A stretch of DNA of 62,013 bases, counting the filler, from Hausera hauseri (taxonomy: Eukaryota), in assembly GCA_046269625.1 (NCBI GenBank). It is 10 parts of 10 records of this genome, joined end to end, with 100 filler letters (N's around TTAATTAATTAA, not from the genome) between each part and the next. Parts side by side here need not be neighbours in the genome. Positions count along the whole stretch, not along the records: positions 55,248 to 62,013 come from JBJURY010067773.1; 9 more parts are not named here. The stretch is one strand, 5' to 3'. The notes beneath the pieces were generated by a model. The model was given only the letters and a program-made list of their open reading frames with translations. It did no database searches and was not told the DNA's origin. The position numbers and the translations under genes are program-made. Below are positions 1 to 62,013 of the stretch, piece by piece (positions within the stretch are counted from its first letter, which is position 1; every line of letters starts with the position of its first letter).

Positions 1-2
1 AA

Positions 3-2480
3 TGTCTTATTGGCTGATTGGTGCCCTCCAAGTAATCCATCGTGATATTGAGTTAACAGCACTGCTCTATTTTTCTTGGGAATTACTAATGCAGGTCCGT
101 TTTGACTAATAAAGTACAGAAATCCTTCCTTCTCCTCGTACGCTTCGCTAAAGTGAGCCAGATGACGGGTTAACTCTTTGTCAACGGGCACGGTTTTATC
201 TTTTATGTATTTCCTAATGGCTCTTATTTCTTCATCTTCATTTTGATTTGCTTTAATCTTCTCAACTGATCCATCCATACTCCATACAGCTGCGACTACT
301 GCCTTGGTTTCTGTTTTGTCAGGTAGTCTCGACAAGTAATCGGCATTAGCATTTCGCATGCCAGGCTTGTACTGAAAATTCAAGGTATATAGTTGCAACT
401 TTAAAGCCCATCGTAGTAATCTGCTATTTGGATTTTCATGTTGTTTTAGCCATTGCAGTGGTCTATGGTCCGTATAAATTACGAGCGGTTTGTTCTCACT
501 AATATACGGTGAAAATACTTCCAAGGCGAATATCACTGCTAATAATTCCTTTTCTATTACAGCGTATTTCTTTTGATGCTTATTAAGTTTCCGTGAAGCG
601 TAAGCTATAGGGTGTTCCTTCCCATCTTCGCCCTTTTGTGACAGTACTGCTCCTATTCCATAATCACTTGCATCCGTTGCCAAGATAAATGGTTTGGTCA
701 TATCTGGATAGACTAATATAGGAGCCGTTAATAATTTATCTTTTAAATATTCGAAAGTTTTCTGACATTCGTTTGTCCAAATGACCTTATCTAAATCTTC
801 GCGTAGTAACTCGTATAGAGGTCTCGCAATTCTACTAAAGTCCTTTATAAATCTTCGGTAATAGTTCGCTAATCCTAGAAACTGACGTAATTCTCTAACT
901 GTACCTGGCTTAGGGAAATCCTTTATTTTTCCTAAGAGCTTGTCTTGAGGTTTTACACCATGTCTATCTACCTTATGCCCGAGAAAATCTACCTCTGCTT
1001 GTGCAAACGAACATTTCTTGGGGTTTATCTTTAAGCCCATTATTTCACATCTATCAAAGAGATCCTGCAAATCCTTTAAATGTTGTCGAAAGTCTGATGA
1101 CGGAATTATTACGTCGTCTATATATACCATAGCATGTGTGGCGTCTAACAGCAGGAGCTCTGTTCCTCTTTGGAACGTTGGAGGTCCATTCTTCAGTCCA
1201 AAGGGTATCCTATTGAACTCCCATAATCCTTCTCCGATTGAGAAGGCTGTCTTCGGCTTATCTTCTTCTTTTACCTCCACTTGCCAATAACCCTTTTGCA
1301 GATCAATAGTTGTAAATATAGTTGATCTATGTAGTTTGTCTAGTATCTCGTCGATTCTCGGTAATGGGTATGTGTCTGTTTCCGTTATTTCATTCAGGGC
1401 CCTGTAGTCTATGCAAAATCTCATACTTCCATCTTTCTTTTTAACCATTACTACCGGCGCTGTCCATGGTGAGCAGCTTGGTCGAATTATCTTATTTTCT
1501 CTCATCTCCTTTATTATTTTGCGAGCTTCCTGCTTCTTGTCATATGCCAGTCGGTATGGTCTCTTCTTAATTGGTTTATCTTGTCCATCCTTCAACTTAA
1601 TAACATGCTGTATTACTTTCATGGTACCGAGATCATAGTCGGTTTGTGCAAATCGACTGGCATTCTTTTCTAATAATTTAACTAACATTTCCTTTTCTTC
1701 CTTACTTAGAATTTCACATTTTTCTAACCTTTCGTTCCAATCAATATTCGTGGTTTTATTTCTTTTGTCTTCGTCTGGTTTCTTTTTCAACTTTTTTGTC
1801 ATCATCTTTTCTATTTTATCCACGTCTGATATTACTGAGTAGGTTCCTTCTTTTATTATTTCTTCCGTTGTGATTACCTTTCCTAATCTAGTATCTTTTC
1901 GTAACCGTTTTTCTTTATTTGTCGTGTTGCAACTACGTAAATGGATTTTCCAATCTCTTACTTTATCTACGTGAGGGGCAATTAGGACTTCATACTTTTC
2001 CGTGACTTGTGGGAATGGTTTGAAATAGATAATCTCCGGTTGTGTTAGACTTTGTATTGTTCCGGGGACTATTATTTCGGATCGTGGTAGGATCGTAATA
2101 TCCTTTATTAATGAGACCATTCCTTCGTTACGGTCTTCGTTGAACGTCTTCAGTTGACATGTTTTCATGTCGATATATGCGCCCTTTAACTGGTTCAATA
2201 CGTCGCATCCGATTAGGGTTTCGTTAGTCAAATTATCAGCTATTCTTATGGTGTGCTTGACGATCTGTTCACCAATCTTAATTTTTGCATCCAGGACCAT
2301 TTTAATTTCTTCATCTGTGCCAAATGCTCCTACATTCACTAATGTAGTCGTCGGCCTTCGCAATTTTCTTTTTAATTCTTTAGGCAATTGGCTCCTTCCC
2401 ATTATCGTCGTTGTGGACCCAGTATCTAGCAGGGCCATCATGGGGTACCCATTTACCTCTATTTCTATTTCAGGCCTTAC
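3..2480 (-). other. pol: Pol region of the polyprotein: aspartic protease (~2190-2480), RT (~870-1570), RNase H (~310-700), integrase zinc-binding start (<110)
   Basis: DTG and LIGCD protease motifs, YIDD, TDAS/EKELLA/TDHRPL/ADYLSR, and HDGLLGGH. The PR-RT-RH-IN order is Ty3/gypsy. Confidence 0.95.
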
Positions 2481-5400
2481 CGGTGTTTGTCGTTCGTCTT
2501 TTTCATCGACGATGTATGTGGGTTCACGTTTATAAGGAACTATATTTTCATCAAGATCTTGCCTCATCTGTTGTACTTGTTGCATAGGGTATAATCCTGT
2601 ATGCACCACATATCGAGGTGCCGAAGGACTTATTAACGGTTGTTCATTATACATTTGCCCATGATACTCGTCCGCAGGAGCTAACTGAGGCAGGTCAGTT
2701 ATTAACCTTTGTCTGTACTTAGGCTTTCGTGTCTTTAACATTAAATTTTTAATACTAGGTACTCGTTTCTTTACTTTCACTTGATTATATTCCACATCAT
2801 TATCATTGGGTATACTATACAGGGATTCTTTCATGTCTCTCCTTTTTAGTATTTTCCTCTTCCATTGTGCGTCGTGGTTCGCTAAGAAACAACTTGCCAC
2901 CGCCGGTATTACCGCTATTAGAATCTTCCATGAGCATCCTACTGCTGCATGAATTCCGTAGGCTTTACCTAGTGCCGTAAATACTGTGCGTATCGCACTA
3001 ATGATAAAATATATCGCTAGAAAACCGGAGGCTGCTTGACCAAAATATAAGAACTTTCCCCACATCTTCTCCATTACATTTTTCGTTACTTTCTTTAAAT
3101 AATCTTTACCCATCAGGTTTTCCCATTGTGGTGATCCTTCGCCGTCCCACATTACTTTCCTCGTTAATTCGGTTATGACCCTCTGCCGTTGTTGGGGAAA
3201 CAATAACATACGTCGGTAATCTTCTAGATTTTGTTGGGTATAAATTCCCCCTTGCGATATTCCAGTCAATGGTTCAAATTTCTGATTTCTTTGTAAATTA
3301 ATTAAACTTAACATCTCTGGTTTAGTTACCGGCTCTCTTTTGGGCATTCTAATCCATTTATCGTTATCGATCTTGAACATTGGTGACATGTTGAAGGTGC
3401 AATTATATAATGGAGTAGGTTTCACGTTAATCTCTAACAATATTCTAGTTACTGGCATAACATATCTCGGTTCGGTATGGTAAATCACAGGCAATTCCAT
3501 CGTACATTCTTCTGTGGGTCTAATTGACACTTCTACTTTTTTACATTCTATTGTTATTAATACTTCACCCATTATTCTGCCTATAACTCCATCACCGAAA
3601 GGCATCACTGGCGCCACCATATCTGGATTTGTTATCACTAGTGCCATTTTATTACGCATTATTTCGTAATTTAACTTACACTCGTTCATTATTATCTCAC
3701 GATATAAACTTCTAATTTCTTTCCTTACGTAATTGATCAGAAAGTCAATCTTGTTATCGAAGTACTGCGTTAACTTTACATCTTTCTTATCGATTTTAGT
3801 TTTGGCACCGGGTATTTCTTTTCTTGATAAGAAAATACCCTTGTAATTCGTTTTCGTTACTTCTTCATTACATTTAGTTGCTACTCCCATGATCTTAAAT
3901 CGCATCATATCTTCCGGATTTTCTGAGTATACAATTGTAGCTACTTCCGTCATCTTGACTTCCTTCGTTCCTTCTTTGTACGTCGCTGTCTCTTTTTCTG
4001 CTGATTTTCCTACAGTTTTATTAAATTTTCCTTCCTTTAACAACGTTAATTGACATTTACTTGCTATGGTTTCCCATGTCATTTTTGACTCCCCAGTGTC
4101 ACATTCTCCGTTATCGTACTCGCACTCACTCATAGTTGTCATCAATTTTGTTTGCGAGTCGAACAACACTTCATATTCCTTTAACTGAATCTGGTAATCT
4201 TCGATAGCTACCGTTCTAGGCGCAATAGTGCCTCCTACGTCATAATCCACTCCTTTACACGAACCTTCTGCCGTTTTATCTATTCTTCCTGCCCGGTATA
4301 TTCTGGTATATTTAATTCGATTTCGTACTGCCGGTATGTGCGCGTTTTGGATCGTAATAATACCAATCTTAAAAGCGTCTTGGCACTCGGCTCGTGATAT
4401 AATAATTGGTTCAAAAGGTGTCGTAGGCTCAATTATAGCTGAATTTCCAGAATAGTAAGCACAATTGAACAGAAAGAAGGACCTCTTTACATAACATTCT
4501 CTGACCTTTGCTTTTATAAACTCCGACTCTTGATATACCCAGTATGTGAGACCACTTGTCGTTGTGAGTTGTTCCGGATCAGCTTCTGGGCATTTCTCCA
4601 GGTCTACTAGAGAGTACTTTTGACCTTCACTAGGTTTAGAGCAATCGTAGGCTACTATACCTACTGCCTTTGGCATAAGCAGTGACGTTATTAACAAAAT
4701 TTGGATAATTTCCATCATCGTCATGCCTGTCATACCTGCTCTAGTGGCGCCTGGTTGTGTCGGGACTGGCGTCTCTATTAACCTTTCTCGTTCTCCAGGT
4801 CGTATTACGTTAGTCATCAAACTGCTTAGCCATCCACCTCTACATTGAGCCCAATTACCTAACGTATCTTTCAAAATTTTTACGGCTGTTCGTATATTCC
4901 GTTCTATTTCTTCTAAGTTTTGCGTTTGATGATTTATTACTATTATTTTATATAACAGATACGATATCGCCGTTCGAGCTTTCTCGCGTGTAATTCCGGT
5001 TGCGAACATTTTCTCTAAGATATCCATCTCGTGCAGTTCATTTATTCGTTCTTCCTCTAAGTTTTCATAGAACTGCCGACTTATTCGTAACATATGATTG
5101 TGTAACGTTGTAAATAATTCATCTGGTATCATTGTCTGCATATCAAACGAGGCGAATGATGTATGTAGTCTAGCCAGTAATGTTCTCAATAATGGGTCTA
5201 TGTCCACCGATTCCGGGGTACCATCTGTTCCTGCCAATAATAATCGTCTTACTATTTCTTCGTTTCTATCCTTTCTATTACGTATATCACTTATTTTCGT
5301 TCCTTTTGGCCGGCCTTTTCTCTTAGCTTCTGTTTGAACTGTGACATCCTGAGTGTCAACCATAGGATTCCCTACTTCCTGTGGTTCTAGTTCCCTTAGA

Positions 5401-6125
5401 ATATTTTCTACTGTTGCCTGAGCTCTAGCCTCTGGGTGTATTTCGGTTATCGTTATTGGGTTGTAGTTTTCACTTCTACATCCAATTCTCAATAATGTAT
5501 CGTAGTTATATAACGTCCTTCCACCATAATTTAATCCGTAGGGGCTTCCTTGATAGAAAGGCTCCACTTCCTCTATCTTCCCCCTTAGACTTTGTATATC
5601 GTCTGCTTCGTTCATCCTTATAACCCTTAGGTCATGATTTCCTTCCCTTATTGTTATCCGTATAACTTCATTTCTCCCTTTTTCGTCCTCAGCAGCTTTG
5701 GCTAATACCGTCCTGGCTATTTCTCTAACAGGACTGGTATCTTGGGATAATAGCACCAATTGACGTAGGATCTCATTCATCCTCTCTGGCGTTATCTTGT
5801 TGGTTAGTATCTTCAATATCGTAGTAATCGTTTTATCTACATCAATTATATTATCGGGATCAACCGTCAACACTGCCTGAATGATGTCTTCTTCTTCGTC
5901 TAAATCTACACCTGGATTCCTTATTACCTGGTCCAATATAGTATCATCAAATAATGGCGTGGATTGTGTTTCTTCTGGACTGAATGAGGGTGAAGGTGTA
6001 CTAATATTACTCTTCTTTCTTCCTCTTTTCTTTTCTTTCACTATGTCTCCCCTCTCTGTTGACGTTTCTCTTGATTCTACTTCTTCTTCAACTATTTTCT
6101 TATTGCCTTTCTTTCTTCCTTTACG
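3..6125 (-). CDS. Ty3/gypsy polyprotein, partial at both ends: UBL - AT-hook - signal peptide - class III envelope glycoprotein - TM - PR - RT - RNase H - integrase N-terminus
   Basis: Hand translation finds no stop over 2041 codons. Motifs all in one frame: KRKGRPKG, IVAYDC (4641-4658), FGQAASGFLAIY, ALLDTGS (D at 2424), RFCIDYRALN, PFGLKN, MVYIDD (1113-1130), TDASDYGIGAVL, NANADYLSRLP, HDGLLGGH. Confidence 0.93.
2880..4733 (-). other. env: Envelope glycoprotein domain (chuvirus-G/gB-like class III fusogen) inside the polyprotein
   Basis: Signal MMEIIQILLITSLLMPKAVG|IVAYDC. Cys-rich ectodomain with CYVKRSFFLFNCAYYSG, a central helix YFDNKIDFL...LYREIIMNECKL, GEVLITIECK..CTMELPV..PVTRIL, and GGIYTQQNLEDYRRMLLFPQQR. 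C-terminal hydrophobic segments at about 2880-3040. Confidence 0.85.
5439..5666 (-). other. Ubiquitin-like domain within the polyprotein, no terminal GG
   Basis: 76 codons VIRITIREGNHDLRVIRMNEADDIQSLRGKIEE...YGLNYGGRTLYNYDTLLRIGC...ITITEI. Matches the ubiquitin pattern (DTIENVKAKI; LIFAGKQL; TLSDYNI). Confidence 0.75.
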
Positions 6126-6126
6126 T

Positions 6127-6226
6127 NNNNNNNNNNNNNNNNNNNNNNNNNNNNNNNNNNNNNNNNNNNNTTAATTAATTAANNNNNNNNNNNNNNNNNN
6201 NNNNNNNNNNNNNNNNNNNNNNNNNN
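6127..6226. other. Artificial contig linker; also at 13873-13972, 18364-18463, 22520-22619, 30687-30786, 38338-38437, 43067-43166, 47515-47614, 55148-55247
   Basis: Identical N44-TTAATTAATTAA-N44 with stops in all six frames. Confidence 0.99.
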
Positions 6227-8220
6227 ATCCCATGACTAATCTCCGAACCACTTTGTTTGTTTCCTTCCCTGAAGGGAGGGTTGCAGAGAACATAGGGCAG
6301 CTATAGAAGTAACAATGAAATTCATACACAAACCACAAGAGTAGATGACCGGAACAGATCAAAACTGCCATACTGAGTTAACAAAAATAAGAAACGACCA
6401 TCATCTTAGCTTTGGGGAAGCTAGATTTGTAAAGGAATTGCTCGACGCGATAGATCCTGACTCAAAAATCCTAAACGAAATGTACAAGGTAACATTACTA
6501 TTGGTAGAAATGGCAGAAATTAGTGATGAGAAGATGAGACAGTTGATGCCTCAAATACGACAGGCTGAAGAAACGTGCATTAGAATCAAAAAAGAGCAAT
6601 AAGGTTAGACGAACTAACCAAAGAACTGGACATTAATAGAAATAAATATGCATTTACTGAGTCAGGACTTAACTGAAAGACAGAATTCGTACAGAGGTGG
6701 CAAAGAGATGTAATAGTCGAACTGACTGATTATCATCAAAATGAACTCATTCATTCTGATAAACTAGGCAAACTATTGAAAATGATCCAGTATGTCTGTG
6801 AAAACGGAACAGGCTTCCAAACTACAAATGAAAGAAATACAACCAAGATTGAAAGAAATTCGATAGAACGTGCAAAGAACAAATACGGCACTAGTAGACT
6901 ATGGACTTCCGGAAGTTGGAAACAAACCAGAATGGGATGCGTACTTAGATGCTATAACTACAGAAAGTCCGATGACTCCGGTGCAACTAAACGAAACAAA
7001 AATGTATACACAGAACAGGAGATTCAATGTGAAAATGCTACTGGACTCAGCTCTAACTGAAAAAGATTTGATCGATCTAATTAAAGAAATATCTTTGAAA
7101 ATAGATTAAGACAACTTATTCCGACTCTAAATAAATTATCTAGTGAGAACACAATTTATAGCGCGGTGCCGAAACTTTTAATAAAAAATATGCTAAAATA
7201 ATAAGGGCTAAACCTGAGGTAATAATGAAAGTAACAGTATCATCCAAGTGTATGGATGAAAAGGAGTGTGTGTTATCTACATATTCCTATGTGAGGGATG
7301 TAAGAGAATGGTTAACAAATAATGGTGGAACAAATGAACTAAACTATAGATTCTACTTTAGAGGTAGAATACTGGACGATTTAAAACAGTTAATAGACGC
7401 TGGTATTATATCCGACAAAACAAACCGAATAATAGTAATAGTAGCTAATGAGCAAATTTAAGAAGAAGCCACGCGTAAAGCTAAGACAGAACAATGCGTA
7501 GGACAAATCATAGGAGCCCGAGACGCTGCAATGTATTTCGAGTATTTGCAAACGGATGAAGATAAGGAACAATATGATAAGAATTTAATGCCACAAAGGG
7601 GAATGATAACAACTGCCCAAAAACAGAAACGCCCGGTCGGTAGACCCAAGAAGACACGAGAAGAAGTTGACTATAACCGAAAATTGATTAGAAAATTGAG
7701 ACAGATGTCAGTTCCTACCTTAAGCGTAGACAACGAAGAATTAAGCGAGTTAATGGCGAATTTAATAGGCATCGTAAATTATTTAAGCCTCCATGGTGAC
7801 GTATTAGATGAAAAAGAGAAAGCGATATTTAACGCAGATCGAGTGGTGAGAAATTCTCGTTTTAAATTGTCAAAAAATATCCTAACAGACAAAATGGTGA
7901 TCGAAAAGATCATGGCGGAAAACACCATAGAGGAACTAAGAGGAAGTTAGCTACCAAAATAAATCATAGTCGAGAAAATGAGCTATAAGCTTAGCATAAA
8001 GACCGGCTAGAAAATTGCCTTGCGAAGTAAACTGGTCGAGGTTATTCGATAAGGATGAAGACAAACGATGTAGTAATAAATAATAGACCCAAAGATACGT
8101 TACATAATCTGACGAAAACGGACAATAGCAATCGGAGCAACGAATCTAATTGGCTAATCAGCTTGCTCACATTGATGATGTCAGTAAAACAGGTAGGTGC
8201 AATCACAGTTTATGACTGCG
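6227..8220 (+). pseudogene. Decayed fragment of the env-in-polyprotein family: linker, UBL (7225-7450), AT-hook (~7620-7650), signal + ITVYDC, truncated at ~8220
   Basis: ORF 7225 ...YRFYFRGRILDDLKQLIDAGI is UBL-like. ORF 7531 has KQKRPVGRPKK. WLISLLTLMMSVKQVGAITVYDC at 8150-8219. Alignable at DNA level to 25560-27500 (-). Confidence 0.8.
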
Positions 8221-8299
8221 GTTAGTACGGTTATGAGTGCCATCCGAATAATACCTAAGTTCGGCGGCATCTGCACGACACATTGGACATGTGGTTTTT

Positions 8300-10650
8300 C
8301 CATTATCTAAAGTCCAGGTTTCCAGACAAGCTCTACAATATTTATGTCTACATTACTTGTTGTTTAACTTAACAAATCCTTGGCTGATAATTTCTCTAGA
8401 GACAAGGCAGTGGTCCTCTTCTTCGTCTGTATTTTCCCGATCTAAATCGACTCAGTGAATGACCTGTTTGGGTTCAAATACCAATCCGTCTTGGTCTTGG
8501 TAAAGGTATCCATAAATTAACTTTGGTTTTGGGTCTATAGAACTTTTACGGAGATCGTAATTTACTGATAAGAGAGTCCAGTCTACTATAGTATCCTTGT
8601 CCAAATTTGTGTTATGTTTTTCTTTCTCATAGGCTTGATGTTGTTTCTTTAGTAACATTTTGATTGGTTGATCTACTGGTAATGGTAACTTTCCATTCCT
8701 TTTTGATTAAAATATTGGGGCAAGGTATTTTCCGGCTTTGGGTTTCCAGGTATATACTAGTCTTCCAAGACTTCGCGTGTTTCTAACATTTTGACGTAAA
8801 ACACAGTTTCCTTGATCTGCTGGTGACTACAGTACTCGGCCATATCTAGTATTTTTGAGTAATTGTTTTGGGTAGCATAATGTACATTTTCAGTGAATCT
8901 TTTCTTCTGCAAAATATTTACTTCTGCAAACATTTGCATGAATCTGTCTCCTGAACTTCTTTTGTTAGTCGCGGCTTTAACTTTTCTTCGCATCGGTTCG
9001 GTTTTCGGCACATCTGCCTCCTTAGGCCGAATTTCCTTTTTGGTTGTGAGAATTTCGGATTCTTTAATTTTCTGCGGAGCTAGAATTTTAGGTTCTTTAG
9101 TACTCTTCGGTAATTCATTCTTATTTTCGGTATTCTTTTTCTTCCTTCTGAATAAATAATTGTAAAGGGATAGCTTTCTCTTTGGGACGAACGCTGGTAT
9201 CTACATTTTCTGCCTCTTTGGGGAGTTTTCTACTTATCCATTTTGGGAATATTTCCTTGGGGTCTCTGGTATTTTGAATTCAGTTGAGGTCGTTGTTTCT
9301 TGGTATTTCTTTTTACGACTGAACTACACATCTAATGACGATTTAGTTTGATTTTTCTCTCGAATAGAACTAAATCCATAGCTGGTGCTAGGTTTATTTT
9401 CTTGTATTTTGTTGGGATCAACGATTCTATATGGAAAGTACGGTCTGTAGTGTTTTTAGTGTTTCTTACTCAGTTTTTCTGGACTAGTGAAACTTCTCAA
9501 GTTCTGTTCTGGGCTTGTGGGGATCCATTCATGGTCCCATTTTAAAGTCATATATATCACGCAAGTACTGTGTCCGTTGGCTTGCGGTTAATAACTTGCT
9601 AATTTTAACGTGTTTGCTATTCACTGCGTCGTCCATTAATTTGAAGTATCTGTCTGTAACTTTTGACATTGGGTAATTTTTTCTCGCAACGTCAATTTTG
9701 TTTGTTCCGCGACTACGGGGTGTTATCTTATCTCGTATCTCTGGGATGCTTGAGCGGGGTATTTCCAACAATTCAACATAAACAGTGTTCTAATTTGGCT
9801 TGGACTTGTTTAATATCTTCACCTCTCGCAAAAGGTTTCTTTGCGGATTTTTGTTGTATCGTAGTACGTTTCACGCACGCAATTTCTAGGGCTAATAGTT
9901 TTGCAATATATTTCTCTTCCGTTTGTTTTTTGTATTGCAACTTAAATCGGGATTTCGTGCGCATGGCTTCCATCTCCGCAACTAATCGCTATTATCCTCG
10001 TGTTTCGGGCATCCGATCCTAAGTTGTAAGATTGCCTGGCGGTTTCTATTTCCTTCTCTGATGGTTATTGGCAAAATCTCAAAGGTGGTAACTGGACATA
10101 GAGGTAATCTTCATAAGTCACTTCAAACATTAATTTTACAGTAAGTGCAGCTACTTGGAATTCTAACTCGTAATGACACAGATCTCCACCACATAGAAAA
10201 AGGGTACTAAATCTGTACTGTCTTCCACTATTGGCATTTCATGTCTGATCTTTTATCCGATAATATTTCTCACCGACTGCTAGGTGGATAAAATGCTGTG
10301 GTGATGAATTGGTTCGTATTTAATCATTTGCTTTAAAGAGTATTCCCTAGCGTCTTTGTTTTCTCTCACTGAATATATATACACGATACGATTTTCTTCT
10401 GTTATGCCCTTTAAGTTATTCAGAATCTCGCTTGTTTGGTTGTATTCGACGTATGTATTTTCGTGTAGCTCGTCGTTTATTTGTCTGAAGATCGATTTTG
10501 AATTTGGAATATATACGGTTGCACGTTTCTGGAGGAACTCGTCGATACTATATCGCCCTTGTTCTTTAGTGGATTGCGGTCCGCCGATTCTACATCGGCG
10601 GGGTTCTTTTCTCGAGGCTTTTTCGTTACTCATCAATCTAAAAAACAAAC
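8300..10650 (-). pseudogene. Further decayed accessory ORF remnants of unknown function (basic/helical)
   Basis: Chain of minus-strand ORF fragments 10280-10648, 9773-9973, 9529-9771, 8757-9011, 8452-8658. A diverged second copy of 9620-9830 lies inverted at 13495-13704. Confidence 0.4.
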
Positions 10651-10735
10651 AGAAAGGGTTAATCTTACAACAAAGTATGGTCTTGAAGTAAAATCAATTC
10701 TTTGTCTGATGATAGAATAACCCGCTCTGTATTTG

Positions 10736-11860
10736 TCAGGTTATTCTATCATATGGGTCAACAGTGGTTTCCGATTCCATTAGTTCCCATTCTGTGGTTT
10801 TAGGGCACTTACAATAATAATTTTTGCCAACTAATCGAATAATCGCGATTAATATAATGAGAACAAATGTTGATATTCCGACAATCGATAAGATTGATAA
10901 AATGGTTAATTCCATTAGTGCTTGCGTGGTAACTGGAGTTGTGATTTCATCGCCGTTGATTTCGTATATATGCGATTCTGTGCAAATTTCATTTAAGGCA
11001 CGCAATGTAAATGTTTGATTTTGTTTATCTTTTGCATATACTTGTATCATGTAATTGGACTATGGTTTTAACAAATTGCGCTCTATCTCTTAAGTATTTT
11101 CAGTATTGTTACATTTTGATCATTATACATTGTTCGGCAGCTTATATGGTTATAGTAATTTATTTTCTCTTCTACAGAGAACACAATCCTAGATCAATAT
11201 GTCAAATATTTAATGGGTATACTCTCTAGTTCTCTTTTACAAGTTTTTCACCGACGTAATGATTTCTGTAACGGCGCTAATTTGAGTAGTTGGCTTTCCG
11301 GTTGTCGTCTTCATCGGAATCGTCCATATTCTATTTTCTTGGTAGTACGTTGGCAAATATATGATTGATTCATTTGGTCGTACTTGGTATAAGTCAAATC
11401 TTATCTTAAATTCTCGGTTTACTGGCAGTTTACAACACGGATGTTGCACACCATCACGAACAGAACAGTATTCTATTTTTGGGGTTTACCCGTTTCTCCT
11501 TCTAAAACGATGCTAATTTCTTGACTAAACGTTAATCCTGTTTTGGCGTCTACTTGGATGCATTGTTTTTCCTTCTTTATTGAGATCCTTTTGATATTTT
11601 CGTCTAATAGGCATATATTTGGGTCAGTGAAATGTAGCATTTTGTCGAATTTTGCTTTGAACCGTCGGTCTAGAGTAGGTGCAGCTAAGTGAAGTTGTGG
11701 GTAAACTTCGATATAGACCTTAGATGAATCTTGTAGGTACAGTCGATAAGTAAGGACATAGATACTTCCGTAAATTATGTCACAGAATTCTGCGTAATGT
11801 CGTGGTTTAAAGTCACAGTTATTTACTTCATTTCTTCCCTTGTCGTACAATACTACTTGA
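10736..11860 (-). pseudogene. Decayed type-I membrane protein ORF downstream of integrase
   Basis: Consecutive same-strand ORF pieces (11473-11860, 11237-11449, 10736-11050) with Cys/beta-rich blocks, Thr-rich linkers and TM LTILSILSIVGISTFVLIILIAII followed by RLVGK..CKC. Confidence 0.5.
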
Positions 11861-13490
11861 AATTTTCTTTTCCATTCTTGATGTAAACTGTGATCGGCGT
11901 AATTTTTGTAATTTTGTACGGTCCTCTGCCAGTCCGAGTCAATTTTAATGAAGTTCCTTTTTTGGCTACTGGGTAATGTATATAAACCCAATCTTCCTAT
12001 TCTAAATCGTGCGGTTTTGCTTTCTTTTCTTTATGCTTTTTAAACTGTTCCTCGTATTTCTGAAATAATTCTTTAGCGATTTTCCAACATTTTTGTAGTC
12101 GCGTTTGTAACACTTCTGCAAAATTTTGTTCCAAATCTTTAGGGTTAGCCGTGTATAGGGCGTAATTCCTAAGTCTGTGGGTAACACAGCTTCTTGTTCA
12201 TAGATCATGTATAAGGGTGTAAGTCCCGTTGCCGGATGTGGCGTGATATTAATTGCAAACTGAGTTCCTTCTAAAAATTCGTCCAAACCTTTTTGGTCTT
12301 TGGTTACCATTGTCGATAATATACGTATAAAGGTTGCATTTATCCATTCAACCATTCCATTACATTGCGGGTGGTAAGTGGTGGTAGCTATTCGTTAGAT
12401 TTCAAATATTTTAATAATCTTCTCAAACAGTTCGCTTGTAAAACTTATTTCTCAATCTGTCAATATTTGATCAGGGGGTTCATACCTGCAAATGATTCGT
12501 CTCACTACGGCTTCTGCCAAAGTTTCTTCCTTCTGATCGGTTAGCTCTACCAACTTGAAGAAATGAGTTAGCCGATCAATACAGGTTAAAATATATTTGT
12601 TATTTTTGTGGGTTGTAAGTAATGGTCATACAATATCCATTGACATGGCTTGCATGGGTCTGTCTGTTACGTTAACTAGTTTTAGTTCCGCCATGTAGTT
12701 TTCCGTCTTTTTTTGTTTAGTTGCACATACTTCACAAGCACTTACCCAATTCTTTACAACAATGTAGATCTGGGCCAAAAGTATTTTTTCAATATTCCTT
12801 CTAGTGTCTTCTTCTATGATGTGTCCTGCTAAATATGAATTTTTTTCTGCCATAAAAACTTCGGTTCTTAAGGCTTTTGGAATGGCTATCAGTTTTTTCC
12901 TTTTAGTTCAAGATATAAAATGTCTTCACGGCCTTTATCATTCAAAACGCAATATTTGTGTCCGTGTTTCTGTAAGTGTTTCTTTAATTGTCGTCCTTTT
13001 GATATTGAAATCCTTTCAGCAAATTCTATCATCTGCTGGATGACTTTATTTTTTTTTATTCTGTGAACATTTTAATTGCTTTATGTAATGTTAAAGCGCG
13101 TTGGTGATCTATTAGTTCTTCAAGCTGAGTTTTCTTCATTACAGTGATTGCACCCATCTTAGTTTTTAATCTTGATAGTGCATCAGTATCTACGTGTTTG
13201 TTTTTGGCTTTATACTGAAATTGTATATTATATCTAGAGATTTCTTTAATCTATCTCTTAATCCTACATGTTGGATTGTTTGCTCGTTCTTTTGAAGTCC
13301 TGACGGTTTTATGATCAGTAACGATTATTATTTTCTGCCCGTACACATAAACGTTAAAATGTTAAAGTGCTTCATTAATGGCTAAATTTTATAATTCGGT
13401 AACGGAATAATTCTTTTCGAATTTCTTCAAGGAACGTCCTCCATAAGCAATTGGGTGTTCCAACTCTTCATCTTTTCTCTTCTGACCTAG
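11860..13490 (-). pseudogene. pol: Decayed Ty3/gypsy RNase H + integrase (with GPY/F motif)
   Basis: EHPIAYG, TDHK, DALSRL; CEVC and PMQAMSMDI; YHPQCNGMVE; TPHPATGLTP; GRGPYKI at ~11910. Many stops and frameshifts. Confidence 0.88.
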
Positions 13491-13704
13491 TTCGCTTGCG
13501 AGAGGTGCAGATATTAAATATGTCCAAGCCAAAGTAGAATACTTTATGTTGAATTGTTGGAAATACCCCGCTCAGGCATCCCAGGGATATGAGATAGGAT
13601 CACACCCCGTAGTCGCGAAACACACAAAATTGATGTTGCGAGAAAAAAATTACCCAATGGCAAAAGTTACAGACAGATACTTCAAATTAATGGACAACGC
13701 AGTG

Positions 13705-13872
13705 AGTAGGGGGAAAATGTGCTTTCTGTCCCACCCCCCTCGGGGGGAAGATCGATAAATCGATTTTGCACATGTGCCGATCGATAGTGCACCCGGAGCA
13801 CTATCGATCCCTAAAGTGCCTGGCAACGGTGCCGTTAGGCACCGTTGCTAAGGGCACTTTTGCACATTTCAC
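13705..13872 (+). mobile_element. Probable Polinton/Maverick terminal inverted repeat end
   Basis: Begins AGTAGGGGG and aligns to the reverse complement of 18640-18805, with homology stopping at the same terminus. 5'-AG termini are typical of Polintons, and Polinton genes occur elsewhere in the window. Confidence 0.6.
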
Positions 13873-13972
13873 NNNNNNNNNNNNNNNNNNNNNNNNNNNN
13901 NNNNNNNNNNNNNNNNTTAATTAATTAANNNNNNNNNNNNNNNNNNNNNNNNNNNNNNNNNNNNNNNNNNNN

Positions 13973-16900
13973 GACCACACCATGGGAGACTACAACATGG
14001 AAGACCACACCATGAAGTACCGCACCATTGAATATCAGGCCAGGAAAGGCCACACCAGGAGAGATTGCACCATGGAAGAACACACAGTGGTAGAATACAC
14101 CATGGAAGAACACACCATGGAAGACCACACCATGGAAGACCACAGTTTGGAAAAACACACCATGAAAGACCACACCATGGAAGAGAACTCCATGTAAGAA
14201 AACACCATGGAAGACCACACGATGGAAGACTACACGATGAAAGACCACAAAATGAAAGACCGCACCATGAAAGATTACACAATGAAAAATTACACCATTG
14301 AAGAGCACAGTATGAAAGAAGACGCCATGGAATACCAAACCATGGAAGACCACAGCACGGAAGACCACACCTTGAAAAACCAAACCATGGAAGACCACAC
14401 CATGGAAGACCACACCGTGGAAGACTACATCTAGGAAGACCACGCCATGGAAGACCACACAATAAAGACCACACCATGGAAGACAACACCATAGAAGACC
14501 ACACCATGAAAGACCACACCATGGAGGACCATACCATGGAAGACCACACCGTGGAAGAACACACACAATGAATACCACACCATGAAAGGCCACAGAATGG
14601 AGGACAATATCATGAAAACCAACATAATGAAAGACCACACCATGGAACACCACACCATGAAAGACCACACCTTGGAAGACCACATGTAAAAGACCACACA
14701 CAATGAATACCACAACATGAAAGACCACACTAAGGAGGACCATATCATGAAAACCAACATAATGAAAGACTACACCATGGACGACCACACCATGAAAGAC
14801 CACACCATGGAAGAAAACACCATGGAAGACAACAAGATGGAACACTACACGATGAAAGACCACACCATGAAACACCACACGATGAAAGATTACACAATGA
14901 AAAACCACATCATCGAACACCACAGTATGAATGAACACGATATGGAATACCAAACCATGGAAGACCACGTTATGAAAGACCACACCATGTAAGACCACAC
15001 CATGGAACACTACGTCATGAAAGACCACACCATGGAACACCACTCCATGGAAAACCATAACTTGTAAAACAAAACCATGGAAGACAACACCATGGAAGAC
15101 CACACCGCGAAAGACCACATCTAGGAAGACCACACCATGGAAGACCACGCCATGAAAGACCACACCATGGAAGACCACACCATGGGAGACTACAACATGA
15201 AAGACCACACCATGAAGTACCGCACCATTGAATATCAGGCCAGGAAAGGACACACCAGGAGAAATTGCACCATGGAAGAACACACAGTGGTAGAATACAC
15301 CATGCAAGAACACACCATGCAAGACCACACCATGGAAGACCACACCATGGAAGAGAACACCATGTAAAAAAACACCATGGAAGACAACAAGATGGAAGAC
15401 TACACGATGAAAGACCAAACCATGGAAGGCAATACCATGGAAGACCACATCATGGAAGACCACTCCATGGAAGACCACACCTTGAAAAACCAAACCATGG
15501 AAGACCACACCATGAAAGACCACACCGTGCAAGACCACATCTAGGAAGACCACACTATGGAAGATCACGCCATGAAAGACCACACCGTGGAAGACCAAAC
15601 CATGGGACACCACGCCATGAAAGACCACATGATGGAAGACCACTCCATGGAAGACCACACCGTGGAAGACCACATCTAAGAAGACCACACTATGGAAGAT
15701 CACGCAATGAAAGATTACACCATGGAAGACCAAACCATGGAAGACCACGCCTTGAAAGACCAGATGATGTAAGACCACGTCACGAAAGACCACACCATGT
15801 AAGACCACACCATGGAACAGCACGCCATGAAAGACCACACCATGGAACACCACTCCATGGAAGACCACACCGTAGAAGACCACATCTAGGAAGACGGCAC
15901 CATGGAAGACCACACCATGGGCGACCACACCATGGAAGATCACTCCATGGAAGACCACACCGTAGAAGACCACATCTAGAAAGAACGCACCATGGAAGAC
16001 CACTCAATGCAAGACCACACCGTAGAAGACCACATCTAGGAAGACGGCACCATGAAAGAACACACTAAGGAAGACCACACCATGGAGGACCACATCATGA
16101 AAGATTATACCATGAAAGACCACATAATAATAGACCACACCATGGAAGAACACACGATGGAAAACCACACCATTGAAGATCACACCATGAAAGACCACAC
16201 CACGGAGGAACATATCGTGAAAACCAATATAATGAAAGACCACACCGTGGAAGGCCACATCATGAAAGACCACACAATTGTAGACCACACAATGGAAGAC
16301 CACACCATGGAAGACCACGCCATGAAAAACCACATCATGGAAGAAAACACCATGGAAGACCACAAGATGGAAGACTACACGATGAAAGACCACACCATGG
16401 AAGGCCACACGTTGAAAGACCACACCACAAAGTATTACACCATGAAAGGCGGCACCATGGAAGAACACACCATGGAAGACCACACCATGGAAGATCACAC
16501 TATGGAAGACCACACCATGAAAGTTTACACCGGGCAAGAGCACACCATGGAGGACCACATCATGAAAACCAAAATAATGAAAGAACACACCAGGAATGTC
16601 CATGCCATGAAGACCACACAATCTTAGAACACACAATTGAAGACCAAAGCACAAAAGACAACACCTTGGACGATTGCAACAAGGAGTACCACAGCACGAA
16701 AGACCACACTATGGAAGACCACACCATGAAAGTTTACACCATGAAAGACCACACCATGAAAGACCACACCATAAATGATTATACCATAGAAAAACACAAC
16801 ACGAAAGACCACACCATGGAACACCACACCATGGAACACCACACCATGGAACACCACACGATGGAATATCACACCATGAAAGATTACACTATGAAAGACC

Positions 16901-18363
16901 ACACCATCGAAGACCACAGCGTGAAAGATCACACCATGGAATACCCAACCATGGAAGACCACACCAGGGAAGACCACAGCACGGAACACCACACCATGAG
17001 AAATACACCATGGAAAACCACACCATGGAAGACCACACCATAAAACATGACACCATGAAAGACCACGCCATAATAGACCACACGTTGAATGACCACACCA
17101 TGAAAGATTACATCGTGAAAGTCCACACCATGGAGGACCACACCATGGAAGACCACACACCGTGAAAGACCACGCCTAGGAACACCACAACATAGAAGAT
17201 GACATCGTGAAAGACAACACCATGGAGGAACATATCATGAAAGATTATACCATGAAAGACCACACAATGGTAAACCACACCATGGAAAAACACACCGTTG
17301 AAGACCACACCATAGAAGACCACACCATGAAAGATTACTTCGTGAAAGACCACACCATGGAGGATCATATCATGAAAGTTTACACCATGAAAGACCACAC
17401 AATGGTAGACTACACCATGGAAGAACACACCATTGAAGACCACACCATGGAAGACCACTACATGAAAGATTACACCATGGAAGATTACACCGTGAAAGAC
17501 CACACCATGGAAGACAACACGATTGAAAACTACGCGACGAAAGACCACACCATGAAAGACCACATCATGAAAGATTACACAATGAAAGATTACACAATGA
17601 AAAACCACACCATCGAAGACCACAGTATAAAATACCACGCCATGGAAGACCACACCATGGTAGACCACCCAATGGAAGATTACACCATAAAAGAAAACAC
17701 GATGAAAGATCATACAATAGAAGACCGCACCTCCGAAGACCACACCTTGCGCGACTGCAACAAGGAGAACCACACCATGGAAGATTACACCATGAAAGAT
17801 TACACCATCGAAAACCACAGCATGAAAGCCCACGCCACGGAATACCAAACCATGGAAGACGACACCGTGAAAGATCACACGATGAAAGATTACACCATGG
17901 CAAAACACAACGCGAAAGACCACACCATGGAACACCACACCATGAAACACCACACAATGGGAGACCACAACATGGAAGACCACACAATGAAGTACCACAC
18001 CATTCAATATCAGGCCACGAAAGGCCACACCATTAAAGATTACACCATGGAAGTCCACACAATGGTAGACCAAACCATGGAAGTCCACAACATTAAAGAC
18101 TACACCATGGGGGACCACACTATGGAAAACCACACACCGTGAAAGACCACACCATGAAAGACCACATCATGAAAACCAACATAATAAAAGAACACACGGG
18201 GAAAATCCATACCATGGAAGACCACACAATGGTAGAACACACCATGGAAGACCACACCATGAAAGATTACATCGTGAAAGACTACGCCATGGAGGACCAT
18301 ATCATGAACGATTACACCATGAAAAACCACACAATGGTAGACCACACCATGGAAGACCACACC
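13973..18363. repeat. 15-bp minisatellite (consensus CCATGGAAGACCACA), ~4.4 kb, fills the whole contig
   Basis: Direct tandem repeat visible throughout. Translates as MEDHT / HGRPH / VVFHG / CGLPW. Higher-order duplication at 1200-bp offset (13981 vs 15181). Confidence 0.97.
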
Positions 18364-18463
18364 NNNNNNNNNNNNNNNNNNNNNNNNNNNNNNNNNNNNN
18401 NNNNNNNTTAATTAATTAANNNNNNNNNNNNNNNNNNNNNNNNNNNNNNNNNNNNNNNNNNNN

Positions 18464-18805
18464 TTTTCGAAATCATCAATATTGGCATTATCGGAAATCC
18501 GTTATTATTGATTTTTGCACACTTGCACATGTGCTATGGACCTGCACATAATCAATCAAGGTGCAACTCGATGTGCTCTATCGACTAGCACTTTATCCTG
18601 TTCGATTGAATCAATACTGCACTGTGCAGCGATCGATTTGTGGAATGTGCAAAAATGTGCTTAGCAACGGTGCCTAACGGCACTGTTTCCAGGCGCTTTA
18701 TGGATCGATTGTGCTCCGGGTGCACTATCGATCGGTACATGTCCAATATCGATTTATTGATTATCGATCGGGGGGGTTGGCGCAGTGCGCTCTCTTCCCC
18801 CTACT
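18464..18805 (-). mobile_element. Probable Polinton/Maverick TIR end, second copy
   Basis: Ends CCCCCTACT. Reverse complement matches 13705-13872. Rich in ATCGAT and TGCACA words. Confidence 0.6.
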
Positions 18806-19109
18806 GTCACAGATCCAATGTGTTAATTATTATGATCGACTTTGACTAATAACATAACTTTATGCTGAAAATTCTTTTAAAACTTTGTTTTGGTTCGTGT
18901 TGTGCCTGTTGTCAAAATGTATATTGGATATCTTATACAAAATGTAAATATTGAATTATTAATGTATAATTTTTGAATTTGAAATACATAATTTATATAC
19001 TATCAAGGTTTTTAGATTATCTTTATTGTTCTATCATTTGGATCTAAATTGGTATCTGGAATCAAATTGGTGTCAGAAAATCGCTAGAATAGAATCACCC
19101 GCGTAACAA

Positions 19110-20990
19110 AAATGAATAATCTCAGAGAATTCTGATAACTATGATGAATTGGTAATGGATATCTGCAGATTTATGGACGCCAAAATCCGATGTGAACTAC
19201 CTAATGAATTTTTCGAAATCCACATAACCGGACGAATTTGGAGAGCAGCCGAGTGCAAACTTAGCATTGAAATCTGTACTCCCGACGTGTGTATTGACTA
19301 CCCGGAATATACTGCAAAACGGCGAATTTTTCGACATTACTTAGAAAATCCGAAAATGCTCTTCATGGTTATTGAAGAGAACGATTTTGCCATACTTATA
19401 AATCCACCATTTCCACTACGATCGTCTGCTTTCAATCGTCATAGCTCACCTCTCGAGGAGGATAAAGTAGCATTGGCCGATTTGCAAGAAAAAACTAAAG
19501 CACCTCTATTCGTAGCATATTACTACAAAGATCACGTAATGAAATTGCCCAATAAAAATTCATTTTTTGAAACGTTTATTGAAGCTGATGCTGCAACGTT
19601 TACCAAAAGAATTCAGGAAATTATATTTAATTCAGTTAAAGGTCAGCATTTAGATTTTCTGATGGGGGCCATTAAATTCTTCATTTGGCCACTTACAACT
19701 AGTGGCTGCGATAGTATAGCAATTTCTTTGTGCGAATCTGTACTTAATGGTTCTAATCACAGTTATAAACTTGTTCGACGGGTAATACCCATGCTCTGTC
19801 GATGTATTGATTTTCAGAATCTCATATTTGGACAATAATGATGTGAATTTTTGTCTATTAAACATACTGCCGCAAGACCAAAAGTGTATTGAAGTTGAAA
19901 TTTTTCTTCTTGCTGACATTGAACCAGCTTCCAATACACTTATTTTTTTAATAAACAAAGATACTCTTGATAATCCAATCACATCAAACTGTAACTGTAT
20001 TTTGAAACCATACAGCAGCAAATCATCTCTGACGAAGAATGCTAAGTTTTTGACATTTACCGTATAATATAGACAATGCGAATATAGAAACAATGAGAAA
20101 GAAAGTTCAGCAGCAAAATCAATGTCATTGCAATGACAATGAATCGTCTGCTCAAATTGCAATAAATCTTATCGTTAGAAAGCTTTTCAATAACCCAACT
20201 GCGTGTTCCAAGGAAATTAAATGTTCCAAAAATTTTTACAATCCTACCGTTACACCAAAAGTCTATGTTAGTTTTTGCGTTGCCTTATTCAATCGAATTA
20301 ACGATAACATTCAATTTTTATTCCGAATGTCAAATGACCATATTATGGAGAAAGGGTTTTTATCAACTGCTGTGCTACCATTTAAAATTTCCTTGAATGG
20401 GTATTTAATGCAGCTTTTCTTTAAAAAACACAACAAAACAGATTTTGAAAAATATAACATTAATTACACAACTCTATGCACCAAAAAAACTTAAAAAGCG
20501 GGGCGGTGAAATCCAAAACATCAAAATTAACCCATTGGCATTCATTTTGATTAGTCCTCAGTTCGATAAAGTACAATTAATGCAATTTTGCTATGGCTTT
20601 ATAGGAGCCTTACTAAAACTGTCGCTAATGACAAAAAACATCAAATGAATGGACAGACTGACATATTCACTAATTTACCTTCATTCACCAATTCAATGTA
20701 CCATCGAGTATATCTGTTGAAATTAAATGGATCAAAAATGTCTAATAATATACCTATAACAACACATTTCGCCGAATACACCATATTGAATATCCCGTTC
20801 AATCTTCCATTTAAAGTACCGATTTCTCCGACTGCACAAAGGCAATTTTCGAATCACTTACTACATCAATTAAAAACTAAAAATCTCGGATTTGTCAGAA
20901 CGATTTTGATGCCATTGTCGACAATTATTTGTAAAAAAAAGGGGAAAGTTCTTTTCCTTATGAATATCATGCCAATAAACACAAAATAAT
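19110..20990 (+). pseudogene. Decayed orphan ORF (~600 codons in pieces), function unknown
   Basis: Successive overlapping plus-strand ORFs 19149-19838, 19807-20067, 20093-20494, 20445-20648, 20588-20989 with globular composition. No family recognised with confidence. Confidence 0.4.
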
Positions 20991-21195
20991 TGTTGTTCAG
21001 AATCTGTTTTTACTATCGTTGGATTTAAAGATAAATACTGATAACGGTGTTGACAATCTGAAATCCGTTGACGAAATGGAAAATGAAAGAACGACTCTTC
21101 ACAATATCCTCTCTCAGTCTCTCGGTAACAAACATTCGAAAACACCTCAATAGCCTATTTCAACATTCGGGATTGCAATATTCAAACGCAGGTGG

Positions 21196-22519
21196 GTGAG
21201 ATTTCTTTCATTTATCCGCTCCCACCGGTGTGGCCATTTTTCCCGCATTTGCATACCCTCTCTGGCCCAGACCATTTTTAATTTTAAGGCATTTCCACAT
21301 CTAAAATCTTTGTATACTTCTTCATCACAAACATCACAAAGCCTCTGTGCATTACATCGTTCTTTTGAGGTAACCTCATCACAATTACCTTTCATCGTCT
21401 CCTGTCACAATCAGCACATCACAACCCTACAAGCACCACTTAACGAGATAGCACAGGTTTTATATGACGCTTTATCCTTATCACATAGCCTTCCTGATTT
21501 TTATTTAACATATAATGGGCTTATAGTACATCCTTCAGACTCCATTTTGTCTTTCATATGCCACGAACGCCCATACACCTGTATAGTGCTTCATTTTCGT
21601 TTACGGCGTGGATCGGATCCCGATCCTTCTTACATGGAAAGCACCACAAAGATTAGGTCTGATCGTCGTCCTGTCAACCCTACACCAAACACATGTCCCA
21701 GTCTCCCATTCACGGATTTCTTTCTAGACAAAACGAATTCCAGTCGTACCTGGCTGCAATTCCATTTGCAGTGGCTCAAAGCCAATTACATTACAGATTT
21801 CTTTCTTCGTGCTAACAGTTTGCTGCTATTACTCCCAGCCAACATCAAACAGCAAATCAGTAATCTGGCTGACATCCTTTCTTCTTCAAGCCCGTATGAT
21901 ATGCTGTAAGAATCTGTTTTATATATCACTGACCCTTCCATCGACAGCATAATCCAGAAGTACTTTAACGAACACGCCATTGGAAATCAAAAACTATCGG
22001 ATTTCCTTAAAACGGCCATCTCACAACTGAGCTCTTTAGGCGTGACTCCGACGAACAATGCTGATCTTCTTTGTCGATACTTTTTCTCATCTCTGCTTAC
22101 TGTAGTAGATGACTCTACTGCCCTCGAAAAGCTTACCTTATTGGCAGACAAAAGCTTTGATATTCTTCAGTCTAATAACTCTCAGCCTGTAGCCGCAGCA
22201 ACTGCTCATACACTGCCAGACAACACTTTATTTGCATAACAACTGAACATGATGCAGAAACAATTCGATACCCCCCAACAAGCAATGTCTGCAATCACGG
22301 CCCAACTTAGTGACTTATCCGTGCCTTGAGGAAGTGAAAATCGTATTTCTCGCAATCGCAGTTTTTCCAGGCACTCTTCTCGTTCTAAATCTAGAGATGG
22401 CAGAATGACGTGCTTCTATCATAACAAATTCCGCAAAGATGTAAGGAAATGTGTTTTAGGCTGTCGATTCTACGATGCACGATATGCCGTAGACAATCCA
22501 ATCTGCATCTATCACGCAA
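21196..22519 (+). mobile_element. gag: CsRn1-like Ty3/gypsy gag (decayed) with N-terminal ubiquitin-like domain
   Basis: FYLTYNGLIVH...IVLHFRLRRG|SDP, then Gag (RTWLQFH..ITDFFLRA..PYDML..IGNQKLSDFL) and CFYHNKF...C...C plus a second CIYH motif. Confidence 0.75.
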
Positions 22520-22619
22520 NNNNNNNNNNNNNNNNNNNNNNNNNNNNNNNNNNNNNNNNNNNNTTAATTAATTAANNNNNNNNNNNNNNNNNNNNNNNNN
22601 NNNNNNNNNNNNNNNNNNN

Positions 22620-22912
22620 ACATATGATGGATTTTGAAAAGGACGCTTACGCGGAAGCATATGTTCAGTCAAAAATACAATATCTCGGATTTTAAAATAA
22701 ATATCGTAACAACGGTACAATGATAGAAGATTTTAAAGAGAAATATCCGTTTTCACCTTTGTGTCAGCTGCAGCATACTCAACTTCTGAAAACCGGTAAT
22801 CTCAAATTGGATTTTCGTTTCCACAAGAGTTGGCTGAAACCTTCATCATGTGTGTATACGGTATATTAGATTCAACGGTGGAAATTACCAAGATTGATCA
22901 AATTTTTGCATA
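22620..22912 (+). pseudogene. Polinton major capsid protein C-terminal remnant
   Basis: MDFEKDAYAEAYV..LGF..RNNG..IEDFKEKYPF..HTQLLKTGNLKLDFRF..LAETFIMCVYGILDSTVEITK matches the Polinton MCP C-terminal pattern. Confidence 0.7.
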
Positions 22913-22919
22913 AAGAAGA

Positions 22920-25900
22920 ATATTTATAATCAACTTTACATAAAGTAAGTACTTCCGGATTCAATTTGTACATTGATTTCAACATCTGGCCAAAGGCCCT
23001 TGTACTTTCGGGGTCTCTTGTTAATGGTGGATACGACTGTACTTTTAGCGCTTGTGGAATTGAATCATTTTTGATATAAGATATCTCGAAGCCTGTGTCA
23101 ATTAGGGCGTAAACTTCCCAGTCTTTATTAGTGACTTTGGAGAATGGCCTGCCTTCTATTACTGTTCCGAAACAATTTGACGCGGCTTATGGCCGTTTAA
23201 TCGTTGATATTTTGTGGACATTTATTTTGATTTCTGGGGAGGACACTACATTTTCAGATATTTGTCTTAGATCTCCATTTGGGTATAATTCATTGATTTA
23301 CATGTTCGACTCATCTTTTCCATGAGTACTGATTAGTGGTTCACGGTTGTTCGTATGTGGCTCTATAATTCGAAAAGTTTGAATCCTTTGATTTCCCCAG
23401 ACGGTTAGTCTGGTTTCTATATTCCGGGGTTATTTTGGAGAGTATAACATTCAATGATCATCCACCGACTGTCAGTAGAGGGCGTCGAATTAGCCCTATT
23501 CTCGTGCATTTTTCGTAAGACTCCATATTGCTTTGTTCCTTCATAAGGGTCTTCTAGACTAAATGATTTTTTATAAATTTCTGTTTGATACGAAACCATT
23601 GATCGTTTATTACAGACTTCGTAGACTTGTGCAGTTGGCGGCAACATGAGCAACTGTGCTTTTACAATGGAATACGTCTTACGTCTACTTACTTTAGGGA
23701 GGGCTTCTCCTACCTTAGGTTCGTCATCATCTAAACTTTTCTTTTGAATTTTGGGTTTTAAAACTTTCTCCTGCAAAAGAATATAGTCTTTCTTCTTTGT
23801 TTGCGATTATGGTAGCCGACATGACACTCTACGTCTGTTTTCCAATTGCTGTCTTCATAATCCTTTAGAAATTTTCCGAACGGTGTTATAATTGTAGTTA
23901 AAATTTAACATTAAAATCCAGTTAACATAAATAATTCGTACCCATTTATTACTGCCTTTATCGAGATTTTGATTAACTTCATTAAGATATATATCGCCAA
24001 AAATCCAGATGCGGCTTGTCCAAAAATTAAAAATTTTCCCAATATTTTATATTGTATCTCTGTGGTCATCAGTTGGTAATCGTCTGCAGCGAGAAAGGAT
24101 TCCCATTTAGCTTGGTATCGAGTATTGTCTACTACTGATTCCATGGTTCGATTTAATTCGTGTGTTCGTTGTCGCGAAAAAGCGAGAAATTGTCTAAAGG
24201 CTTCGATTTTCTTTCGTCGGTATATATCTTTCGATGAGGTATCATGGAATTTGTTATCCGTCATTCATCTTACAAGATCGGTTTCCGTTAACTTAATCAA
24301 GGCGGCGGTAATGCCGCCATTGGACAAACTTGCCCAATCCGTTTCGCTACGTCTAAACATTGGTTCGCCTAAACTTGCTTTACATTTTTTCAGGATCGTT
24401 GGCTAAGTTGCATTATTTAACAGTACTCTAGTAGGATACATAATCCACCGAGAAATATTCTGATATATAACCGGATGTTCTTGTATACATCGATTTTCTT
24501 CAACATTGATTGACTTCGTCGGTAACTCGACCGAAATTTCCTTCTCTCATTGGGATTAATGCTGATAATTCAGGATTGATATAAGAGCCCATTTTGTTCT
24601 CATGATTTCTATACCTAATTGACAATCGTTCGTTATCATCTAGTGGTATATTTTGCCTATTCCGACTTGTCCTTTGTAGCAGAAATAATCATCTCGATTT
24701 TTCAAATAATCTTCAATTCGGATGTCCTGCGTTTGTAAATTGTACATTCTCGCACTTATTTCGGTATCTGTGACAAAAAATGCTTCATAATTAGTGGAAA
24801 ACGTCACTACTTCGCAACGGGAGATCATTTCCTTTTTATTAAATTTTAATCCATGAGGGTCAGAGATTAATATAGTTGGCGTAGAGTGCTCCGCTACGTC
24901 TTCGCGTGTCCTTGTGTTGGTGTCAAATTTATTCACATATCGCTTACCGGTAGTCTCGTTGAATTTCAATTCCTTAATTTTGATAAAATTACAAGGTCTT
25001 CAAGAGGGAGGTTCCCATATTATAACTGAACTTCTGAAAGCACACGTTCCATCCTGTAGACGACATCTTTGATTTTCGGTGTATACTTTGGTGATACTAT
25101 GAAACATCAACTTCTGCGCTCGCATTTCTGATTCATAGAAATCTACATCCATTACGTTTGTTTCTATTCCTTTACCGGTGTCGTACTGTGCTCCATTAGT
25201 TTCCATTGTGCATATCTAGTCTTCCTACCACTACATTATATGCTCTAATTTTTTTCCTTGTTACATTTCAAGTTCCATCCCATCCCATTGTAGTCTTCCT
25301 TTTTCCCTAGCCTGCTTACAATGTTATCTTAAATTTATTGGAATTAAGGGCGTCGTTGGTTTGATTATCGTATGTTAATCCACAGTGGAAAATACTACGA
25401 GATCGTCGCAACATACATTCCATTCCATCCAGTGATATTAACTCTTGATGCTGATATAAGAAGTAACTTTTCTCTTTTGTCTCCAGCTTATGCGGTCTAG
25501 CGTCTTGTCAGGCTTCTAAGTCCATTAAGGAATATTTCTGTCCAAGTTTATATTTATCGCAGTCTTATACTGTGATGGCACCTATTTGTTTTACTAACAT
25601 CATCAAAGTGAGTAAGTTGATTAGCCAATTGGATTCATTTCTCCGATTGCTATTATCCGTCGTCGTCAGATTACGTAACGCATCTTCGAGTCTGTTACTA
25701 TTACTTGATCGTTTGTCTTTACCAAATAATCTTCACCAGTTTACTTCTCGAGGCAATTTCCTAGCCTCGTAGCTATTAATTTCGTTATCGACTGCTATTT
25801 GTTTGGATAGCTAACTATCGTAACACTTTTCTTAGTTGTTCTATCGTGTTTCCCACCATGGTCTTCTCGATCACAAAATCATCGGTTAGGTTACTCTTTG

Positions 25901-28900
25901 ATAATTTAAGAAGGGAATTTCTCATCATTCTAGCTGCGTTAAATATTGATTTCTCTTTTTCGTCTAATACGTCACCACGGAGGCTTGAATAATTTACGAT
26001 GCGTATTAGATTTTTCATTAACTCGCGCTAAAAGTAGGAATTGACATCTGTCTTAATTCTCTAATCAGTTCTCCGTTATAATCAACTTCTCGTATTTTTC
26101 TGGGTCTACCAACAGGGCGTTTCTGTTTCGGAACAGTTGTTATCATTTTACTCAGTGGCACTAAATTCTTATCGTATTGTTACTTGTCTTCACCCGTTTT
26201 CAAATACTGAAAATACATGGCAGCGTCTCGGACTCACATGATTTATCCTATGCTTTGTTCTGTCTTAGTCTTACGTGTGGCTTCTTTAGTCTGCTCATTT
26301 GCTACTGTTGACACTGGTTTTTCTCGTCGGGTATAATTCCAATGTCTATTAATTGTTCTAAGTCGTCCAGTATTCTACCTCTAAAATAGAATCTATAATT
26401 TAGCTAATTTGTTCCACCATTGTTTATTAACCATTCTCTTACATCCCTCACATAGGAATAAGTAGTTAACTAACATTCCTTTTCATCCATCCAGTCGGAT
26501 GATACCCTGACTTTCATCGTTACCTCAGGTTTAGTCCTTAAGATTTTAGCATATTTCTTTATCAAAAGTTTCGGCACTGCGCTATAAACTGTGTTCTTAC
26601 TAGATATTTTAATTAGAGTCGGAATAAGTTATTTTAACTTATTTCTGTAATATTTACGTTAATTAGTTTGATTAAATCTTTCTCAGTTAGCGCTGAATCC
26701 AGGAGCATCTCTACATTGGATCTCCTATTCTGTGGATACATTTCTGTTGCGTTTAGTCGTACTGGAGTTGTCTGATTTTTGGAAGTTATTGCATCTAAAT
26801 ACGCATCATATTCTGGTTCATTTCCAACTTTTGGAAGTCCATAGTCTACTAGCGCTGTATTCGATCTTTGTGCGTTCTCGCGAATTTCCTTCAATTTTGG
26901 TTGTATTTCTTTCATCTGAGTAGTTCGGAAACCTATCCCGTTTCCACAGGCATACTGGATCATTTTCAATAATTCGCCATGTTCATTAGAGTGAATAAGT
27001 CCCTTTTTATGATAATCAGTCAGTTCGATAATTACATCTCTTTGCCATCTCTGTACAAATTCTGTCTTCCTTTGAATTTCTGACTCGGTAAAGGTATATT
27101 TGTTTCTATAGATCTCGAACTCTAGTTAGTTCGTCTAACCTTATTGCTCTCTGTTTGGTTCTAATGTACGTTTCTTCGGCTTGTCGTATTTGAAGTATTA
27201 ATTGTCTCGTCTTCTCATTACTAATTTCTGCCATTTCTGTCAGTAGTAATGTTAACTCGTACATCTTGTTTAGGACTTTTTAGTCTGGATCTATCGCATC
27301 GAGCAATTTCTTTACAAACCTAGCTTCCACAAAGCTCAGGTGATGGTCGTTTCTTCTTTTTGTTGGCCCAGTATGACAATTTTAATCTGTTCCGGTCATC
27401 CATTCTTGTGATTTGTGTATGAATTTCATTGCTTCCTCTATAGCTGTTCTATGTTCTGGACAAATATCTAAAGTTTCGAGGTCCTGAATTGAAATTTCGC
27501 TAATAGGTTTAGCTGTCAATTGTTGGATTCCTTCTAAGCGGACGTTTCTTAATCTTGGATAGAAATTGCAAGTCATATTTCGCTTCTCCGTAAAACTTCT
27601 TTCTTCGATCATTTGGTATATCTCTTCCAATATAGTCATTTCTTGTTTCTTTTTCATAAAATTCAATTTTCGTAATGCGTCGAATTGAGTCCGGATATCT
27701 ATTTCCGCTCTTATTGTGTCTACGTTACGTGCACTTTCTTCTAGACGTTTATTTACTGTAATTCATCTATCTGGAAATTGTTAAACGGATTTTCACAGAT
27801 TTACTTAGTCTCGATATTAATTCGGACCATGCATCTAGCTGATTAGTTATGACTGTTTTTGCCAATATCGCCTTGTCTAGCATTTTGTAAGCATCTTTTA
27901 ATTCATCATTTGGTCCTTTTATAAAACTCAATCTGGCCGACATAATTAAATTCATCCTTATATTCGTCGAATTCCACGATACCAGCTTTTATTACGTGTT
28001 TGGTTTCTTCGTTATTCATAAACATTATTCGGTTTCTCAAGCTATAAATTTGTGATCTCTTCGTTCTCCTTTTTAATACGAGTCTCTACGTTCGTATATT
28101 GTTTATGTACGGCGAAGGCAATTTTTATCATCTCCATTAAGGAAGATATCTGCCGTGTCTATACCTAATATTTCTAAATCATTATAAATTCGATTGTTAA
28201 CCGGTTTTTCCCTAAGTCGATTAATCATTGCATATCTAATTCCATCCATAATGCACTCTATATTACGAACCACTTTTTTCAATCTAGGATTAGCTTCTAA
28301 CGTAGACAATAGTGTATCAGCTTTGGCTACTTTTACATCAACACTCTTCGTTTTTGCTCCATTCTTCCGAAAATTCGACTCCTTTTATCCATGATTCTAA
28401 TTCATGTTTCCATTTTGTCAACGTTTCAGGTGGCACTTCCTCTAGTGCCACTTCTTAGGTTGCCTAAGTCGATTGCTTCATCGAGTTTTCCTTCACTACA
28501 TAATTTCAAACTTTTATATAACCTCTCAACAAATTGCTGCTCCTTATCGGATATATCTACTTGTTTGCTAATCCGCTTAAGCTTTTCTAAATTCAGCTGC
28601 AGTATTTCTGGATCGTGGCAGTTAATTCTCAATTCTTAATTCATCGGCGTTTTTCCACGAACGTCTAACCTTCCATTTTCTCTGGTCGAAATTCTTCATG
28701 TTCCCTGTTTCTTCCTCACTAGTGGGAAGTGGGCAAATCTCATTTATTTCATTAATTAACTCTACAGATTTTTCCATCCCGATGGGTGTAAATTGACCTA
28801 TCTCTGGTGTGTTCAAGCTGGTTTCTACGTCACTTTCTACAGTAATGTTCGTATCTTTTGTTTCTACTAATTTCTCTAGTTACTTGAGATCGTGAAGGAA

Positions 28901-30686
28901 TTCTGTTATTGTTTAAGTGAAGGGCTACGGCTTCTGTGTATCGTAATTTTAAGTATTAATGGTTCCATAAATTTATCGGCTATATCGTCTTCGGTAACCT
29001 TATTTATTTTTTCGATTGTGAACTCAGGCCCTGCATCTAAGTCGACGTCTGTCGAAGTTCCTGGATTATCTGACTTATTTACTATTTTGTTAGTTGCCGG
29101 AACACTCTTCTTTTGTGTCATATCAATTCGCTTTTGCGCTATAGCATACTCGTGCTCTGTTTCCGGTTTTGCTAATCCATGATATACTTCTAGTAATCTT
29201 AGCTTATCTCCGTATTCTTTTCTGGCCATTAAAATTTGTGGATTAATAGCTTCAGCCTGAGAATCTAAAATTTTTCGTAAGTCTTGTATGTCGATAATAG
29301 TACCTATATCTCCAAGAATACCATATTTTGCTTTTAAGTTTTTATTAACTAATTATACTAGTCTTATTGGGCTCATTGAATGAAACGCTACGCGGATTTG
29401 GACATGATCTTGCAATGTGTCATTCTTTACCTCAAGTAAAACAAACTAAGTTTCCATTTCTGCCTACTCTGTCGACTGCCTTCATTTACAGGTGACTTGA
29501 ATCGGTTTGTGTTTCTATTGTACTGGTTTATCAAACTTTGTGTACTACCTATATTTCGTCGACTATCATTATTTCGATTATCATCATAACGATTTCGATA
29601 GTTAGAACCTTTATAGCTTCCTTCATTTCTATCTGTATCTGAATTAGACTTATTCAAATTTCGATCATTACCATAATTGTTATTTTGACTATCTCTGTAA
29701 TCGTTATTGCTATTTCTATTCTCATAATTGCTGTTACTGTTAAATCGTCTATTATCTCTTACGCGATTATCACCGCGATTTCTACCACTGCGATCATTTT
29801 GTTCATTATTTCTGTCATTTCTATCATTGTGTTTGGCATATTTATCAAGTGCCATCTCTAAGTCCTGGGCCAACTGCAAGGTTCTCTCGAAATTTTCAGG
29901 TCTAGCTAAAATTAACTGCTTTACTAAATCTCTGGACCAAATACCATTAATCAATTGGGTCGTAATCATGACGTCCAAATCTGGAGGGTTTGCCTTTTCC
30001 GCAGCTTCACGTTCTGCGTCTGTTTTGGCCTTTGCCACATTAGCTATTCTCAGTGTACTTACATAACTATTAGCGAGTTTCTTTAATGCAAATGCAAACT
30101 GGGTTACCGACTCCCCCTTCTGTTGTACCCTATTCTGAAATACCATAAATTTCTGTTGTAGCGTTACTGTTGGCAATAATTTACGGTTTAATGCTTCTAC
30201 CAGGGAGGACCAAGATTTCTTTTAATCATTAGTGAGCTCGCCGTAAGCGTCTGCGGCTAGATTTTTGAAATATAACAACAAACGTTTAATCATTACGTCA
30301 GGAGTAAGACTAGCACCTTCTGTGTGCAACTTATAAGTTCTCAAAAATTCGTTCAATTCGTCCGGATCACCTTAGTATGCCGGTAGATTCAGAGAATCAA
30401 AAGTGAAGTGCGCTACTGGTGGGTTATCTGCTGCCATATTATTTACGTAATCTCTAAATTTACTTTATTGTCTCTGTGAACTTTAGTTTTTACAAGAGGA
30501 ATCTTAAACTTATTAGTTCGCTGAACGGCTGTTAAATTTGGATTAACTGAGTTTACTCTTGTTTCAGAAAGTGAATGTTTATCCAAGTTTTCACTATTTC
30601 TATATGTATTTCTACGCTTCTGACGTATAGGCGAGTTTTCCTTATCGTTTAGATTAAGATTCATTTTAGACATCAATATTTCTTTA
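22920..30686 (-). mobile_element. Decayed env-in-polyprotein Ty3/gypsy element: gag (~29400-30437), ~2.9-kb linker, UBL (26300-26517), AT-hook (~26100), signal, glycoprotein (23900-25620), tail, protease (~22930-23150)
   Basis: Gag FQNRVQQKGESVTQFAFALKKLA; KQKRPVGRPRK; LLTLMMLVKQIGAITV*DC; FGQAASGFLAIY; EVYALIDTGFEISY. Many stops and frameshifts. Confidence 0.85.
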
Positions 30687-32455
30687 NNNNNNNNNNNNNN
30701 NNNNNNNNNNNNNNNNNNNNNNNNNNNNNNTTAATTAATTAANNNNNNNNNNNNNNNNNNNNNNNNNNNNNNNNNNNNNNNNNNNNTAAAGCCCTTCCTT
30801 CATCTACTTTTTAGCAATCCGCTCTTGTATCATTTACAATTTTCAACAGTAAATAAAATTATGGAATAAAAGAAAGTAAGCGAATAAATAAAAATGTGCT
30901 GGCAGTTATAATAAAATTAATTCGAATGGTCAAAATGACCCCTTCAGTAAAAGTAGGTATACTACAAACATTTCTCCGAAACCAGAAGACAGGAAAGATT
31001 AGATTTGCAATTATGTCTTATAAGTGTAAGTGAAAATTAACTAAAATATTCCCATAAAATACGGCAAGAATTTTCTTCAAGAAAATTAACGAAAAGTTTT
31101 CTCAGGAGTCAAAATGATCCCTTGGTAAATCTACTGATAAGCTGATACTCAATTGTTGAATAAACGAAAACAGATTAACGAATTATAAAATAATACCAAT
31201 GTCTAATGAACTATTTCATCACTTGTTAAAAAAAGGAGCTGAAAATTAAATTTTGTCAAGTTTTCTAAGTATAACACTACATTTCGAATAAGTAGTGCAT
31301 TTTCTTCAATTTATGACTTGATTCCGATTCTCAATTCATGCGACATTTCAGATCTCGACAGATTACTTCGCATATAACTGTGTTTTGATGTCATATCTTT
31401 TTTATGGAAATCAACCAAAAATTAGCAATTATTTGTCAGGTTTGTCAACATTTAAACTGATTATTGATTTTAATCAATATTTAAATTATAGCTCAATTTA
31501 GATATAAGTAGAAATTAACGTTGTCAGTGTCGGTGGTTTCAGTACAGATATATCTGTGGTATTCTGCATGAAATGTTGTGTACAGATTTTATCGCATATA
31601 TATTTCATTGATAACATATTTATCAACACCATACAGTACATCATTGGAATATATGCAGAAGAGTAGTTTCCTTTTTCAATAAATATTCGGAGTCATTTGG
31701 TAAATTCTAATAAAGTATTTCAACTAACGAAACCGACAGATGACTTTTGAATAACGCTACGTATATTTTGAAAAGGAAGAAAATATCATCGATTAAATTT
31801 TCTGTCTTCACTCAGTTGGTATAACAAGGAACATGCGCGAATTGTTTCAAGCGAAATATAATAAAACGTCTGAAGTTTATTAAAATTTAGATAAGAATTA
31901 TTGTAAAATTCTAGCTGCCGTAATTTATTTAATGTGCGAACAAACTAAAATAATTGCTCATTGTTTATGTTCCCAGTATTTCGTAACAGGTTTTACATTC
32001 AAGGCTACATAATTTCATGCTCAATTCAATACGTTGTCACCGTTTTTATATAGGTATTGCTCAATTAGACAATTGTGCCAAAAATTGTGAATATAACACA
32101 TGTATACATTGATCACGTATACAAGGCGTTCGCTTTGATTTCAATTTGAATTGAACATTTTCAACTTCCCAAACCAATCTATAGATTAATACAACGAAAT
32201 TTGTAGAACTTTTCACATTTGTAAATTTGAATTTTTGTACAAATTAGTAAATTGCCGCAACTAAAATTTAGCAAACTTTAAATATAAGTCTTAATAATTT
32301 TCATACAAAAATATTTTTTCCAAATTTGGCGGGCAACAGTTTTGAATGATTTGAATGATAGAAGTTATATTTCACGGGCTTCCTATTTAATCAGGAATAA
32401 ATTAAAAATTACTAATAAAAAGGGTGTATTTGTGTGCACGGGGAACTAACAAATT

Positions 32456-32473
32456 TGGCGACCCGCCACTCAG
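32456..32473 (+). promoter_or_regulatory. Candidate primer-binding site (TGGCGACCC, tRNA-Arg-like) after a putative LTR end ...AACTAACA
   Basis: TGG-starting motif ~180 nt upstream of gag and 4 nt after a CA. tRNA identity inferred only. Confidence 0.5.
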
Positions 32474-32567
32474 TTACTGAGTACTGTATCCTAGGTCCTC
32501 TGTACACTGAGAAATTGTCCATTCTTAAATTGTTAAGTTACATTTTTCTTGTCTTATCAAATAATTT

Positions 32568-35500
32568 TTGGCATTGTTAATCGGTTGTATTATACTTTTT
32601 GGTTTCAGAGATAGCATTTGCGCATATATACGTTTTATGGCGCAGTTATATGCTGGATTGAATATGAGTAGATATACCGGTGAGCCGGCTGCCTTTGACG
32701 ACTTCATTACCATGTATGAAGCAAAGGCGGATAGCGTCGACTGGGATGAAAAAGCAAAAGTAAAAATATTGGTAGGGTACTTGGAAGGTGTGGCACTGCA
32801 GGAATGCCTTCAGATAGACAAGGCGAATAAGCCATGGGAGTACATAGTTGAAAGATTTCGAAAATATTTTGACCCAGACTCTTCGTCCAATGCTCGATTA
32901 AGACATTTACGATACCGTGTAGAGCATTCGGGGGAATCGGTGAATATGTTCGCTCTGGATTTACAAGCCTTAGCAAAACGATATAAGATCGAGAATAAAG
33001 ATAAAAAGGCCGACGATAAAAAAGTTTTTGAAACAGAGCCTATTCTTGTAGATTGTTTCATAACCGGTTTACGAAATCCCAAAGTACAGCGACATCTCAT
33101 CGAGAGTGAGGCCTCGACATTTAGTGAATTAGTTAAGAAGGCTATAGGTCATGAAAATTTCGATGTTAAAATGTCACAAATATTACAGAGAGGTCTATTA
33201 CATCAAGACACGTCACCGTCTATACCTCATGCACAAATTACTGAATCATCAACACTTAATATTAACCAACCAATAAGTCGTAACACATGGAACAAACAAA
33301 TGGACCTGGGAAAAGGATGGCATCAACAACAGTGGTTGCAACCACCAAGGCAGACGATGGTATATGCTAGACCTCAAGGGAATATGGGACTCGGAGTGCG
33401 TCCACATTAGTCACCAATACAACGACTCACGTCCGCAACAACTGACGTCAATATACGACAACCAGCGGGATAGAATGCTATGGCGACCGGCGCCGCAGTC
33501 AATCGATTGCAGGTCGTACCAATGAGAAGTACTGCCAAAACTATACCATATTCATTAAGATCAATGGGTAATCAAAATCAAGCAACCACAATGGAGCGCG
33601 ATATTGTTAATTTTCAAGGACTAGTGCAGTGTCACAACTGCCAAAACTTCGAACATATGGCGAAATCATGTTCATACGTGTCACAAATGCCGGCTACCAC
33701 TCCACCGTATGCACGTGTTCCAAAACAGTGCCGATCTTGTGGTCAGTGGGGACACATTGTGGTGCCCACCGCGGCCGGTGCCCTTTAGCCCATTTGGTCG
33801 GGCACGGCCGGGCGTCCGTTGCCGTCGCATCGGATCCATAGTCGGACCCGATCCTCCGCCTTGAAAATTTCAGTCTTCCGTTAGAAATATAATTATGACA
33901 CCAACTATTTCAGATCTCTGCATTATATGGTGGTTACTTGATTGACGCAACAATGGTTACGTAATTCTTACACACACTTTGTAAAACTTGCATTTGTAAG
34001 TACATTGAAAGCAACCGTTATTGTCCGCTCTGTCAGTATCTAATTCAAGAAACCCGATTGGGTAAAGGTTGTACGAAACCAGATTTAGGTTTACAAAAGG
34101 CCACTTATAAACTCGTTCCAAATCTTATGAAATCAGGAATGAATAAAATCCGCGACTTTCACTCGAACAACAATGACACTGAAAATGTTTCCACAACAGA
34201 AAAAGTTTGCCTTTTACAGTCCGATGATAAATTGCACTGGAGTTTTCGGCGACGTAATTTCGATAATTTCGAACTTTCGGTAATCGGCGCAAAGTCATTC
34301 GGTAACAAATCGGAAAAGAACTGTTCCAAACCCTTACAATCGATATTCAGTCGACTAACCGTGACATTGTCGAAAAGCAAACGCAACACTTCAAGACACA
34401 GATTGTTCCACGATTTCCGTGATTTCATCTGGTCTTCATTAATGTTTATAATTCGATTTTGAAACTTTATAAACCGTTGGATAATTCGACAGGAGAAATG
34501 AAATGCCAATTCGAAATTTAACGATTTAATTTGTCAAATTTTCTCAACATTGTCCGAGAGCAAGTAGATCTTAATAACGGTATCGACATAAAGCGAACCC
34601 CAAACATCGAAGAGCGTATTGAAATCATCAAGCGAAATAAGATCCAACGGTAAATCCGTCTGAAAAATTACGGGCACACAAAGAAAATCGACAAAGGTTG
34701 CAACTGTAATTTATCGTTAGGCGAATGGTATGAAAAACTGTTTTTCATTATTCGTTGCGACAAACGACTCACTAACAAGATCCAGTTTCAAATTTTCCTT
34801 TTGAAACGTTTGACTAATGTTCGATTTGGATTGAGTTGAAAAGAGATCTTTAAACCAAGAACTATTGATATTCGCCAGATCATTGGAACGAATCACGAGA
34901 GTTGAATCGATGGGCAATAAGTAACCGACGAGTGTTTTCGATATACCGAATCATTTCTCACACAATTTCATATCGCCGAGTTGGGAAATACCAGAACATC
35001 GTTTTGAACAAGGAGTTGAGAATTTATAACAGCAATGACATCCCGGCCAAAACCTTAGCCGGATTAATAACCAACGTTCCCATCGTAATAATGATCAGTG
35101 AATAGAATTCTAACTGTTCGAAATATTTCCCAGCAATGTTCTGTTTATACAACACCTTCGTTTCCAATAACGACGACACAATGAGGCTCTTCTCAACTAA
35201 ATTGTACAGAGTCGGTTTCAATACGGAATCCATAAAAAATTCGATTCCATGAATTGTTGTTTTATGTCACACAATTGCATATCCATCTCGTAGATACATT
35301 CACAAACGTGATACCAAACGAAAGACGACGATTGTGTTACCGTGTGCGATTATTAACGTCGCCGGATTTACCGGTCCCCTTTTATTTAGCAATCTTTGTT
35401 TCAATAATACACAGTACTACGATTTGAATTTGAATTAAAAATTGGTCATATTGAAGTTTTTAACGACTTTGATTTAAGCACCACTACTATTGGAATTAAT

Positions 35501-37547
35501 ACAAAAGAAAACTTAAGCGGAAATTATTAAAAATTTTTTCAAAAGTTTCAAAGACAAAATACAGAAACGTGTGATGGGGAGCTTACTAAACTTAGTCAGA
35601 ATCTTTGGCTGCAGTCGTTCTCGCAGGATCTATCGATTGAAATCATGTTAACTAATACACATAGCAAAAAACTGCTCCGTACATCAACAACAATGCTTAG
35701 TACAAACGACAACTCACCAACAACATCTAGTCATGTCACAGCCTAAAAAGTGTTTTAACTGTGGTCAAACGGGCCACATGGCAAAGAAATTAAATACTAA
35801 TAACATGGCAATAATGCAATCACAGTATGATGCAATCACATCTTATCCAATAAATTCAACTAATTACTACCAGATGCACGCAAATGTTGGTTCGTCTAAC
35901 CAGTTGATACGGAGTAACGCTTTTGGTTTATCACAAGGAGAACGAAACGACTCAATAATAGACTTGGTTACCTCCACAAGCCCTGGAGAAGAGATCATAA
36001 ACCCAGCTTATGATGAAACAGATGATGCGCAATTGTCTCAAGACGAAATGGTTTTGCAAATAAAACAATTAAGATTGGAACGTAATGATATGCGAACGCA
36101 ATTTGAAAGGTTAAAATCCCTTCAAAATAATCAGGTGGCCCACTGAGTAACAATCCAAACGAAATATTAATTTCTCCGGATAAGGTACAGAATAAACATA
36201 GCCCAATGATGATGCATGAAGAATACGAATTAACAACGCCATCGCCATCCATAGACGAAACTGAAGAGTGGGATAACGCAATCGAAATAAACGGCCCAGA
36301 AGATCGGTTTAGGACGTTACTAGAAACACTAGGGAATGATGCTAAAAACGAAGTATTGGCAGTTATTATGGATCAAACATATGACCTCCACGAATGGATA
36401 ACAAAGAATAAAACACGATTTATGAAAATAAGACAATTTCTAATAACTCAGGCGGCAGACGGTGCTACGCATAGAGACGTTGCAAGGTTGATATTAAAAA
36501 TATTTGCCGAGAAAGAGGGATTTACACCTCAGAGGGAAAAGGTAAGATTCTGGTGCAATGTAGGATATTTTTCGGATAAGTGTGTGAGGTGACACAGGTC
36601 ATGATAGACCCTGAGACACCAATACGAATGGTGCTAAGCAAATTATTATCAATGTGCCAAACGCGTTATAATAACGTTTACATTGTAATCACAGTAGAGT
36701 TTATGGGACAAAGAATAGATGGCATGGAAATGAAATGGATAGAGTTAGGAATCATGTCCGGAATGGATCCTAACGAAACTGTTAAAATATATCTTAAGAA
36801 ATCAAACCGGACGAGTGATGATAATCAAAAAAAATTGGAACACCAAATAAATAAGATTTTGGGAGTAACAGAATGCATTAAACCCCTTCAAGCAAGTTCA
36901 GATAATTTGATTGATCAATCTGAAGAGATAGAAATACCGGAACCGCTACGGGTATTCGCGGAAGTAGCAAATTTAAGCACCGAGGTATTATCTAAGGAGG
37001 TGATACAAAGAAAAGAAAAAGGTGCGGCAGATATCAGAAAGAAATCAAGAGGAAGACCAAAGAAGAATTTGGTGGAACAAGTTAGTATTGACACATTAAC
37101 TCATGATTACGTCAAAGCGAAACTAGAAGTTTGGACCTTTAGATTCGACAAATCAAGCCAATTCTCCACAAAATTCACCAAATTCTATATAAGAACGAAA
37201 ATAATTTTCAGTCAGAAGAACGCATACCGCAGAAGGTTGAAAACATAATATTAAAAAAGGAACTGCCAAGTTCATTTACACTGTCAGAAGATAATGACAT
37301 CATTCAAAAATGGATGAAAGTCGGCGAAATGTCAAAAAATCGCATGATTGCGATTGTAGTATATCTAGTAATGCGAGTTCGGATGTCAAGTAACACACAG
37401 GACGACTGTGAAAGTAATAATAAAATTGCGATAGAGATCGCAAAGAATAATTTATCAATGGACGTTTATCGATTCGGTAGGTGGAAGAAGGTGTTGGTCG
37501 ATCCCCCAAATATTCTTATAACGCTGGAAAGGGTTTACCGGAGATAA
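32568..37547 (+). mobile_element. gag: Decayed divergent relative: gag with three CCHC knuckles, SUMO/UBL-like domain (~36540-36800), AT-hook (~37040), helical domain; truncated before env
   Basis: YTGEPAAFDDF..WDEKAKVKILVGYLEGVAL..GESVNMFALDL; CHNC..H..C, CRSC..HIAKNC (reconstructed), CFNCGQTGH; VEFMGQRIDG..WIELGI; KKSRGRPKK. Confidence 0.72.
33758..35657. mobile_element. 1.9-kb insertion into the gag zinc knuckle, 5-bp TSD CACAT, carrying a decayed minus-strand orphan ORF
   Basis: CACAT at 33753-33757 and 35658-35662. Removing the insert restores CRSCGQWGHIAKNC in frame with ORF 35733. Ends are TGT...ATA. Confidence 0.8.
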
Positions 37548-37574
37548 TAAAAGGTTTTCAGAAACATTAACATG

Positions 37575-37685
37575 AATGTCATGAAACTCTTTCCTGAGTG
37601 AGTGTAGTGAAACTTTCTTACCTGAGTGAGTGTAATGAAACTCTTTCATCCTAAATGAGTGTAATGAAACTCCTACCTAAGTGTA
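37575..37685. repeat. Short tandem repeat (~27-bp unit, GAGTGTAATGAAACT core, about 4 copies)
   Basis: Repeated GAGTGTA(A/G)TGAAACT directly visible. Confidence 0.7.
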
Positions 37686-38104
37686 CTGGATATTAGTTTA
37701 GCCATTAGGCCACACAATGTGCAGTACAGATGCATGAATAAGGTGGCTCAGATACTAGGGCGTGCATGTAAAACAGGAAATAAAAGTATTTAGGCTGTGT
37801 TCAAATAAGTCTTTGAAGTATATAGCCTGAAACAGTACTTCCACACACTGCAAAGAAAGAAGGCTATTCCATCGTACAGGTTATACACACCGGTAGCTGT
37901 TGATGCTTGATCAACAAAAGCAGCAGATGACTGCATGCTTTCTCAACACCTTGTCTAATCTTGTCTGATATATAAACTGAATATTGCAGCATTCATTTTT
38001 ATTTGTATCTCTTAGTCAGTGGTTAAACATTCATTCATAATATTATTAATCCAGCTGCCTATGGGTTTTTCTTTTTTTTACTTTCGATCCAAAGCCAACA
38101 CTCG

Positions 38105-38337
38105 TGTTTTCCCTTGTCTTGTCTTTGATCCACAGTCATCGAGCGTCAGCTCTTGTTGACTTTGATGCTGTGCTGTTTTAATAAGCTGCTGTGGGCTGCC
38201 ATATAGGATATTGTCTATGTTAGGGCTGTCAGGTAGTAGAGTCCGTCTTAGCTCCTGGAACGCGGGGCAAGACAGCAGGTGGTGTTTCACCGTCTCAGTT
38301 TGGTGTGCACAATGTCTGCATCCTGCTGTAGTCTGCG
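38105..38337 (-). mobile_element. 3' end of a non-LTR retrotransposon ORF2 (CCHC knuckle) with short CAAGA-type tail
   Basis: GCRHCAHQTETVKHHLLSCPAFQELRRTLL...ILYG, the typical I-group/Nimb-like C-terminus. Confidence 0.7.
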
Positions 38338-38437
38338 NNNNNNNNNNNNNNNNNNNNNNNNNNNNNNNNNNNNNNNNNNNNTTAATTAATTAANNNNNNN
38401 NNNNNNNNNNNNNNNNNNNNNNNNNNNNNNNNNNNNN

Positions 38438-41400
38438 CAATATTATGCACTTGTAGAATTTTAAAACGTTGAAGGTGACAGGCAATAATGGTACCTGTCA
38501 CATTGAGCAGTTCTATATTCCAAAGATTTCATTGCTAAATAGGCGAAAAGCTGGACGAAAAAATCGTCAACTACACCGAAAAAGGCAGTGGTTGGCGAAT
38601 AATAAAAATTGTCACTCTTGGTTTTATTATAACAAAGTCGAGTGACATAATTTACCTCTCTGGACGTTCATTCCTACCGACACCTGAAGCTCTAAAACAC
38701 TCTTATGCGGTAGTGAATGTAAAAAACGCGAATGATGATTATTTTTTATTTACAGTATTCTGGCGGTATTAAAATGTGACAAAGTGGACAGACATAGTAC
38801 ATATCTTCCGAGTCAGTATCGGCAGTATTTTTTCGATTTGCAATTCGACGAAAACTTGATGCCGATGAAACTAAAAACCTTTCCAACATTTGAGCGGCAT
38901 AATCCGACGCTGTCAATTAACGTGTTCCGGTATAATACAATACCCGAATAAACTCACGGTAAATTTGTTATTGTTGGAGCAGGCAGAAAAATTTTACTAC
39001 GTGGCAGTAACAAATTTGGATCGACTGTTGAACATGGATCACCATCAATTTGTCCAAAAACAGATCCGTTGTAATTGGTGTCCCACATGTATGTATGGCT
39101 TCAGATTAGAAACCACGTGAGAAAAACATGTGATGCTGTGCAGACAGAATGCATCAGGAACAACAATGTACGTCATGCAAGTCAAAAAGGAGCTGCGATT
39201 TAGTGACTGGTCTAAAACGGACAGTCCAACATATGTGATATATGCTAATATTGAGGCGATCCTACCACGGCACGACGTATACGATCAAAAACATTCTAAT
39301 TGCCGTCGGAATGTTGGTTGTCTCAATAAAAGGTGTGGTCAACCGCAGTATTACATGTTTCGCGACTGGAACTGTGTGTGATTTCTTGCATCATTTGGAA
39401 ACAATAGTTCAATCGGAGATCGCACCGTGGTATCGCAATAGCAGCACAAAATCCCTGGTTTGGACAGATGAAGATGAACACCTGACGTTTGCAGTCACAG
39501 AGGAATGTTATCTATGCCACAAAATATTACCGTTTGATGTATAAGATCGACTCGTACCTGATCACGACCATTTCATCGGTCGATACTTTGGCGCAGCATG
39601 TAATTCATGCAATTTAGCGAGGCGTGTGCGGCCATTCCTACCGTTGATCTTTCATAATTCCCGAGGTTATGATTGTAACCATATACTGAAATGGACCATC
39701 AACGGATTTTCGCACCGGGAACTGCCCATAATCCCAACAACAATGTAAAAGTTCCTGTCCCTCTCAGCACATATAAACCGGTTCTAGGTACTCTTTCTTG
39801 ATTCATTGCAATTTCTCAATGAATCATTGGCGAAGCTGTTAAATGCCTTGCCGGATGTGCCAATAACCTCAACGCAGTTCCCCACACATTGCACGCAGCA
39901 AAGGCATATTTCCATATGACTTTGCAACATCATATGAGCGACTCCGGACAACAGAGGAATTACCGCCTCGATGGACAGGCATCACAGAAGATGAATATCG
40001 GAGAGCACAAGAATCTGGGACAGAACTGGGCTTTAGAAACATGTTGGATTACATGCTTCAGTATTTTAAACTGGACGTGTACTTATTAGCCGATAAGTTC
40101 CAGGCGTTTCGAGTGAAAGCGTTGGCTGAAGATAGTCTGGAGCCACTCAACTTTTACGCAATAACCGGAATGAGTTGGAAATCAGCTCTGATGTCACTGG
40201 ATCGGGATATCGAGCTATTGCAAGACCCGGAAATGTACCGAATGTTTGATGTTTGTATTCGTGGTGGCATGACATTTGTCAACAAGCATCACGTAACCAG
40301 TGATGATACCTCATCACTGTTGTATATCGACATTAATAACCTGTGCGGCTAGGCGCTTTCGCAACCCTTGCCGTACGGTTTATTCGAATGGGTAGTCGAC
40401 AAACAGGACCTGGACACAATACTGGAAAATGTGTCGAGAGCAGACGGGACAACAGCAGAAAACAGCTCAGTAGGATACCTGATGGACGTAGATCTCGTGG
40501 TACCAGATGAGCTGCATGACTTTGGATGAACTGCCGGTCGCACCAATTAGCCAATGTCCATCGGGCTCGAAAGTGAAGAAGCTGCTTATAGCGCATGAAC
40601 CCAAGCAAAATTACATAGTTCATTGGCGTTGCTGCAATTTTACATGCAGTTGGGTGTACGCGTCACACGGCTACATCGCACAATCCGATTTGCTCAGACT
40701 CCAATATTCAAGCGTACATAGATGGAAATTCGGAGAAACGAGCCGCAGCTTGTACAAAGTTCGAAAAGGACTACTACAAGCTGAAAAACAATTCCTTTTA
40801 AGGAAAAACAGTGGAGAATCTGAAAAAGCGGCTCAATATACGCCTATGCAATATCGAAAAGCGGTTGGTCACGTATACGAGTAAGGCACAGTTTCGACGG
40901 TCAATGCACATTGCCGATGAATTGGTTTCCGTGCTTTTAAACAAAGAAGTCATTCTGGACCGGCCAAATTACAACGGACAAGTGGTATTGGACCTGAGCA
41001 AGTAGCGGATGTATGATCTGCAGTATCTCGATTTGGCACGTTACCGGTAAATATTCGGCAGCGGCGGCGGCTGCGGAAAGATCAATATAATTGCCGGTGA
41101 AACAGTTTTTTCTTGGAACTAGAAAACATCAATTTCGGACAACTACTGCAGCAAATGATGGCTGACGGATTACCGGATACGTCCAATTGCCCACAGAATC
41201 ATCCATTGTGCATCAATGCCACCACAAACAAAATCGGTTGATTCAAGGATGAAAGTGAAGGTCGGATTCAGTATCGGGAATGGGTATTTGTACGGCCAAA
41301 ATGTTAGTCTTAACTGACTGGACCGAAAATGCGCGCCAAAGGAGTTCAGTTGGCCCAGACGGAAATAAATCACGGTGATTATCGCCGTGTTATGAAGAAG

Positions 41401-41560
41401 GAGGCAATCAAGAGCTGTTGTGTCTCATACGATCAGCCGATCGATTGAGCACCAGCAGCATACGGTGACCAATACAAAAGTCGCTTTATACAATAATGTT
41501 AAGTAAGTGAGTGGGGCGGAATAAGAGTTGGGCGTACGGACATTAGCGTTTGTAATAAAA
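38438..41560 (+). pseudogene. Polinton protein-primed DNA polymerase B with inserted HNH/EndoVII domain (decayed)
   Basis: KGSGWRI; YVIYANIEA; DHDHFIGRYFGAACNSCNL; FHN..GYD; IRGGMT; YIDINNL; YYKLKNNS..GKTVEN; EWVFVRPK; many stops. Confidence 0.9.
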
Positions 41561-42170
41561 CACGCATGAATTCGGTGCAGATAGATCAATGTACTGTGAC
41601 AATTCATTGTGATCTCTGTTTTGTATAAATAATGTTTATTTTTCGTTGTTTCTGCCTTTTTTATCATTTAATTTATCTATATACATTTATATATTTTACT
41701 TAATGTGACGAGAAACAATATAAAAAATCAATAAAATTTATTAATCATAAGCTAAAATCAAAAACAAAGTCATAACAGCGTAAACTTTCCCAACTTCCAT
41801 ATTGGTGATTTAACGCCATGAAGAACCTTGTATCCTTTCAACGTCAATGTTAGATGGCCTTTAGTTCCTTCCTGTGGCAAAACTGTTTTTCTACTGCTGC
41901 TGTTTCTCCACCGTGTGAGCTGACAATTCTCGCCATATTTCGTTGAGAAAAATGGACGATATATCTCGGATATCATTACTCAACACCAAATCACTCAGTT
42001 TTTCTAATTGTGTCTTCCATTGTATCCAAATCATCGTCGATGATCTTTTTCACCAATAAACCATATTTCACCGCTTTGATTTTGACTATTTGCGTCAATG
42101 GTAATTGAATACCGTTGCGCAGATAATGTAAGTGATAATAAGCACTGTATAATCATCATTGACATTGTGA

Positions 42171-43066
42171 ATGAGTATTTACATGGTGTTGCCGAGCAAC
42201 AGTTGGGAGGTTGCACTGATGGAATTTAATTTTACCTACACACCGGTGACATTGAAAGGTAGTATGAATATAACGTACAACAAGAATGTTACTGAAACCA
42301 AAGCACATTATTGTCCTCTAACACTTACTAACAATAAAATGACAGTTGGAGAATTGGCCATTTGCACGATCGAAGCAAACTATGGTTCCCACAGCAAAAT
42401 CGGTGTTTTTATTTTAGTTCAAAACTTACATTTTATGGCAGATTTTGAATTTACTGTTACTTTTGAGTCCTCTGAGATGGTGCAGAAATTTGGATTCAAA
42501 AATACAGAGTACAAAGGTGAACATATTAAAAGTGAATATGTAGTTGGTCCAAGATTAAGTCCCGTATATTATCAGACAACGGTGAAATTTACCTATACAG
42601 AAGAAGGGGTGTCAACATCATACATATCGATTGGAGAAAATGTCTATTGCGAATCTGTAGCACATCTCTGTCAACACTTTTCTTCAAATCAAACGTACAA
42701 GGCGATATTTAAAGTTTTCGAATCAGATGCAAATGGGTACATTAAATTTGAATTGGCTAAGGATATTGTCGACATTGTGATTGGACAAAGCCTTGGCCAT
42801 GGTATTGGGTTTTGAAAAACAGTGGTTTGAGGCATCGGCTGCGGCTGCACATGTTGCAAAACTTAAACGCAAACTGAAAACCGGACTAAGTCAAATGTAC
42901 ATTTACGTGAACGTCACCAAACCGATTTTGGTGGGTAGAGTACGTGTACCGCTACTACGTGCAATTTATCCGGAAAGTAGCAAGTATATTGCTGGCGACA
43001 ATGTCACTGTCAAGCTCGATAATCCAATGTACCTACCTGTGGCATCTACATCTATAAACAATGTTG
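42171..43066 (+). pseudogene. Polinton minor capsid (penton) protein, frameshifted and partial
   Basis: MSIYMVLPSNS..WEVALMEF at the N-terminus; QMYIYVNV..ILVGRVRVPLLR..DNPMYLPV at the C-terminus. Confidence 0.78.
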
Positions 43067-43166
43067 NNNNNNNNNNNNNNNNNNNNNNNNNNNNNNNNNN
43101 NNNNNNNNNNTTAATTAATTAANNNNNNNNNNNNNNNNNNNNNNNNNNNNNNNNNNNNNNNNNNNN

Positions 43167-46100
43167 AACAACTAGTTATGGACTCAACTAAAAGCAGCAT
43201 CAAAAGAATCCCCTCAACAACCTGTTGAAAATATTAGGCCTCAACAAGTCTTGATGACTTAATCAGAAACAGTACCGAGCAGCAGCAACAGCAGCAACAG
43301 GAACAGTAGAAACAGCATCAACAACAGCAACATGAACGGTACCAACAGGAAGCTAATATTCCCAATATTACAGTCAAGTACGATCTGAACAGATCGTACG
43401 TGGATATAAAAGTGAACATGTCGGCAAAAACAACAATAACAACGCAATTGAGACGTGTTCCGCAAAATGTGCGCCACCAGTTGGAATCATAAGTGAAAAA
43501 ATTCCAACACAACTGCAAAGTGCAATACTATTCACTGGCAGAATTTGGAAATTTGGAAGGTGATGGGAAACAATAGTACTTATTACATCGAGCCGAACCG
43601 TATTCCAACGATTTTAGTGCCGACGTAGGCGAAAAGCTCGAGGAGAAAATAGCCAACTACATGGAAAGCGTAGTGGATTGCGAATTATACAAATTGTCAC
43701 CCTCGGCATTGTCATAACAAAGTCGAGTGGCATAATATATTTGTCCGGACGATTATTCACGCCGACACCTTTAGCTCTGAAGCAGTTTCTGGCCGTAGTG
43801 AATGTAAAAAATCAAACAATAAATACTGTTTTCTTTAAAGTATTCTGGCGTATTGAAATATGACCAAGTGGACAGACATAGTACATATAGTCAAAAACAG
43901 CTTCAGAAATATTTTTCCGAGTTAAATTACAATGGATGCTAGATGTCAACGAAACTAAAAACCATACCGGCCTTCGAACGGCGTAATCGGGCCCTGTCTA
44001 TCAACGTTTTCCGGTACAACTCAACAGTTGAAATACCGGTAGATGAAGAAATTTATAAGAATCCCCATGTGAACACAATCTATCGTAGTCGGAACCCAAT
44101 AGGCCGACAAATAAATTTGTTGCTGTTAGAGCAAAAGGAAAAATTCCATTACGTTGCAATGACAAATCTGGACAGACTGGTGAACATGGAACATGACCAT
44201 TTCTTCAAAAAACGGATACAGTGTAAATGGTGTCCCGTATATCTGCACGCATTCAGATCAGAAACCACATGGAAGAAACATGTGACTCTGCGCAGACGAA
44301 ATTCGTCAAGAAACATAATGTATGTCATGCCCGTCAAAAAGGAACACATGTTTACTAATTGATCAAAAACAGATAGTCCGACATACGTAGTATATGCCGA
44401 TATCGAAGCTATCTTACCACGGCACAATATATATATATGACCAAAAACATGTTTCAATCACCGTCGGTAATGTTGGTTGTCTTAATAAAAGCCGCAGGTC
44501 AACCTCAATATTATGTTTTCCACGGATGGTATTGTGTACTCTATTTCTTGCAGCAGTTGCAAACCATAGTAGAAACGGAAATCGCACAGTGGTATTGTGA
44601 TAATAGCATCAAACCTCTGATCTGAACAGATGAATATGTACGCCTCACGTTTTCAGTCACAGATGAATGTTACCTGTACCACAAAATATTTCCGTTCGAT
44701 GCACAGACACAGCTCGTGCCGAATCACGGTCATTTTACCGGTCGATATCTACGAGCCGCATGTAATTCATACAATTTGGTAAGGCATATGCGGCCATTCC
44801 AACCCGTGGTATTTCATAACTTCAGGGGTTGTGATTTTCATAATATTTTGAAATGGGCAATAAACGGATTTCCGCACTGGAAACTATCCGTAATCCCCAC
44901 TACGAAGGAGAAATACCTGTCACACTCTGCTCGTATAAATCGATTCCAGGTACGATTCCTTGATTAATTGCAATTTCTCAATGAATCATTGGCAAAGCTG
45001 GTAAATGTCTTGCCAGATGTGCCGCTAACATTGACTCAGTTCCCTGTACATATTGCGCGTAGCAAAGGCATATTCCCCTATGACTTTGCGATATTGTCCG
45101 AGCGTCTCAAGACGACAGACGAATTACCACCGCAATGGCCGGGTATCACAGAAGAACAATATCACAAAGCACAGTAGTTTTGACAGAGCTCGGGGGCAAA
45201 AACATGTTGGAGTACATGCTTTACTATTTGAAGTTGGATGTGTACCTCTTAGCCGATGTGTTTCAAATATTTCCAGCAAAAGCGTTGGCAGAAGATAGGC
45301 TAGAACCACTCAACTTTTAATCAATACCCGAATTGAGTTTGGCATCAGCTGTAATGTCACTGGATCGAGATATCGAGCTATTGCAAAACCCGGAAATATA
45401 CCGAATGTGTGATGTAGGTATTCGTGGCGGCATGACATTTGTCAACAAGCATCACGTAACTAGTGATGATACCACATCATTGTTGTATATCGACATTAAT
45501 AACCTGTACGGCTGGGTATTTTCGCAACCCTTGCTGTACGGTTCATTCGAATGGGTAGTTGACAAACAGGACCTGTACACAATACTAGAAAATCTGCCAA
45601 GAGCAGACACGGCAGAAAACGAGTCAATCGGATACCTGATGGAAGTCGATATCGTGGTATCCGATGAGCTGCATGACTTTCTGGATGAACTGCCGGTCGC
45701 ACCAATAAGCCAGTATCCACCGAACTCGAAGGTGCAGAAGTTGCTTATGACGCATGAACTAAAAATACATAGTTCATTGGCGTTTGTTGCAATTTTATGT
45801 GAAGTTGGGTGTACGCGTCACACAGCTGCATCGCGCAATGCGATTTGCAAAGGCTCCGATATTCAAAGGGTATATCGGTCGGAATTCGAAAAAACAAGCT
45901 GCATCTTGTACGAAGTTTAAAAAAGACTAATAGAAACTGAAAAACAATTCTCTCTACAGCAAAACCGTAGAAAATCTGAAAAGGCGACTTAATTTACGCC
46001 TATGCAATAGCAAAAAGTGGTTGGCCACGTACACAAGTAAGGCGCAGTTCAGGCGATCAATACACATTGCCGATGGCTTGGTTGCCGTGCTTTTATACAG

Positions 46101-46685
46101 GGAAGAAGTCGTACTAGACTGCCCAAGTTATATAGGACAAGTGGTATTGGATCTGAGCAAGTTTCGGATGTGTGAGCTGCAGTATCGCGATTTGGCACGA
46201 TAGCGACAAATGTTTGGTGGCGGCGGCGGATGCAGGATCAGTATAATTGCCCGTAAAAGATAGTTTTTCTTGGAAATAGGAAACTTCAATCACGAACAAA
46301 TACTGCGGCAAATGATGGCAGACGGATTACTGGACAGAATTATCCATTGTACAGCAGCGCTATCACAAACAAAATCAGCTGCTTCAGGGATAAAAGTGAA
46401 GGTCGGATTCAGTATTGGGAATGAGTATTTCTGCGGCCAAAATGTTATAGCCTTTTAACTGACTGTGGACAGAAAATGCGAGCCAAAGGAGTTCATTTGG
46501 TCCAGACGGAAATAAACCACGGTGATTATCGTCAAGTCTGTTGTGTCACAAACGATCATCCGATCAGTTAAGCACCAGTTGTATACGGTGACGAATAGAA
46601 AAGATGCTTTACCTTGCAATGATGATAGGTGCAAGTGGGTGGGGCGGAATAAGAGTTGGGCGTACGGACATTGGTGTTTGGAATA
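43167..46685 (+). pseudogene. Second Polinton pPolB copy (decayed)
   Basis: Colinear with 38438-41560: VYADIEA, HFTGRYLRAACNSYNL, FHNFRGCD, KGIFPYD, YIDINNLYG, KLKNNSLYSKT. Confidence 0.9.
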
Positions 46686-47614
46686 AAATACGCACACGCA
46701 CAGGTATGAATTCGGTGCTAATGATACAAACAGATCAAAGTGACAATTCATTATGATCTGTGTGTTTTGTATAAATAATGTATATTGTTCGTTGTTTTTG
46801 TCTTTTGTTTTATAATCATTTAATTTATCTCTATATATTTATATATTTAACTAAATGTAACGAGAAACAGTATAAATAATAAAATCAATAACATTTATTA
46901 ATCACAAGCTAAAATAAAAAACAAAGTAAATCAAATCAGCGTAAACTTTACCAGCTTCCATATTGGTGATTTAAAGCCGTGCAGATCCTCGTATCCTTTC
47001 AACTTCAATGTTAGATAGCCTTTGGCGCCTTCGGGTGGCAAAACTGTCACTGCTGCTGCTGTTGCTGTTTCGTCGCCATGTGAACAGACCTTGGCTATTT
47101 TGAGAGATTCGCGGAACTGTCACCTGCTGAATTGTTTTCCAAAGACATTTTAAAGACATACGTGATATGAAATTGCATCCATACTTATAGCAAATTTGTT
47201 TATACCGGTTTGTTTTTATTTTAAACAATAGACATTTACCTTGTGAGTATTGTCTCATATCACAATGATACATACTAGTTAAAATTACCTTCACGTCACA
47301 GAAGCTCATGACAAGGTTTCGTTCCGTTATGGAAGAAGTCATTCGTAATAAATGTGTACAATTTCCATTATAGCACATTTACATTCTGGACACTGGTGGG
47401 TTACATTGGTGGAACACATTTGACAAACAACGAGATTGCCGCACATTAAGAATACCGTATCCACTTTTCTTTGTTTACATAGTACACACATAAGCTGACA
47501 GTCTCGTACTTTGTNNNNNNNNNNNNNNNNNNNNNNNNNNNNNNNNNNNNNNNNNNNNTTAATTAATTAANNNNNNNNNNNNNNNNNNNNNNNNNNNNNN
47601 NNNNNNNNNNNNNN

Positions 47615-50150
47615 AGTCTGAGATGTTCTTTGTGTTGTTTGGGCGATGCCGATGCGACTAGTATGTCATCAATGTATGGATATACAAATGGCAAGTCTGA
47701 AAGAACTGAATCAATGTGCCGTTGGAAACTTTGTGCTGCGTTCTTTAAACCGAATGGCATGAATGCGTATTCGAAAAGACCAAAAGGTGTTATCATAGTC
47801 GTTTTTTAGATGTCTTCTGGCGCTACCGGTATTTGGTTGTAGGCTTTTTCGAGATCTGTAGTCGAATAGATTGTCGTCTTGTGTAAGGAATGTAATATAT
47901 CCTTAATCAAAGGTATGGGATAAGCGTACATAGTAGTGACGTTATTAAGTTGGCGATAATCGCGGCATGGACGGAATGTTCCATCGTTTTTCCGGACGAC
48001 GTGCAGTGCTGTTGTCCAAGGTGATTTGGAGCGTTTTATTATGCCAGCTTGTTCGAGTGCAGAGAATTCCGCTTAGACTCCCTGTCTGCGGCGTGGTGAA
48101 AACTGGCGGAGTTTCTGCCTAAGGGGCCTAAGATTTTCTGTGATGATATGATGAAACGTAGTGTTAGCCGGTCGAAATTCTGGATCTTTTTTAATTGTAT
48201 AGAAACAAGATTTGACTAAGTATTGTTGCATTTCCTGGCTAAGTGTCGTAAAGGCTGTTATTGTTATGGCAGTGGACAGATTGGATTTAGTATGAGAAAT
48301 GGTAGAAATCGGGCCACATAAATCGGACTGCAACAGAAAAGTAGGATTGTTTATATTGGCTTTATCAGTAAGGTTTTTATTCGCATTGGTTAATGGTTTC
48401 TTCAATATTGATTTTATATTTGAGATAGGCTGCGAGAAGGGTTGGTTATTTGTAGGGGTCGGCTTTGTTAAACGGCTTTTACTGATTAGACGTTGTCTAC
48501 AATCTACAAGGAGGTTGTAGATGGATAAGAAATTAGACCCAAGTATAAGAGATTGTGTGTCGGCAACGATGAATGTCCAATTGAAAATGTCGGAGAATGG
48601 TGTTAAAGTGAATAAAACTATGGACGTGCCGAAAATGCGTAATGCTTGGCCGTTAGCTGTATACAATTTTGTGTTGGAGGGAGATATGGATAGTGTTTTG
48701 ATGGATGGTGGTAATAAAGAAACAGCTGCACCGGAGTCAATTAGGAAGTTGATTAATCCATTAGGATTGGAGGTTAAAGATGCTTTTAATGTAAAAACGG
48801 CATAAGTACGGCTATCGTGATGAAAACGTTTGCCTGTGCCAGCATGTGCCAAAACATTTGGCAGCTTTATGAGTTTTTTGGAGGCACGGGATTTATGTCG
48901 TTGGAAAATGTAGGTCGTTTTGAATTAGATCAGTTAACGAAAATGCAAACTGTAACGCAGTTATGTGCTTTAGAATTTAATTTGTTATGGTAAATGCAGA
49001 TAATGTCGGGTCGTTTAAAATGAGGAGCATAAAATCTGCTACCTAGGTAGCACTTAGTTAAGTTGTCTTTAAATTTGGTGTGGTAGTAACACACCATTGA
49101 TCGTGTAGGTGACCCTTCATGCTTCTAATTTTTAGATGAAGTGCGGCTATGGTTCGTATCAAAACGATTTTGTCTAGGCATAATCAAAGCTTCGATTTTT
49201 GACGTGAGTGCAGAAATTGCTTGATGTATGTTGGCGTTTTCGGCACGTAAAGAATTTATCTGAGTTCAGATTAGCTATGTCGCTAGCTTGTTGAGTTATT
49301 AGTGCTTGTAACGTAACGGCTATTAATGGGGCTGTATGTGCATGTAATATCTGGTGGCTTTTGTCAGCCAGCTGTGCTAGTTTTGTAGTGATAATGCGTC
49401 CTCTACTATTGTAAATAGTGCGCGTATGTCTCTTAATAAAGACAGTAGGAAATACCTGCGTAGTAAATAGGCGTTGTTTGCCTGATTAACGCTAAGAGTG
49501 CTTAATTGGGTTAGTGAGGTTTGAAGAAATTCTGAGGGCTTTAATGTGCCTATGGTATTGTCACTGAAATATTTGTGGATAATGTTATCCATAGACGATT
49601 CAGTGATTTTTAAAATAGAGTTAAAAGTGTTTTATATGGATCACTACTTTGGAAAATTTCTGATAAATTAGAAAGCTGCGACTTAATGTTAGAAGGCAAG
49701 AGTATAAGCAAACTGTTTGCTTTAAGAAACAAGTCAACAATATTATTTGACTTCAACCAAGCCGCATGAAAGTCCAACCACGTCCTGCTGGAGTTTTGAT
49801 TGTCGACGAAGTATTCTACGCAAGGTAGATTTACAGCAGACGACGGAGGTAAAGGTGAATTTAACGGTACACTTATAGTGGGAATGTCGGCAAAATCTTG
49901 TTGGTCCTTAGATGTTTTTGGATCAGATCCACCTAGCAGGTGAGTGTGCAGTAACTATAGGTGTCGAAGAGGAGCGAGTGTAGTTAGTGATAATGTCTGG
50001 TGCAAAAAAATCCGTTAAAACTAAAACGAAAATTAATCGGGAATATTTCTCGTTGGAGTACGCTAAACAAATTTGCGGTAGTTGCAGTTTGATATATGTA
50101 GTATGTATGTGTGTCTGTTTTCAAGCAACAAAGTAAGGAAGATAACGTTT
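47615..50150 (-). mobile_element. CsRn1-like Ty3/gypsy element (decayed): UBL-gag (48900-50150), protease (48500-48800), RT (47615-48170)
   Basis: LHTHLLGG|SDP; SSRTWLDFH; IGTLKPSEFL; two CxYH..C motifs; FLIDSGAAVSLLP; MPFGLKNAAQSFQR; YIDDIL. Confidence 0.88.
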
Positions 50151-50506
50151 TCAGCTATGTTGGGTGTATAATGTGGTGCATAGGATACGGTGCGCCCAAA
50201 ATCCCTGCGTTATTATGGCTGATCCGCCCAATTAAGATGGTATCTAGGACACTAGATCTGGATATTACCCTGAACATGTGATCAGTTGATTCGAAAAACG
50301 AGAAGTCACTTCCTTTTGTTTGTATGTTAACTGGTTTAGCAAATAGCCTTTTAGGTTTCAGTACTTTGTTCATAGGCTCAACAAGTAAACAGCCGAATTT
50401 GTAATATTTAATTGCATTAACTATACTGAGGGATATCGAATGTAGTGGTTGAGGTACTCTGGTTGGTATTATTTTACAAAGTATAACAAAACAGAAAAGT
50501 AACAAA

Positions 50507-53500
50507 TTATCCGACCTTTTTTAAAATCCTAAGTCCAGTGTCTGTAGAATTTTTGTAGTTCGAAAAATTAGACTGATTATCATTGTTGTATTTACAACTA
50601 TTTTCCATTTGAGGAGAATGTTCTGATGTTAAGTTATACGTTCTTTGATGTATACTTCTTTCCGATCCTGGAGCTAAAGGGAATGATTTTAAGGTACTGT
50701 GTTGTTGTCCCAAAGGTGATTTATGTGCTGTCATGGACGTTTTAACTTCCCAAGGTTCTTTAATTACGAAGTGAATCTGATCGAAATTAGTTTTCCCTTG
50801 AATCATATGATTTTCAGATAACTGACGATCAGTTGACGATAACAGAGGTTTTGTGCAATTGTCAGCAATAATGGTACTGCTAATATTAGAATTTTGGTTC
50901 GCTTCAGAAAGACTTGGAAACTGACTGGAACTATAAATTCCGTTATGAAAAATCTTATCCGGATGCTTCAGACGAGTATGGATTTGAGAACTGACACTTA
51001 CGATACCGGCAGCCGCAACAGTGGCAAAGTCTGAACATTTAACGGATTTGGAAAATCCGTATTGCAGACTATTATTATTGGTGTTACTTGACGAAGAAAC
51101 TGAAAGACCAAATTTATTGTAACTACTGACTTTGCTATTGACTTTTCCATTATATCGGATAATGGGAAGAGGCTTATTTGGTGTTTTATTAAATTCACTG
51201 TCAAAGGAATTATTCGTGATAGTTTCATGCAATGCTTTCTGATTTAATGTTTTAGATGAATAAGGCTCAGACTCTTGAATAACATCACTTCCAGAAACCT
51301 TTCCTTCTACTAGATCACAAATGAAATCTTTGGCTTTTGAAACAGCCTCCGGAGTACCCTTCAAATGTACAATACGTTCATCAAATTCGTTAGCGTTGCT
51401 GTCAATATCTATATGAGCTCCACTGATGTGACGTATAGCATTTACCACAGAACCACCTTGAACGATTACTTTCCATATATCTTTTTTATTCACCGGAATA
51501 TCCAACTTCTTTTTATTGTTGCCTATTTTTTGCCAGTTAGTATGCACGCTATCTTCGATTTTCGAAGAGTTATTTTTAGTAAAATTTATCTGAATCCAAG
51601 CATTATTAGATTTGGTATTTAATTTCGACTGTTGTACATCATTATCATTCAAGGAGTTACACAAAATTTTCGGTGTGGTATATGAGCTGTTGGTGTGCAA
51701 TTCATCTTTCTTATTCTTTAAAATAACACCATTAATCAAATCGGTGGTCTTTTGTTCATCAAATGCAAATTTAATTTTATTCTTATGGATATCTTCCTTT
51801 GCTTTAACCTGATTATCTGATACTGACATTGAGATGTTTGGATTTATATTCTCATTATTGCCAATCAATAAGATATCAGAATCTTCTGAAAATTTTTTGG
51901 CATTCTCTTCGCACAATTTTGTAGAAATATCCATAGAACATTCATTTCTGATATCACTTTTTAGTACATCAATTTCCTTTTCCTATTGTTTTGCTTTTTT
52001 CTTTGCTTTCTTTTCCCTCTTTTTTGTTTGTTTAATCTCCTTTTGTTCTTTAGCTTTTTTTCTTCCTCAACTTGTTTCAGTAAATCCTTAGCATTTTTAG
52101 CAGCTTCAAATTTTTTTCGTTCTTTTGCTTTTAAAATTATTCCTTTACACGTTTCGCACTTTTTGAGTAAATCTTTTTCGACATCCTTTAACGATTTTAA
52201 ATGTTTACTACAGTCGTGCTCGGAGGGAAATTGTGTAACATATTTTACGAGTTCCTCGACAACATACACGTGTCCTTTTTTGAATGCCGACATTAGACAC
52301 GTCATTTTGCGATTGTCGGAGCTGTTGACATCAGCACGATAGTCGATGAGAAGTTTCACAACATCTATATAGCCGCCTAAGTATTTGTCATGATAATCTA
52401 TCATGATAAGCAGTACCTGTGCATGCCAGCCATAATGGAGTGTCACCTTTTTTATTGCGTGCATCGACGACAGCTCCACTAAATTTCATTAAGAACAGTA
52501 AAGAAAATATTTGACTACTTCTGAAGCAATAATTCCACGAATTTTGTGTGGCCTTTCTCCGCGGCAATGATTAAGGCTGTTTCACGAGTAGCGGCCACTG
52601 GTGTAGCGTTAACTTCAGCACCCGAATTTATCAGAATCCTTCCAACTTCCACATGACCTTGAGATGCAGCTTCCATTAACGGAGTTAATCCGCTCTTTGC
52701 GCGATGTTCGATAGACGCTCGTCGTTCAATTAAAAGCGATACAATCTCACTACGACCCTGGAAACATGCCAGTGTCAAAGCTGTATTGCGGTTTGTTTCA
52801 ATTTGTGAATTGATATCCGACCCATTCTCCAACAGAACACGAACCGCCTCTACGTGCCCATTCATTGAAGCCAACATCAGGGGGCTTATTCCCAGCTTTG
52901 AATTCGTTCGTGAGTTGATCTCAGCGCCCTTCTTCAACAGAAATTTGATTATGTCCACGTAACCTCCGGATGCTGCCAAACTTAATGGAGTGTAATCGGA
53001 TATATTGCGGTGTTCGATCATGGCATTCCTGTTGACGAGTTCTTCAACTATTTCCAATTTGCCGTTGGCACAAGCCAATGACAATGCGGTGTCTTTTGTT
53101 CGTTCAACCATAGCCTCGATGTCAGCACCGGAATCTAACATGAATTTCACAACTTCTAAATGGCCATTCAGAACTGACACATGCAACGGAGTTTGGGATT
53201 TTTTGTCCCGATGTTCCAACTTGGCACCGCTATTGATCAATAACTTCACAACCTCGATATGCCCGCCTGAACATGCCAACGACAATGGTGATTCCTGAAG
53301 AGATTCCGTACAGACGTTGACATTAAGTTTCTTCTTGTTAGCAGTATTACTACTGCTGACGCTATGTTTATTGCAACTGTCGTGGGGAGTAGATATACCT
53401 TGTTTGTTATACGGCGGAACTAAACAATTCTCAAGTTCGAGATCGGACTCATAGTCGGGATCATCGTTTTCTTCATTTTCCATTTCTTCAACGGCTTCCA

Positions 53501-53825
53501 GATTGTCAACATTGCAGCTACCGTCACCAACAATTGCACCTGATTTCCGAATGGATATACTATCACCATTATCAATGTTTATCTTTGGCATGAATTCCAG
53601 ATGATAATTTGGCGATAGAAAATCGTGCTTGCTGCTGCAGTTGTGGGCAAGATGGCAGACATGAGAGGAAGAAATAGTAGTGTTGGTAAGTACGTCGTTG
53701 GCGTTATTGTTTTTGTGCATCTCATTCAGCATAACATGTTGAAAAATTGCACCTTTGTCATCGGTAGTGAGACTGTTTTTATCAGTGAAATTAAAATTTG
53801 GATTTGAACTGCTTTGAAGGGAATC
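50507..53825 (-). CDS. mask: Ankyrin-repeat and KH-domain protein (Mask/ANKHD1/ANKRD17), 5'-partial; second ankyrin block + KH; at least one frameshift, possibly a pseudogene
   Basis: Diagnostic ERTKDTALSLAC, SKLGISPLMLASMNGH, ETNRNTALTLACFQGR, VTQFPS and NAIRHISGAHIDID. Splicing out GT-AG introns 52479-52518 and 52377-52416 restores NGAVVDARNKKGDTPLWLACTGGYIDVV. Confidence 0.9.
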
Positions 53826-53905
53826 CTGAATAGGGAGTTATTATATCTAATCATTTATGATATTGTTGGAAATGCAAACTATAAAGTATCACAAAATACT
53901 AAGTA

Positions 53906-55093
53906 CTCAGGTCATACCAAAAGTCCTGTCACAAGATAATATTATATATTTAAAAATTACATACATATTATACAATGTAGTTACCATGTGAAGTTATTGC
54001 AGACATCAAATCATTTTTCAAGCTGTCAAACTGGTGATTAAGTTCATCCGAAGTAAGGATGTTAAGTTCACTTGTCACAAATTTTGGTAATGTCACAATC
54101 ACTATTTAAATTACAATTTCGCTGAGCAATTTGTAATGATCAGTTGCAGTCACCACTTTTTACACAAGGCCTCCAGCTTTTCAATTTGTTAATCAAGTCT
54201 GCTTCTTTTTTGACATTCATTCATATCAACATCTTAACGATCACTGTCAGACAAGTGTCTTTATACAGTACGGTTGATGTTCCATGCACTTGTTTTCTCC
54301 ATTTTTCTTCAATTCACATCATTCCTGCAACCAACCAAACGAAGCTTCCCTTCCCGTCCATACACCACACCTTTCGCCTGATGCTTCCTAAGTACATTCA
54401 TATGTTGAAAAATCCTTTGCTATTCCTTCAGTGGAAGAACAAATCCGGGATTGGAATAAATTTTACCCTGACATTGAATGATTCAAAGTTTAATGACAAT
54501 TTATGCTACTTCCACATTTTTACTTTTGCATGTAATCATTTTCATGTTTCATAATACTACAATGTAATTATCTGTTTGATTTTGCAGTGAATTTTTATTC
54601 ATATATTTTTACTACTCACACCGTATTTTCAGTAACCACCACCTTTCCAATTGACACATTCCGAAACTATTTACATACTATTTGCACATCGAACCTATGT
54701 CTGTACATTGTCTAAAATTTTCACCTCGATCGCCTCCAGACACCTAGTTCGCATGTTGTACACAACGAGAGTCAGAAAAAATTATGTGATACAGTCATCA
54801 CGCCAAGCAGTAGTAATAAATCTTTGTTTTACTAGCTGCTCCCATATTGTTTCCACGTTTCTACCAACAATCACATTGCAGCAGATGATAATTTGTTATT
54901 AATTGCCTTTATGAATAGGAAATATCTAAAACGAAAAAAAATAACGTTGTGACAGTTGATTTGTTACTTCTATACACATTATGTCACAACCTTCATAATT
55001 TAAATTTAAACGGTACAATAATCAATAAAACATTTCATCAAGGTTTTCTAACTATCACTACAATATGTGACAGAACTTTTAGTATTACCTGAG
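53906..55093. mobile_element. Non-autonomous TIR DNA transposon, TA-flanked, ~28-bp TIR
   Basis: TA|CTCAGGTCATACCAAAAGTCCTGTCACA versus reverse complement of the right end TA|CTCAGGTAATACTAAAAGTTCTGTCACA. Confidence 0.8.
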
Positions 55094-55247
55094 TAAGATT
55101 TTTGGTTGAATTAAATTTTAACTTAATCATTCAGCATGCCAAAAATGNNNNNNNNNNNNNNNNNNNNNNNNNNNNNNNNNNNNNNNNNNNNTTAATTAAT
55201 TAANNNNNNNNNNNNNNNNNNNNNNNNNNNNNNNNNNNNNNNNNNNN

Positions 55248-58200
55248 AACTTTACATGTGTTGGATCATAATTATCCGTTTCATTTAAGTAATGTGTGTC
55301 TATATACTCATTGGGAGGTATAAAATGTGATTGTTCCATGGGGTATTCACTCCATTTCCTCATTTGTGGAATATTTGATAACAATATTCTCTTTTTGCTT
55401 CGGGCGGTAATTAGACTCCATGTCCTTTTAGTATTTTCTGCTGGTTTAAATTTCCTCGCGTTTATCTTCTTTGCTGGAGGTTTATCCACATCATTATTAT
55501 CGTCTTCCTCATTCTTGTTTTTGTTTTTCTGGTTCCATTCAGCGTCCTCTTTAATCAAAAAGCAGCTAGCTATGGATGGAATCAATACATAAATGATTTT
55601 CCATGTGCACCCAGCAGCTTGTTTAATACCATATCCCTTGGTTATCACGGTCAGAATCGCTTTTATAAAGACAAAGATGTAGTAAAATCCTAACCATCGA
55701 GAATTAAACTGACCAAACCACATATACCATCCCCATGCAGTTGCAAATATATCCTTAGCTATTTTCTTTGCTTAATCAAGTCCCATCAAGTTTTTCCAGT
55801 TAGCTTTCCGAGTATGATCAGCAAACATTTTCATTGCCATCTTTGTTAAAACTTTCTGTCTCTGTTGAGGTAACATCATCATTCGTCTATGATTTTCCAT
55901 ATCTTGTTCAGAATACACACCCATTTTTACTAGATCTGTGAAAGGCTTGTACGTTTGTTCAGTTTTCAAATTGATTTAACTAATCCTCCGAGCTGAAGTA
56001 ATCTGCTCCTTTTTGGGCATCCTTATCCACAAATTGTCGCTTAATCGAAATGCTGGTGACATAGTATATGTACAATTTTTATGTACATATTGTTCCTCTG
56101 TCGGATCGAATAGTATCCGTGTAATTGGTTGCAAGGAACGCGGCTTTTCCTTGTACCAAATAGGTAACTCCATGGTACAGTCAGTTGTTAATCTTAGTTT
56201 GACAGCTACTTTTGTACACTCGACGGTTACAAGCGTTTCACCCATTGTTCGAGCGAACTTCCCTTCTGCATCGGGTGATTCGGCCGGATCTTTTATTATT
56301 CCGTCGGTTATCGCTGACAAATATATCCGGTTTCTAATTATCTCTGTTCAATTTACAATCGTTTAATATTATCTCGCGATACATATCATAAATGTTTTGC
56401 TGAAAGTGATAAATAAAATCAATCTTGTTATCGAAATAGAGGTGAAGTTTCATTTCCGATTTGTCAATCTTCCTCTTAGCTTTTGCCATTTCTGTTGTGG
56501 ATAAGTATATCCCTTTATCATATGTTCAAAATACTGTGTGGTCACATCTAGTGTCACGTTCTAGTTTAAATCTCATTCCGTCTTGAGGATTTGCTTAATA
56601 TACTATGCTGGGAGTCTCAATCATATGCGATACTCGGTCTAGTCTACTCTTAGATATTTCTTTGTACATTCGTCCTTTTGTTTAATTAAACCTTCCCGTT
56701 TTTAGTACAGCTAATTGACACTGATCCCTATCAACTTCGTATGATATAATTGATTCACCAGTGTCACATTCTTTCTTATAGTAATCACATTCAGGGAATG
56801 TCATCATCTTCCGCGAAGATACTTCAAAGAGGGCATCGTATTCTCTCAACTCGACTTGATAATGTTCGATGGCCACTATATTATCCAAGATTTCACCATT
56901 GATATTGTAGGACTCACCCTTACAGTATCCCGTTTTATCAACTGTTCCAGCCACAAAAATTCTTTTATTAATATTTCCTTTCTGAGCTTTCAATCGAATA
57001 TTGCCAATATTAATCTGCTTTGTCACAAAAGCCTCTGTGCACATTCGTTTCCTTATAGGAATTGGCTCGAACGGAATAGTTGGTTCAGCTATCGCTGAGT
57101 TTCGGTACCAATATCCGCAAATAGAATGAAAGAGATTTTTTCGAATAAAGCATTCTTTCACTTTTGTTTTCACAAACTCTGACTCTTGATAAACGTAGTA
57201 TTCTTTTTCCGATATTGTAGTTAATGACGCTGGATTGGTAAAGGGACATTTTTCTAGGTCTAATCAGGAATATATTGGACTTTCCTTAGCTTGACTACAA
57301 TCATAAGCAATGATTGAAAATGCTTTTGGCATCAGGCTAAACAGGAATATAAGTATAACATTAATTAGCCTTGATAAATCGAAATCTGGTTGTAGGTTTC
57401 GTTGGGTCTCTGATTGTTAGGGTGGACGATATTCTATTCGTTGTTGTGTAATTGGAGCCTATTCATGTATTGCTGTATGAACCAAACTAGTGATTCATCC
57501 ACATCTACATTTTACCCATCCTTCGACATTGGCCTTTAACGCTCTTGTAGCAATTTCTATATTTCTCTATCACTTCCTGGTTAGGATTTACGCCATTCAT
57601 CGCCATTATCTTATACAAGAGATATGATATTGCTGTCATGATTTTATTTCGGGATATGCCTGTCCCCATCATTCTAGATGATATATCTCTTTCCTGGATT
57701 TCATTTATCCTCTCATCTGTAGGGATATCTGCATATTGTTCACTAATCTTTGAGACTTCATGCCTTATAACTTGAATTGGTGAATCCGGTATTTGCAGAT
57801 TAATATTAAACTCAACGAATGCGTTGTGCATTCTTGCTAACAAGGTTTGTAGTAATGTTGTCAGTGATACATTATCTACTTCATTCATCTTCCGTTGTTA
57901 GCAATCTTCGAACGACTTCGTCATCTCTGGCTTTCCTGCCTTTCAACTGATAAAGTTTCCTCATTCCTTTTGGTCTGCCACGGTTTCTTTTCTGTTTGTA
58001 TTTGCTCTGATATAGAAATGTTCACTCCCGTTTCTATTTACCAAGCCTCATGCTGATGTTCGATTTCTTGTTTCTTTTCGTCTAACATCAGTAATAATTT
58101 CATCAATTATTTCTTGTTCAAACTGTCTATAAGTAATACACAGGGTTGTATCGGTTTCCCAAATACCTACTTCATATAAAGTTTAATAATCCATCAACCT

Positions 58201-59868
58201 TCGCCCGTAGAAGCGTAACTCTAATTCTCCTTGAGACTTGGTTATTTCATTGATTTTGTTTTAGTGTAACAATTGTATCCAACGATTTCATCCTCAGAAC
58301 ATGAAAGTCCTGGTTATACTGTTGGAGAGTAACCATTACTTCAAAGTTTTCTCCGACTGTCCTCATTCTATCAGGGTACCGATAAATTATATATCGTACG
58401 ACATTCTTGTATGGATTTGTGCCAGAAGCATATATTAACAAGTTCAATAAATTAAAAAACTGTTGATGACTGATTGTTGGCGACAGTAACATGGACAGAT
58501 CTTGTCTAAACCGTGTTCCATCAATTAGTTCTTGATTGGCATAGCTGGATATATTCCGAACTATTTCTACGTCATCCTGGTCTGAATCCACAGGTGAAGA
58601 CTCATAACTTGGGGATTTTTCCTTTGTTTTCTTTTTCCTCATTCTTTTTACCTTCGCTTTGGGTTCACTCTCTCCGCGTGACTCATGCTTCACTTCCAGA
58701 AGGTAAGTTCAGTTCCGGTGTCTTCAATTCCTCTTCTTGTAACAAAGGTTTATCTTTTTTTGACCCTTTTCTTCTCAATATCCGATTCTGATGCGGGGTC
58801 TTTAAAGCCTTCCAACAGGAGCAATGATTAAACTTCCATCGTTCACTTTCTGTCTCCTCTCGCAAATTTGTTGCTCCTTTAATTCAAGTTATAACTTTTA
58901 ATTCGGCAATTTTATCCTCATATTCCATTGTGTTGGTTTTAATTTCTTTTAATTTAGATCTGATCTTTTGTTGTAATTTTTCAATTGTTCCTTCATGCTC
59001 TGTATCTGTAGTTTCATGTTCATTATCCGCATCAGATATATTACCGACTATCTCAACATCCTTTTTCTTCTGACTTGACTGTCTTTGATTAGGGCAAATA
59101 CGAGCCATATGCCCATGTTTCAGATAACAAGCATAATGGCTGTCTGTTCTGATTAACCGTTAGTTTTCTCGCTGCAGATTTTTGAGGTTGGTCTTGTTGC
59201 CATGCAACCTTCTTCTGTTGTTGTTCCTTTTGATTGATGTTTATAAAATGGCTTTTGAAAACTTCTCTTCGCCTGGGGATTTTTCATCTTTTGATTATCA
59301 ACACTAGGAGGCTTTTTGATACTTTCCTATCTTTCATAGTTAACTTCAATTTTTCTCTCCTTACTGACTGCTTCTTCGTGTCGCGATCGGCAACGATATA
59401 ATTTTGTATTTCCTTAGTAACATCGATGCGACCTTTTCCTGATCGGTCTACCAAGAGTCTTTCTTTCAGGGCGTCCTTAACGCTAGCCCAATCAACTTTG
59501 TCATCATCCGTAATTTCAGCATAAGCAGCAAGTGCTATTCCTTTAAGATGTAAGGGAAGACGTTGGATCCTAAGCTCATCTGACCATGCGAAACTTTGTG
59601 AATACATTTGATATTGCATTAAAAACTAACTATAAAATTGGACGGATTTTCCTTCGAACTTATCCATAAGGAGGACCATTGTACCAGTCGTACTTGAACC
59701 GGTTCATATCCCAGAGCTAGACATTGGATTCGTCTCTATGTAAGTAATTGGTTCAATCAAGGGGTTCTCATCTGATTCAGAACTACTCCTTGCTGAATCA
59801 GTGCGTGAAATTGTAGTATTAGCGTTAACTCTACTTAGGCCAGTGTGCTTCATCACTCGGAGCACCAC
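55248..59868 (-). mobile_element. Decayed env-in-polyprotein Ty3/gypsy element: gag (~59100-59700), UBL (~58130-58350), AT-hook (~57970), helical domain, signal, glycoprotein (55560-57380), tail
   Basis: WSDELRIQRLPLHLKGIAL; HGHMARICP; LRFYGRRLMDY; KRNRGRPKG; TAISYLLYKI; SLMPKAFSIIAYDC; CTMELPI..PITRIL; WFGQ..FYYIFVFI. Protein-level similarity to contig 1. Confidence 0.88.
59853..59867 (-). promoter_or_regulatory. Primer-binding site TGGTGCTCCGAGTGA (elongator tRNA-Met-like)
   Basis: Lies 1 nt inside the LTR end ...CTTATCA. Resembles the complement of the metazoan tRNA-Met(e) 3' end. Confidence 0.7.
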
Positions 59869-60153
59869 TGATAAGTTTATAGTCTAAGATTTGTTGGTCT
59901 TACGACCTTATACTTATACTCTCTATTCAGAAGTTTGAATTCCCTCCCTGTCTCAAGCTTAACTTACTTTATAAGGGTAATCAGCAACCTGTGGACTTGC
60001 CGATGTCTGAATTTTACGTTGTTTAATTAGGCTTAATGAGTGAGCTTCGTCAGGAGGTACACTTCGTCCCCCCTATTAGATTTTAGACAACCGTCCGGAA
60101 GGGACGGTATACCAAATAGGGCCCTGAAATTTATTATTACTTTCCTTATTACA
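59869..60153 (-). repeat. Putative 5' LTR (285 bp)
   Basis: Minus strand reads TGTAATAAG...CTTATCA (TG..CA with short inverted termini), adjacent to the PBS. The second LTR is not in the window, so the outer boundary is inferred. Confidence 0.6.
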
Positions 60154-61234
60154 ATATATAACCTTACTTAACCAAATTACTCTTCTAGAATTAATCAATA
60201 TCAAAAAGATGATAAACTAACAACAGAAATATTTAATCATACAAATACAATGAAGAAAAAGGAATAAAATCATAAAATATAAATATGAACAAAGCCATAC
60301 TCACATCCGTCGATCATTTGTAACATAAGATAGTTCGTTATAATTACTGTCAGAAATGAAGGAATACAGTAGTATTTATATCATTTGAGTTCACACAGGA
60401 TAATGAAAAGATAATAAAAATACATTAAAGTAAGGTACTCACAAACAAAAATCAATTATCCAAAATTGACAATAAATGAAAATCAATTTAAATAATTAAA
60501 ATAATCCACAAATGCAACATGTCTACTTTAAAAATCAATCATAATTTATTCACTTAATATCGGTTCTCAAATGGAGTTTATTTGCTCTGGATTTCGATCA
60601 GTTAGTTTATTTTCTTTCGATTTAGGTTAGTTTATTTACTTTTAATTTCGATAAATTCGGACATCTCCCTCAGATGATTCTGTCTTCAGCATCAGGGGAT
60701 AGACTTCTACGACTCCATTCGAGTCTTGGTAATCGACTGATTTGATATGGAGACTTCTTCCTTTCTTTTTAATTATTTTCCTTAGGGTAATAGTTTCTGA
60801 TTTTGGAATTCTATTTTTATTCTTTGATGTTTTCGTTAAGTCGACAAAGATGGATTCAGAAGAAATGGAAGTGGAGAGCAGCAGTGATGTGGGACAATCG
60901 GGGATGGAGGAGCCATCTGAGAGTGGAATGGCTATGGAGTCTTCAGAAGCAATGTCTGCAGACAGCAGTGATGCTGCTGCCTCCCACACGCAGGCCCCAG
61001 AGTCAGACTGTCATGTAGGACAGAGCTCTGAAGGACTTGTGGTACGTTTGCAAGTCGTCAGTCTGCAACAACGTTTTGTGTTTCGTTAGACAAAGTCAAC
61101 AGAACATTCTTTGTGTGAAACTTTGCTTTTCGATAAAAGAAGAACCCAAGGAACCTCTGAGAGGAACTGCCTGTACCAAATGTTACTCAGGGTTATTAAA
61201 TTATGGACTTTTCACAATCTGATTGTTTTTTGGA

Positions 61235-61377
61235 AACTAGGAAAAAAAGACGTTTTCATTGGTCCTGACATTTGGAAACACATGACAGACGACATATTTG
61301 AAAACAAAATGGAAAACATTGAAAGAGCAGCTTGGACATGTTTAAAAGAAGTTAGTGATGGAGGTTGGAGGTTATAG
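61235..61377 (+). pseudogene. DNA-transposase remnant (Chapaev3-like)
   Basis: KKDVFIGPDIWKHMTDDIFENKMENIERAAWTCLKEV resembles the K.GIF.GPQIR..D..F...E..AW motif. Confidence 0.5.
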
Positions 61378-61879
61378 CCAGGAATAAAAGCATATAAAAA
61401 AGAACTTAATATTTTCAGTACCAGGAACCATTACAACAAAGGAAAAAAATACATGTATTATAATTTATTATACATGACTTTTCCACGTATATATTACTAG
61501 TAAATATGTTTTGGCTGTAGAGGCAGGCTCTGGTAGCTTTTTCCATTTCATTGGGAGTTTTGTCAAGGCTTTACATGAGTTATTACACTGCCATGCCAAC
61601 ATAATTGTTGTAAGACTTTTTATTGTTAAATCACAATATGCATGACATGCAAAACGTTTGGATAATATTTGACAAAGTATCGAATTATACAATATATACA
61701 GGACCACTTTAAAATATGTAATCTTAGAACAAAAGTACAAAATACATGAATTATTGTAGGATGCACTTTAATTACTTTATAGATAATTTAGTAAAACATT
61801 ACAAAATGTTCCTTATAAGCAAAGTACATTTACAACTCAATCTATTCACCATGAATTGCAAGTACTAAACATGCACAAT

Positions 61880-62013
61880 CTTCTTCTTTCGGCTAATCCC
61901 GATTAGGGGTCGACACAGCGGATCAATTATGATCCACATCATTGGTTTTGGCACATGTTTTACACCGGATGCCCTTCCTGACGCAACCCCCCCTAGGAGG
62001 AAACCATTTTATA
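61880..62013 (-). mobile_element. RTE-related SINE / non-autonomous retroelement 3' part
   Basis: Minus strand ends ...GCCGAAAGAAGAAGA and carries GGTTGCGTCAGGAAGGGCATCCGGTGTAAAA, a motif typical of RTE-associated repeats. Confidence 0.5.

Follow-up and report, generated by a model that had tools for sequence, protein, structure and literature searches.

An internal fragment of a Ty3/gypsy element from Hausera hauseri with a predicted class III envelope glycoprotein in frame ahead of the protease

Introduction

Does an envelope gene that appears to sit inside the polyprotein of a Ty3/gypsy element, upstream of its protease, belong there, and is such an arrangement new? The question is raised by a 6.1 kb contig of Hausera hauseri, the first in the window analysed here (62,013 nucleotides in total, a string of contigs with linkers N44-TTAATTAATTAA-N44 between them). 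An earlier note on this DNA had asked for its novelty to be checked. Novelty is not supported, since the layout was reported in 2019 for the giant planarian gypsy elements Burro (PMC6431247) and a survey followed in 2026 (PMC13524379). The 2019 paper, by Arkhipova and Yushenova, gives the Burro order as Gag, SUMO-like, BCL2, env and PR, cites Grohme 2018 and Jurka 2007 on GYPSM1/Burro, and treats the reading of Burro as a provirus as a hypothesis. Chary and Hayashi 2026 (PMC13524379) describe gypsy elements of the GAG-ENV-POL type from flatworms, nematodes and bryozoans, which they find not to be monophyletic. BURRO1 is transcribed and piRNA-controlled (PMC8532177, PMC11410931); the accessible text of neither paper adds anything on env. 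The element described here is a new, probably compact member of this published kind.

Results

Unless stated otherwise, all features lie on the minus strand. Positions 3..6125 translate as 2041 codons in one frame with 0 stops. The earlier note's claim of an uninterrupted frame is thus borne out, and the ectodomain motifs that it quoted are all present in the translation (AYDC at aa 492, CTMELPV at 874, GIYT at 960 and FGQAASGFL at 1028). The frame is open at both ends, leaving the contig at 6126 and the window at 1, and therefore the start of the frame, gag, the PBS, the integrase core and the LTRs lie outside the contig. What is visible is an internal fragment of a polyprotein gene of the form (gag)-Ub-Bcl2-env-PR-RT-RH-IN; by homology, the whole frame would span roughly 2500-2700 aa.

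The Pol domains follow the Ty3/gypsy order PR-RT-RH-IN; of integrase, only the first part of the zinc finger is present. An aspartic protease with LLDTGS (aa 1217-1315; 2181..2477; Pfam RVP, E 5.9e-10) is followed by a reverse transcriptase core with YIDD (aa 1561-1719; 969..1445; RVT_1, E 8.9e-33), an RNase H with DASDY ... KELL ... TDHRP (aa 1783-1913; 387..779; RT_RNaseH, E 6.9e-40) and the start of an integrase zinc-binding domain truncated at the edge of the window (aa 2015-2041; 3..83; Integrase_H2C2, E 0.02), whose residues align to database protein P0002 just ahead of the P0002 integrase. The best PDB relative of Pol is Ty3 (E 2.1e-91), and the other 11 of 13 rows, from the next family on, stand at 7.5e-60 or weaker, which places RT-RH closer to gypsy than to retro-, caulimo- or foamy viruses. 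None of the rows is a BEL/Pao Pol, so that BEL is set aside only through the Pfam pattern and known motifs. The spacer between PR and RT (1806..2153) is conserved, with homologous stretches in P0002, P0007 and P0153, and occupies the site of the dUTPase-like domain reported for Burro. Pfam and PDB searches of the spacer gave no dUTPase match; the Burro domain was published from HHpred.

Upstream of the protease lies a predicted class III fusogen ectodomain of the gB / Monjiviricetes G-like type (aa ~490-1030; 3036..4658), where a gB/VSV-G/chuvirus-G fold had been expected. Pfam Monjiviricetes_fusion (PF24664) covers aa 470-1091 at E 1.4e-90. The AF2 model of the ectodomain has a pLDDT of 89.8; with this model, Foldseek retrieves HSV-1 gB (9e5v, E 1.8e-15), and VIA ranks 2gum at the top (Z 9.9), then other gB, thogotovirus GP, rhabdovirus G and GP64. 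An env profile searched against PDB returned herpes gB in the top 30 of 37 rows (E 0.04-0.34), and a phmmer search of PDB with the single env sequence found no gB, which is thus reached by profile and fold only. The cysteines of env are kept. Env searches of viral contigs and of JGI metagenomes matched 2 and 19 stretches, respectively, of which 0 were confirmed as relatives in either set.

The ectodomain is preceded by a predicted internal signal peptide (aa ~470-489; 4659..4718; hydropathy 2.05 at aa 473-491), and a comparable apolar stretch precedes xYDC in the 13 internal-env relatives showing that motif. Cleavage is predicted after AVG and before IVAYDC, a site placed by hydropathy and comparison. 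Beyond the ectodomain, a predicted transmembrane anchor (aa 1034-1052; 2970..3026; hydropathy 1.85) coincides with a single transmembrane peak in 18 of 18 relatives examined. A second apolar segment (aa 1064-1082; 2880..2936; hydropathy 1.92) exceeds the threshold in only 2 of the 18, and probably lies along the membrane as a cytosolic helix rather than crossing it a second time. The frame then stays open through a basic tail of env and the linker to the protease (aa 1086-1216; 2478..2870), and the Pfam order supports the placement of env ahead of the protease within a single polyprotein frame.

The "upstream cytosolic region" of the earlier note does exist, although it is not Gag. A Gag assignment was rejected because no Gag or CCHC match was obtained and the Gag of P0003, a close relative, lies ~300 aa further upstream. 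Searched with the N-terminal 397 aa, 7727 candidates included no relative 218-695 aa long. The region instead holds ubiquitin-like and weak Bcl-2-like domains with an AT-hook-like motif between them. The ubiquitin-like domain (aa ~154-228; 5442..5666) lacks a C-terminal GG. A 5-row profile of it matched single-domain ubiquitin-fold chains at E 0.002-0.03 (RAD23A UBL, E 0.0056), and the P0003 counterpart matched Pfam ubiquitin at E 0.031; the window stretch as a single sequence had no Pfam match. The matches are modest in strength and place a Ubi2/SUMO-like domain before the Bcl-2-like region, as in Burro. The AT-hook-like basic motif KRKGRPK (aa 268-274; 5304..5324; GRPK at aa 271) gave no Pfam match in the window. 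GRPK recurs in P0003 and P0008, P0002 has GRPP, and a sister copy at 36580-37245 matches Pfam AT_hook at E 0.11.

The divergent Bcl-2-like domain (aa ~339-432; 4830..5111) falls below the Pfam Bcl-2 cut-off (E 0.0014; 19.5 bits against 31.4). BOK was the sole match in a PDB search (E 0.5) and BFL-1/A1 were the top profile matches (E 0.15), so that Bcl-2 heads three separate searches of the region, each below curated cut-offs. The BH1-like position lacks NWGR and a BH2-like WxxxRGGW is kept. A model built without an alignment was poor (pLDDT 48.8): Foldseek returned 0 matches at E 0.001, and VIA retrieved only generic helical bundles (best Z 8.5). The domain occurs in three relatives (P0001, P0003 and P0005, the last with Pfam Bcl-2 at E 0.00096) and is missing from others with the same env, suggesting that it comes and goes as a module. 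Both the ubiquitin-like and the Bcl-2-like domain are already in print for Burro (PMC6431247). The earlier reader of this DNA had overlooked them.

Relatives share the order seen in the window. Among 154 database proteins with an env match, a Pol domain follows env in 15 and precedes it in 1; 14 of those 15 have a protease after env, at 25-38% env identity to the window. P0044 was rejected as an example of the layout, having env followed by RNase H only and falling in the other half of the tree. In the env tree, which omitted 94 of the 124 rows labelled stand-alone (a label that includes fragments, e.g. P0016 and P0018), env stretches <400 aa (including P0003 and P0078) and P0155, the window env belongs to an 18-row clade (SH-aLRT 98) where 12 of 17 relatives are env-then-pol. 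The window branch is long in both trees, and apart from P0003 and the fragment P0010 the closest env relatives reach only 37-38% identity. P0003 (41% identity) carries gag-CCHC-Ub-Bcl2-env in one frame, P0019 runs in one frame from CCHC via env to integrase, and P0153 is a 4844-aa polyprotein with env-PR-ankyrin-RT-RH-IN. Gag lies upstream in the same frame in P0003, P0008, P0013 and P0019, and is upstream in sister copies too.

These relatives bear on whether an assembler joined a chuvirus-like glycoprotein to an unrelated gypsy pol, as a chimera or collapsed repeat. Such an error could be suspected here: the contig is short, the family is multi-copy and diverse, depth dips at 2480-2505, and among the contigs listed none spans the whole env-PR junction. 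However, contigs of runs X1 and X2 overlap to tile 29 of 29 bins across 2350-3100, with no indels listed and one listed joint. The 6.1 kb frame stays open throughout, the 14 proteins described above have the same order and the layout is published. Because relatives carry env ahead of protease and contigs tile the junction, the element is not an assembly chimera, and an artefactual join is extremely improbable. The assembly may have collapsed copies of this multi-copy repeat into one short contig; a collapse of near-identical copies would touch only the reading of the element as intact and young.

Three broken sister copies lie on other parts of the window. One (55343..59721), located by tblastn with P0003 and the window protein, retains gag, CCHC, Ub-like, Bcl-2-like and env in order, with stops and frame changes, and lies on another contig. 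The second (23830..30395) has gag at 30395-29841 and env at 25630-23830. The third, on the plus strand (32565..37547), is more distant, with a gag-like region (P0003 gag, E 1e-11), CCHC, the GRPK motif and a Bcl-2-like region (P0001, E 0.006); no env was detected in it. In run X1, 2101 of 24606 contigs are at least 99% alike and 10836 are 90-95%. Among the best-supported variants (the best 40 of 1548 and the best 40 of 117), 52 of the 77 listed are synonymous, including 17 of 17 in env, with 0 stops, against a fraction of 0.29 expected at random. The nine public runs listed include no RNA runs. The description "young, possibly active" is thus weakly supported: the frame is intact, but three sister copies are broken and run sequence is abundant but diverse.

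Discussion

The contig very probably carries the interior of a Ty3/gypsy element whose predicted class III env precedes PR-RT-RH-IN in the same frame; the element is likely to be a compact representative of the Burro-like (GAG-ENV-POL) elements of flatworms. As in Burro / GYPSM1 (PMC6431247), one polyprotein holds a SUMO/ubiquitin-like domain, a BCL2-like domain (putative here), a mononegavirus-type env in frame and PR-RT-RH-IN, and both are multi-copy with decayed sisters. Burro ORF1 is 4873-5140 aa long and contains 2-3 CCHC knuckles besides MATH, BIR, ankyrin, Smc or midasin-like parts (PMC6431247). Unlike Burro, the present fragment shows no such domains (Pfam found no MATH, BIR or ankyrin in its 2041 aa or in P0003), and a 130-aa linker joins env to a single protease; in P0003, Pfam detects a single CCHC, and the stretch from Gag to Bcl-2 measures only ~600 aa. 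Strict-sense Burro (Burro1-4, GYPSM1) has an ORF of ~4900 aa in an element >30 kb from a dugesiid planarian host. We do not file the present element there; the fragment lacks its upstream part.

The Platyhelminthes C1a elements Smed_errantivirus_1-6 (PMC13524379) likewise combine Ty3/gypsy Pol with an HSV/gB-type env before pol. Compared by eye, eight cysteines and the motifs VYQE, TG(E)S, MRF and TNYxG of env domains I-II are in register with six C1a env rows of Schmidtea, and not with the nematode rows shown or one bryozoan row. The sequences nevertheless differ, the main text of PMC13524379 contains neither "Bcl" nor "ubiquitin" (0 occurrences each), and its accessible parts do not state a single shared frame for the three genes. 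In NERV (Sacco et al. 2022, J Gen Virol 103:1739), a metavirus-type pol is preceded by an RNA-virus-type glycoprotein, in the order cited in PMC13524379. The nematode env rows differ in being without the motifs of the present env. NERV reportedly has a continuous gag-env-pro-pol ORF, and we know of no Bcl-2-like domain in it.

Anakin BEL/Pao and arthropod gypsy elements with a chuvirus-type G (Dezordi 2020), together with P0004 of Trichogramma, share family PF24664. Unlike the present element, P0004 and P0119 have env after integrase and group in the opposite half of the env tree. A canonical GAG-POL-ENV errantivirus or Anakin element was rejected, as env precedes PR here. A Jingchuvirales endogenous viral element was also rejected; the G is fused to gypsy Pol and groups apart from stand-alone G rows. 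Troyka (PMC12440569) is unrelated as far as its accessible description goes.

The same layout could instead mark an independent GAG-ENV-POL lineage, from a nematode NERV-like, bryozoan or unreported host group. The absence of monophyly among such elements (PMC13524379), the low identity to all env relatives beyond P0003/P0010 and the long branch in both trees would fit that origin. Against it, ubiquitin-like and Bcl-2-like domains directly before env are the published Burro signature (PMC6431247), and the env motifs fit Schmidtea rows rather than nematode or bryozoan rows, which makes a separate lineage improbable. A different doubt bears on function and leaves the family assignment untouched: the element may move within cells only, with Env a leftover or a non-fusing membrane anchor of the polyprotein. 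Fusion and particles are read here from sequence and model, a 1:1:1 output of Gag, Env and Pol is unusual for retroviruses, and the provirus reading of Burro has itself the status of a hypothesis. However, Env is complete and confidently gB-folded in the model, its cysteines are kept and all its listed variants are synonymous, suggesting selection on the protein, though not on fusion as such. We therefore regard Env as mere cargo as possible but unlikely.

For the compact Burro-like element, we propose that a single mRNA would yield a single polyprotein, of which Gag and the ubiquitin-like, AT-hook and Bcl-2-like domains would remain cytosolic. The internal signal peptide would thread the ectodomain into the ER, with signal peptidase cutting before IVAYDC, and the helix at aa 1034-1052 would halt transfer, leaving Pol to be synthesised on the cytosolic side. 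The element's own protease would release Gag and the enzymes of Pol. Env would trimerise and could let particles pass between cells, and the likely effect of the Bcl-2-like domain would be to dampen apoptosis where the element is expressed. A bolder reading, which we consider rather improbable as a whole, is that of a compact, single-protease Burro-like branch, possibly with a host outside Dugesiidae. Its Env signal peptide would also serve as tail anchor for a Bcl-2 protein that was captured and still works. A single cut would then free a fusogen into the ER while the anti-apoptotic protein stays behind on the membrane, making the element an infectious invertebrate retrovirus with a viral Bcl-2. 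The literature searched yielded no functional studies of the Burro apoptosis domains.

The element adds no new architecture. With 14 proteins having env ahead of protease, the env-inside-polyprotein layout is common in unannotated public assemblies, and the present fragment is a small, clean example of this little-studied arrangement. It has far fewer accessory domains than Burro1, which would help experiments with its individual natural domains on how a polyprotein is split at the ER membrane and on whether a Bcl-2-like domain affects cell death.

Envelope and Pol share a single frame

The element's frame (window 3-6125, minus strand) comprises 2041 codons with zero stops, as the earlier note claimed, and is open at both ends of the first contig (1-6126). 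The window consists of 10 short contigs separated by N44-TTAATTAATTAA-N44 linkers (N runs start at 6127, 13873, 18364, 22520, 30687, 38338, 43067, 47515 and 55148); since the linkers are joins between contigs, sequences flanking them are not genomic neighbours. Pfam places a Monjiviricetes_fusion domain (aa 470-1091, E 1.4e-90) ahead of aspartic protease (aa 1217-1315), RT (aa 1561-1719), RNase H (aa 1783-1913) and, at the end of the frame, the first part only of an integrase zinc finger, in agreement with the claimed order of env upstream of PR-RT-RH-IN. The Pol catalytic motifs are intact (DTG, YIDD and DASD/KELL/TDH), and of 13 rows of solved relatives Ty3 is closest to Pol (E 2.1e-91, against 7.5e-60 for the next family). 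Several protease-like domains per frame are seen in the related database proteins P0001, P0002, P0007, P0008 (up to 4 after env) and P0153, and some lie after the integrase; the window fragment has one.

Synonymous variants made up 26 of the best 40 of 1548 and 28 of the best 40 of 117. The distinct variants listed were synonymous in 52 of 77 cases (17 of 17 in env) with 0 stops, compared to random-change expectations of 0.29 synonymous and 0.034 stop. These figures are descriptive, since the variants listed were those with the most support among the 1548 and 117. Most aligned public contigs are 90-95% alike, indicating a diverse family. An intact frame on a short contig of so diverse a repeat does not prove a young, possibly active copy, as had been proposed.

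The envelope resembles class III fusogens

An apolar stretch (aa 473-491) lies ahead of IVAYDC, and the cysteine-rich ectodomain ends at another (aa 1034-1052). For the AlphaFold model of env (100 sequences; pLDDT 89.8, pTM 0.72), Foldseek gave 114 matches at E 0.001, and all of those shown were herpesvirus gB, the best at E 1.8e-15. VIA also ranked gB on top (Z 9.9, rmsd 8.1, 409 aligned), followed by thogotovirus, rhabdovirus and baculovirus class III proteins. TM-scores did not exceed 0.39-0.47, in line with the elongated shape of the monomer and a sequence identity of 10-14%. The predicted fold thus upholds the suggested class III fusogen similarity of the ectodomain. No RxK/RR furin site was found in the ectodomain.

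Relatives and contigs argue against an assembly chimera

Searching 1.84 billion representatives with env gave 1223 matches at E 0.001; the best-scoring tier consists of long polyproteins with env inside, and the remainder are mostly ~650-aa glycoproteins at 21-29% identity. Among 154 collected env-bearing proteins, a Pol domain follows env in 15 (14 with protease; P0044 has RNase H only) and precedes it in 1, with 124 labelled stand-alone or fragments and 14 other. In a 52-row env tree, the window env falls inside an 18-row clade (SH-aLRT 98, by a quick method) with 12 env-then-pol relatives; the stand-alone glycoproteins lie outside it, as does P0004, an element of canonical gag-pol-env order. 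One frame of P0003 holds Gag, CCHC, ubiquitin-like, Bcl-2-like and env, and that of P0019 extends from CCHC to integrase. Contigs from four public runs cover 30, 30, 30 and 28 of 30 bins of the 3-6125 stretch. No single public contig spanning the env-PR junction was found over 2350-3100; this stretch is covered by X1 and X2 in 29/29 bins each, by X3 in 22 and by X5 in 26, with one joint and no indel among those listed. Three broken sister copies on other window contigs carry gag upstream of the accessory region, and two of the three carry env. On this combined evidence we reject a chimera.

Two further database entries deserve mention. P0009 (HBK71150.1), a 2627-aa env-PR-RT-RH-IN polyprotein entered at NCBI under a Flavobacteriaceae MAG, probably comes from animal DNA that was binned with bacterial sequence. 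P0095 (1000 aa) has three immunoglobulin domains ahead of a Monjiviricetes-type glycoprotein, and is either an env that has been domesticated or two genes fused by gene calling.

Accessory domains precede the envelope

We rejected the N-terminal region as Gag; it holds ubiquitin-like and likely Bcl-2-like domains. A five-row profile (aa ~146-247 and counterparts) matched ubiquitin-fold chains in most of 60 rows shown, including the RAD23A UBL (E 0.0056); polyubiquitin scores are inflated by repeats. A GRPK motif follows this stretch. Downstream, aa 339-432 matched Pfam Bcl-2 under the cut-off (E 0.0014), BOK alone in the PDB (E 0.5) and, by profile, BFL-1/A1 on top (E 0.15). Among the collected relatives this domain occurs only in P0001, P0003 and P0005, two of which were rows of the profile. 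A low-confidence model of the region (pLDDT 48.8) had 0 Foldseek matches at E 0.001, and VIA matched it to generic helical bundles (best Z 8.5). From sequence, aa 339-432 is likely a Bcl-2-like domain. No functional test of a Burro-type Bcl-2-like domain was found in the literature, where few subscription journals were covered.

Segments 6287-8220 (+) and 25558-27457 (-), on two contigs, have 1.9 kb in common at 81% identity. As the latter belongs to a broken sister element, where gag and env flank it, the former is probably another accessory-region copy, stopping where env begins. Between the gag-like and CCHC frames of the third sister element lies a RING-finger fragment (33965-34462, +; Pfam E 0.0024, PCGF/BMI1-like by eye), possibly captured cargo or an insertion.

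Other sequences in the window

Another gypsy element is represented by a broken RNase H-integrase with stops (11868-13550, -), and an unrelated gypsy-like element by a protease and RT fragment (47617-48924, -) on a long branch of the RT tree. The contig at 13973-18363 consists of a tandemly repeated 15-bp unit, with about 230 matched copies in each family; both strands therefore carry long open frames of low complexity. About 3.5 kb is common to two contigs (38438-41907 and 43523-47066, +; 74-78% identity), where short frames resemble, by eye, pieces of protein-primed family B DNA polymerase, presumably Polinton-like; Pfam gave no match to these frames. A three-frame gene with ankyrin repeats and a KH domain (50507-53837, -) is ANKHD1/Mask-like.

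Proposed mechanism and placement

A single polyprotein would be made, with Gag and accessory domains cytosolic. The predicted signal peptide would bring env into the ER, signal peptidase would cut before IVAYDC, and aa 1034-1052 would act as stop transfer. In the relatives examined, xYDC is likewise preceded by an apolar stretch, and a single strong helix is retained at the C-terminal end. Since a second apolar segment (aa 1064-1082) exceeds threshold in just 2 of 18 relatives, we read it as a surface helix rather than a second crossing, which would keep Pol cytosolic until released by the element's own protease.

The nematode endogenous retroviruses (NERV) of Sacco and colleagues are said to use a single continuous frame. 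Apart from novelty, the earlier reading of the element is real and correct: Arkhipova and Yushenova (2019, PMC6431247) had described such a layout for planarian Burro elements. Chary and Hayashi (2026, PMC13524379) report, from Nematoda, Bryozoa and Platyhelminthes, gypsy elements of GAG-ENV-POL order whose env is gB-type, reaching 215 copies in Schmidtea, and cite Sacco et al. 2022 for NERV gene order. Compared by eye, their six Schmidtea envs have eight cysteines and motifs in common with the window env, whereas the nematode rows and the one bryozoan row compared lack them. The element would work like the GAG-ENV-POL elements of the flatworm Burro-like group, and is likely a member of it. 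We stop short of calling it Burro in the strict sense, as the cut-off frame shows neither giant size nor any MATH, BIR or ankyrin domain. The element stays interesting for its apparent compactness and for the likely Bcl-2-like module adjoining the predicted env signal peptide.

Follow-up and report, generated by a model that had tools for sequence, protein, structure and literature searches.

A ubiquitin-like domain ending in diglycine ahead of Gag in a clade of gypsy-type elements, with two decayed members in Hausera hauseri

The ubiquitin-like domain (UBL) that precedes Gag throughout a wide clade of gypsy-type elements is probably a processing signal cut by the host, which would allow the 5' leader to be translated and then discarded, and the leader that we studied in the genome of Hausera hauseri is probably a decayed member of this clade. 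In the mechanism that we propose, an AUG inside the long terminal repeat (LTR) opens one frame that, in the DNA of relatives, runs through the priming site and the leader into UBL-GG-Gag. Transcription would begin just behind a TGTTTAAA box, in which case the LTR AUG would be the first AUG that a ribosome meets. The tag is a ubiquitin-derived domain with an invariant GG, with R72 and L73 kept and with a next residue that avoids Pro and the primary N-degron residues. As known ubiquitin fusions suggest, a host deubiquitinase or UBL protease would cut after the GG, so that Gag and Gag-Pol would begin at a small, defined residue, and the upstream peptide would have no sequence-specific job and be degraded. 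The pol gene, as read in the loci, overlaps ORF1 in the -1 frame at AAAAAAC-type sites and codes for a protease of the element's own.

Two broken copies and their surroundings in the window

The window, by which we mean the whole stretch of 62,013 nucleotides that was analysed, is made up of ten contigs with spacers between them that each read 44 N, TTAATTAATTAA and 44 N (6127-6226 and eight like places), so that neighbours across a spacer are not real neighbours. Its features are listed in Table 1. Copy 1 lies on the fourth contig, where the open frame 21154-21909(+) reads FYLTYNG...IVLHFRLRRG|SDP and continues into Gag. This part of the first-pass annotation stands, but copy 1 lacks a diglycine because Arg (CGT, 21607-21609) occupies the first glycine position, with Gly (21610-21612) in the second, and its Gag is interrupted by stops at 21907, 22237 and 22327. 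The first of its CHCC knuckles begins at 22411, and the second, from 22504, is left incomplete where the contig ends at 22519. As had been noted before, no in-frame ATG occurs between the stop at 21151-21153 and the GG position, and the nearest upstream in-frame ATG, at 21076, lies beyond that stop. Sequence searches with the leader of copy 1 alone gave no match in Pfam or PDB.

Table 1 Features of the window
Feature	Position	Strand	Basis or remark
Possible 5' LTR (TGT...TCA, AT-rich)	18805..19064	+	Sequence; presumed to belong to copy 1
Primer-binding site TGGTGTCAGAAA, of the family's type	19068..19079	+	Sole such match in the window
Sense-strand coding-like DNA between priming site and UBL	19116..21150	+	Long open frames
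Stop-free leader without Met, in frame with UBL-Gag	21154..21381	+	Frame reading
Copy 1 ubiquitin-like domain, end RLRRG	21382..21612	+	Profile, fold model
Copy 1 Gag, DUF7041 type by its relatives	21613..22519	+	Three stops; cut by contig end
Copy 2 pol, broken, cut by contig end	47615..48924	-	Aspartic protease DSG 48738, RT YIDD 47676
Copy 2 Gag, frame-broken, CHCC-type knuckles at 49091 and 48998	48873..49927	-	Sequence
Copy 2 ubiquitin-like domain, frame-broken, LLGG end at 49928	49928..50130	-	Motifs, profile
Ankyrin-repeat and KH gene, two 40-nt GT-AG introns	50507-53837	-	Further frame switch near 51980
Second gypsy family, Monjiviricetes-type fusion glycoprotein	55248-62013	-	Pfam E 2e-42

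The possible LTR and the priming site ahead of copy 1 presumably belong to it and may be another element's, because about 2.5 kb of coding-like DNA intervenes before the UBL; the distance from the priming site to the GG position is 2545 nt, compared with 414-728 nt in the 11 relative loci that carry both on one contig. An ATG at 18917 in the possible LTR opens a frame that crosses the priming site and is now interrupted by stops, and a second copy of this LTR was not found within the window. Frames of at least 70 aa cover 98% of 19068-21381 (shuffles: mean 9%, maximum 35%), and sequence searches with 19116-21150 gave no match. A 48-nt piece at 21048-21094 is 90% like the ankyrin-KH gene on another contig, which we take to be Mask/ANKHD1. 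We considered this gene as an intronless retrocopy and excluded it as such, since its two 40-nt GT-AG introns keep the frame; it is therefore genomic host DNA. The coding-like stretch may likewise be genomic host DNA, and it may represent cargo of the element or a flanking host gene.

For copy 2, both motifs that had been reported, FRFSFNG and LHTHLLGG|SDP, exist, but they sit in different frames with stops between them, so the continuous reading given earlier does not hold. A slippery heptamer AAAAAAC is present at 48879-48873(-), and the pol shares 41-43% identity with that of the UBL clade, compared with 32-33% for two single-CHCC elements. No priming site was found for copy 2, which sits behind the intron-bearing host gene. 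The two copies represent different subfamilies (Gag 50% identical over 102 aa), and both are dead.

Six-frame Pfam scans covered the last two contigs of the window and identified the second gypsy family there. Like copies of this family occupy 1-6126, 6227-8300 and 22620-30686, and on the first contig the fusion glycoprotein shares a single frame with the gag-like sequence and the protease-RT that flank it. The front of this family at 5100-5699(-) is faintly ubiquitin-like and has no GG; a single-sequence model of this candidate leader reached a pLDDT of 40, and its profile scores were insignificant. Elsewhere in the window, an A-rich tandem array with a 15-nt period and long open frames occupies one contig (13929-18363), and two 3-kb stretches at 38438-41907 and 43523-47066 are 78% identical and carry a motif that, as we take it, resembles protein-primed DNA polymerase.

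Spread of the domain and its kinship with ubiquitin

A search of 1.84 billion protein representatives gave 293 matches, and 33 of the best 150 of these, which were examined, carry a UBL ending in GG just ahead of a CsRn1-type Gag. The same arrangement is present in 17 of the 18 loci that we fetched, and the remaining locus begins inside gag. A doubled CHCC knuckle was seen in 36 of the best 150 matches, five of which start inside Gag; among the 31 that include the Gag start, the GG stands 10-46 residues ahead of the core of Gag in 28, and the three without it start merely 22-27 residues ahead of the core. Four clade members that are cut at the C-terminus carry the GG too. The other 110 matches show some GG upstream in seven cases and a UBL in one, P0146, a single-CHCC Gag outside the clade whose UBL ends in RLRGG (Pfam E 2.5e-6) and reflects either a second origin or the ancestral state. 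An extra protein search with the clade alignment contributed no more than four further proteins, all single-CHCC or partial, and failed to recover most of the known members, and no relative was found among viral contigs. On a quick Gag tree of 80 rows, in which 37 of 98 UBL-less Gags were kept, the single-CHCC group including P0146 is set apart with an SH-aLRT of 95, and the UBL label needs 5 changes versus 26.8 in shuffles. Position, frame and GG of the fusion are constant down to about 25% Gag identity. Judged by this spread, the UBL-Gag fusion is an old trait of the whole clade and not a capture in the Hausera hauseri genome; being common to so wide a clade, it does not represent the second, independent capture in this genome for which it had been taken.

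A profile of 32 relatives' leaders ranked copy 1 best of the window's six-frame pieces (E 1.5e-7), with the front half of copy 2 in second place (E 0.064). When the RLxGG tail was removed, copy 1 again came best of 414 pieces (E 1.4e-4), and it reached E 6e-3 when its nearest relatives were left out as well; with a profile built from the loci alone, copy 1 scored weakly (E 0.043). Five members, P0045 and L001-L004, have near-canonical ubiquitin domains (Pfam ubiquitin E 1e-24 to 5e-19), and most other domains of the clade are far diverged, below 30% like ubiquitin. Without the tail, the diverged leaders match the near-canonical ones at a probability of 93, and the copy-1 branch matches the diverged leaders at 40 (shuffles at most 1.4) and near-canonical ubiquitin directly at 0.4, which is no better than shuffles. 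On these comparisons the clade's domain is ubiquitin-derived, and the link of the copy-1 branch to ubiquitin is transitive, via the diverged leaders. An AlphaFold model of the copy-1 leader, for which a 42-row alignment with near-canonical members among its rows was used, predicts a beta-grasp over residues 1-80 (pLDDT about 80-90). It matches ISG15, FAT10, SUMO and ubiquitin at TM 0.85 (ISG15: Z 12.5, rmsd 1.8 over 75 residues), in fold-search lists that were filled by UBL matches and barely probed the Gag half of the model. Profile, relatives and predicted fold thus bear out the first-pass annotation in its central claim, a ubiquitin-like leader with a beta-grasp fold ahead of Gag.

The dN/dS values were 0.03-0.28 for Gag and 0.16-0.54 for the UBL (from the 14 of 17 pairs that could be computed), and 0.23-1.05 for the leader, the latter on poor alignments; the UBL values support purifying selection on the domain, so that the constraint expected of it was found. 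One could still suppose that a scrap of ubiquitin mRNA was captured and has no function, or that the motif arose by chance, since both window copies are broken, but we give this almost no credence. The constancy of position, frame and GG holds in 33 proteins and 17 loci, the UBL dN/dS speaks against it too, and barring artefacts, the family data refute it already. The Gag of L004 is 72-73% like those of L007 and L010, and its UBL only 26-40%, and the near-canonical domains (L001-L004, P0045) are interleaved with diverged ones (L007, L010) on the Gag tree. This suggests that the near-canonical tags arose by re-capture or module exchange, and one branch may have refreshed its tag with near-canonical ubiquitin.

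Translation start and the GG junction

The 18 loci were obtained in one metagenome scan with a six-protein alignment of one sister branch, from which all of them come; several of them are near-copies, and their contigs are short or collapsed to a single LTR. The priming site TGGTGTCAGAAG, which we take to match tRNA-Leu, occurs in 13 of the 18 loci and lies upstream of the GG on the same contig in 11. In nine of these 11 a single frame of 200-323 codons runs to the GG from an ATG situated 94-324 nt upstream of the priming site, and in the other two, L004 and L009, the frame is broken between the AUG and Gag. In seven loci the LTR start is recognizable by a purine tract followed by TATGT, 342-687 nt upstream of the priming site, and the ATG therefore lies inside the LTR. 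When the region was fixed from the priming site, the Gag frame proved stop-free in 8 of 11 loci (shuffle P at most 0.004); stops were found in L007 (one, upstream of its ATG), L004 (four) and L009 (16, with another frame open up to the UBL), compared with 6-16 in shuffles. Over the nine continuous loci, the Gag frame contains 1 stop, and the other frames contain 60 and 137. Nine non-duplicate loci show a clear TGTTTAAA-like box, presumably the promoter; the first ATG behind it belongs to the Gag frame in seven of them and opens the long leader frame in the remaining two.

Across the loci, the frame passes through the priming site in each of the three phases. L008 (1680-2250) and L009 (280-903) share the LTR head and the sequence after the priming site, and the stretch from the AUG to the priming site is wholly different between them and open in both. 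A translated priming-site signature upstream of the UBL was recognized in 12 of 35 clade proteins versus 1 of 117 others, and the nearest relative of copy 1, P0007/P0155, is among the proteins that carry it. The LTR-AUG layout is what the DNA of the sister branch reads, and the branch of the window is known from decayed copies. In L010, L012 and L018, an A before the priming site creates an in-frame ATG (MVSE), and P0039, which has no UBL, begins at this ATG.

Translation might instead begin at the UBL or close to it, whether through internal entry, from a non-AUG codon or on a spliced exon, with the upstream open frame being incidental. The start of the ubiquitin domain lacks Met in most members, copy 1 has the ATG-free stretch described above, L003 retains Met1, and the host has 40-nt introns, with short GT-AG candidates present before copy 1, all of which would suit such a start. 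Nevertheless, we consider it quite unlikely, given that in 9 of 11 loci the Gag frame crosses an AT-rich leader without a stop and that the first ATG behind the box falls where it does. With an in-frame LTR AUG available in 9 of 11 loci, the non-AUG start that the first-pass annotation had envisaged is unneeded. That the leader peptide itself serves a function, for example as a membrane anchor of Gag, or that the element's own protease makes the cut, is highly improbable in our judgement. Some leaders are hydrophobic and pol encodes an aspartic protease, but 0 of 9 leaders were more hydrophobic than shuffles at P <0.05, the frames differ among elements, and the GG is unlike the hydrophobic sites that retroviral-type proteases prefer.

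For the host-cut tag that we favour, the residues around the junction are informative. They were tabulated in 44 non-redundant members (32 proteins and 12 loci), with the near-copies P0025, L006, L009, L012, L015 and L016 left out. Position 72 is Arg in 33 of the 44, position 73 is Leu, Ile or Val in 43, and position 74 is variable. The GG|SDP junction that had been proposed is conserved in its GG, which is invariant in the family, but not in the residue that follows, which is Ser in 17 of the 44, Asn in 6, Met in 5, and Gly, Thr and Ala in 4 each, with 35 members having S, A, T, G, M or V. Proline, which blocks ubiquitin-fusion cuts when it follows the GG, is found directly after it in 0 of 44 members versus 36 of 396 residues at the next nine positions (P 0.015, kinship ignored), and primary N-degron residues in 1 of 44 (P 0.0025 versus the next nine positions, kinship ignored). 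This pattern resembles a protease site rather than a modifier and fits a proteolytic release of Gag.

The surface by which ubiquitin meets E1 and its binders includes R42, the I44 patch and V70. Among 32 aligned relatives, R42 is retained in 6, I44 in 8 and V70 in 3; copy 1 has Y, T and H there, and K29 and the I44 patch are mostly lost in the family. A conjugatable product as the purpose of the fusion, as suggested before, is not supported on this ground. It is accordingly unlikely, in our view, that the released UBL is itself the point of the fusion, being conjugated to host proteins or acting as a decoy of the ubiquitin system. A free GG end after cleavage, the frequent R72, the five near-canonical members and the UBL dN/dS below 1 would all agree with such a role, but apart from the lost surface, the domains diverge to 20-40% where Gag stays at 55-84%, and the product would bear 120-250 unconserved residues in front. 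We regard as very unlikely the further possibility that the UBL stays uncleaved on Gag and keeps copy number low as a tag for degradation, proteasome docking or solubility. Deubiquitinases may fail to act on the many domains that are distant from ubiquitin, as the selectivity toward FUBI illustrates, but an uncleaved tag would have no need for an invariant GG or for the avoidance of Pro after it, and K29 and the I44 patch are lost in most members. The same divergence bears on the host-cut tag, because most domains are below 30% like ubiquitin and lack R42, I44 and V70. In the accessible text of one study, FUBI, which is 36% like ubiquitin, is cut by USP16 and USP36 and excludes other enzymes, most deubiquitinases being unable to cut it (PMC10611586), so the clade's domains would need a tolerant enzyme.

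We also put forward, tentatively and as a possible extension, that the clade has abolished its 5' UTR: the LTR, the priming site and the packaging leader would be translated as a throw-away peptide, the host-cut ubiquitin tag would reset the N-terminus of Gag, and host mRNA pieces may replace the LTR interior or the leader and even provide the start codon. A tag that resets the Gag N-terminus would leave the ORF1 front free for any in-frame sequence, with Gag unharmed. The predicted proteins P0007 and P0155 consist of a DIS3 piece (Rrp44-like), the priming site, a CNOT1 piece, the UBL and Gag, and other host-gene fronts are present in P0011, P0013, P0014, P0023 and P0025 (ARP8, HSP90, H2A, 5'-nucleotidase and SCC3); these host-front ORF1s are known as predicted proteins and may be spliced gene models. 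If true, the throw-away leader would explain the DIS3, CNOT1 and like host-piece fusions.

Relation to known elements and ubiquitin fusions

The clade resembles CsRn1 in its pol region. An AAAAAAC-type site closes ORF1 in all 12 loci that were checked for it, and pol occupies the -1 frame in 11 of 11; all five loci pol proteins scanned contain RT, RNase H and integrase, with the motifs PR DT/SG, RT YXDD, RH DAS and IN GPY/F, no env or chromodomain, and no deubiquitinase (OTU/Ulp1) domain. The CHCC knuckle CX2HX9CX3C is present in copy 1 and doubled in copy 2. In the window, the tRNA-Trp primer-binding site TGGTGA(G/C)CCCG was not found, and there is no TGGTGACCCCG. According to the accessible part of the published description, the CsRn1 clade (CsRn1, PwRn1, AgCR1-14) shares with the UBL clade the CX2HX9CX3C knuckle, the DUF7041-type Gag, the motifs DT/SG, YXDD, DAS and GPY/F and the -1 gag-pol overlap; the UBL clade differs in its TGGTGTCAGAAG instead of tRNA-Trp priming site, its two knuckles, the UBL-GG ahead of Gag and the ORF1 start inside the LTR (PMC2582038). 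The word ubiquitin is absent from that part of the paper (PMC2582038). The CsRn1-like label given earlier is thus right as to knuckle and pol motifs; the UBL clade appears to be kin to the CsRn1 clade, and plain membership is not supported because the priming site is not of the tRNA-Trp type and the knuckle is doubled.

A literature search covering titles and abstract starts, with Repbase, GyDB, Dfam and subscription journals outside its scope, did not find a UBL-Gag fusion. If our reading is true, this would be a strategy of Gag expression that we did not find described, and a natural, lineage-wide version of the ubiquitin-fusion technique, which would resolve the conflict that a long structured leader poses for translation. 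Particle formation would then depend on a host deubiquitinase, and the N-terminus of Gag would stand under N-degron control. It would also explain why gene callers fail to find a start for these Gags, and it would offer a reason, open to testing, for the tolerance of some LTR families toward host sequence within their terminal repeats. The clade would moreover provide dozens of diverged natural substrates for asking what deubiquitinases minimally recognize.

Some Ty1/copia elements have a gag that begins within the LTR and extends across the priming site, and the glyco-Gag of murine leukaemia virus is similar. As in the UBL clade, the cis-acting RNA at the 5' end forms part of the translated Gag frame in these systems; their extension stays in the protein, whereas that of the UBL clade is unconserved and would be removed at the UBL.

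Host cleavage at a captured ubiquitin has its closest parallel in pestiviruses. As described in the accessible text on the ubiquitin insertions of BVDV Osloss, CP1 and CP Rit, host hydrolases cut even truncated ubiquitin behind foreign sequence, and captured ubiquitin is, as it would be here, the site where they make the authentic N-terminus of a viral protein (PMC8310069). The pestivirus insertions are sporadic and recent and place near-intact ubiquitin inside an RNA-virus polyprotein (PMC8310069), whereas the UBL clade has an old, fixed and strongly diverged domain before Gag, clade-wide. FUBI-eS30 and the ubiquitin-ribosomal protein fusions likewise combine a diverged UBL and a diglycine with cutting by particular deubiquitinases, but they are, in the part of the source available, host genes with the UBL at its own Met and no disposable leader, unlike UBL-Gag (PMC10611586). 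Finally, Ginger transposons carry OTU or Ulp1 domains and are, as far as the available part of their description goes, like the UBL clade in being mobile elements that took up parts of the ubiquitin system; they carry the protease, and the UBL clade would carry the substrate tag (PMC2836005).

Follow-up and report, generated by a model that had tools for sequence, protein, structure and literature searches.

Contig 5 of the window (the whole stretch of DNA analysed, 62,013 nucleotides, made of ten contigs with N spacers between them) is the element under study, 22620-30686, and is very probably a Ty3/gypsy retrotransposon copy, now dead and truncated, with the order Gag, insert, ubiquitin-like domain (UBL), Env and protease, likely planarian and Burro-like, whose active ancestor likely encoded these parts as one polyprotein. 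An earlier note on this DNA had read the order gag, UBL, AT-hook, env and protease in contig 5; held-out profiles and motifs recover it, with a GRP motif in the place of the AT-hook, and profile coordinates set a Gag at one end, an LIDTG protease at the other and the glycoprotein between them. The copy is decayed, as had been described, broken by frame changes and by stops that fall in Gag, UBL and Env among others, and for this reason contig 5 alone shows no single polyprotein, which the intact contig 1, P0001 and L002 do. RT, RNase H, integrase and LTR were not found in contig 5; RT and LTR are missing because another repeat truncates the element at about 22915, and since both are lacking, the Gypsy class and the size of the element are taken from its relatives. 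The architecture is already published in the available text of two reports (PMC6431247, PMC13524379), so that the novelty implied for this order falls away and contig 5 adds a data point to a layout already in print.

Parts of the contig 5 element

Profiles were made from contig 1 and intact relatives, with contig 5 excluded, and were run over all 60 frames with stops written as X. From the Gag end, the parts of the element are as follows.

29850..30437, minus strand: Gag capsid domain, 2 stops (own profile; tblastn to many Gag proteins; six-frame reading)
29399..29849, minus strand: N/R/D-rich Gag tail with one terminal CCHC zinc knuckle, 2 stops (tblastn and motif)
26650..29398, minus strand: decayed coding insert of about 2.75 kb (about 900 codons), no homologue detected (stop scarcity; third-position bias against contig 2)
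26536..26643, minus strand: short helical domain, which stands ahead of the UBL in the family (profile; tblastn)
26314..26520, minus strand: UBL, 2 stops (profile; contig 1 counterpart with a predicted ubiquitin fold)
26096..26113, minus strand: basic GRP motif KRPVGRPRK, possibly AT-hook-like or nuclear-localisation-like (motif)
25680..26090, minus strand: slot of the Bcl-2-like domain of relatives, frameshifted here (position only)
23842..25640, minus strand: chuvirus/gB-type (class III) Env, broken, with hydrophobic segments before it and at its C-terminus (PF24664; profile)
23130..23841, minus strand: Env-protease linker, decayed (position; best frame 1.33 stops per 60 codons)
22915..23129, minus strand: retroviral-type aspartic protease, in another frame further on, ending near 22915 (profile; Pfam RVP; LIDTG)
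22620..22914, no strand: unrelated repeat truncating the element (own unit in X3 and X4 contigs, with loose ends at 22914)

On the minus strand, the held-out Gag profile matches the capsid at 30392-29850 (iE 5e-28, 2 stops), beyond which six-frame reading finds an open stretch in another frame that reaches the contig edge at 30686. A word-index search with this Gag gave no match, and Pfam matched neither the decayed Gag nor the UBL, the latter partly through wrong frames, so that our own profiles serve for both. The CCHC knuckle lies at 29443-29399 and is matched by tblastn to the knuckles of P0016, P0029 and P0001 (E 0.001-0.009), while the helical domain at 26643-26536 is found both by profile (iE 2e-4) and by tblastn with P0047 and P0016 (E 4e-4). 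The held-out profile for the UBL matches 26520-26314 (iE 6e-6). Env is read in two frames, 25624-25373 (iE 1e-20) and 25374-23842 (iE 3e-77), with 15 stops across both, and is also matched by the Pfam family PF24664, Monjiviricetes_fusion (E 4e-19). The protease profile matches 23123-23028 (iE 0.004) around LIDTG at 23105-23091, a call that is weak taken alone (Pfam RVP, E 0.056); a second protease, seen by eye at 28339-27950, found no Pfam support and was dropped. The truncating repeat is covered as a unit, 22622-22914, by contigs of the read runs X3 and X4. The parts named in the earlier note are present, the AT-hook as a GRP motif, and its list omitted the knuckle, the 2.75-kb insert, the helical domain and the Bcl-2 slot.

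UBL, GRP motif and Bcl-2-like slot

An alignment-based model of the contig 1 cargo (15 rows) reached a pLDDT of 73, against 39 for a single-sequence model, and its UBL superposes on ubiquitin-like chains (Z 12.7, rmsd 1.9, 76 aligned); the contig 1 UBL is predicted from this model to fold as ubiquitin. The fold-search lists were filled by ubiquitin folds, and the putative Bcl-2-like and helical domains were identified by sequence comparison.

The canonical AT-hook core is RGRP. A motif scan of the minus strand finds VGRPRK at 26113-26096 of contig 5, so that the AT-hook read earlier stands as a GRP motif, with the core VGRP and not the canonical one. GRP motifs occur in 7 of the 17 polyproteins scanned, as well as in contigs 2, 5 and 6, with V preceding GRP in contig 5. 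A literature search for an AT-hook tied to planarian gypsy gag-env elements returned only unrelated papers, and the figures or supplements of Grohme 2018 may already record the motif or the insert.

In contig 1 and its relatives, a Bcl-2-like domain lies immediately upstream of Env. Pfam PF00452 matches it with E values of 8e-5 to 0.2, under the curated cut-off, and with a 9-row profile of the pre-Env region the best 60 of 191 PDB matches are all members of the Bcl-2 family (Bcl-xL, E 1.5e-5). A BH2-like W..GGW is retained in this domain and the NWGR stretch is replaced; the Bcl-2-like profile finds the held-out L001 and misses L002. At the corresponding slot the score is 0.6 bits in contig 5 and 4.8 in contig 2, with a null maximum of 7.4 (1086 frames). 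The slot of contig 5 is frameshifted and its score lies below the null maximum, so that the domain is not detected there.

Intact relatives

The related subfamily represented by contig 1 preserves the order in an intact frame:

3..6125, minus strand: helical domain, UBL, GRP motif, Bcl-2-like domain, Env, protease, RT, RNase H and start of integrase, the last by eye (frame; Pfam and profiles)

Contig 1 (1-6126) is one stop-free frame of 2041 codons on the minus strand, in which Env (PF24664 at residues 470-1091, E 1e-90) is followed by retropepsin, RT and RNase H. The RT/RNase H and retropepsin belong to Gypsy-type families; no Pao family match and no Pfam dUTPase match at E 0.01 was obtained for this contig. 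L001 and L002 likewise carry Gypsy-type pol families only, and L002, which entered no profile, forms a complete frame of 3703 aa that extends from Gag through integrase. Pfam was run on 21 of the 150 proteins and domains were mapped in 16 intact polyproteins, most of which also entered the profile training alignments (L001 and L002 entered none). Among these 16, Gag and Env share one frame in six, the protease follows Env in 13 and the other three end in Env, a UBL stands ahead of Env in seven and a Bcl-2-like domain in six. Env lies in frame between gag and pol in contig 1, P0001 and L002, and the order is repeated, from other assemblies or contigs, by contig 10, P0001 and L002, the P-series relatives being known as proteins. 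A search of viral contigs found no relative.

Divergence and copy number

Contig 5 had been described as failing to align to contig 1 at the DNA level except in short motifs, and this is what is found: blastn between the two gives nothing at E<1e-5, while tblastn does match at 26-39% identity, and FGQAASGFLAIY at 24024-23989 of contig 5 recurs as the same motif in contig 1, at residue 1028. The two Envs are 28% identical over 479 unmasked positions; those of contigs 1 and 10 are 49% identical over 319. In an 18-row Env tree, contig 5 falls on a long branch with contig 1, P0001 and contig 10 (support 95), a placement that implies common ancestry. Going by these sequence comparisons, contig 5 is a subfamily of its own that shares its descent with contig 1 and P0001, so that the "independent" copy of the earlier note is independent as a subfamily and not in origin.

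The check for co-divergence of glycoprotein and RT trees proposed there came out in its favour, with 3 of 5 splits common to the Env and RT trees of eight elements (Mantel r 0.82, p 0.006). For Env and Gag, compared in seven elements, 1 of 4 splits is found in both trees (r 0.48, p 0.11, not significant), and this sole common split is the pairing of contig 5 with P0001, at weak support.

Contigs from the read runs X1-X4, four of nine runs, which were picked via contig 1 and one of which may be the source of the sequence, were compared with contig 5. From X1, 14,653 contigs align to it, covering all 30 bins, and 7,713 of them are under 90% alike; the other runs cover 30 (X2), 29 (X3) and 27 (X4) of the 30 bins. 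This coverage indicates that the subfamily is a high-copy, diverged repeat.

The insert and alternative origins

Between knuckle and helical domain lies the insert, whose best frame has 1.07 stops per 60 codons, where 50 single-base shuffles give 2.83 and never less than 1.9. A second copy of the contig 5 subfamily, extending from the insert through the start of Env, is found in contig 2 (6287..8220, plus strand); it corresponds to 27457-25558 of contig 5, and 1583 of 1882 aligned bases are identical. Mismatches between the two fall 81/65/129 at codon positions 1/2/3 (p 2e-6), counted over those 10 of the 18 ungapped blocks that reach 45 bases, with frames picked by fewest stops, which is a mild bias; the three blocks within the insert give 35/28/60. 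Past coding constraint across the contig 5 subfamily is thereby shown, and the insert looks formerly coding. Its content has no detected counterpart: tblastn with 150 proteins found nothing in it, nor did tblastn with 17 polyproteins (best E 0.09); three frames of 26300-29450 gave no Pfam match at all, and so none to MATH, Smc, BIR, ankyrin or midasin, decay lowering the sensitivity of the scan; a word-index search with 26634-27125 among longer proteins, a weak test, gave no match; an Atlas search reached a best score of 0.89, a lead only; and 27100-27780 matched no PDB sequence. The insert is the one part of the element that could hold something new.

The lack of any match to relatives is also what would be expected if contig 5 were two elements, one supplying Gag and the 2.75-kb insert and the other UBL, Env and protease, joined by recombination or nesting within 26650-29400. 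Contig 2 vouches for 27457-25558 only, no single read-run contig covers the entire stretch, the congruence of Gag and Env trees falls short of significance, and contig 6 shows that elements of this kind acquire foreign inserts. Against this, the contig 5 element is on a single strand throughout, with an even purine bias (0.60-0.63) and scarce stops all along; no repeat of LTR size occurs within contig 5, overlapping read-run contigs tile the insert, and the Gag tree, like the Env tree, places contig 5 next to P0001, at weak support. In the same position, P0012, L002 and, in the available text, Burro (PMC6431247) moreover have large blocks specific to their lineages, and an origin from two joined elements is considered improbable. 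That several repeat copies were fused in assembly is less probable still: the copies are numerous, the assembly is fragmented and a mosaic of sister copies is conceivable, but such a mosaic would still mirror the true order, which contig 10, P0001 and L002 give from other assemblies or contigs, and one X2 contig crosses the 3' joint near 22915 with zero differences. The view that Env arrived on its own in an ordinary gag-pol Gypsy, as a nested element or an endogenous chuvirus fragment, for which it can be said that chuvirus-like glycoprotein fragments are common near Gypsy fragments in animal genomes (PMC10084718, in the text available), is the least probable of the three and largely refuted, as the Env flanks have no word of at least 8 bases in common (1.4 expected) and fewer common six-mers than expected (7 vs 12.4), the only direct repeat of 20 bases or more in contig 5 is one pair of 20 bases that does not lie at the Env ends, the 5' junction of Env recurs in contig 2 and is spanned by an X1 contig (25540-26216), and contig 1 carries Env in frame, while 13 of the 16 intact relatives have it ahead of the protease.

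One old element lineage carrying all the parts thus remains the preferred reading, and the earlier claim that the layout is a lineage feature rather than an assembly error or nested insertion is upheld by the contig 2 junction, the in-frame relatives and the absence of flanking repeats. The target-site duplications or LTR remnants around env that the earlier note named as counter-evidence were not found by these repeat and word tests, which a short target-site duplication may escape.

Relation to known elements

In planarians, giant LTR retrotransposons of a gypsy-like type go by the name Burro or GYPSM1 (Arkhipova and Yushenova 2019, PMC6431247, relating Jurka 2007 and Grohme 2018). According to the available text of that paper, the Burro polyprotein has an N-terminal Gag, two or three CCHC knuckles, a long cargo region, a Ubi2/SUMO-like domain, BCL2, env in frame and protease; the cargo differs between members (MATH, Smc, BIR, ankyrin, midasin-like); elements measure 25-30 kb with LTRs and carry a dUTPase-like domain, called by HHpred, between protease and RT; and decayed fragments with stops and frameshifts occur in Dugesia japonica (PMC6431247). 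Contig 5 resembles Burro in having Gag, CCHC, a long cargo region, UBL and env ahead of the protease, and contig 1 and its relatives extend the likeness with a BCL2-like domain directly before an in-frame env. Contig 5 differs in its single knuckle, in an insert without a match to MATH, Smc, BIR, ankyrin or midasin, in an undetectable BCL2 and in its GRP motif, an AT-hook being mentioned nowhere in the available text of PMC6431247. Contig 5 spans 8 kb, has neither end of its element and stops short of the region between protease and RT. Membership of Burro rests on layout, because contig 5 was compared with Burro by description and not by sequence. Ankyrin and KH frames on contig 9, at first candidates for Burro cargo, were set aside because they likely belong to a host gene.

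Elements of GAG-ENV-POL order with a gB-type Env have been reported from Nematoda, Bryozoa and Platyhelminthes by Chary and Hayashi (2026, PMC13524379), among them, in the text available, Smed_errantivirus_1-6 of Schmidtea mediterranea (14.5-18 kb, group Platyhelminthes_C1a). Contig 5 has the same order up to the protease and the same HSV/gB-type class of Env, and contig 1 (to RNase H), L001 and L002 share the Ty3/gypsy pol. The Env of contig 1 and its relatives resembles that of Smed_errantivirus_1-6 by eye, in the region of the YQE motif and in cysteine pattern, and the divergence among those six (27-64%) is like that found here (28-49%). On the basis of Env likeness, the host is probably a planarian. 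The published errantiviruses, as presented in the available text, are intact, whereas contig 5 is dead and its pol ends at the protease; Bcl, ubiquitin and AT-hook go unmentioned in the main text of PMC13524379, as far as available. Mosquito BEL/Pao elements carry a chuvirus glycoprotein (Dezordi 2020, PMC7642597; PMC13524379, both in their available text) and so combine the same glycoprotein class with an LTR retroelement, but they belong to another superfamily, the pol of contig 1, L001 and L002 being Gypsy-type only. The available portions of PMC10084718, PMC11410931 and PMC7642597 serve as context only.

Proposed mechanism and significance

Element anatomy, together with general knowledge of polyprotein topology, suggests how an active ancestor may have worked. 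Cytosolic Gag and cargo would be translated first; the hydrophobic segment ahead of Env would then act as an internal signal or anchor, so that the ectodomain of Env enters the ER lumen, and the segment at the end of Env would bring the chain back to the cytosolic side for protease, RT, RNase H and integrase. Signal peptidase and the element's own protease would separate the pieces, and the product would be enveloped particles able to pass from cell to cell. The Bcl-2-like domain would remain tethered to the membrane, facing the cytosol, and may dampen cell death, an anti-apoptotic role that is a guess, consistent with the available text of PMC6431247, and the UBL and GRP motif may serve processing and chromatin or nuclear targeting. 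The contig 5 copy is now incapable of any of these steps.

A tentative proposal, rather doubtful as it stands, is that enveloped retroelements of planarians have an exchangeable cargo bay in the slot between Gag knuckle and UBL, in which the roughly 900 codons of the high-copy contig 5 subfamily encoded domains of an undescribed kind, kept under selection and perhaps manipulating host stem cells.

A very divergent, high-copy and now dead subfamily thus retains the Gag-UBL-Env-protease order, as do many relatives, some of which carry UBL, GRP motif or Bcl-2-like domain where others lack them. This supports the existence of an old and diverse group of planarian enveloped retroelements that carry virus-like cargo with a putative host-modulating function.

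Related elements in the window and beyond

Two further contigs carry elements related to the decayed Gag-UBL-Env retroelement of contig 5 (UBL, ubiquitin-like domain). The contig 6 element, also decayed and of the same kind, stops short of Env, and holds within it, flanked by two Gag-tail pieces, a broken C3HC4 RING fragment that resembles a PCGF/Bmi1 host gene. The third decayed copy, on contig 10, is near the intact relative P0001 and is without a long insert.

Features of contigs 6, 10, 2 and 9 and of two intact relatives
32658-37490, +, contig 6 element; within it:
Gag, + (profile iE 1e-31)
knuckles, helical domain and SRGRPKK motif, +
Bcl-2-like domain, + (profile iE 5e-6)
~33900-34460, +, C3HC4 RING fragment, broken (Pfam E 1e-4)
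55535-59676, -, contig 10 copy: Gag, helix, UBL, Bcl-2-like, Env (profiles, tblastn)
8230-13650, -, contig 2, Gypsy remnant with RNase H and integrase, then a RING-finger frame (Pfam E 8e-7)
9617-9831 and 13496-13709, contig 2, 216-bp inverted duplicate
50507-53837, -, contig 9, frames with ankyrin-repeat and KH domains
L001, 10617-12107, separate exonuclease frame (PF00929, E 1e-5)
L002, 12085-13473, separate exonuclease frame (PF00929, E 1e-3)

In both L001 and L002, intact relatives from outside the window, the exonuclease frame stands 3' of the polyprotein, which has two to three protease domains and an integrase followed by a long tail; the helix and UBL module is present twice in L002.

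Neighbouring and other sequences

The Gypsy remnant of contig 2 is separate from the contig-5-like copy, the two adjoining tail to tail at ~8220. Contig 3 (13973-18363) is a tandem repeat from end to end, strand-biased and with long open frames. Contigs 7 and 8 (38438-47514) have ~3.5 kb in common at 74-78% identity and gave no tblastn match to the 150 query proteins. An unrelated Gypsy gag-protease-RT piece sits downstream of the contig 9 ankyrin-repeat and KH frames, which are likely exons of a host gene, presumably of the MASK/ANKHD1 type.

Follow-up and report, generated by a model that had tools for sequence, protein, structure and literature searches.

We believe that a dead Ty3/Gypsy LTR retroelement of the Burro type, one that bears env and sits in an animal genome, has left its 5' two thirds on the last contig of the analysed stretch of Hausera hauseri DNA (62,013 nucleotides, called the window here, made of ten contigs with N-spacers between them). 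Taken together with the architecture and the processing that we propose below for a one-ORF element, this reading seems to us very probable. Judged from the proteins of intact relatives, gag shares one frame with env and pol. The studied copy (contig 10, 55248-62013) runs on the minus strand, and its parts, listed here with two other copies, were placed from the capsid on by frameshift-aware alignment to intact relatives, which are predicted proteins known here as protein sequence only.

59869..60153, minus strand: candidate 5' LTR of ~285 nt, TG...CA, TATA-like box around 59973; no partner copy in the window, and the 5' limit is uncertain
59856..59867, minus strand: candidate primer-binding site (PBS), 1 nt past the CA; tRNA-Met(CAU)-like, 2/12 mismatches
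59306..59733, minus strand: Gag capsid region, broken, with a ~45-codon deletion; 73% identity to P0005
59088..59139, minus strand: CCHC zinc-knuckle remnant, placed by alignment; the knuckle is intact in P0002 and P0005
58568..59075, minus strand: charged, probably coiled region, then a basic low-complexity linker; 72% identity to P0002/P0005 over the first 80 residues
58346..58567, minus strand: conserved 75-residue helical domain (helix bundle); 65% identity to P0002; family profile nearest, weakly, to the LEDGF/p75 integrase-binding domain
58111..58342, minus strand: ubiquitin-like domain (UBL), integral, with no conserved C-terminal Gly-Gly; 76% identity to P0002
57941..57982, minus strand: basic RGRP motif, AT-hook-like or a nuclear localisation signal; placed by alignment to relatives
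57477..57876, minus strand: Bcl-2-like domain (TLLARMH/TAISYLLYKI), broken; 83% identity to P0002
57312..57374, minus strand: internal signal sequence upstream of the glycoprotein; 43% identity to relatives
55742..57311, minus strand: Env ectodomain, broken; Monjiviricetes (chuvirus/mononegavirus-like) fusion glycoprotein family PF24664
55248..55741, minus strand: transmembrane part of Env and its cytoplasmic tail, whose frame stays open as far as the contig end
3..6125, minus strand: contig 1, of a related family; a single frame of 2,041 aa without a stop, running off both ends
22875..30455, minus strand: contig 5, further decayed family; gag, knuckle, ~2.7 kb insert, UBL, env, protease remnant

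The contig 10 copy is dead, a fossil with about 15 frameshifts and 13 stops. Its parts follow each other on one strand: candidate LTR end, PBS, capsid, zinc knuckle, charged region, helical domain, UBL, GRP motif, second helical domain, signal and PF24664 glycoprotein. P0002 can be aligned to it in order over residues 5-1124 of 1130, at 65-86% identity across most domains, and 4.6 kb lie between the LTR start and the Env transmembrane region. Four of five pol queries gave zero matches on this contig at E<=1, and the fifth gave a single 16-residue match (E 0.19) within the gag start, outside the gag-env interval. Hence the original prediction, that LTR, PBS, gag, UBL and env are colinear with no pol in between, is borne out by the alignment and the five pol queries, with LTR and PBS as candidates only. 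Comparison with the relatives supports gag-linker-env without intervening pol as the native order of the family. Contig 10 itself has neither pol nor a second LTR, the 3' end of the element lying beyond the contig.

The candidate LTR has its TG at 60153 and its CA at 59870-59869, and G+C per 100 nt climbs from 17-32% to 39-43% near 60100. No second LTR copy was found within the window; the best other match was 18 nt long (E 0.1). The candidate PBS is 2/12 bases off two Met_CAU 3'-end 12-mers and one 'others' 12-mer (PMC13524379, supplementary file 1), sequences that come from other animals and may not match the host tRNA set. Such a difference falls within the mismatch limit for a PBS given in the same source. 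A search for tRNA genes in the window returned zero.

Gag is recognised through its relatives. The capsid of P0005, the closest gag relative, matches Ty3_capsid (E 0.004), zf-CCHC is matched by both P0002 (2.5e-4) and P0005 (5e-5), and the capsid and knuckle of contig 10 are 65-73% identical to P0005/P0002. These two proteins share 81% identity, P0002 being without ~60 residues that are found in P0005 and, partly, in contig 10. Single-sequence AlphaFold on the 428-residue linker reached a pLDDT of 37.6.

The glycoprotein of contig 10, from 57311, is 79% identical to P0002 and, in its C-terminal half, 44% identical to contig 1. PF24664 is matched by the env fragments of contig 10 (E 5e-11 and 9e-12) and by contig 1 (1e-90); a PDB sequence search with Env found no relative, and the gB-type assignment is by sequence family. 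The ectodomain is flanked by hydrophobic segments, the downstream ones at 55741-55529 on contig 10. In 17 of the 20 relatives with a locatable site, positions -3 and -1 of the upstream signal hold small residues. Past the membrane, the tail can be aligned to contig 1 as far as residue 1154, ~60 residues ahead of the contig 1 protease, and stops ~30 codons short of that protease's position, with no stop or LTR-like end at the contig edge. Contig 1 has a further hydrophobic segment past the Env transmembrane helix, which would give a different topology if it crosses the membrane.

In contig 1 the frame runs through helical domain, UBL, Bcl-2-like domain, signal, env, PR, RT, RNase H and the start of integrase, so that cassette (helix bundle, UBL, GRP motif, Bcl-2-like domain), env and pol are joined without a stop. 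The PR-RT interval holds a conserved 90-residue segment, the profile of which found no dUTPase match in PDB. It was suggested earlier that contig 10 supplies the 5' half missing from contig 1. This holds by homology only, because the two are different families: their DNA shares just two short matches (68-74%), env identity is 44%, and the half is not contig 1's own. The protease remnant of contig 5 matches RVP at E 0.058.

The helical domain with TLLARMH and TAISYLLYKI had been described, without a name, as shared with contig 1. It is indeed present in both, and on profile evidence we identify it as Bcl-2-like, minus the W and G of BH1. PF00452 is matched by 9/11 alignment rows (best E 2e-5), three of the 11 having been picked following a Bcl-2 match; the similarity over BH1-BH2 is significant by profile, though every score is under the Pfam gathering cut-off of 31.4 bits. 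Against PDB, the best 60 of 133 profile matches are all Bcl-xL or Bcl-2 (top E 2e-4), and for P0179, which was no part of the profile, the E-values are 3e-10 to the profile and 0.005 to Pfam. With the predicted domain, all 44 Foldseek matches listed belong to the Bcl-2 family (best E 0.019); in a viral structure library, viral Bcl-2 proteins ranked first, second and sixth, with a best E of only 0.1. In VIA-align the top Z (6.6) went to an unrelated chain, with Bcl-2-fold entries in 22/50 rows. A profile search of a large protein set returned P0014 alone, an alignment member, among 8,000 scored candidates. The domain resembles Bcl-xL, BAK, KsBcl-2 and vaccinia B14/A52 in that BH1 to BH2 aligns, its model has six helices and a membrane anchor lies downstream; it differs from them in the replaced BH1 W and G, in the sub-cut-off scores and in its place inside a Gag-Env-Pol polyprotein.

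Could it act as a canonical pro-survival protein, binding the BH3 of Bax/Bak and protecting germ or stem cells, in the manner of Bcl-2 proteins from DNA viruses? Bcl-2 and Bcl-xL are crippled when the BH1 glycine is lost, and poxviral Bcl-2-fold proteins without the NWGR motif work on signalling instead. Here the NWGR position has W in 0/10 and G in 0/10 of the rows covering the site, the glycine being kept in P0179, and the domain was scored in only 5/13 UBL-bearing proteins that reach the position (absent or unrecognisable in 8/13). For the canonical role speak the BH2-type GW (9/11 rows), a K/R at BH1 in 10/10 rows, the anchor downstream and a report that the RING/BIR region of Burro1 shields planarian stem cells from caspase-mediated death (cited in PMC13465017). 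We consider a canonical function unlikely, but far from absurd; the question concerns function only, and the identification as Bcl-2-like does not depend on it.

A further helical domain, the helix bundle upstream of the UBL, was missed in the original prediction. The best PDB match of its profile is the LEDGF integrase-binding domain (E 0.004; next unrelated match 0.3), LEDGF chains make up the best 22 of 47 matches, and 46/75 profile positions are aligned. The LEDGF/p75 integrase-binding domain has the TFIIS N-terminal fold, and LEDGF has AT-hooks. Pfam LEDGF or TFIIS-N models were reached by 0/12 helix-bundle rows, an earlier 7-row profile spanning helix bundle and UBL did not recover the LEDGF match, NCBIfam yielded no meaningful match to the bundle, and ESM Atlas gave no usable match for it or for the cassette. 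A complex prediction of the P0181 helix bundle with two integrase copies scored 0.00 with the alignment unused, and is evidence neither way. The bundle may be a TFIIS-N/LEDGF-IBD-type interaction domain. It is like that of LEDGF/p75 (PSIP1) in the profile alignment and in the GRP motif downstream, and unlike it in being element-encoded and fused to a UBL, with no PWWP domain seen and no single member matching Pfam. As far as we found, a LEDGF-IBD-like bundle before the UBL is unreported, and it may have been described earlier, e.g. in Grohme 2018, Lee 2026 or Sacco 2022. For the UBL, Pfam ubiquitin is matched at E 0.03 in P0002, 0.005 in P0018 and 4e-5 in P0179. We rejected the idea that it is a cleaved ubiquitin, Gly-Gly being near the UBL end in just 1/17 UBL matches.

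It had been stated that the frame of gag relative to env-pol cannot be told from decayed copies. The question is answerable from relatives. Six of the 41 search matches (P0177-P0182, 3,700-4,057 aa, clusters of 4-21 member sequences) are each a single chain with gag, helix bundle, UBL, env, PR, RT, RNase H and integrase, P0019 runs from gag to pol with env and without the cassette, and P0002 covers gag through env in one protein and ends inside env. Gag and env are within one protein in P0002, P0003, P0010, P0019, P0028 and P0177-P0182. The pol order PR-RT-RNase H-integrase, of Ty3/Gypsy type, is found in contig 1 and P0177-P0182, and a 48-row RT-RNase H tree from a quick fallback search groups contig 1 with nine env-before-pol relatives at SH-aLRT 84. 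The cassette forms a graded series: it is missing from P0010, P0019 and P0028, consists of helix bundle and UBL in P0003, P0008, P0177, P0178, P0180 and P0181, and is complete with Bcl-2 in contigs 1 and 10, P0002 and P0179, the last of which also has ankyrin repeats and two knuckles. P0183 (4,902 aa, F-type env), considered as a Burro by its size, was rejected as a duplicated insect-type model.

One could argue that gag is a separate ORF and that cassette-env-pol is made through a programmed frameshift, read-through or splicing. There are six frame changes on contig 10 from capsid to helix bundle, P0005 terminates just upstream of the helix bundle, the env-pol proteins P0004, P0006 and P0011 begin past gag, and Cer1 makes extra spliced products, according to PMC10309623. 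However, both P0005 and P0002 are open across these six positions, P0002 going on into env, and six multi-member clusters are uninterrupted from gag to integrase. The truncated relatives stop at scattered sites (P0005, P0018, P0034, P0037 and P0054 all end ahead of env, each at another place), as expected from decay or contig ends. The relatives are predicted proteins, some of which may be spliced gene models. In our opinion a separate gag ORF is very unlikely.

Just as improbable, in our view, is that the contig 10 family is non-autonomous, i.e. gag-cassette-env mobilised in trans with no pol of its own. Contig 10 is indeed without pol, P0002 terminates within env, and contig 6 combines gag with UBL-like and Bcl-2-like parts but lacks env over the next 800 nt, so that shortened derivatives may exist. 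On the contrary, the contig 10 tail is open to the contig end while still aligned with contig 1. The last possibility, a chance neighbourhood of a gag remnant and an unrelated chuvirus-like endogenous viral element, of which free glycoprotein insertions abound in the genomes of arthropods (PMC7642597, PMC10084718), can practically be dismissed, as P0002 covers the whole stretch in order and the layout is repeated on contigs 1 and 5.

We return to the single ORF, read from the sequences of the relatives, which carries Gag, the cassette, then an internal signal followed by a class III-type fusion glycoprotein, and finally Pol. For its working we propose the following. The cytosolic Gag-cassette would be made first, after which the internal signal would route Env to the ER and signal peptidase would cleave, leaving the signal on the Gag-cassette as a C-terminal membrane anchor. 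Such a retained anchor would tether Gag to Env's membrane and provide the Bcl-2-like domain with a tail anchor typical of its family. The Env transmembrane helix would then bring the chain back to the cytosol, where the element protease would release PR, RT, RNase H and integrase. A single ORF implies Gag, Env and Pol at 1:1:1, and our proposal leaves the source of excess Gag unexplained. We are considerably more tentative about the cassette, which may be optional cargo for host manipulation, the helix bundle included. In that role the Bcl-2-like domain might damp cell death or stress signalling by a route other than the canonical NWGR groove, and the UBL could serve as a docking or turnover domain.

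Lentiviruses take LEDGF function from the host. It is tempting to speculate, against rather long odds, that the helix bundle is a genuine integrase-binding/TFIIS-N domain and forms, with UBL and AT-hook-like motif, the element's own LEDGF-like module, freed from the polyprotein, which would bind integrase or host elongation factors and steer integration into chromatin, beside a membrane-anchored, non-canonical Bcl-2 that sustains the cell. If this were true, the cassette would be a modular host-control unit that has spread well past the giant planarian Burro.

The original prediction did not recognise the layout as one already published. Burro/GYPSM1 of planarians has one ORF with Gag with CCHC knuckles, ubiquitin/SUMO-like and BCL2-like domains, a mononegavirus-like Env and PR-RT-RH-IN (PMC6431247). 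For the giant planarian elements, the combination of UBL and BCL2 with an in-frame env placed between gag and pol had been described as a unique trait. Our elements share the single-ORF gag-env-pol (from the overlap of P0002 and contig 1, and from P0177-P0182) and the order UBL, BCL2-like, Env; none of the 41 search matches is a named Burro sequence, and the likeness is by published description. Burro is far larger, with an ORF of 4,873-5,140 aa in an element of >30 kb, compared with 3,700-4,057 aa in the relatives and ~2,800-2,900 aa to the integrase end for the contig 1/10 elements (arithmetic from both contigs). It has 2-3 knuckles and ours one, with a candidate LTR of only ~285 nt. Burro's MATH, BIR, AIR1, Smc and ankyrin were not seen in the window copies, nor by Pfam in P0001, P0002 and P0005, ankyrin being present in P0179; at the place of its dUTPase-like PR-RT segment stand the 90 conserved residues without a dUTPase match. 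The accessible parts of PMC6431247 name no LEDGF-IBD-like domain and no second membrane protein past integrase.

GAG-ENV-POL errantiviruses with HSV/gB-type env are known from Nematoda, Bryozoa and Platyhelminthes (PMC13524379, citing Sacco et al. 2022). They share the Gypsy pol and the chuvirus-like/gB-type env between gag and pol, have a tRNA PBS, which is a candidate on contig 10, and are intact and mostly multi-copy, unlike the dead contig 10 copy; in the accessible portion of that paper the terms in-frame fusion, ubiquitin, Bcl and Burro have zero occurrences. Since the Burro order and these errantiviruses are both published, the contig 10 element is a compact version of a known layout. 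Anakin, from mosquitoes, also captured a chuvirus-like envelope (PMC7642597, PMC12440569, PMC13524379), but it is BEL/Pao rather than Gypsy, and those sources, as far as accessible, report no UBL/Bcl-2 cassette. Troyka was rejected for its CG termini and lack of env (PMC12440569).

Compact versions and a graded cassette series thus exist outside the giant Burro size class, and the accessory domains, the study of which a 2019 review called difficult (PMC6431247), become small enough to be studied one by one. A probable Bcl-2 fold that lacks NWGR, and a LEDGF-like domain that the element itself may encode, bear on how retroelements control cell death and choose integration sites. Elsewhere in the window, contig 9 carries an ankyrin/KH gene whose introns are ~40 nt long.

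The copy on contig 10 (55248-62013, minus strand) is real, and it is dead. Its gag, linker and env were originally described as colinear with no pol in between, and this is borne out: P0002, one of the predicted relative proteins from our searches (all numbered with a P), matches the minus strand colinearly from residue 5 to 1124, and pol queries put no pol between gag and env. In a frameshift-aware alignment, identity to relatives is 65-86% in most domains and 43% in the signal. Decay has left 13 stops, a capsid deletion of about 45 codons and about 15 frameshifts; this last count omits one that coincides with P0002's own end and does not occur in the alignment to contig 1. Past the transmembrane region no stop interrupts the frame up to the contig end, which falls about 30 codons short of the protease position in contig 1. 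The only LTR candidate, TG...CA in form and about 285 nt long, is unpaired, and the candidate PBS has 2 mismatches in 12 to the tRNA-Met(CAU) ends tabulated in PMC13524379.

On contig 1 a single frame runs for 2,041 residues without a stop and is open at either end; it encodes a PF24664 fusion glycoprotein (E 1e-90) at residues 470-1091, followed by protease, RT, RNase H and the first part of integrase. The original prediction took contig 10 to supply the missing 5' half of this element; it does so by homology only, the two belonging to different families (env identity 44%). It had also asked whether gag shares the frame of env and pol. In the relatives, which are known from protein sequences alone and not from DNA, it does. 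With the contig 1 protein as query, 3 proteins were found among 4,675 candidates, including P0002, whose single chain runs unbroken from gag into env; P0003 continues from gag through to two protease domains, and a representative search (the best 150 of 1,381 matches, 30 of these domain-scanned) found gag and env in one chain in P0010, P0019 and P0028 as well. Among 41 matches from a search for long relatives, six (P0177-P0182; 3,700-4,057 aa, RT-RNase H 53-57% identical) each join gag, helix bundle, UBL, env, PR, RT, RNase H and integrase in a single chain; the remainder are mostly repeat-laden gene models without this env. In a quick tree built from 48 RT-RNase H rows, contig 1 falls together with nine env-before-pol relatives (SH-aLRT 84). 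That gag is separate from env-pol in this family we regard as very improbable: several relatives do end before env or begin after gag, and P0005 terminates just upstream of the helix bundle, but such end points are scattered, as expected from decay or contig ends.

Past integrase, the same chain of P0177-P0182, P0004 and P0012 continues into a second signal/ectodomain/transmembrane protein of unknown family. Contig 2 has similar ORFs:

13502-11860, minus strand: RNase H-integrase remnants
10736-12030, minus strand: ORFs resembling the post-integrase protein, after these remnants and ending in a hydrophobic helix

These ORFs gave no meaningful Pfam match. P0003, P0004, P0008, P0177, P0178, P0180 and P0181 have 2 to 4 aspartyl-protease-like domains per polyprotein, some of them past integrase; contig 1 has one.

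Judging by its sequence, the helical domain noticed originally between gag and env is Bcl-2-like. PF00452 is matched by 9 of 11 aligned rows (best 2e-5, all below the gathering score), and in a PDB search with the domain profile the best 60 of 133 matches are Bcl-xL or Bcl-2 (best 2e-4), the alignment spanning BH1 to BH2. Three of the 11 profile rows were chosen after a Bcl-2 match, but P0179, which was held out, scores 0.005, and contig 1 by itself scores 0.002. A predicted model (pLDDT 72.5, six helices) retrieves Bcl-2-family structures in all 44 listed Foldseek rows (best E 0.019), while VIA-align was not decisive. The BH1 motif is changed, with W and G each in 0 of 10 rows and K/R in all 10. 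The domain scored in 5 of the 13 UBL-bearing proteins reaching that position.

The UBL shows weak similarity to ubiquitin models (best 4e-5) and has no conserved Gly-Gly. Immediately upstream lies a conserved 75-residue helix bundle (14 of 31 tabulated proteins), which we took to resemble the LEDGF integrase-binding domain, and its profile was therefore tested against LEDGF. A 7-row profile gave no LEDGF match; with 12 rows, LEDGF chains take the first 22 places among 47 PDB matches, aligned over 46 of 75 positions and with a best E of 0.004, against 0.3 for the next unrelated match. No single row matched the Pfam LEDGF or TFIIS-N model. On these profile matches, we consider a LEDGF integrase-binding-type fold somewhat probable. 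Bundle and UBL are duplicated in tandem as a unit in P0182 and, by eye, in P0179, thus the two domains travel together. The GRP motif, which may be an AT-hook or nuclear signal, precedes env or the protein end in 9 of 24 scanned proteins.

Processing by signal peptidase and retroviral protease offers a scheme for such a chain. Of 20 relatives, 17 have an internal hydrophobic signal whose -3 and -1 residues are small, and the Env ectodomain is followed by a transmembrane segment. Gag and the cassette would remain cytosolic; Env would enter the ER and there be cut free; Pol, back in the cytosol, would be processed by the element's own protease. The leftover signal would anchor the Gag-cassette part in the membrane, and because the predicted cut falls 46-79 residues past the BH2 GW (seven relatives measured), the Bcl-2-like domain would be tail-anchored, as cellular Bcl-2 proteins are. 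The most tentative points are what the cassette does (candidates are control of cell survival or signalling, turnover and targeting of integration) and how one ORF would yield an excess of Gag.

The overall architecture is already known. GAG-ENV-POL errantiviruses with HSV/gB-type env are described in nematodes, bryozoans and flatworms by Chary and Hayashi (PMC13524379), who do not mention the cassette. The window elements share the core order and the probable mode of working of the giant planarian Burro elements, in which a single ORF runs through gag, UBL, BCL2-like domain, env and pol (PMC6431247), but, compared by description, are without Burro's size and extra-domain features; we therefore file them as a Burro-like compact variant, not Burro. 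The RING/BIR region of Burro1 is said in PMC13465017 to protect stem cells. No LEDGF-like domain in such an element turned up in the literature searched, which takes in the Burro review but neither the original Burro reports nor Sacco 2022. The main interest lies in how compact these elements are, in their non-canonical Bcl-2 domain and in the domain tentatively likened to LEDGF.

A third family, also decayed, lies on contig 5, where one strand carries gag, UBL, env and what is left of a protease; knuckle and UBL are separated by about 2.7 kb that look coding but are unexplained. Its UBL region is covered by 1.9 kb common to contig 2 (6287-8220, plus) and contig 5 (25558-27457, minus), at 81% identity. 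Contig 6 has a further decayed relative:

32565-37547, plus strand: gag, knuckles, RING-finger fragment, UBL-like, AT-hook-like and Bcl-2-like parts

The RING-finger fragment (Pfam E 0.002) is, we presume, PCGF/BMI1-like in appearance. After the Bcl-2-like part come a stop and short tandem repeats, and the final 800 nt contain no env; the copy is possibly an env-less derivative. P0018 likewise terminates just past its Bcl-2-like domain.

The window, made up of ten contigs with spacers between them, is from an AT-rich animal genome, and its other contigs contain:

50507-53837, minus strand: contig 9 ankyrin-repeat and KH gene with introns of about 40 nt, presumably Mask/ANKHD1-like
47615-49954: contig 9 decayed Gypsy gag-PR-RT, downstream of this gene and related to 21685-22515 on contig 4
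38438-41907 and 43523-47066: two decayed copies of a 3.5-kb element on contigs 7 and 8, 74-78% identical
13973-18363: 15-nt tandem array across the whole of contig 3

Motifs of the 3.5-kb element we take to be protein-primed DNA polymerase-like, of Polinton/adintovirus type; searches of fragments against Pfam and PDB did not confirm such a polymerase. A minus-strand frame of contig 3 matches pentapeptide-repeat/SV2 luminal domain models.
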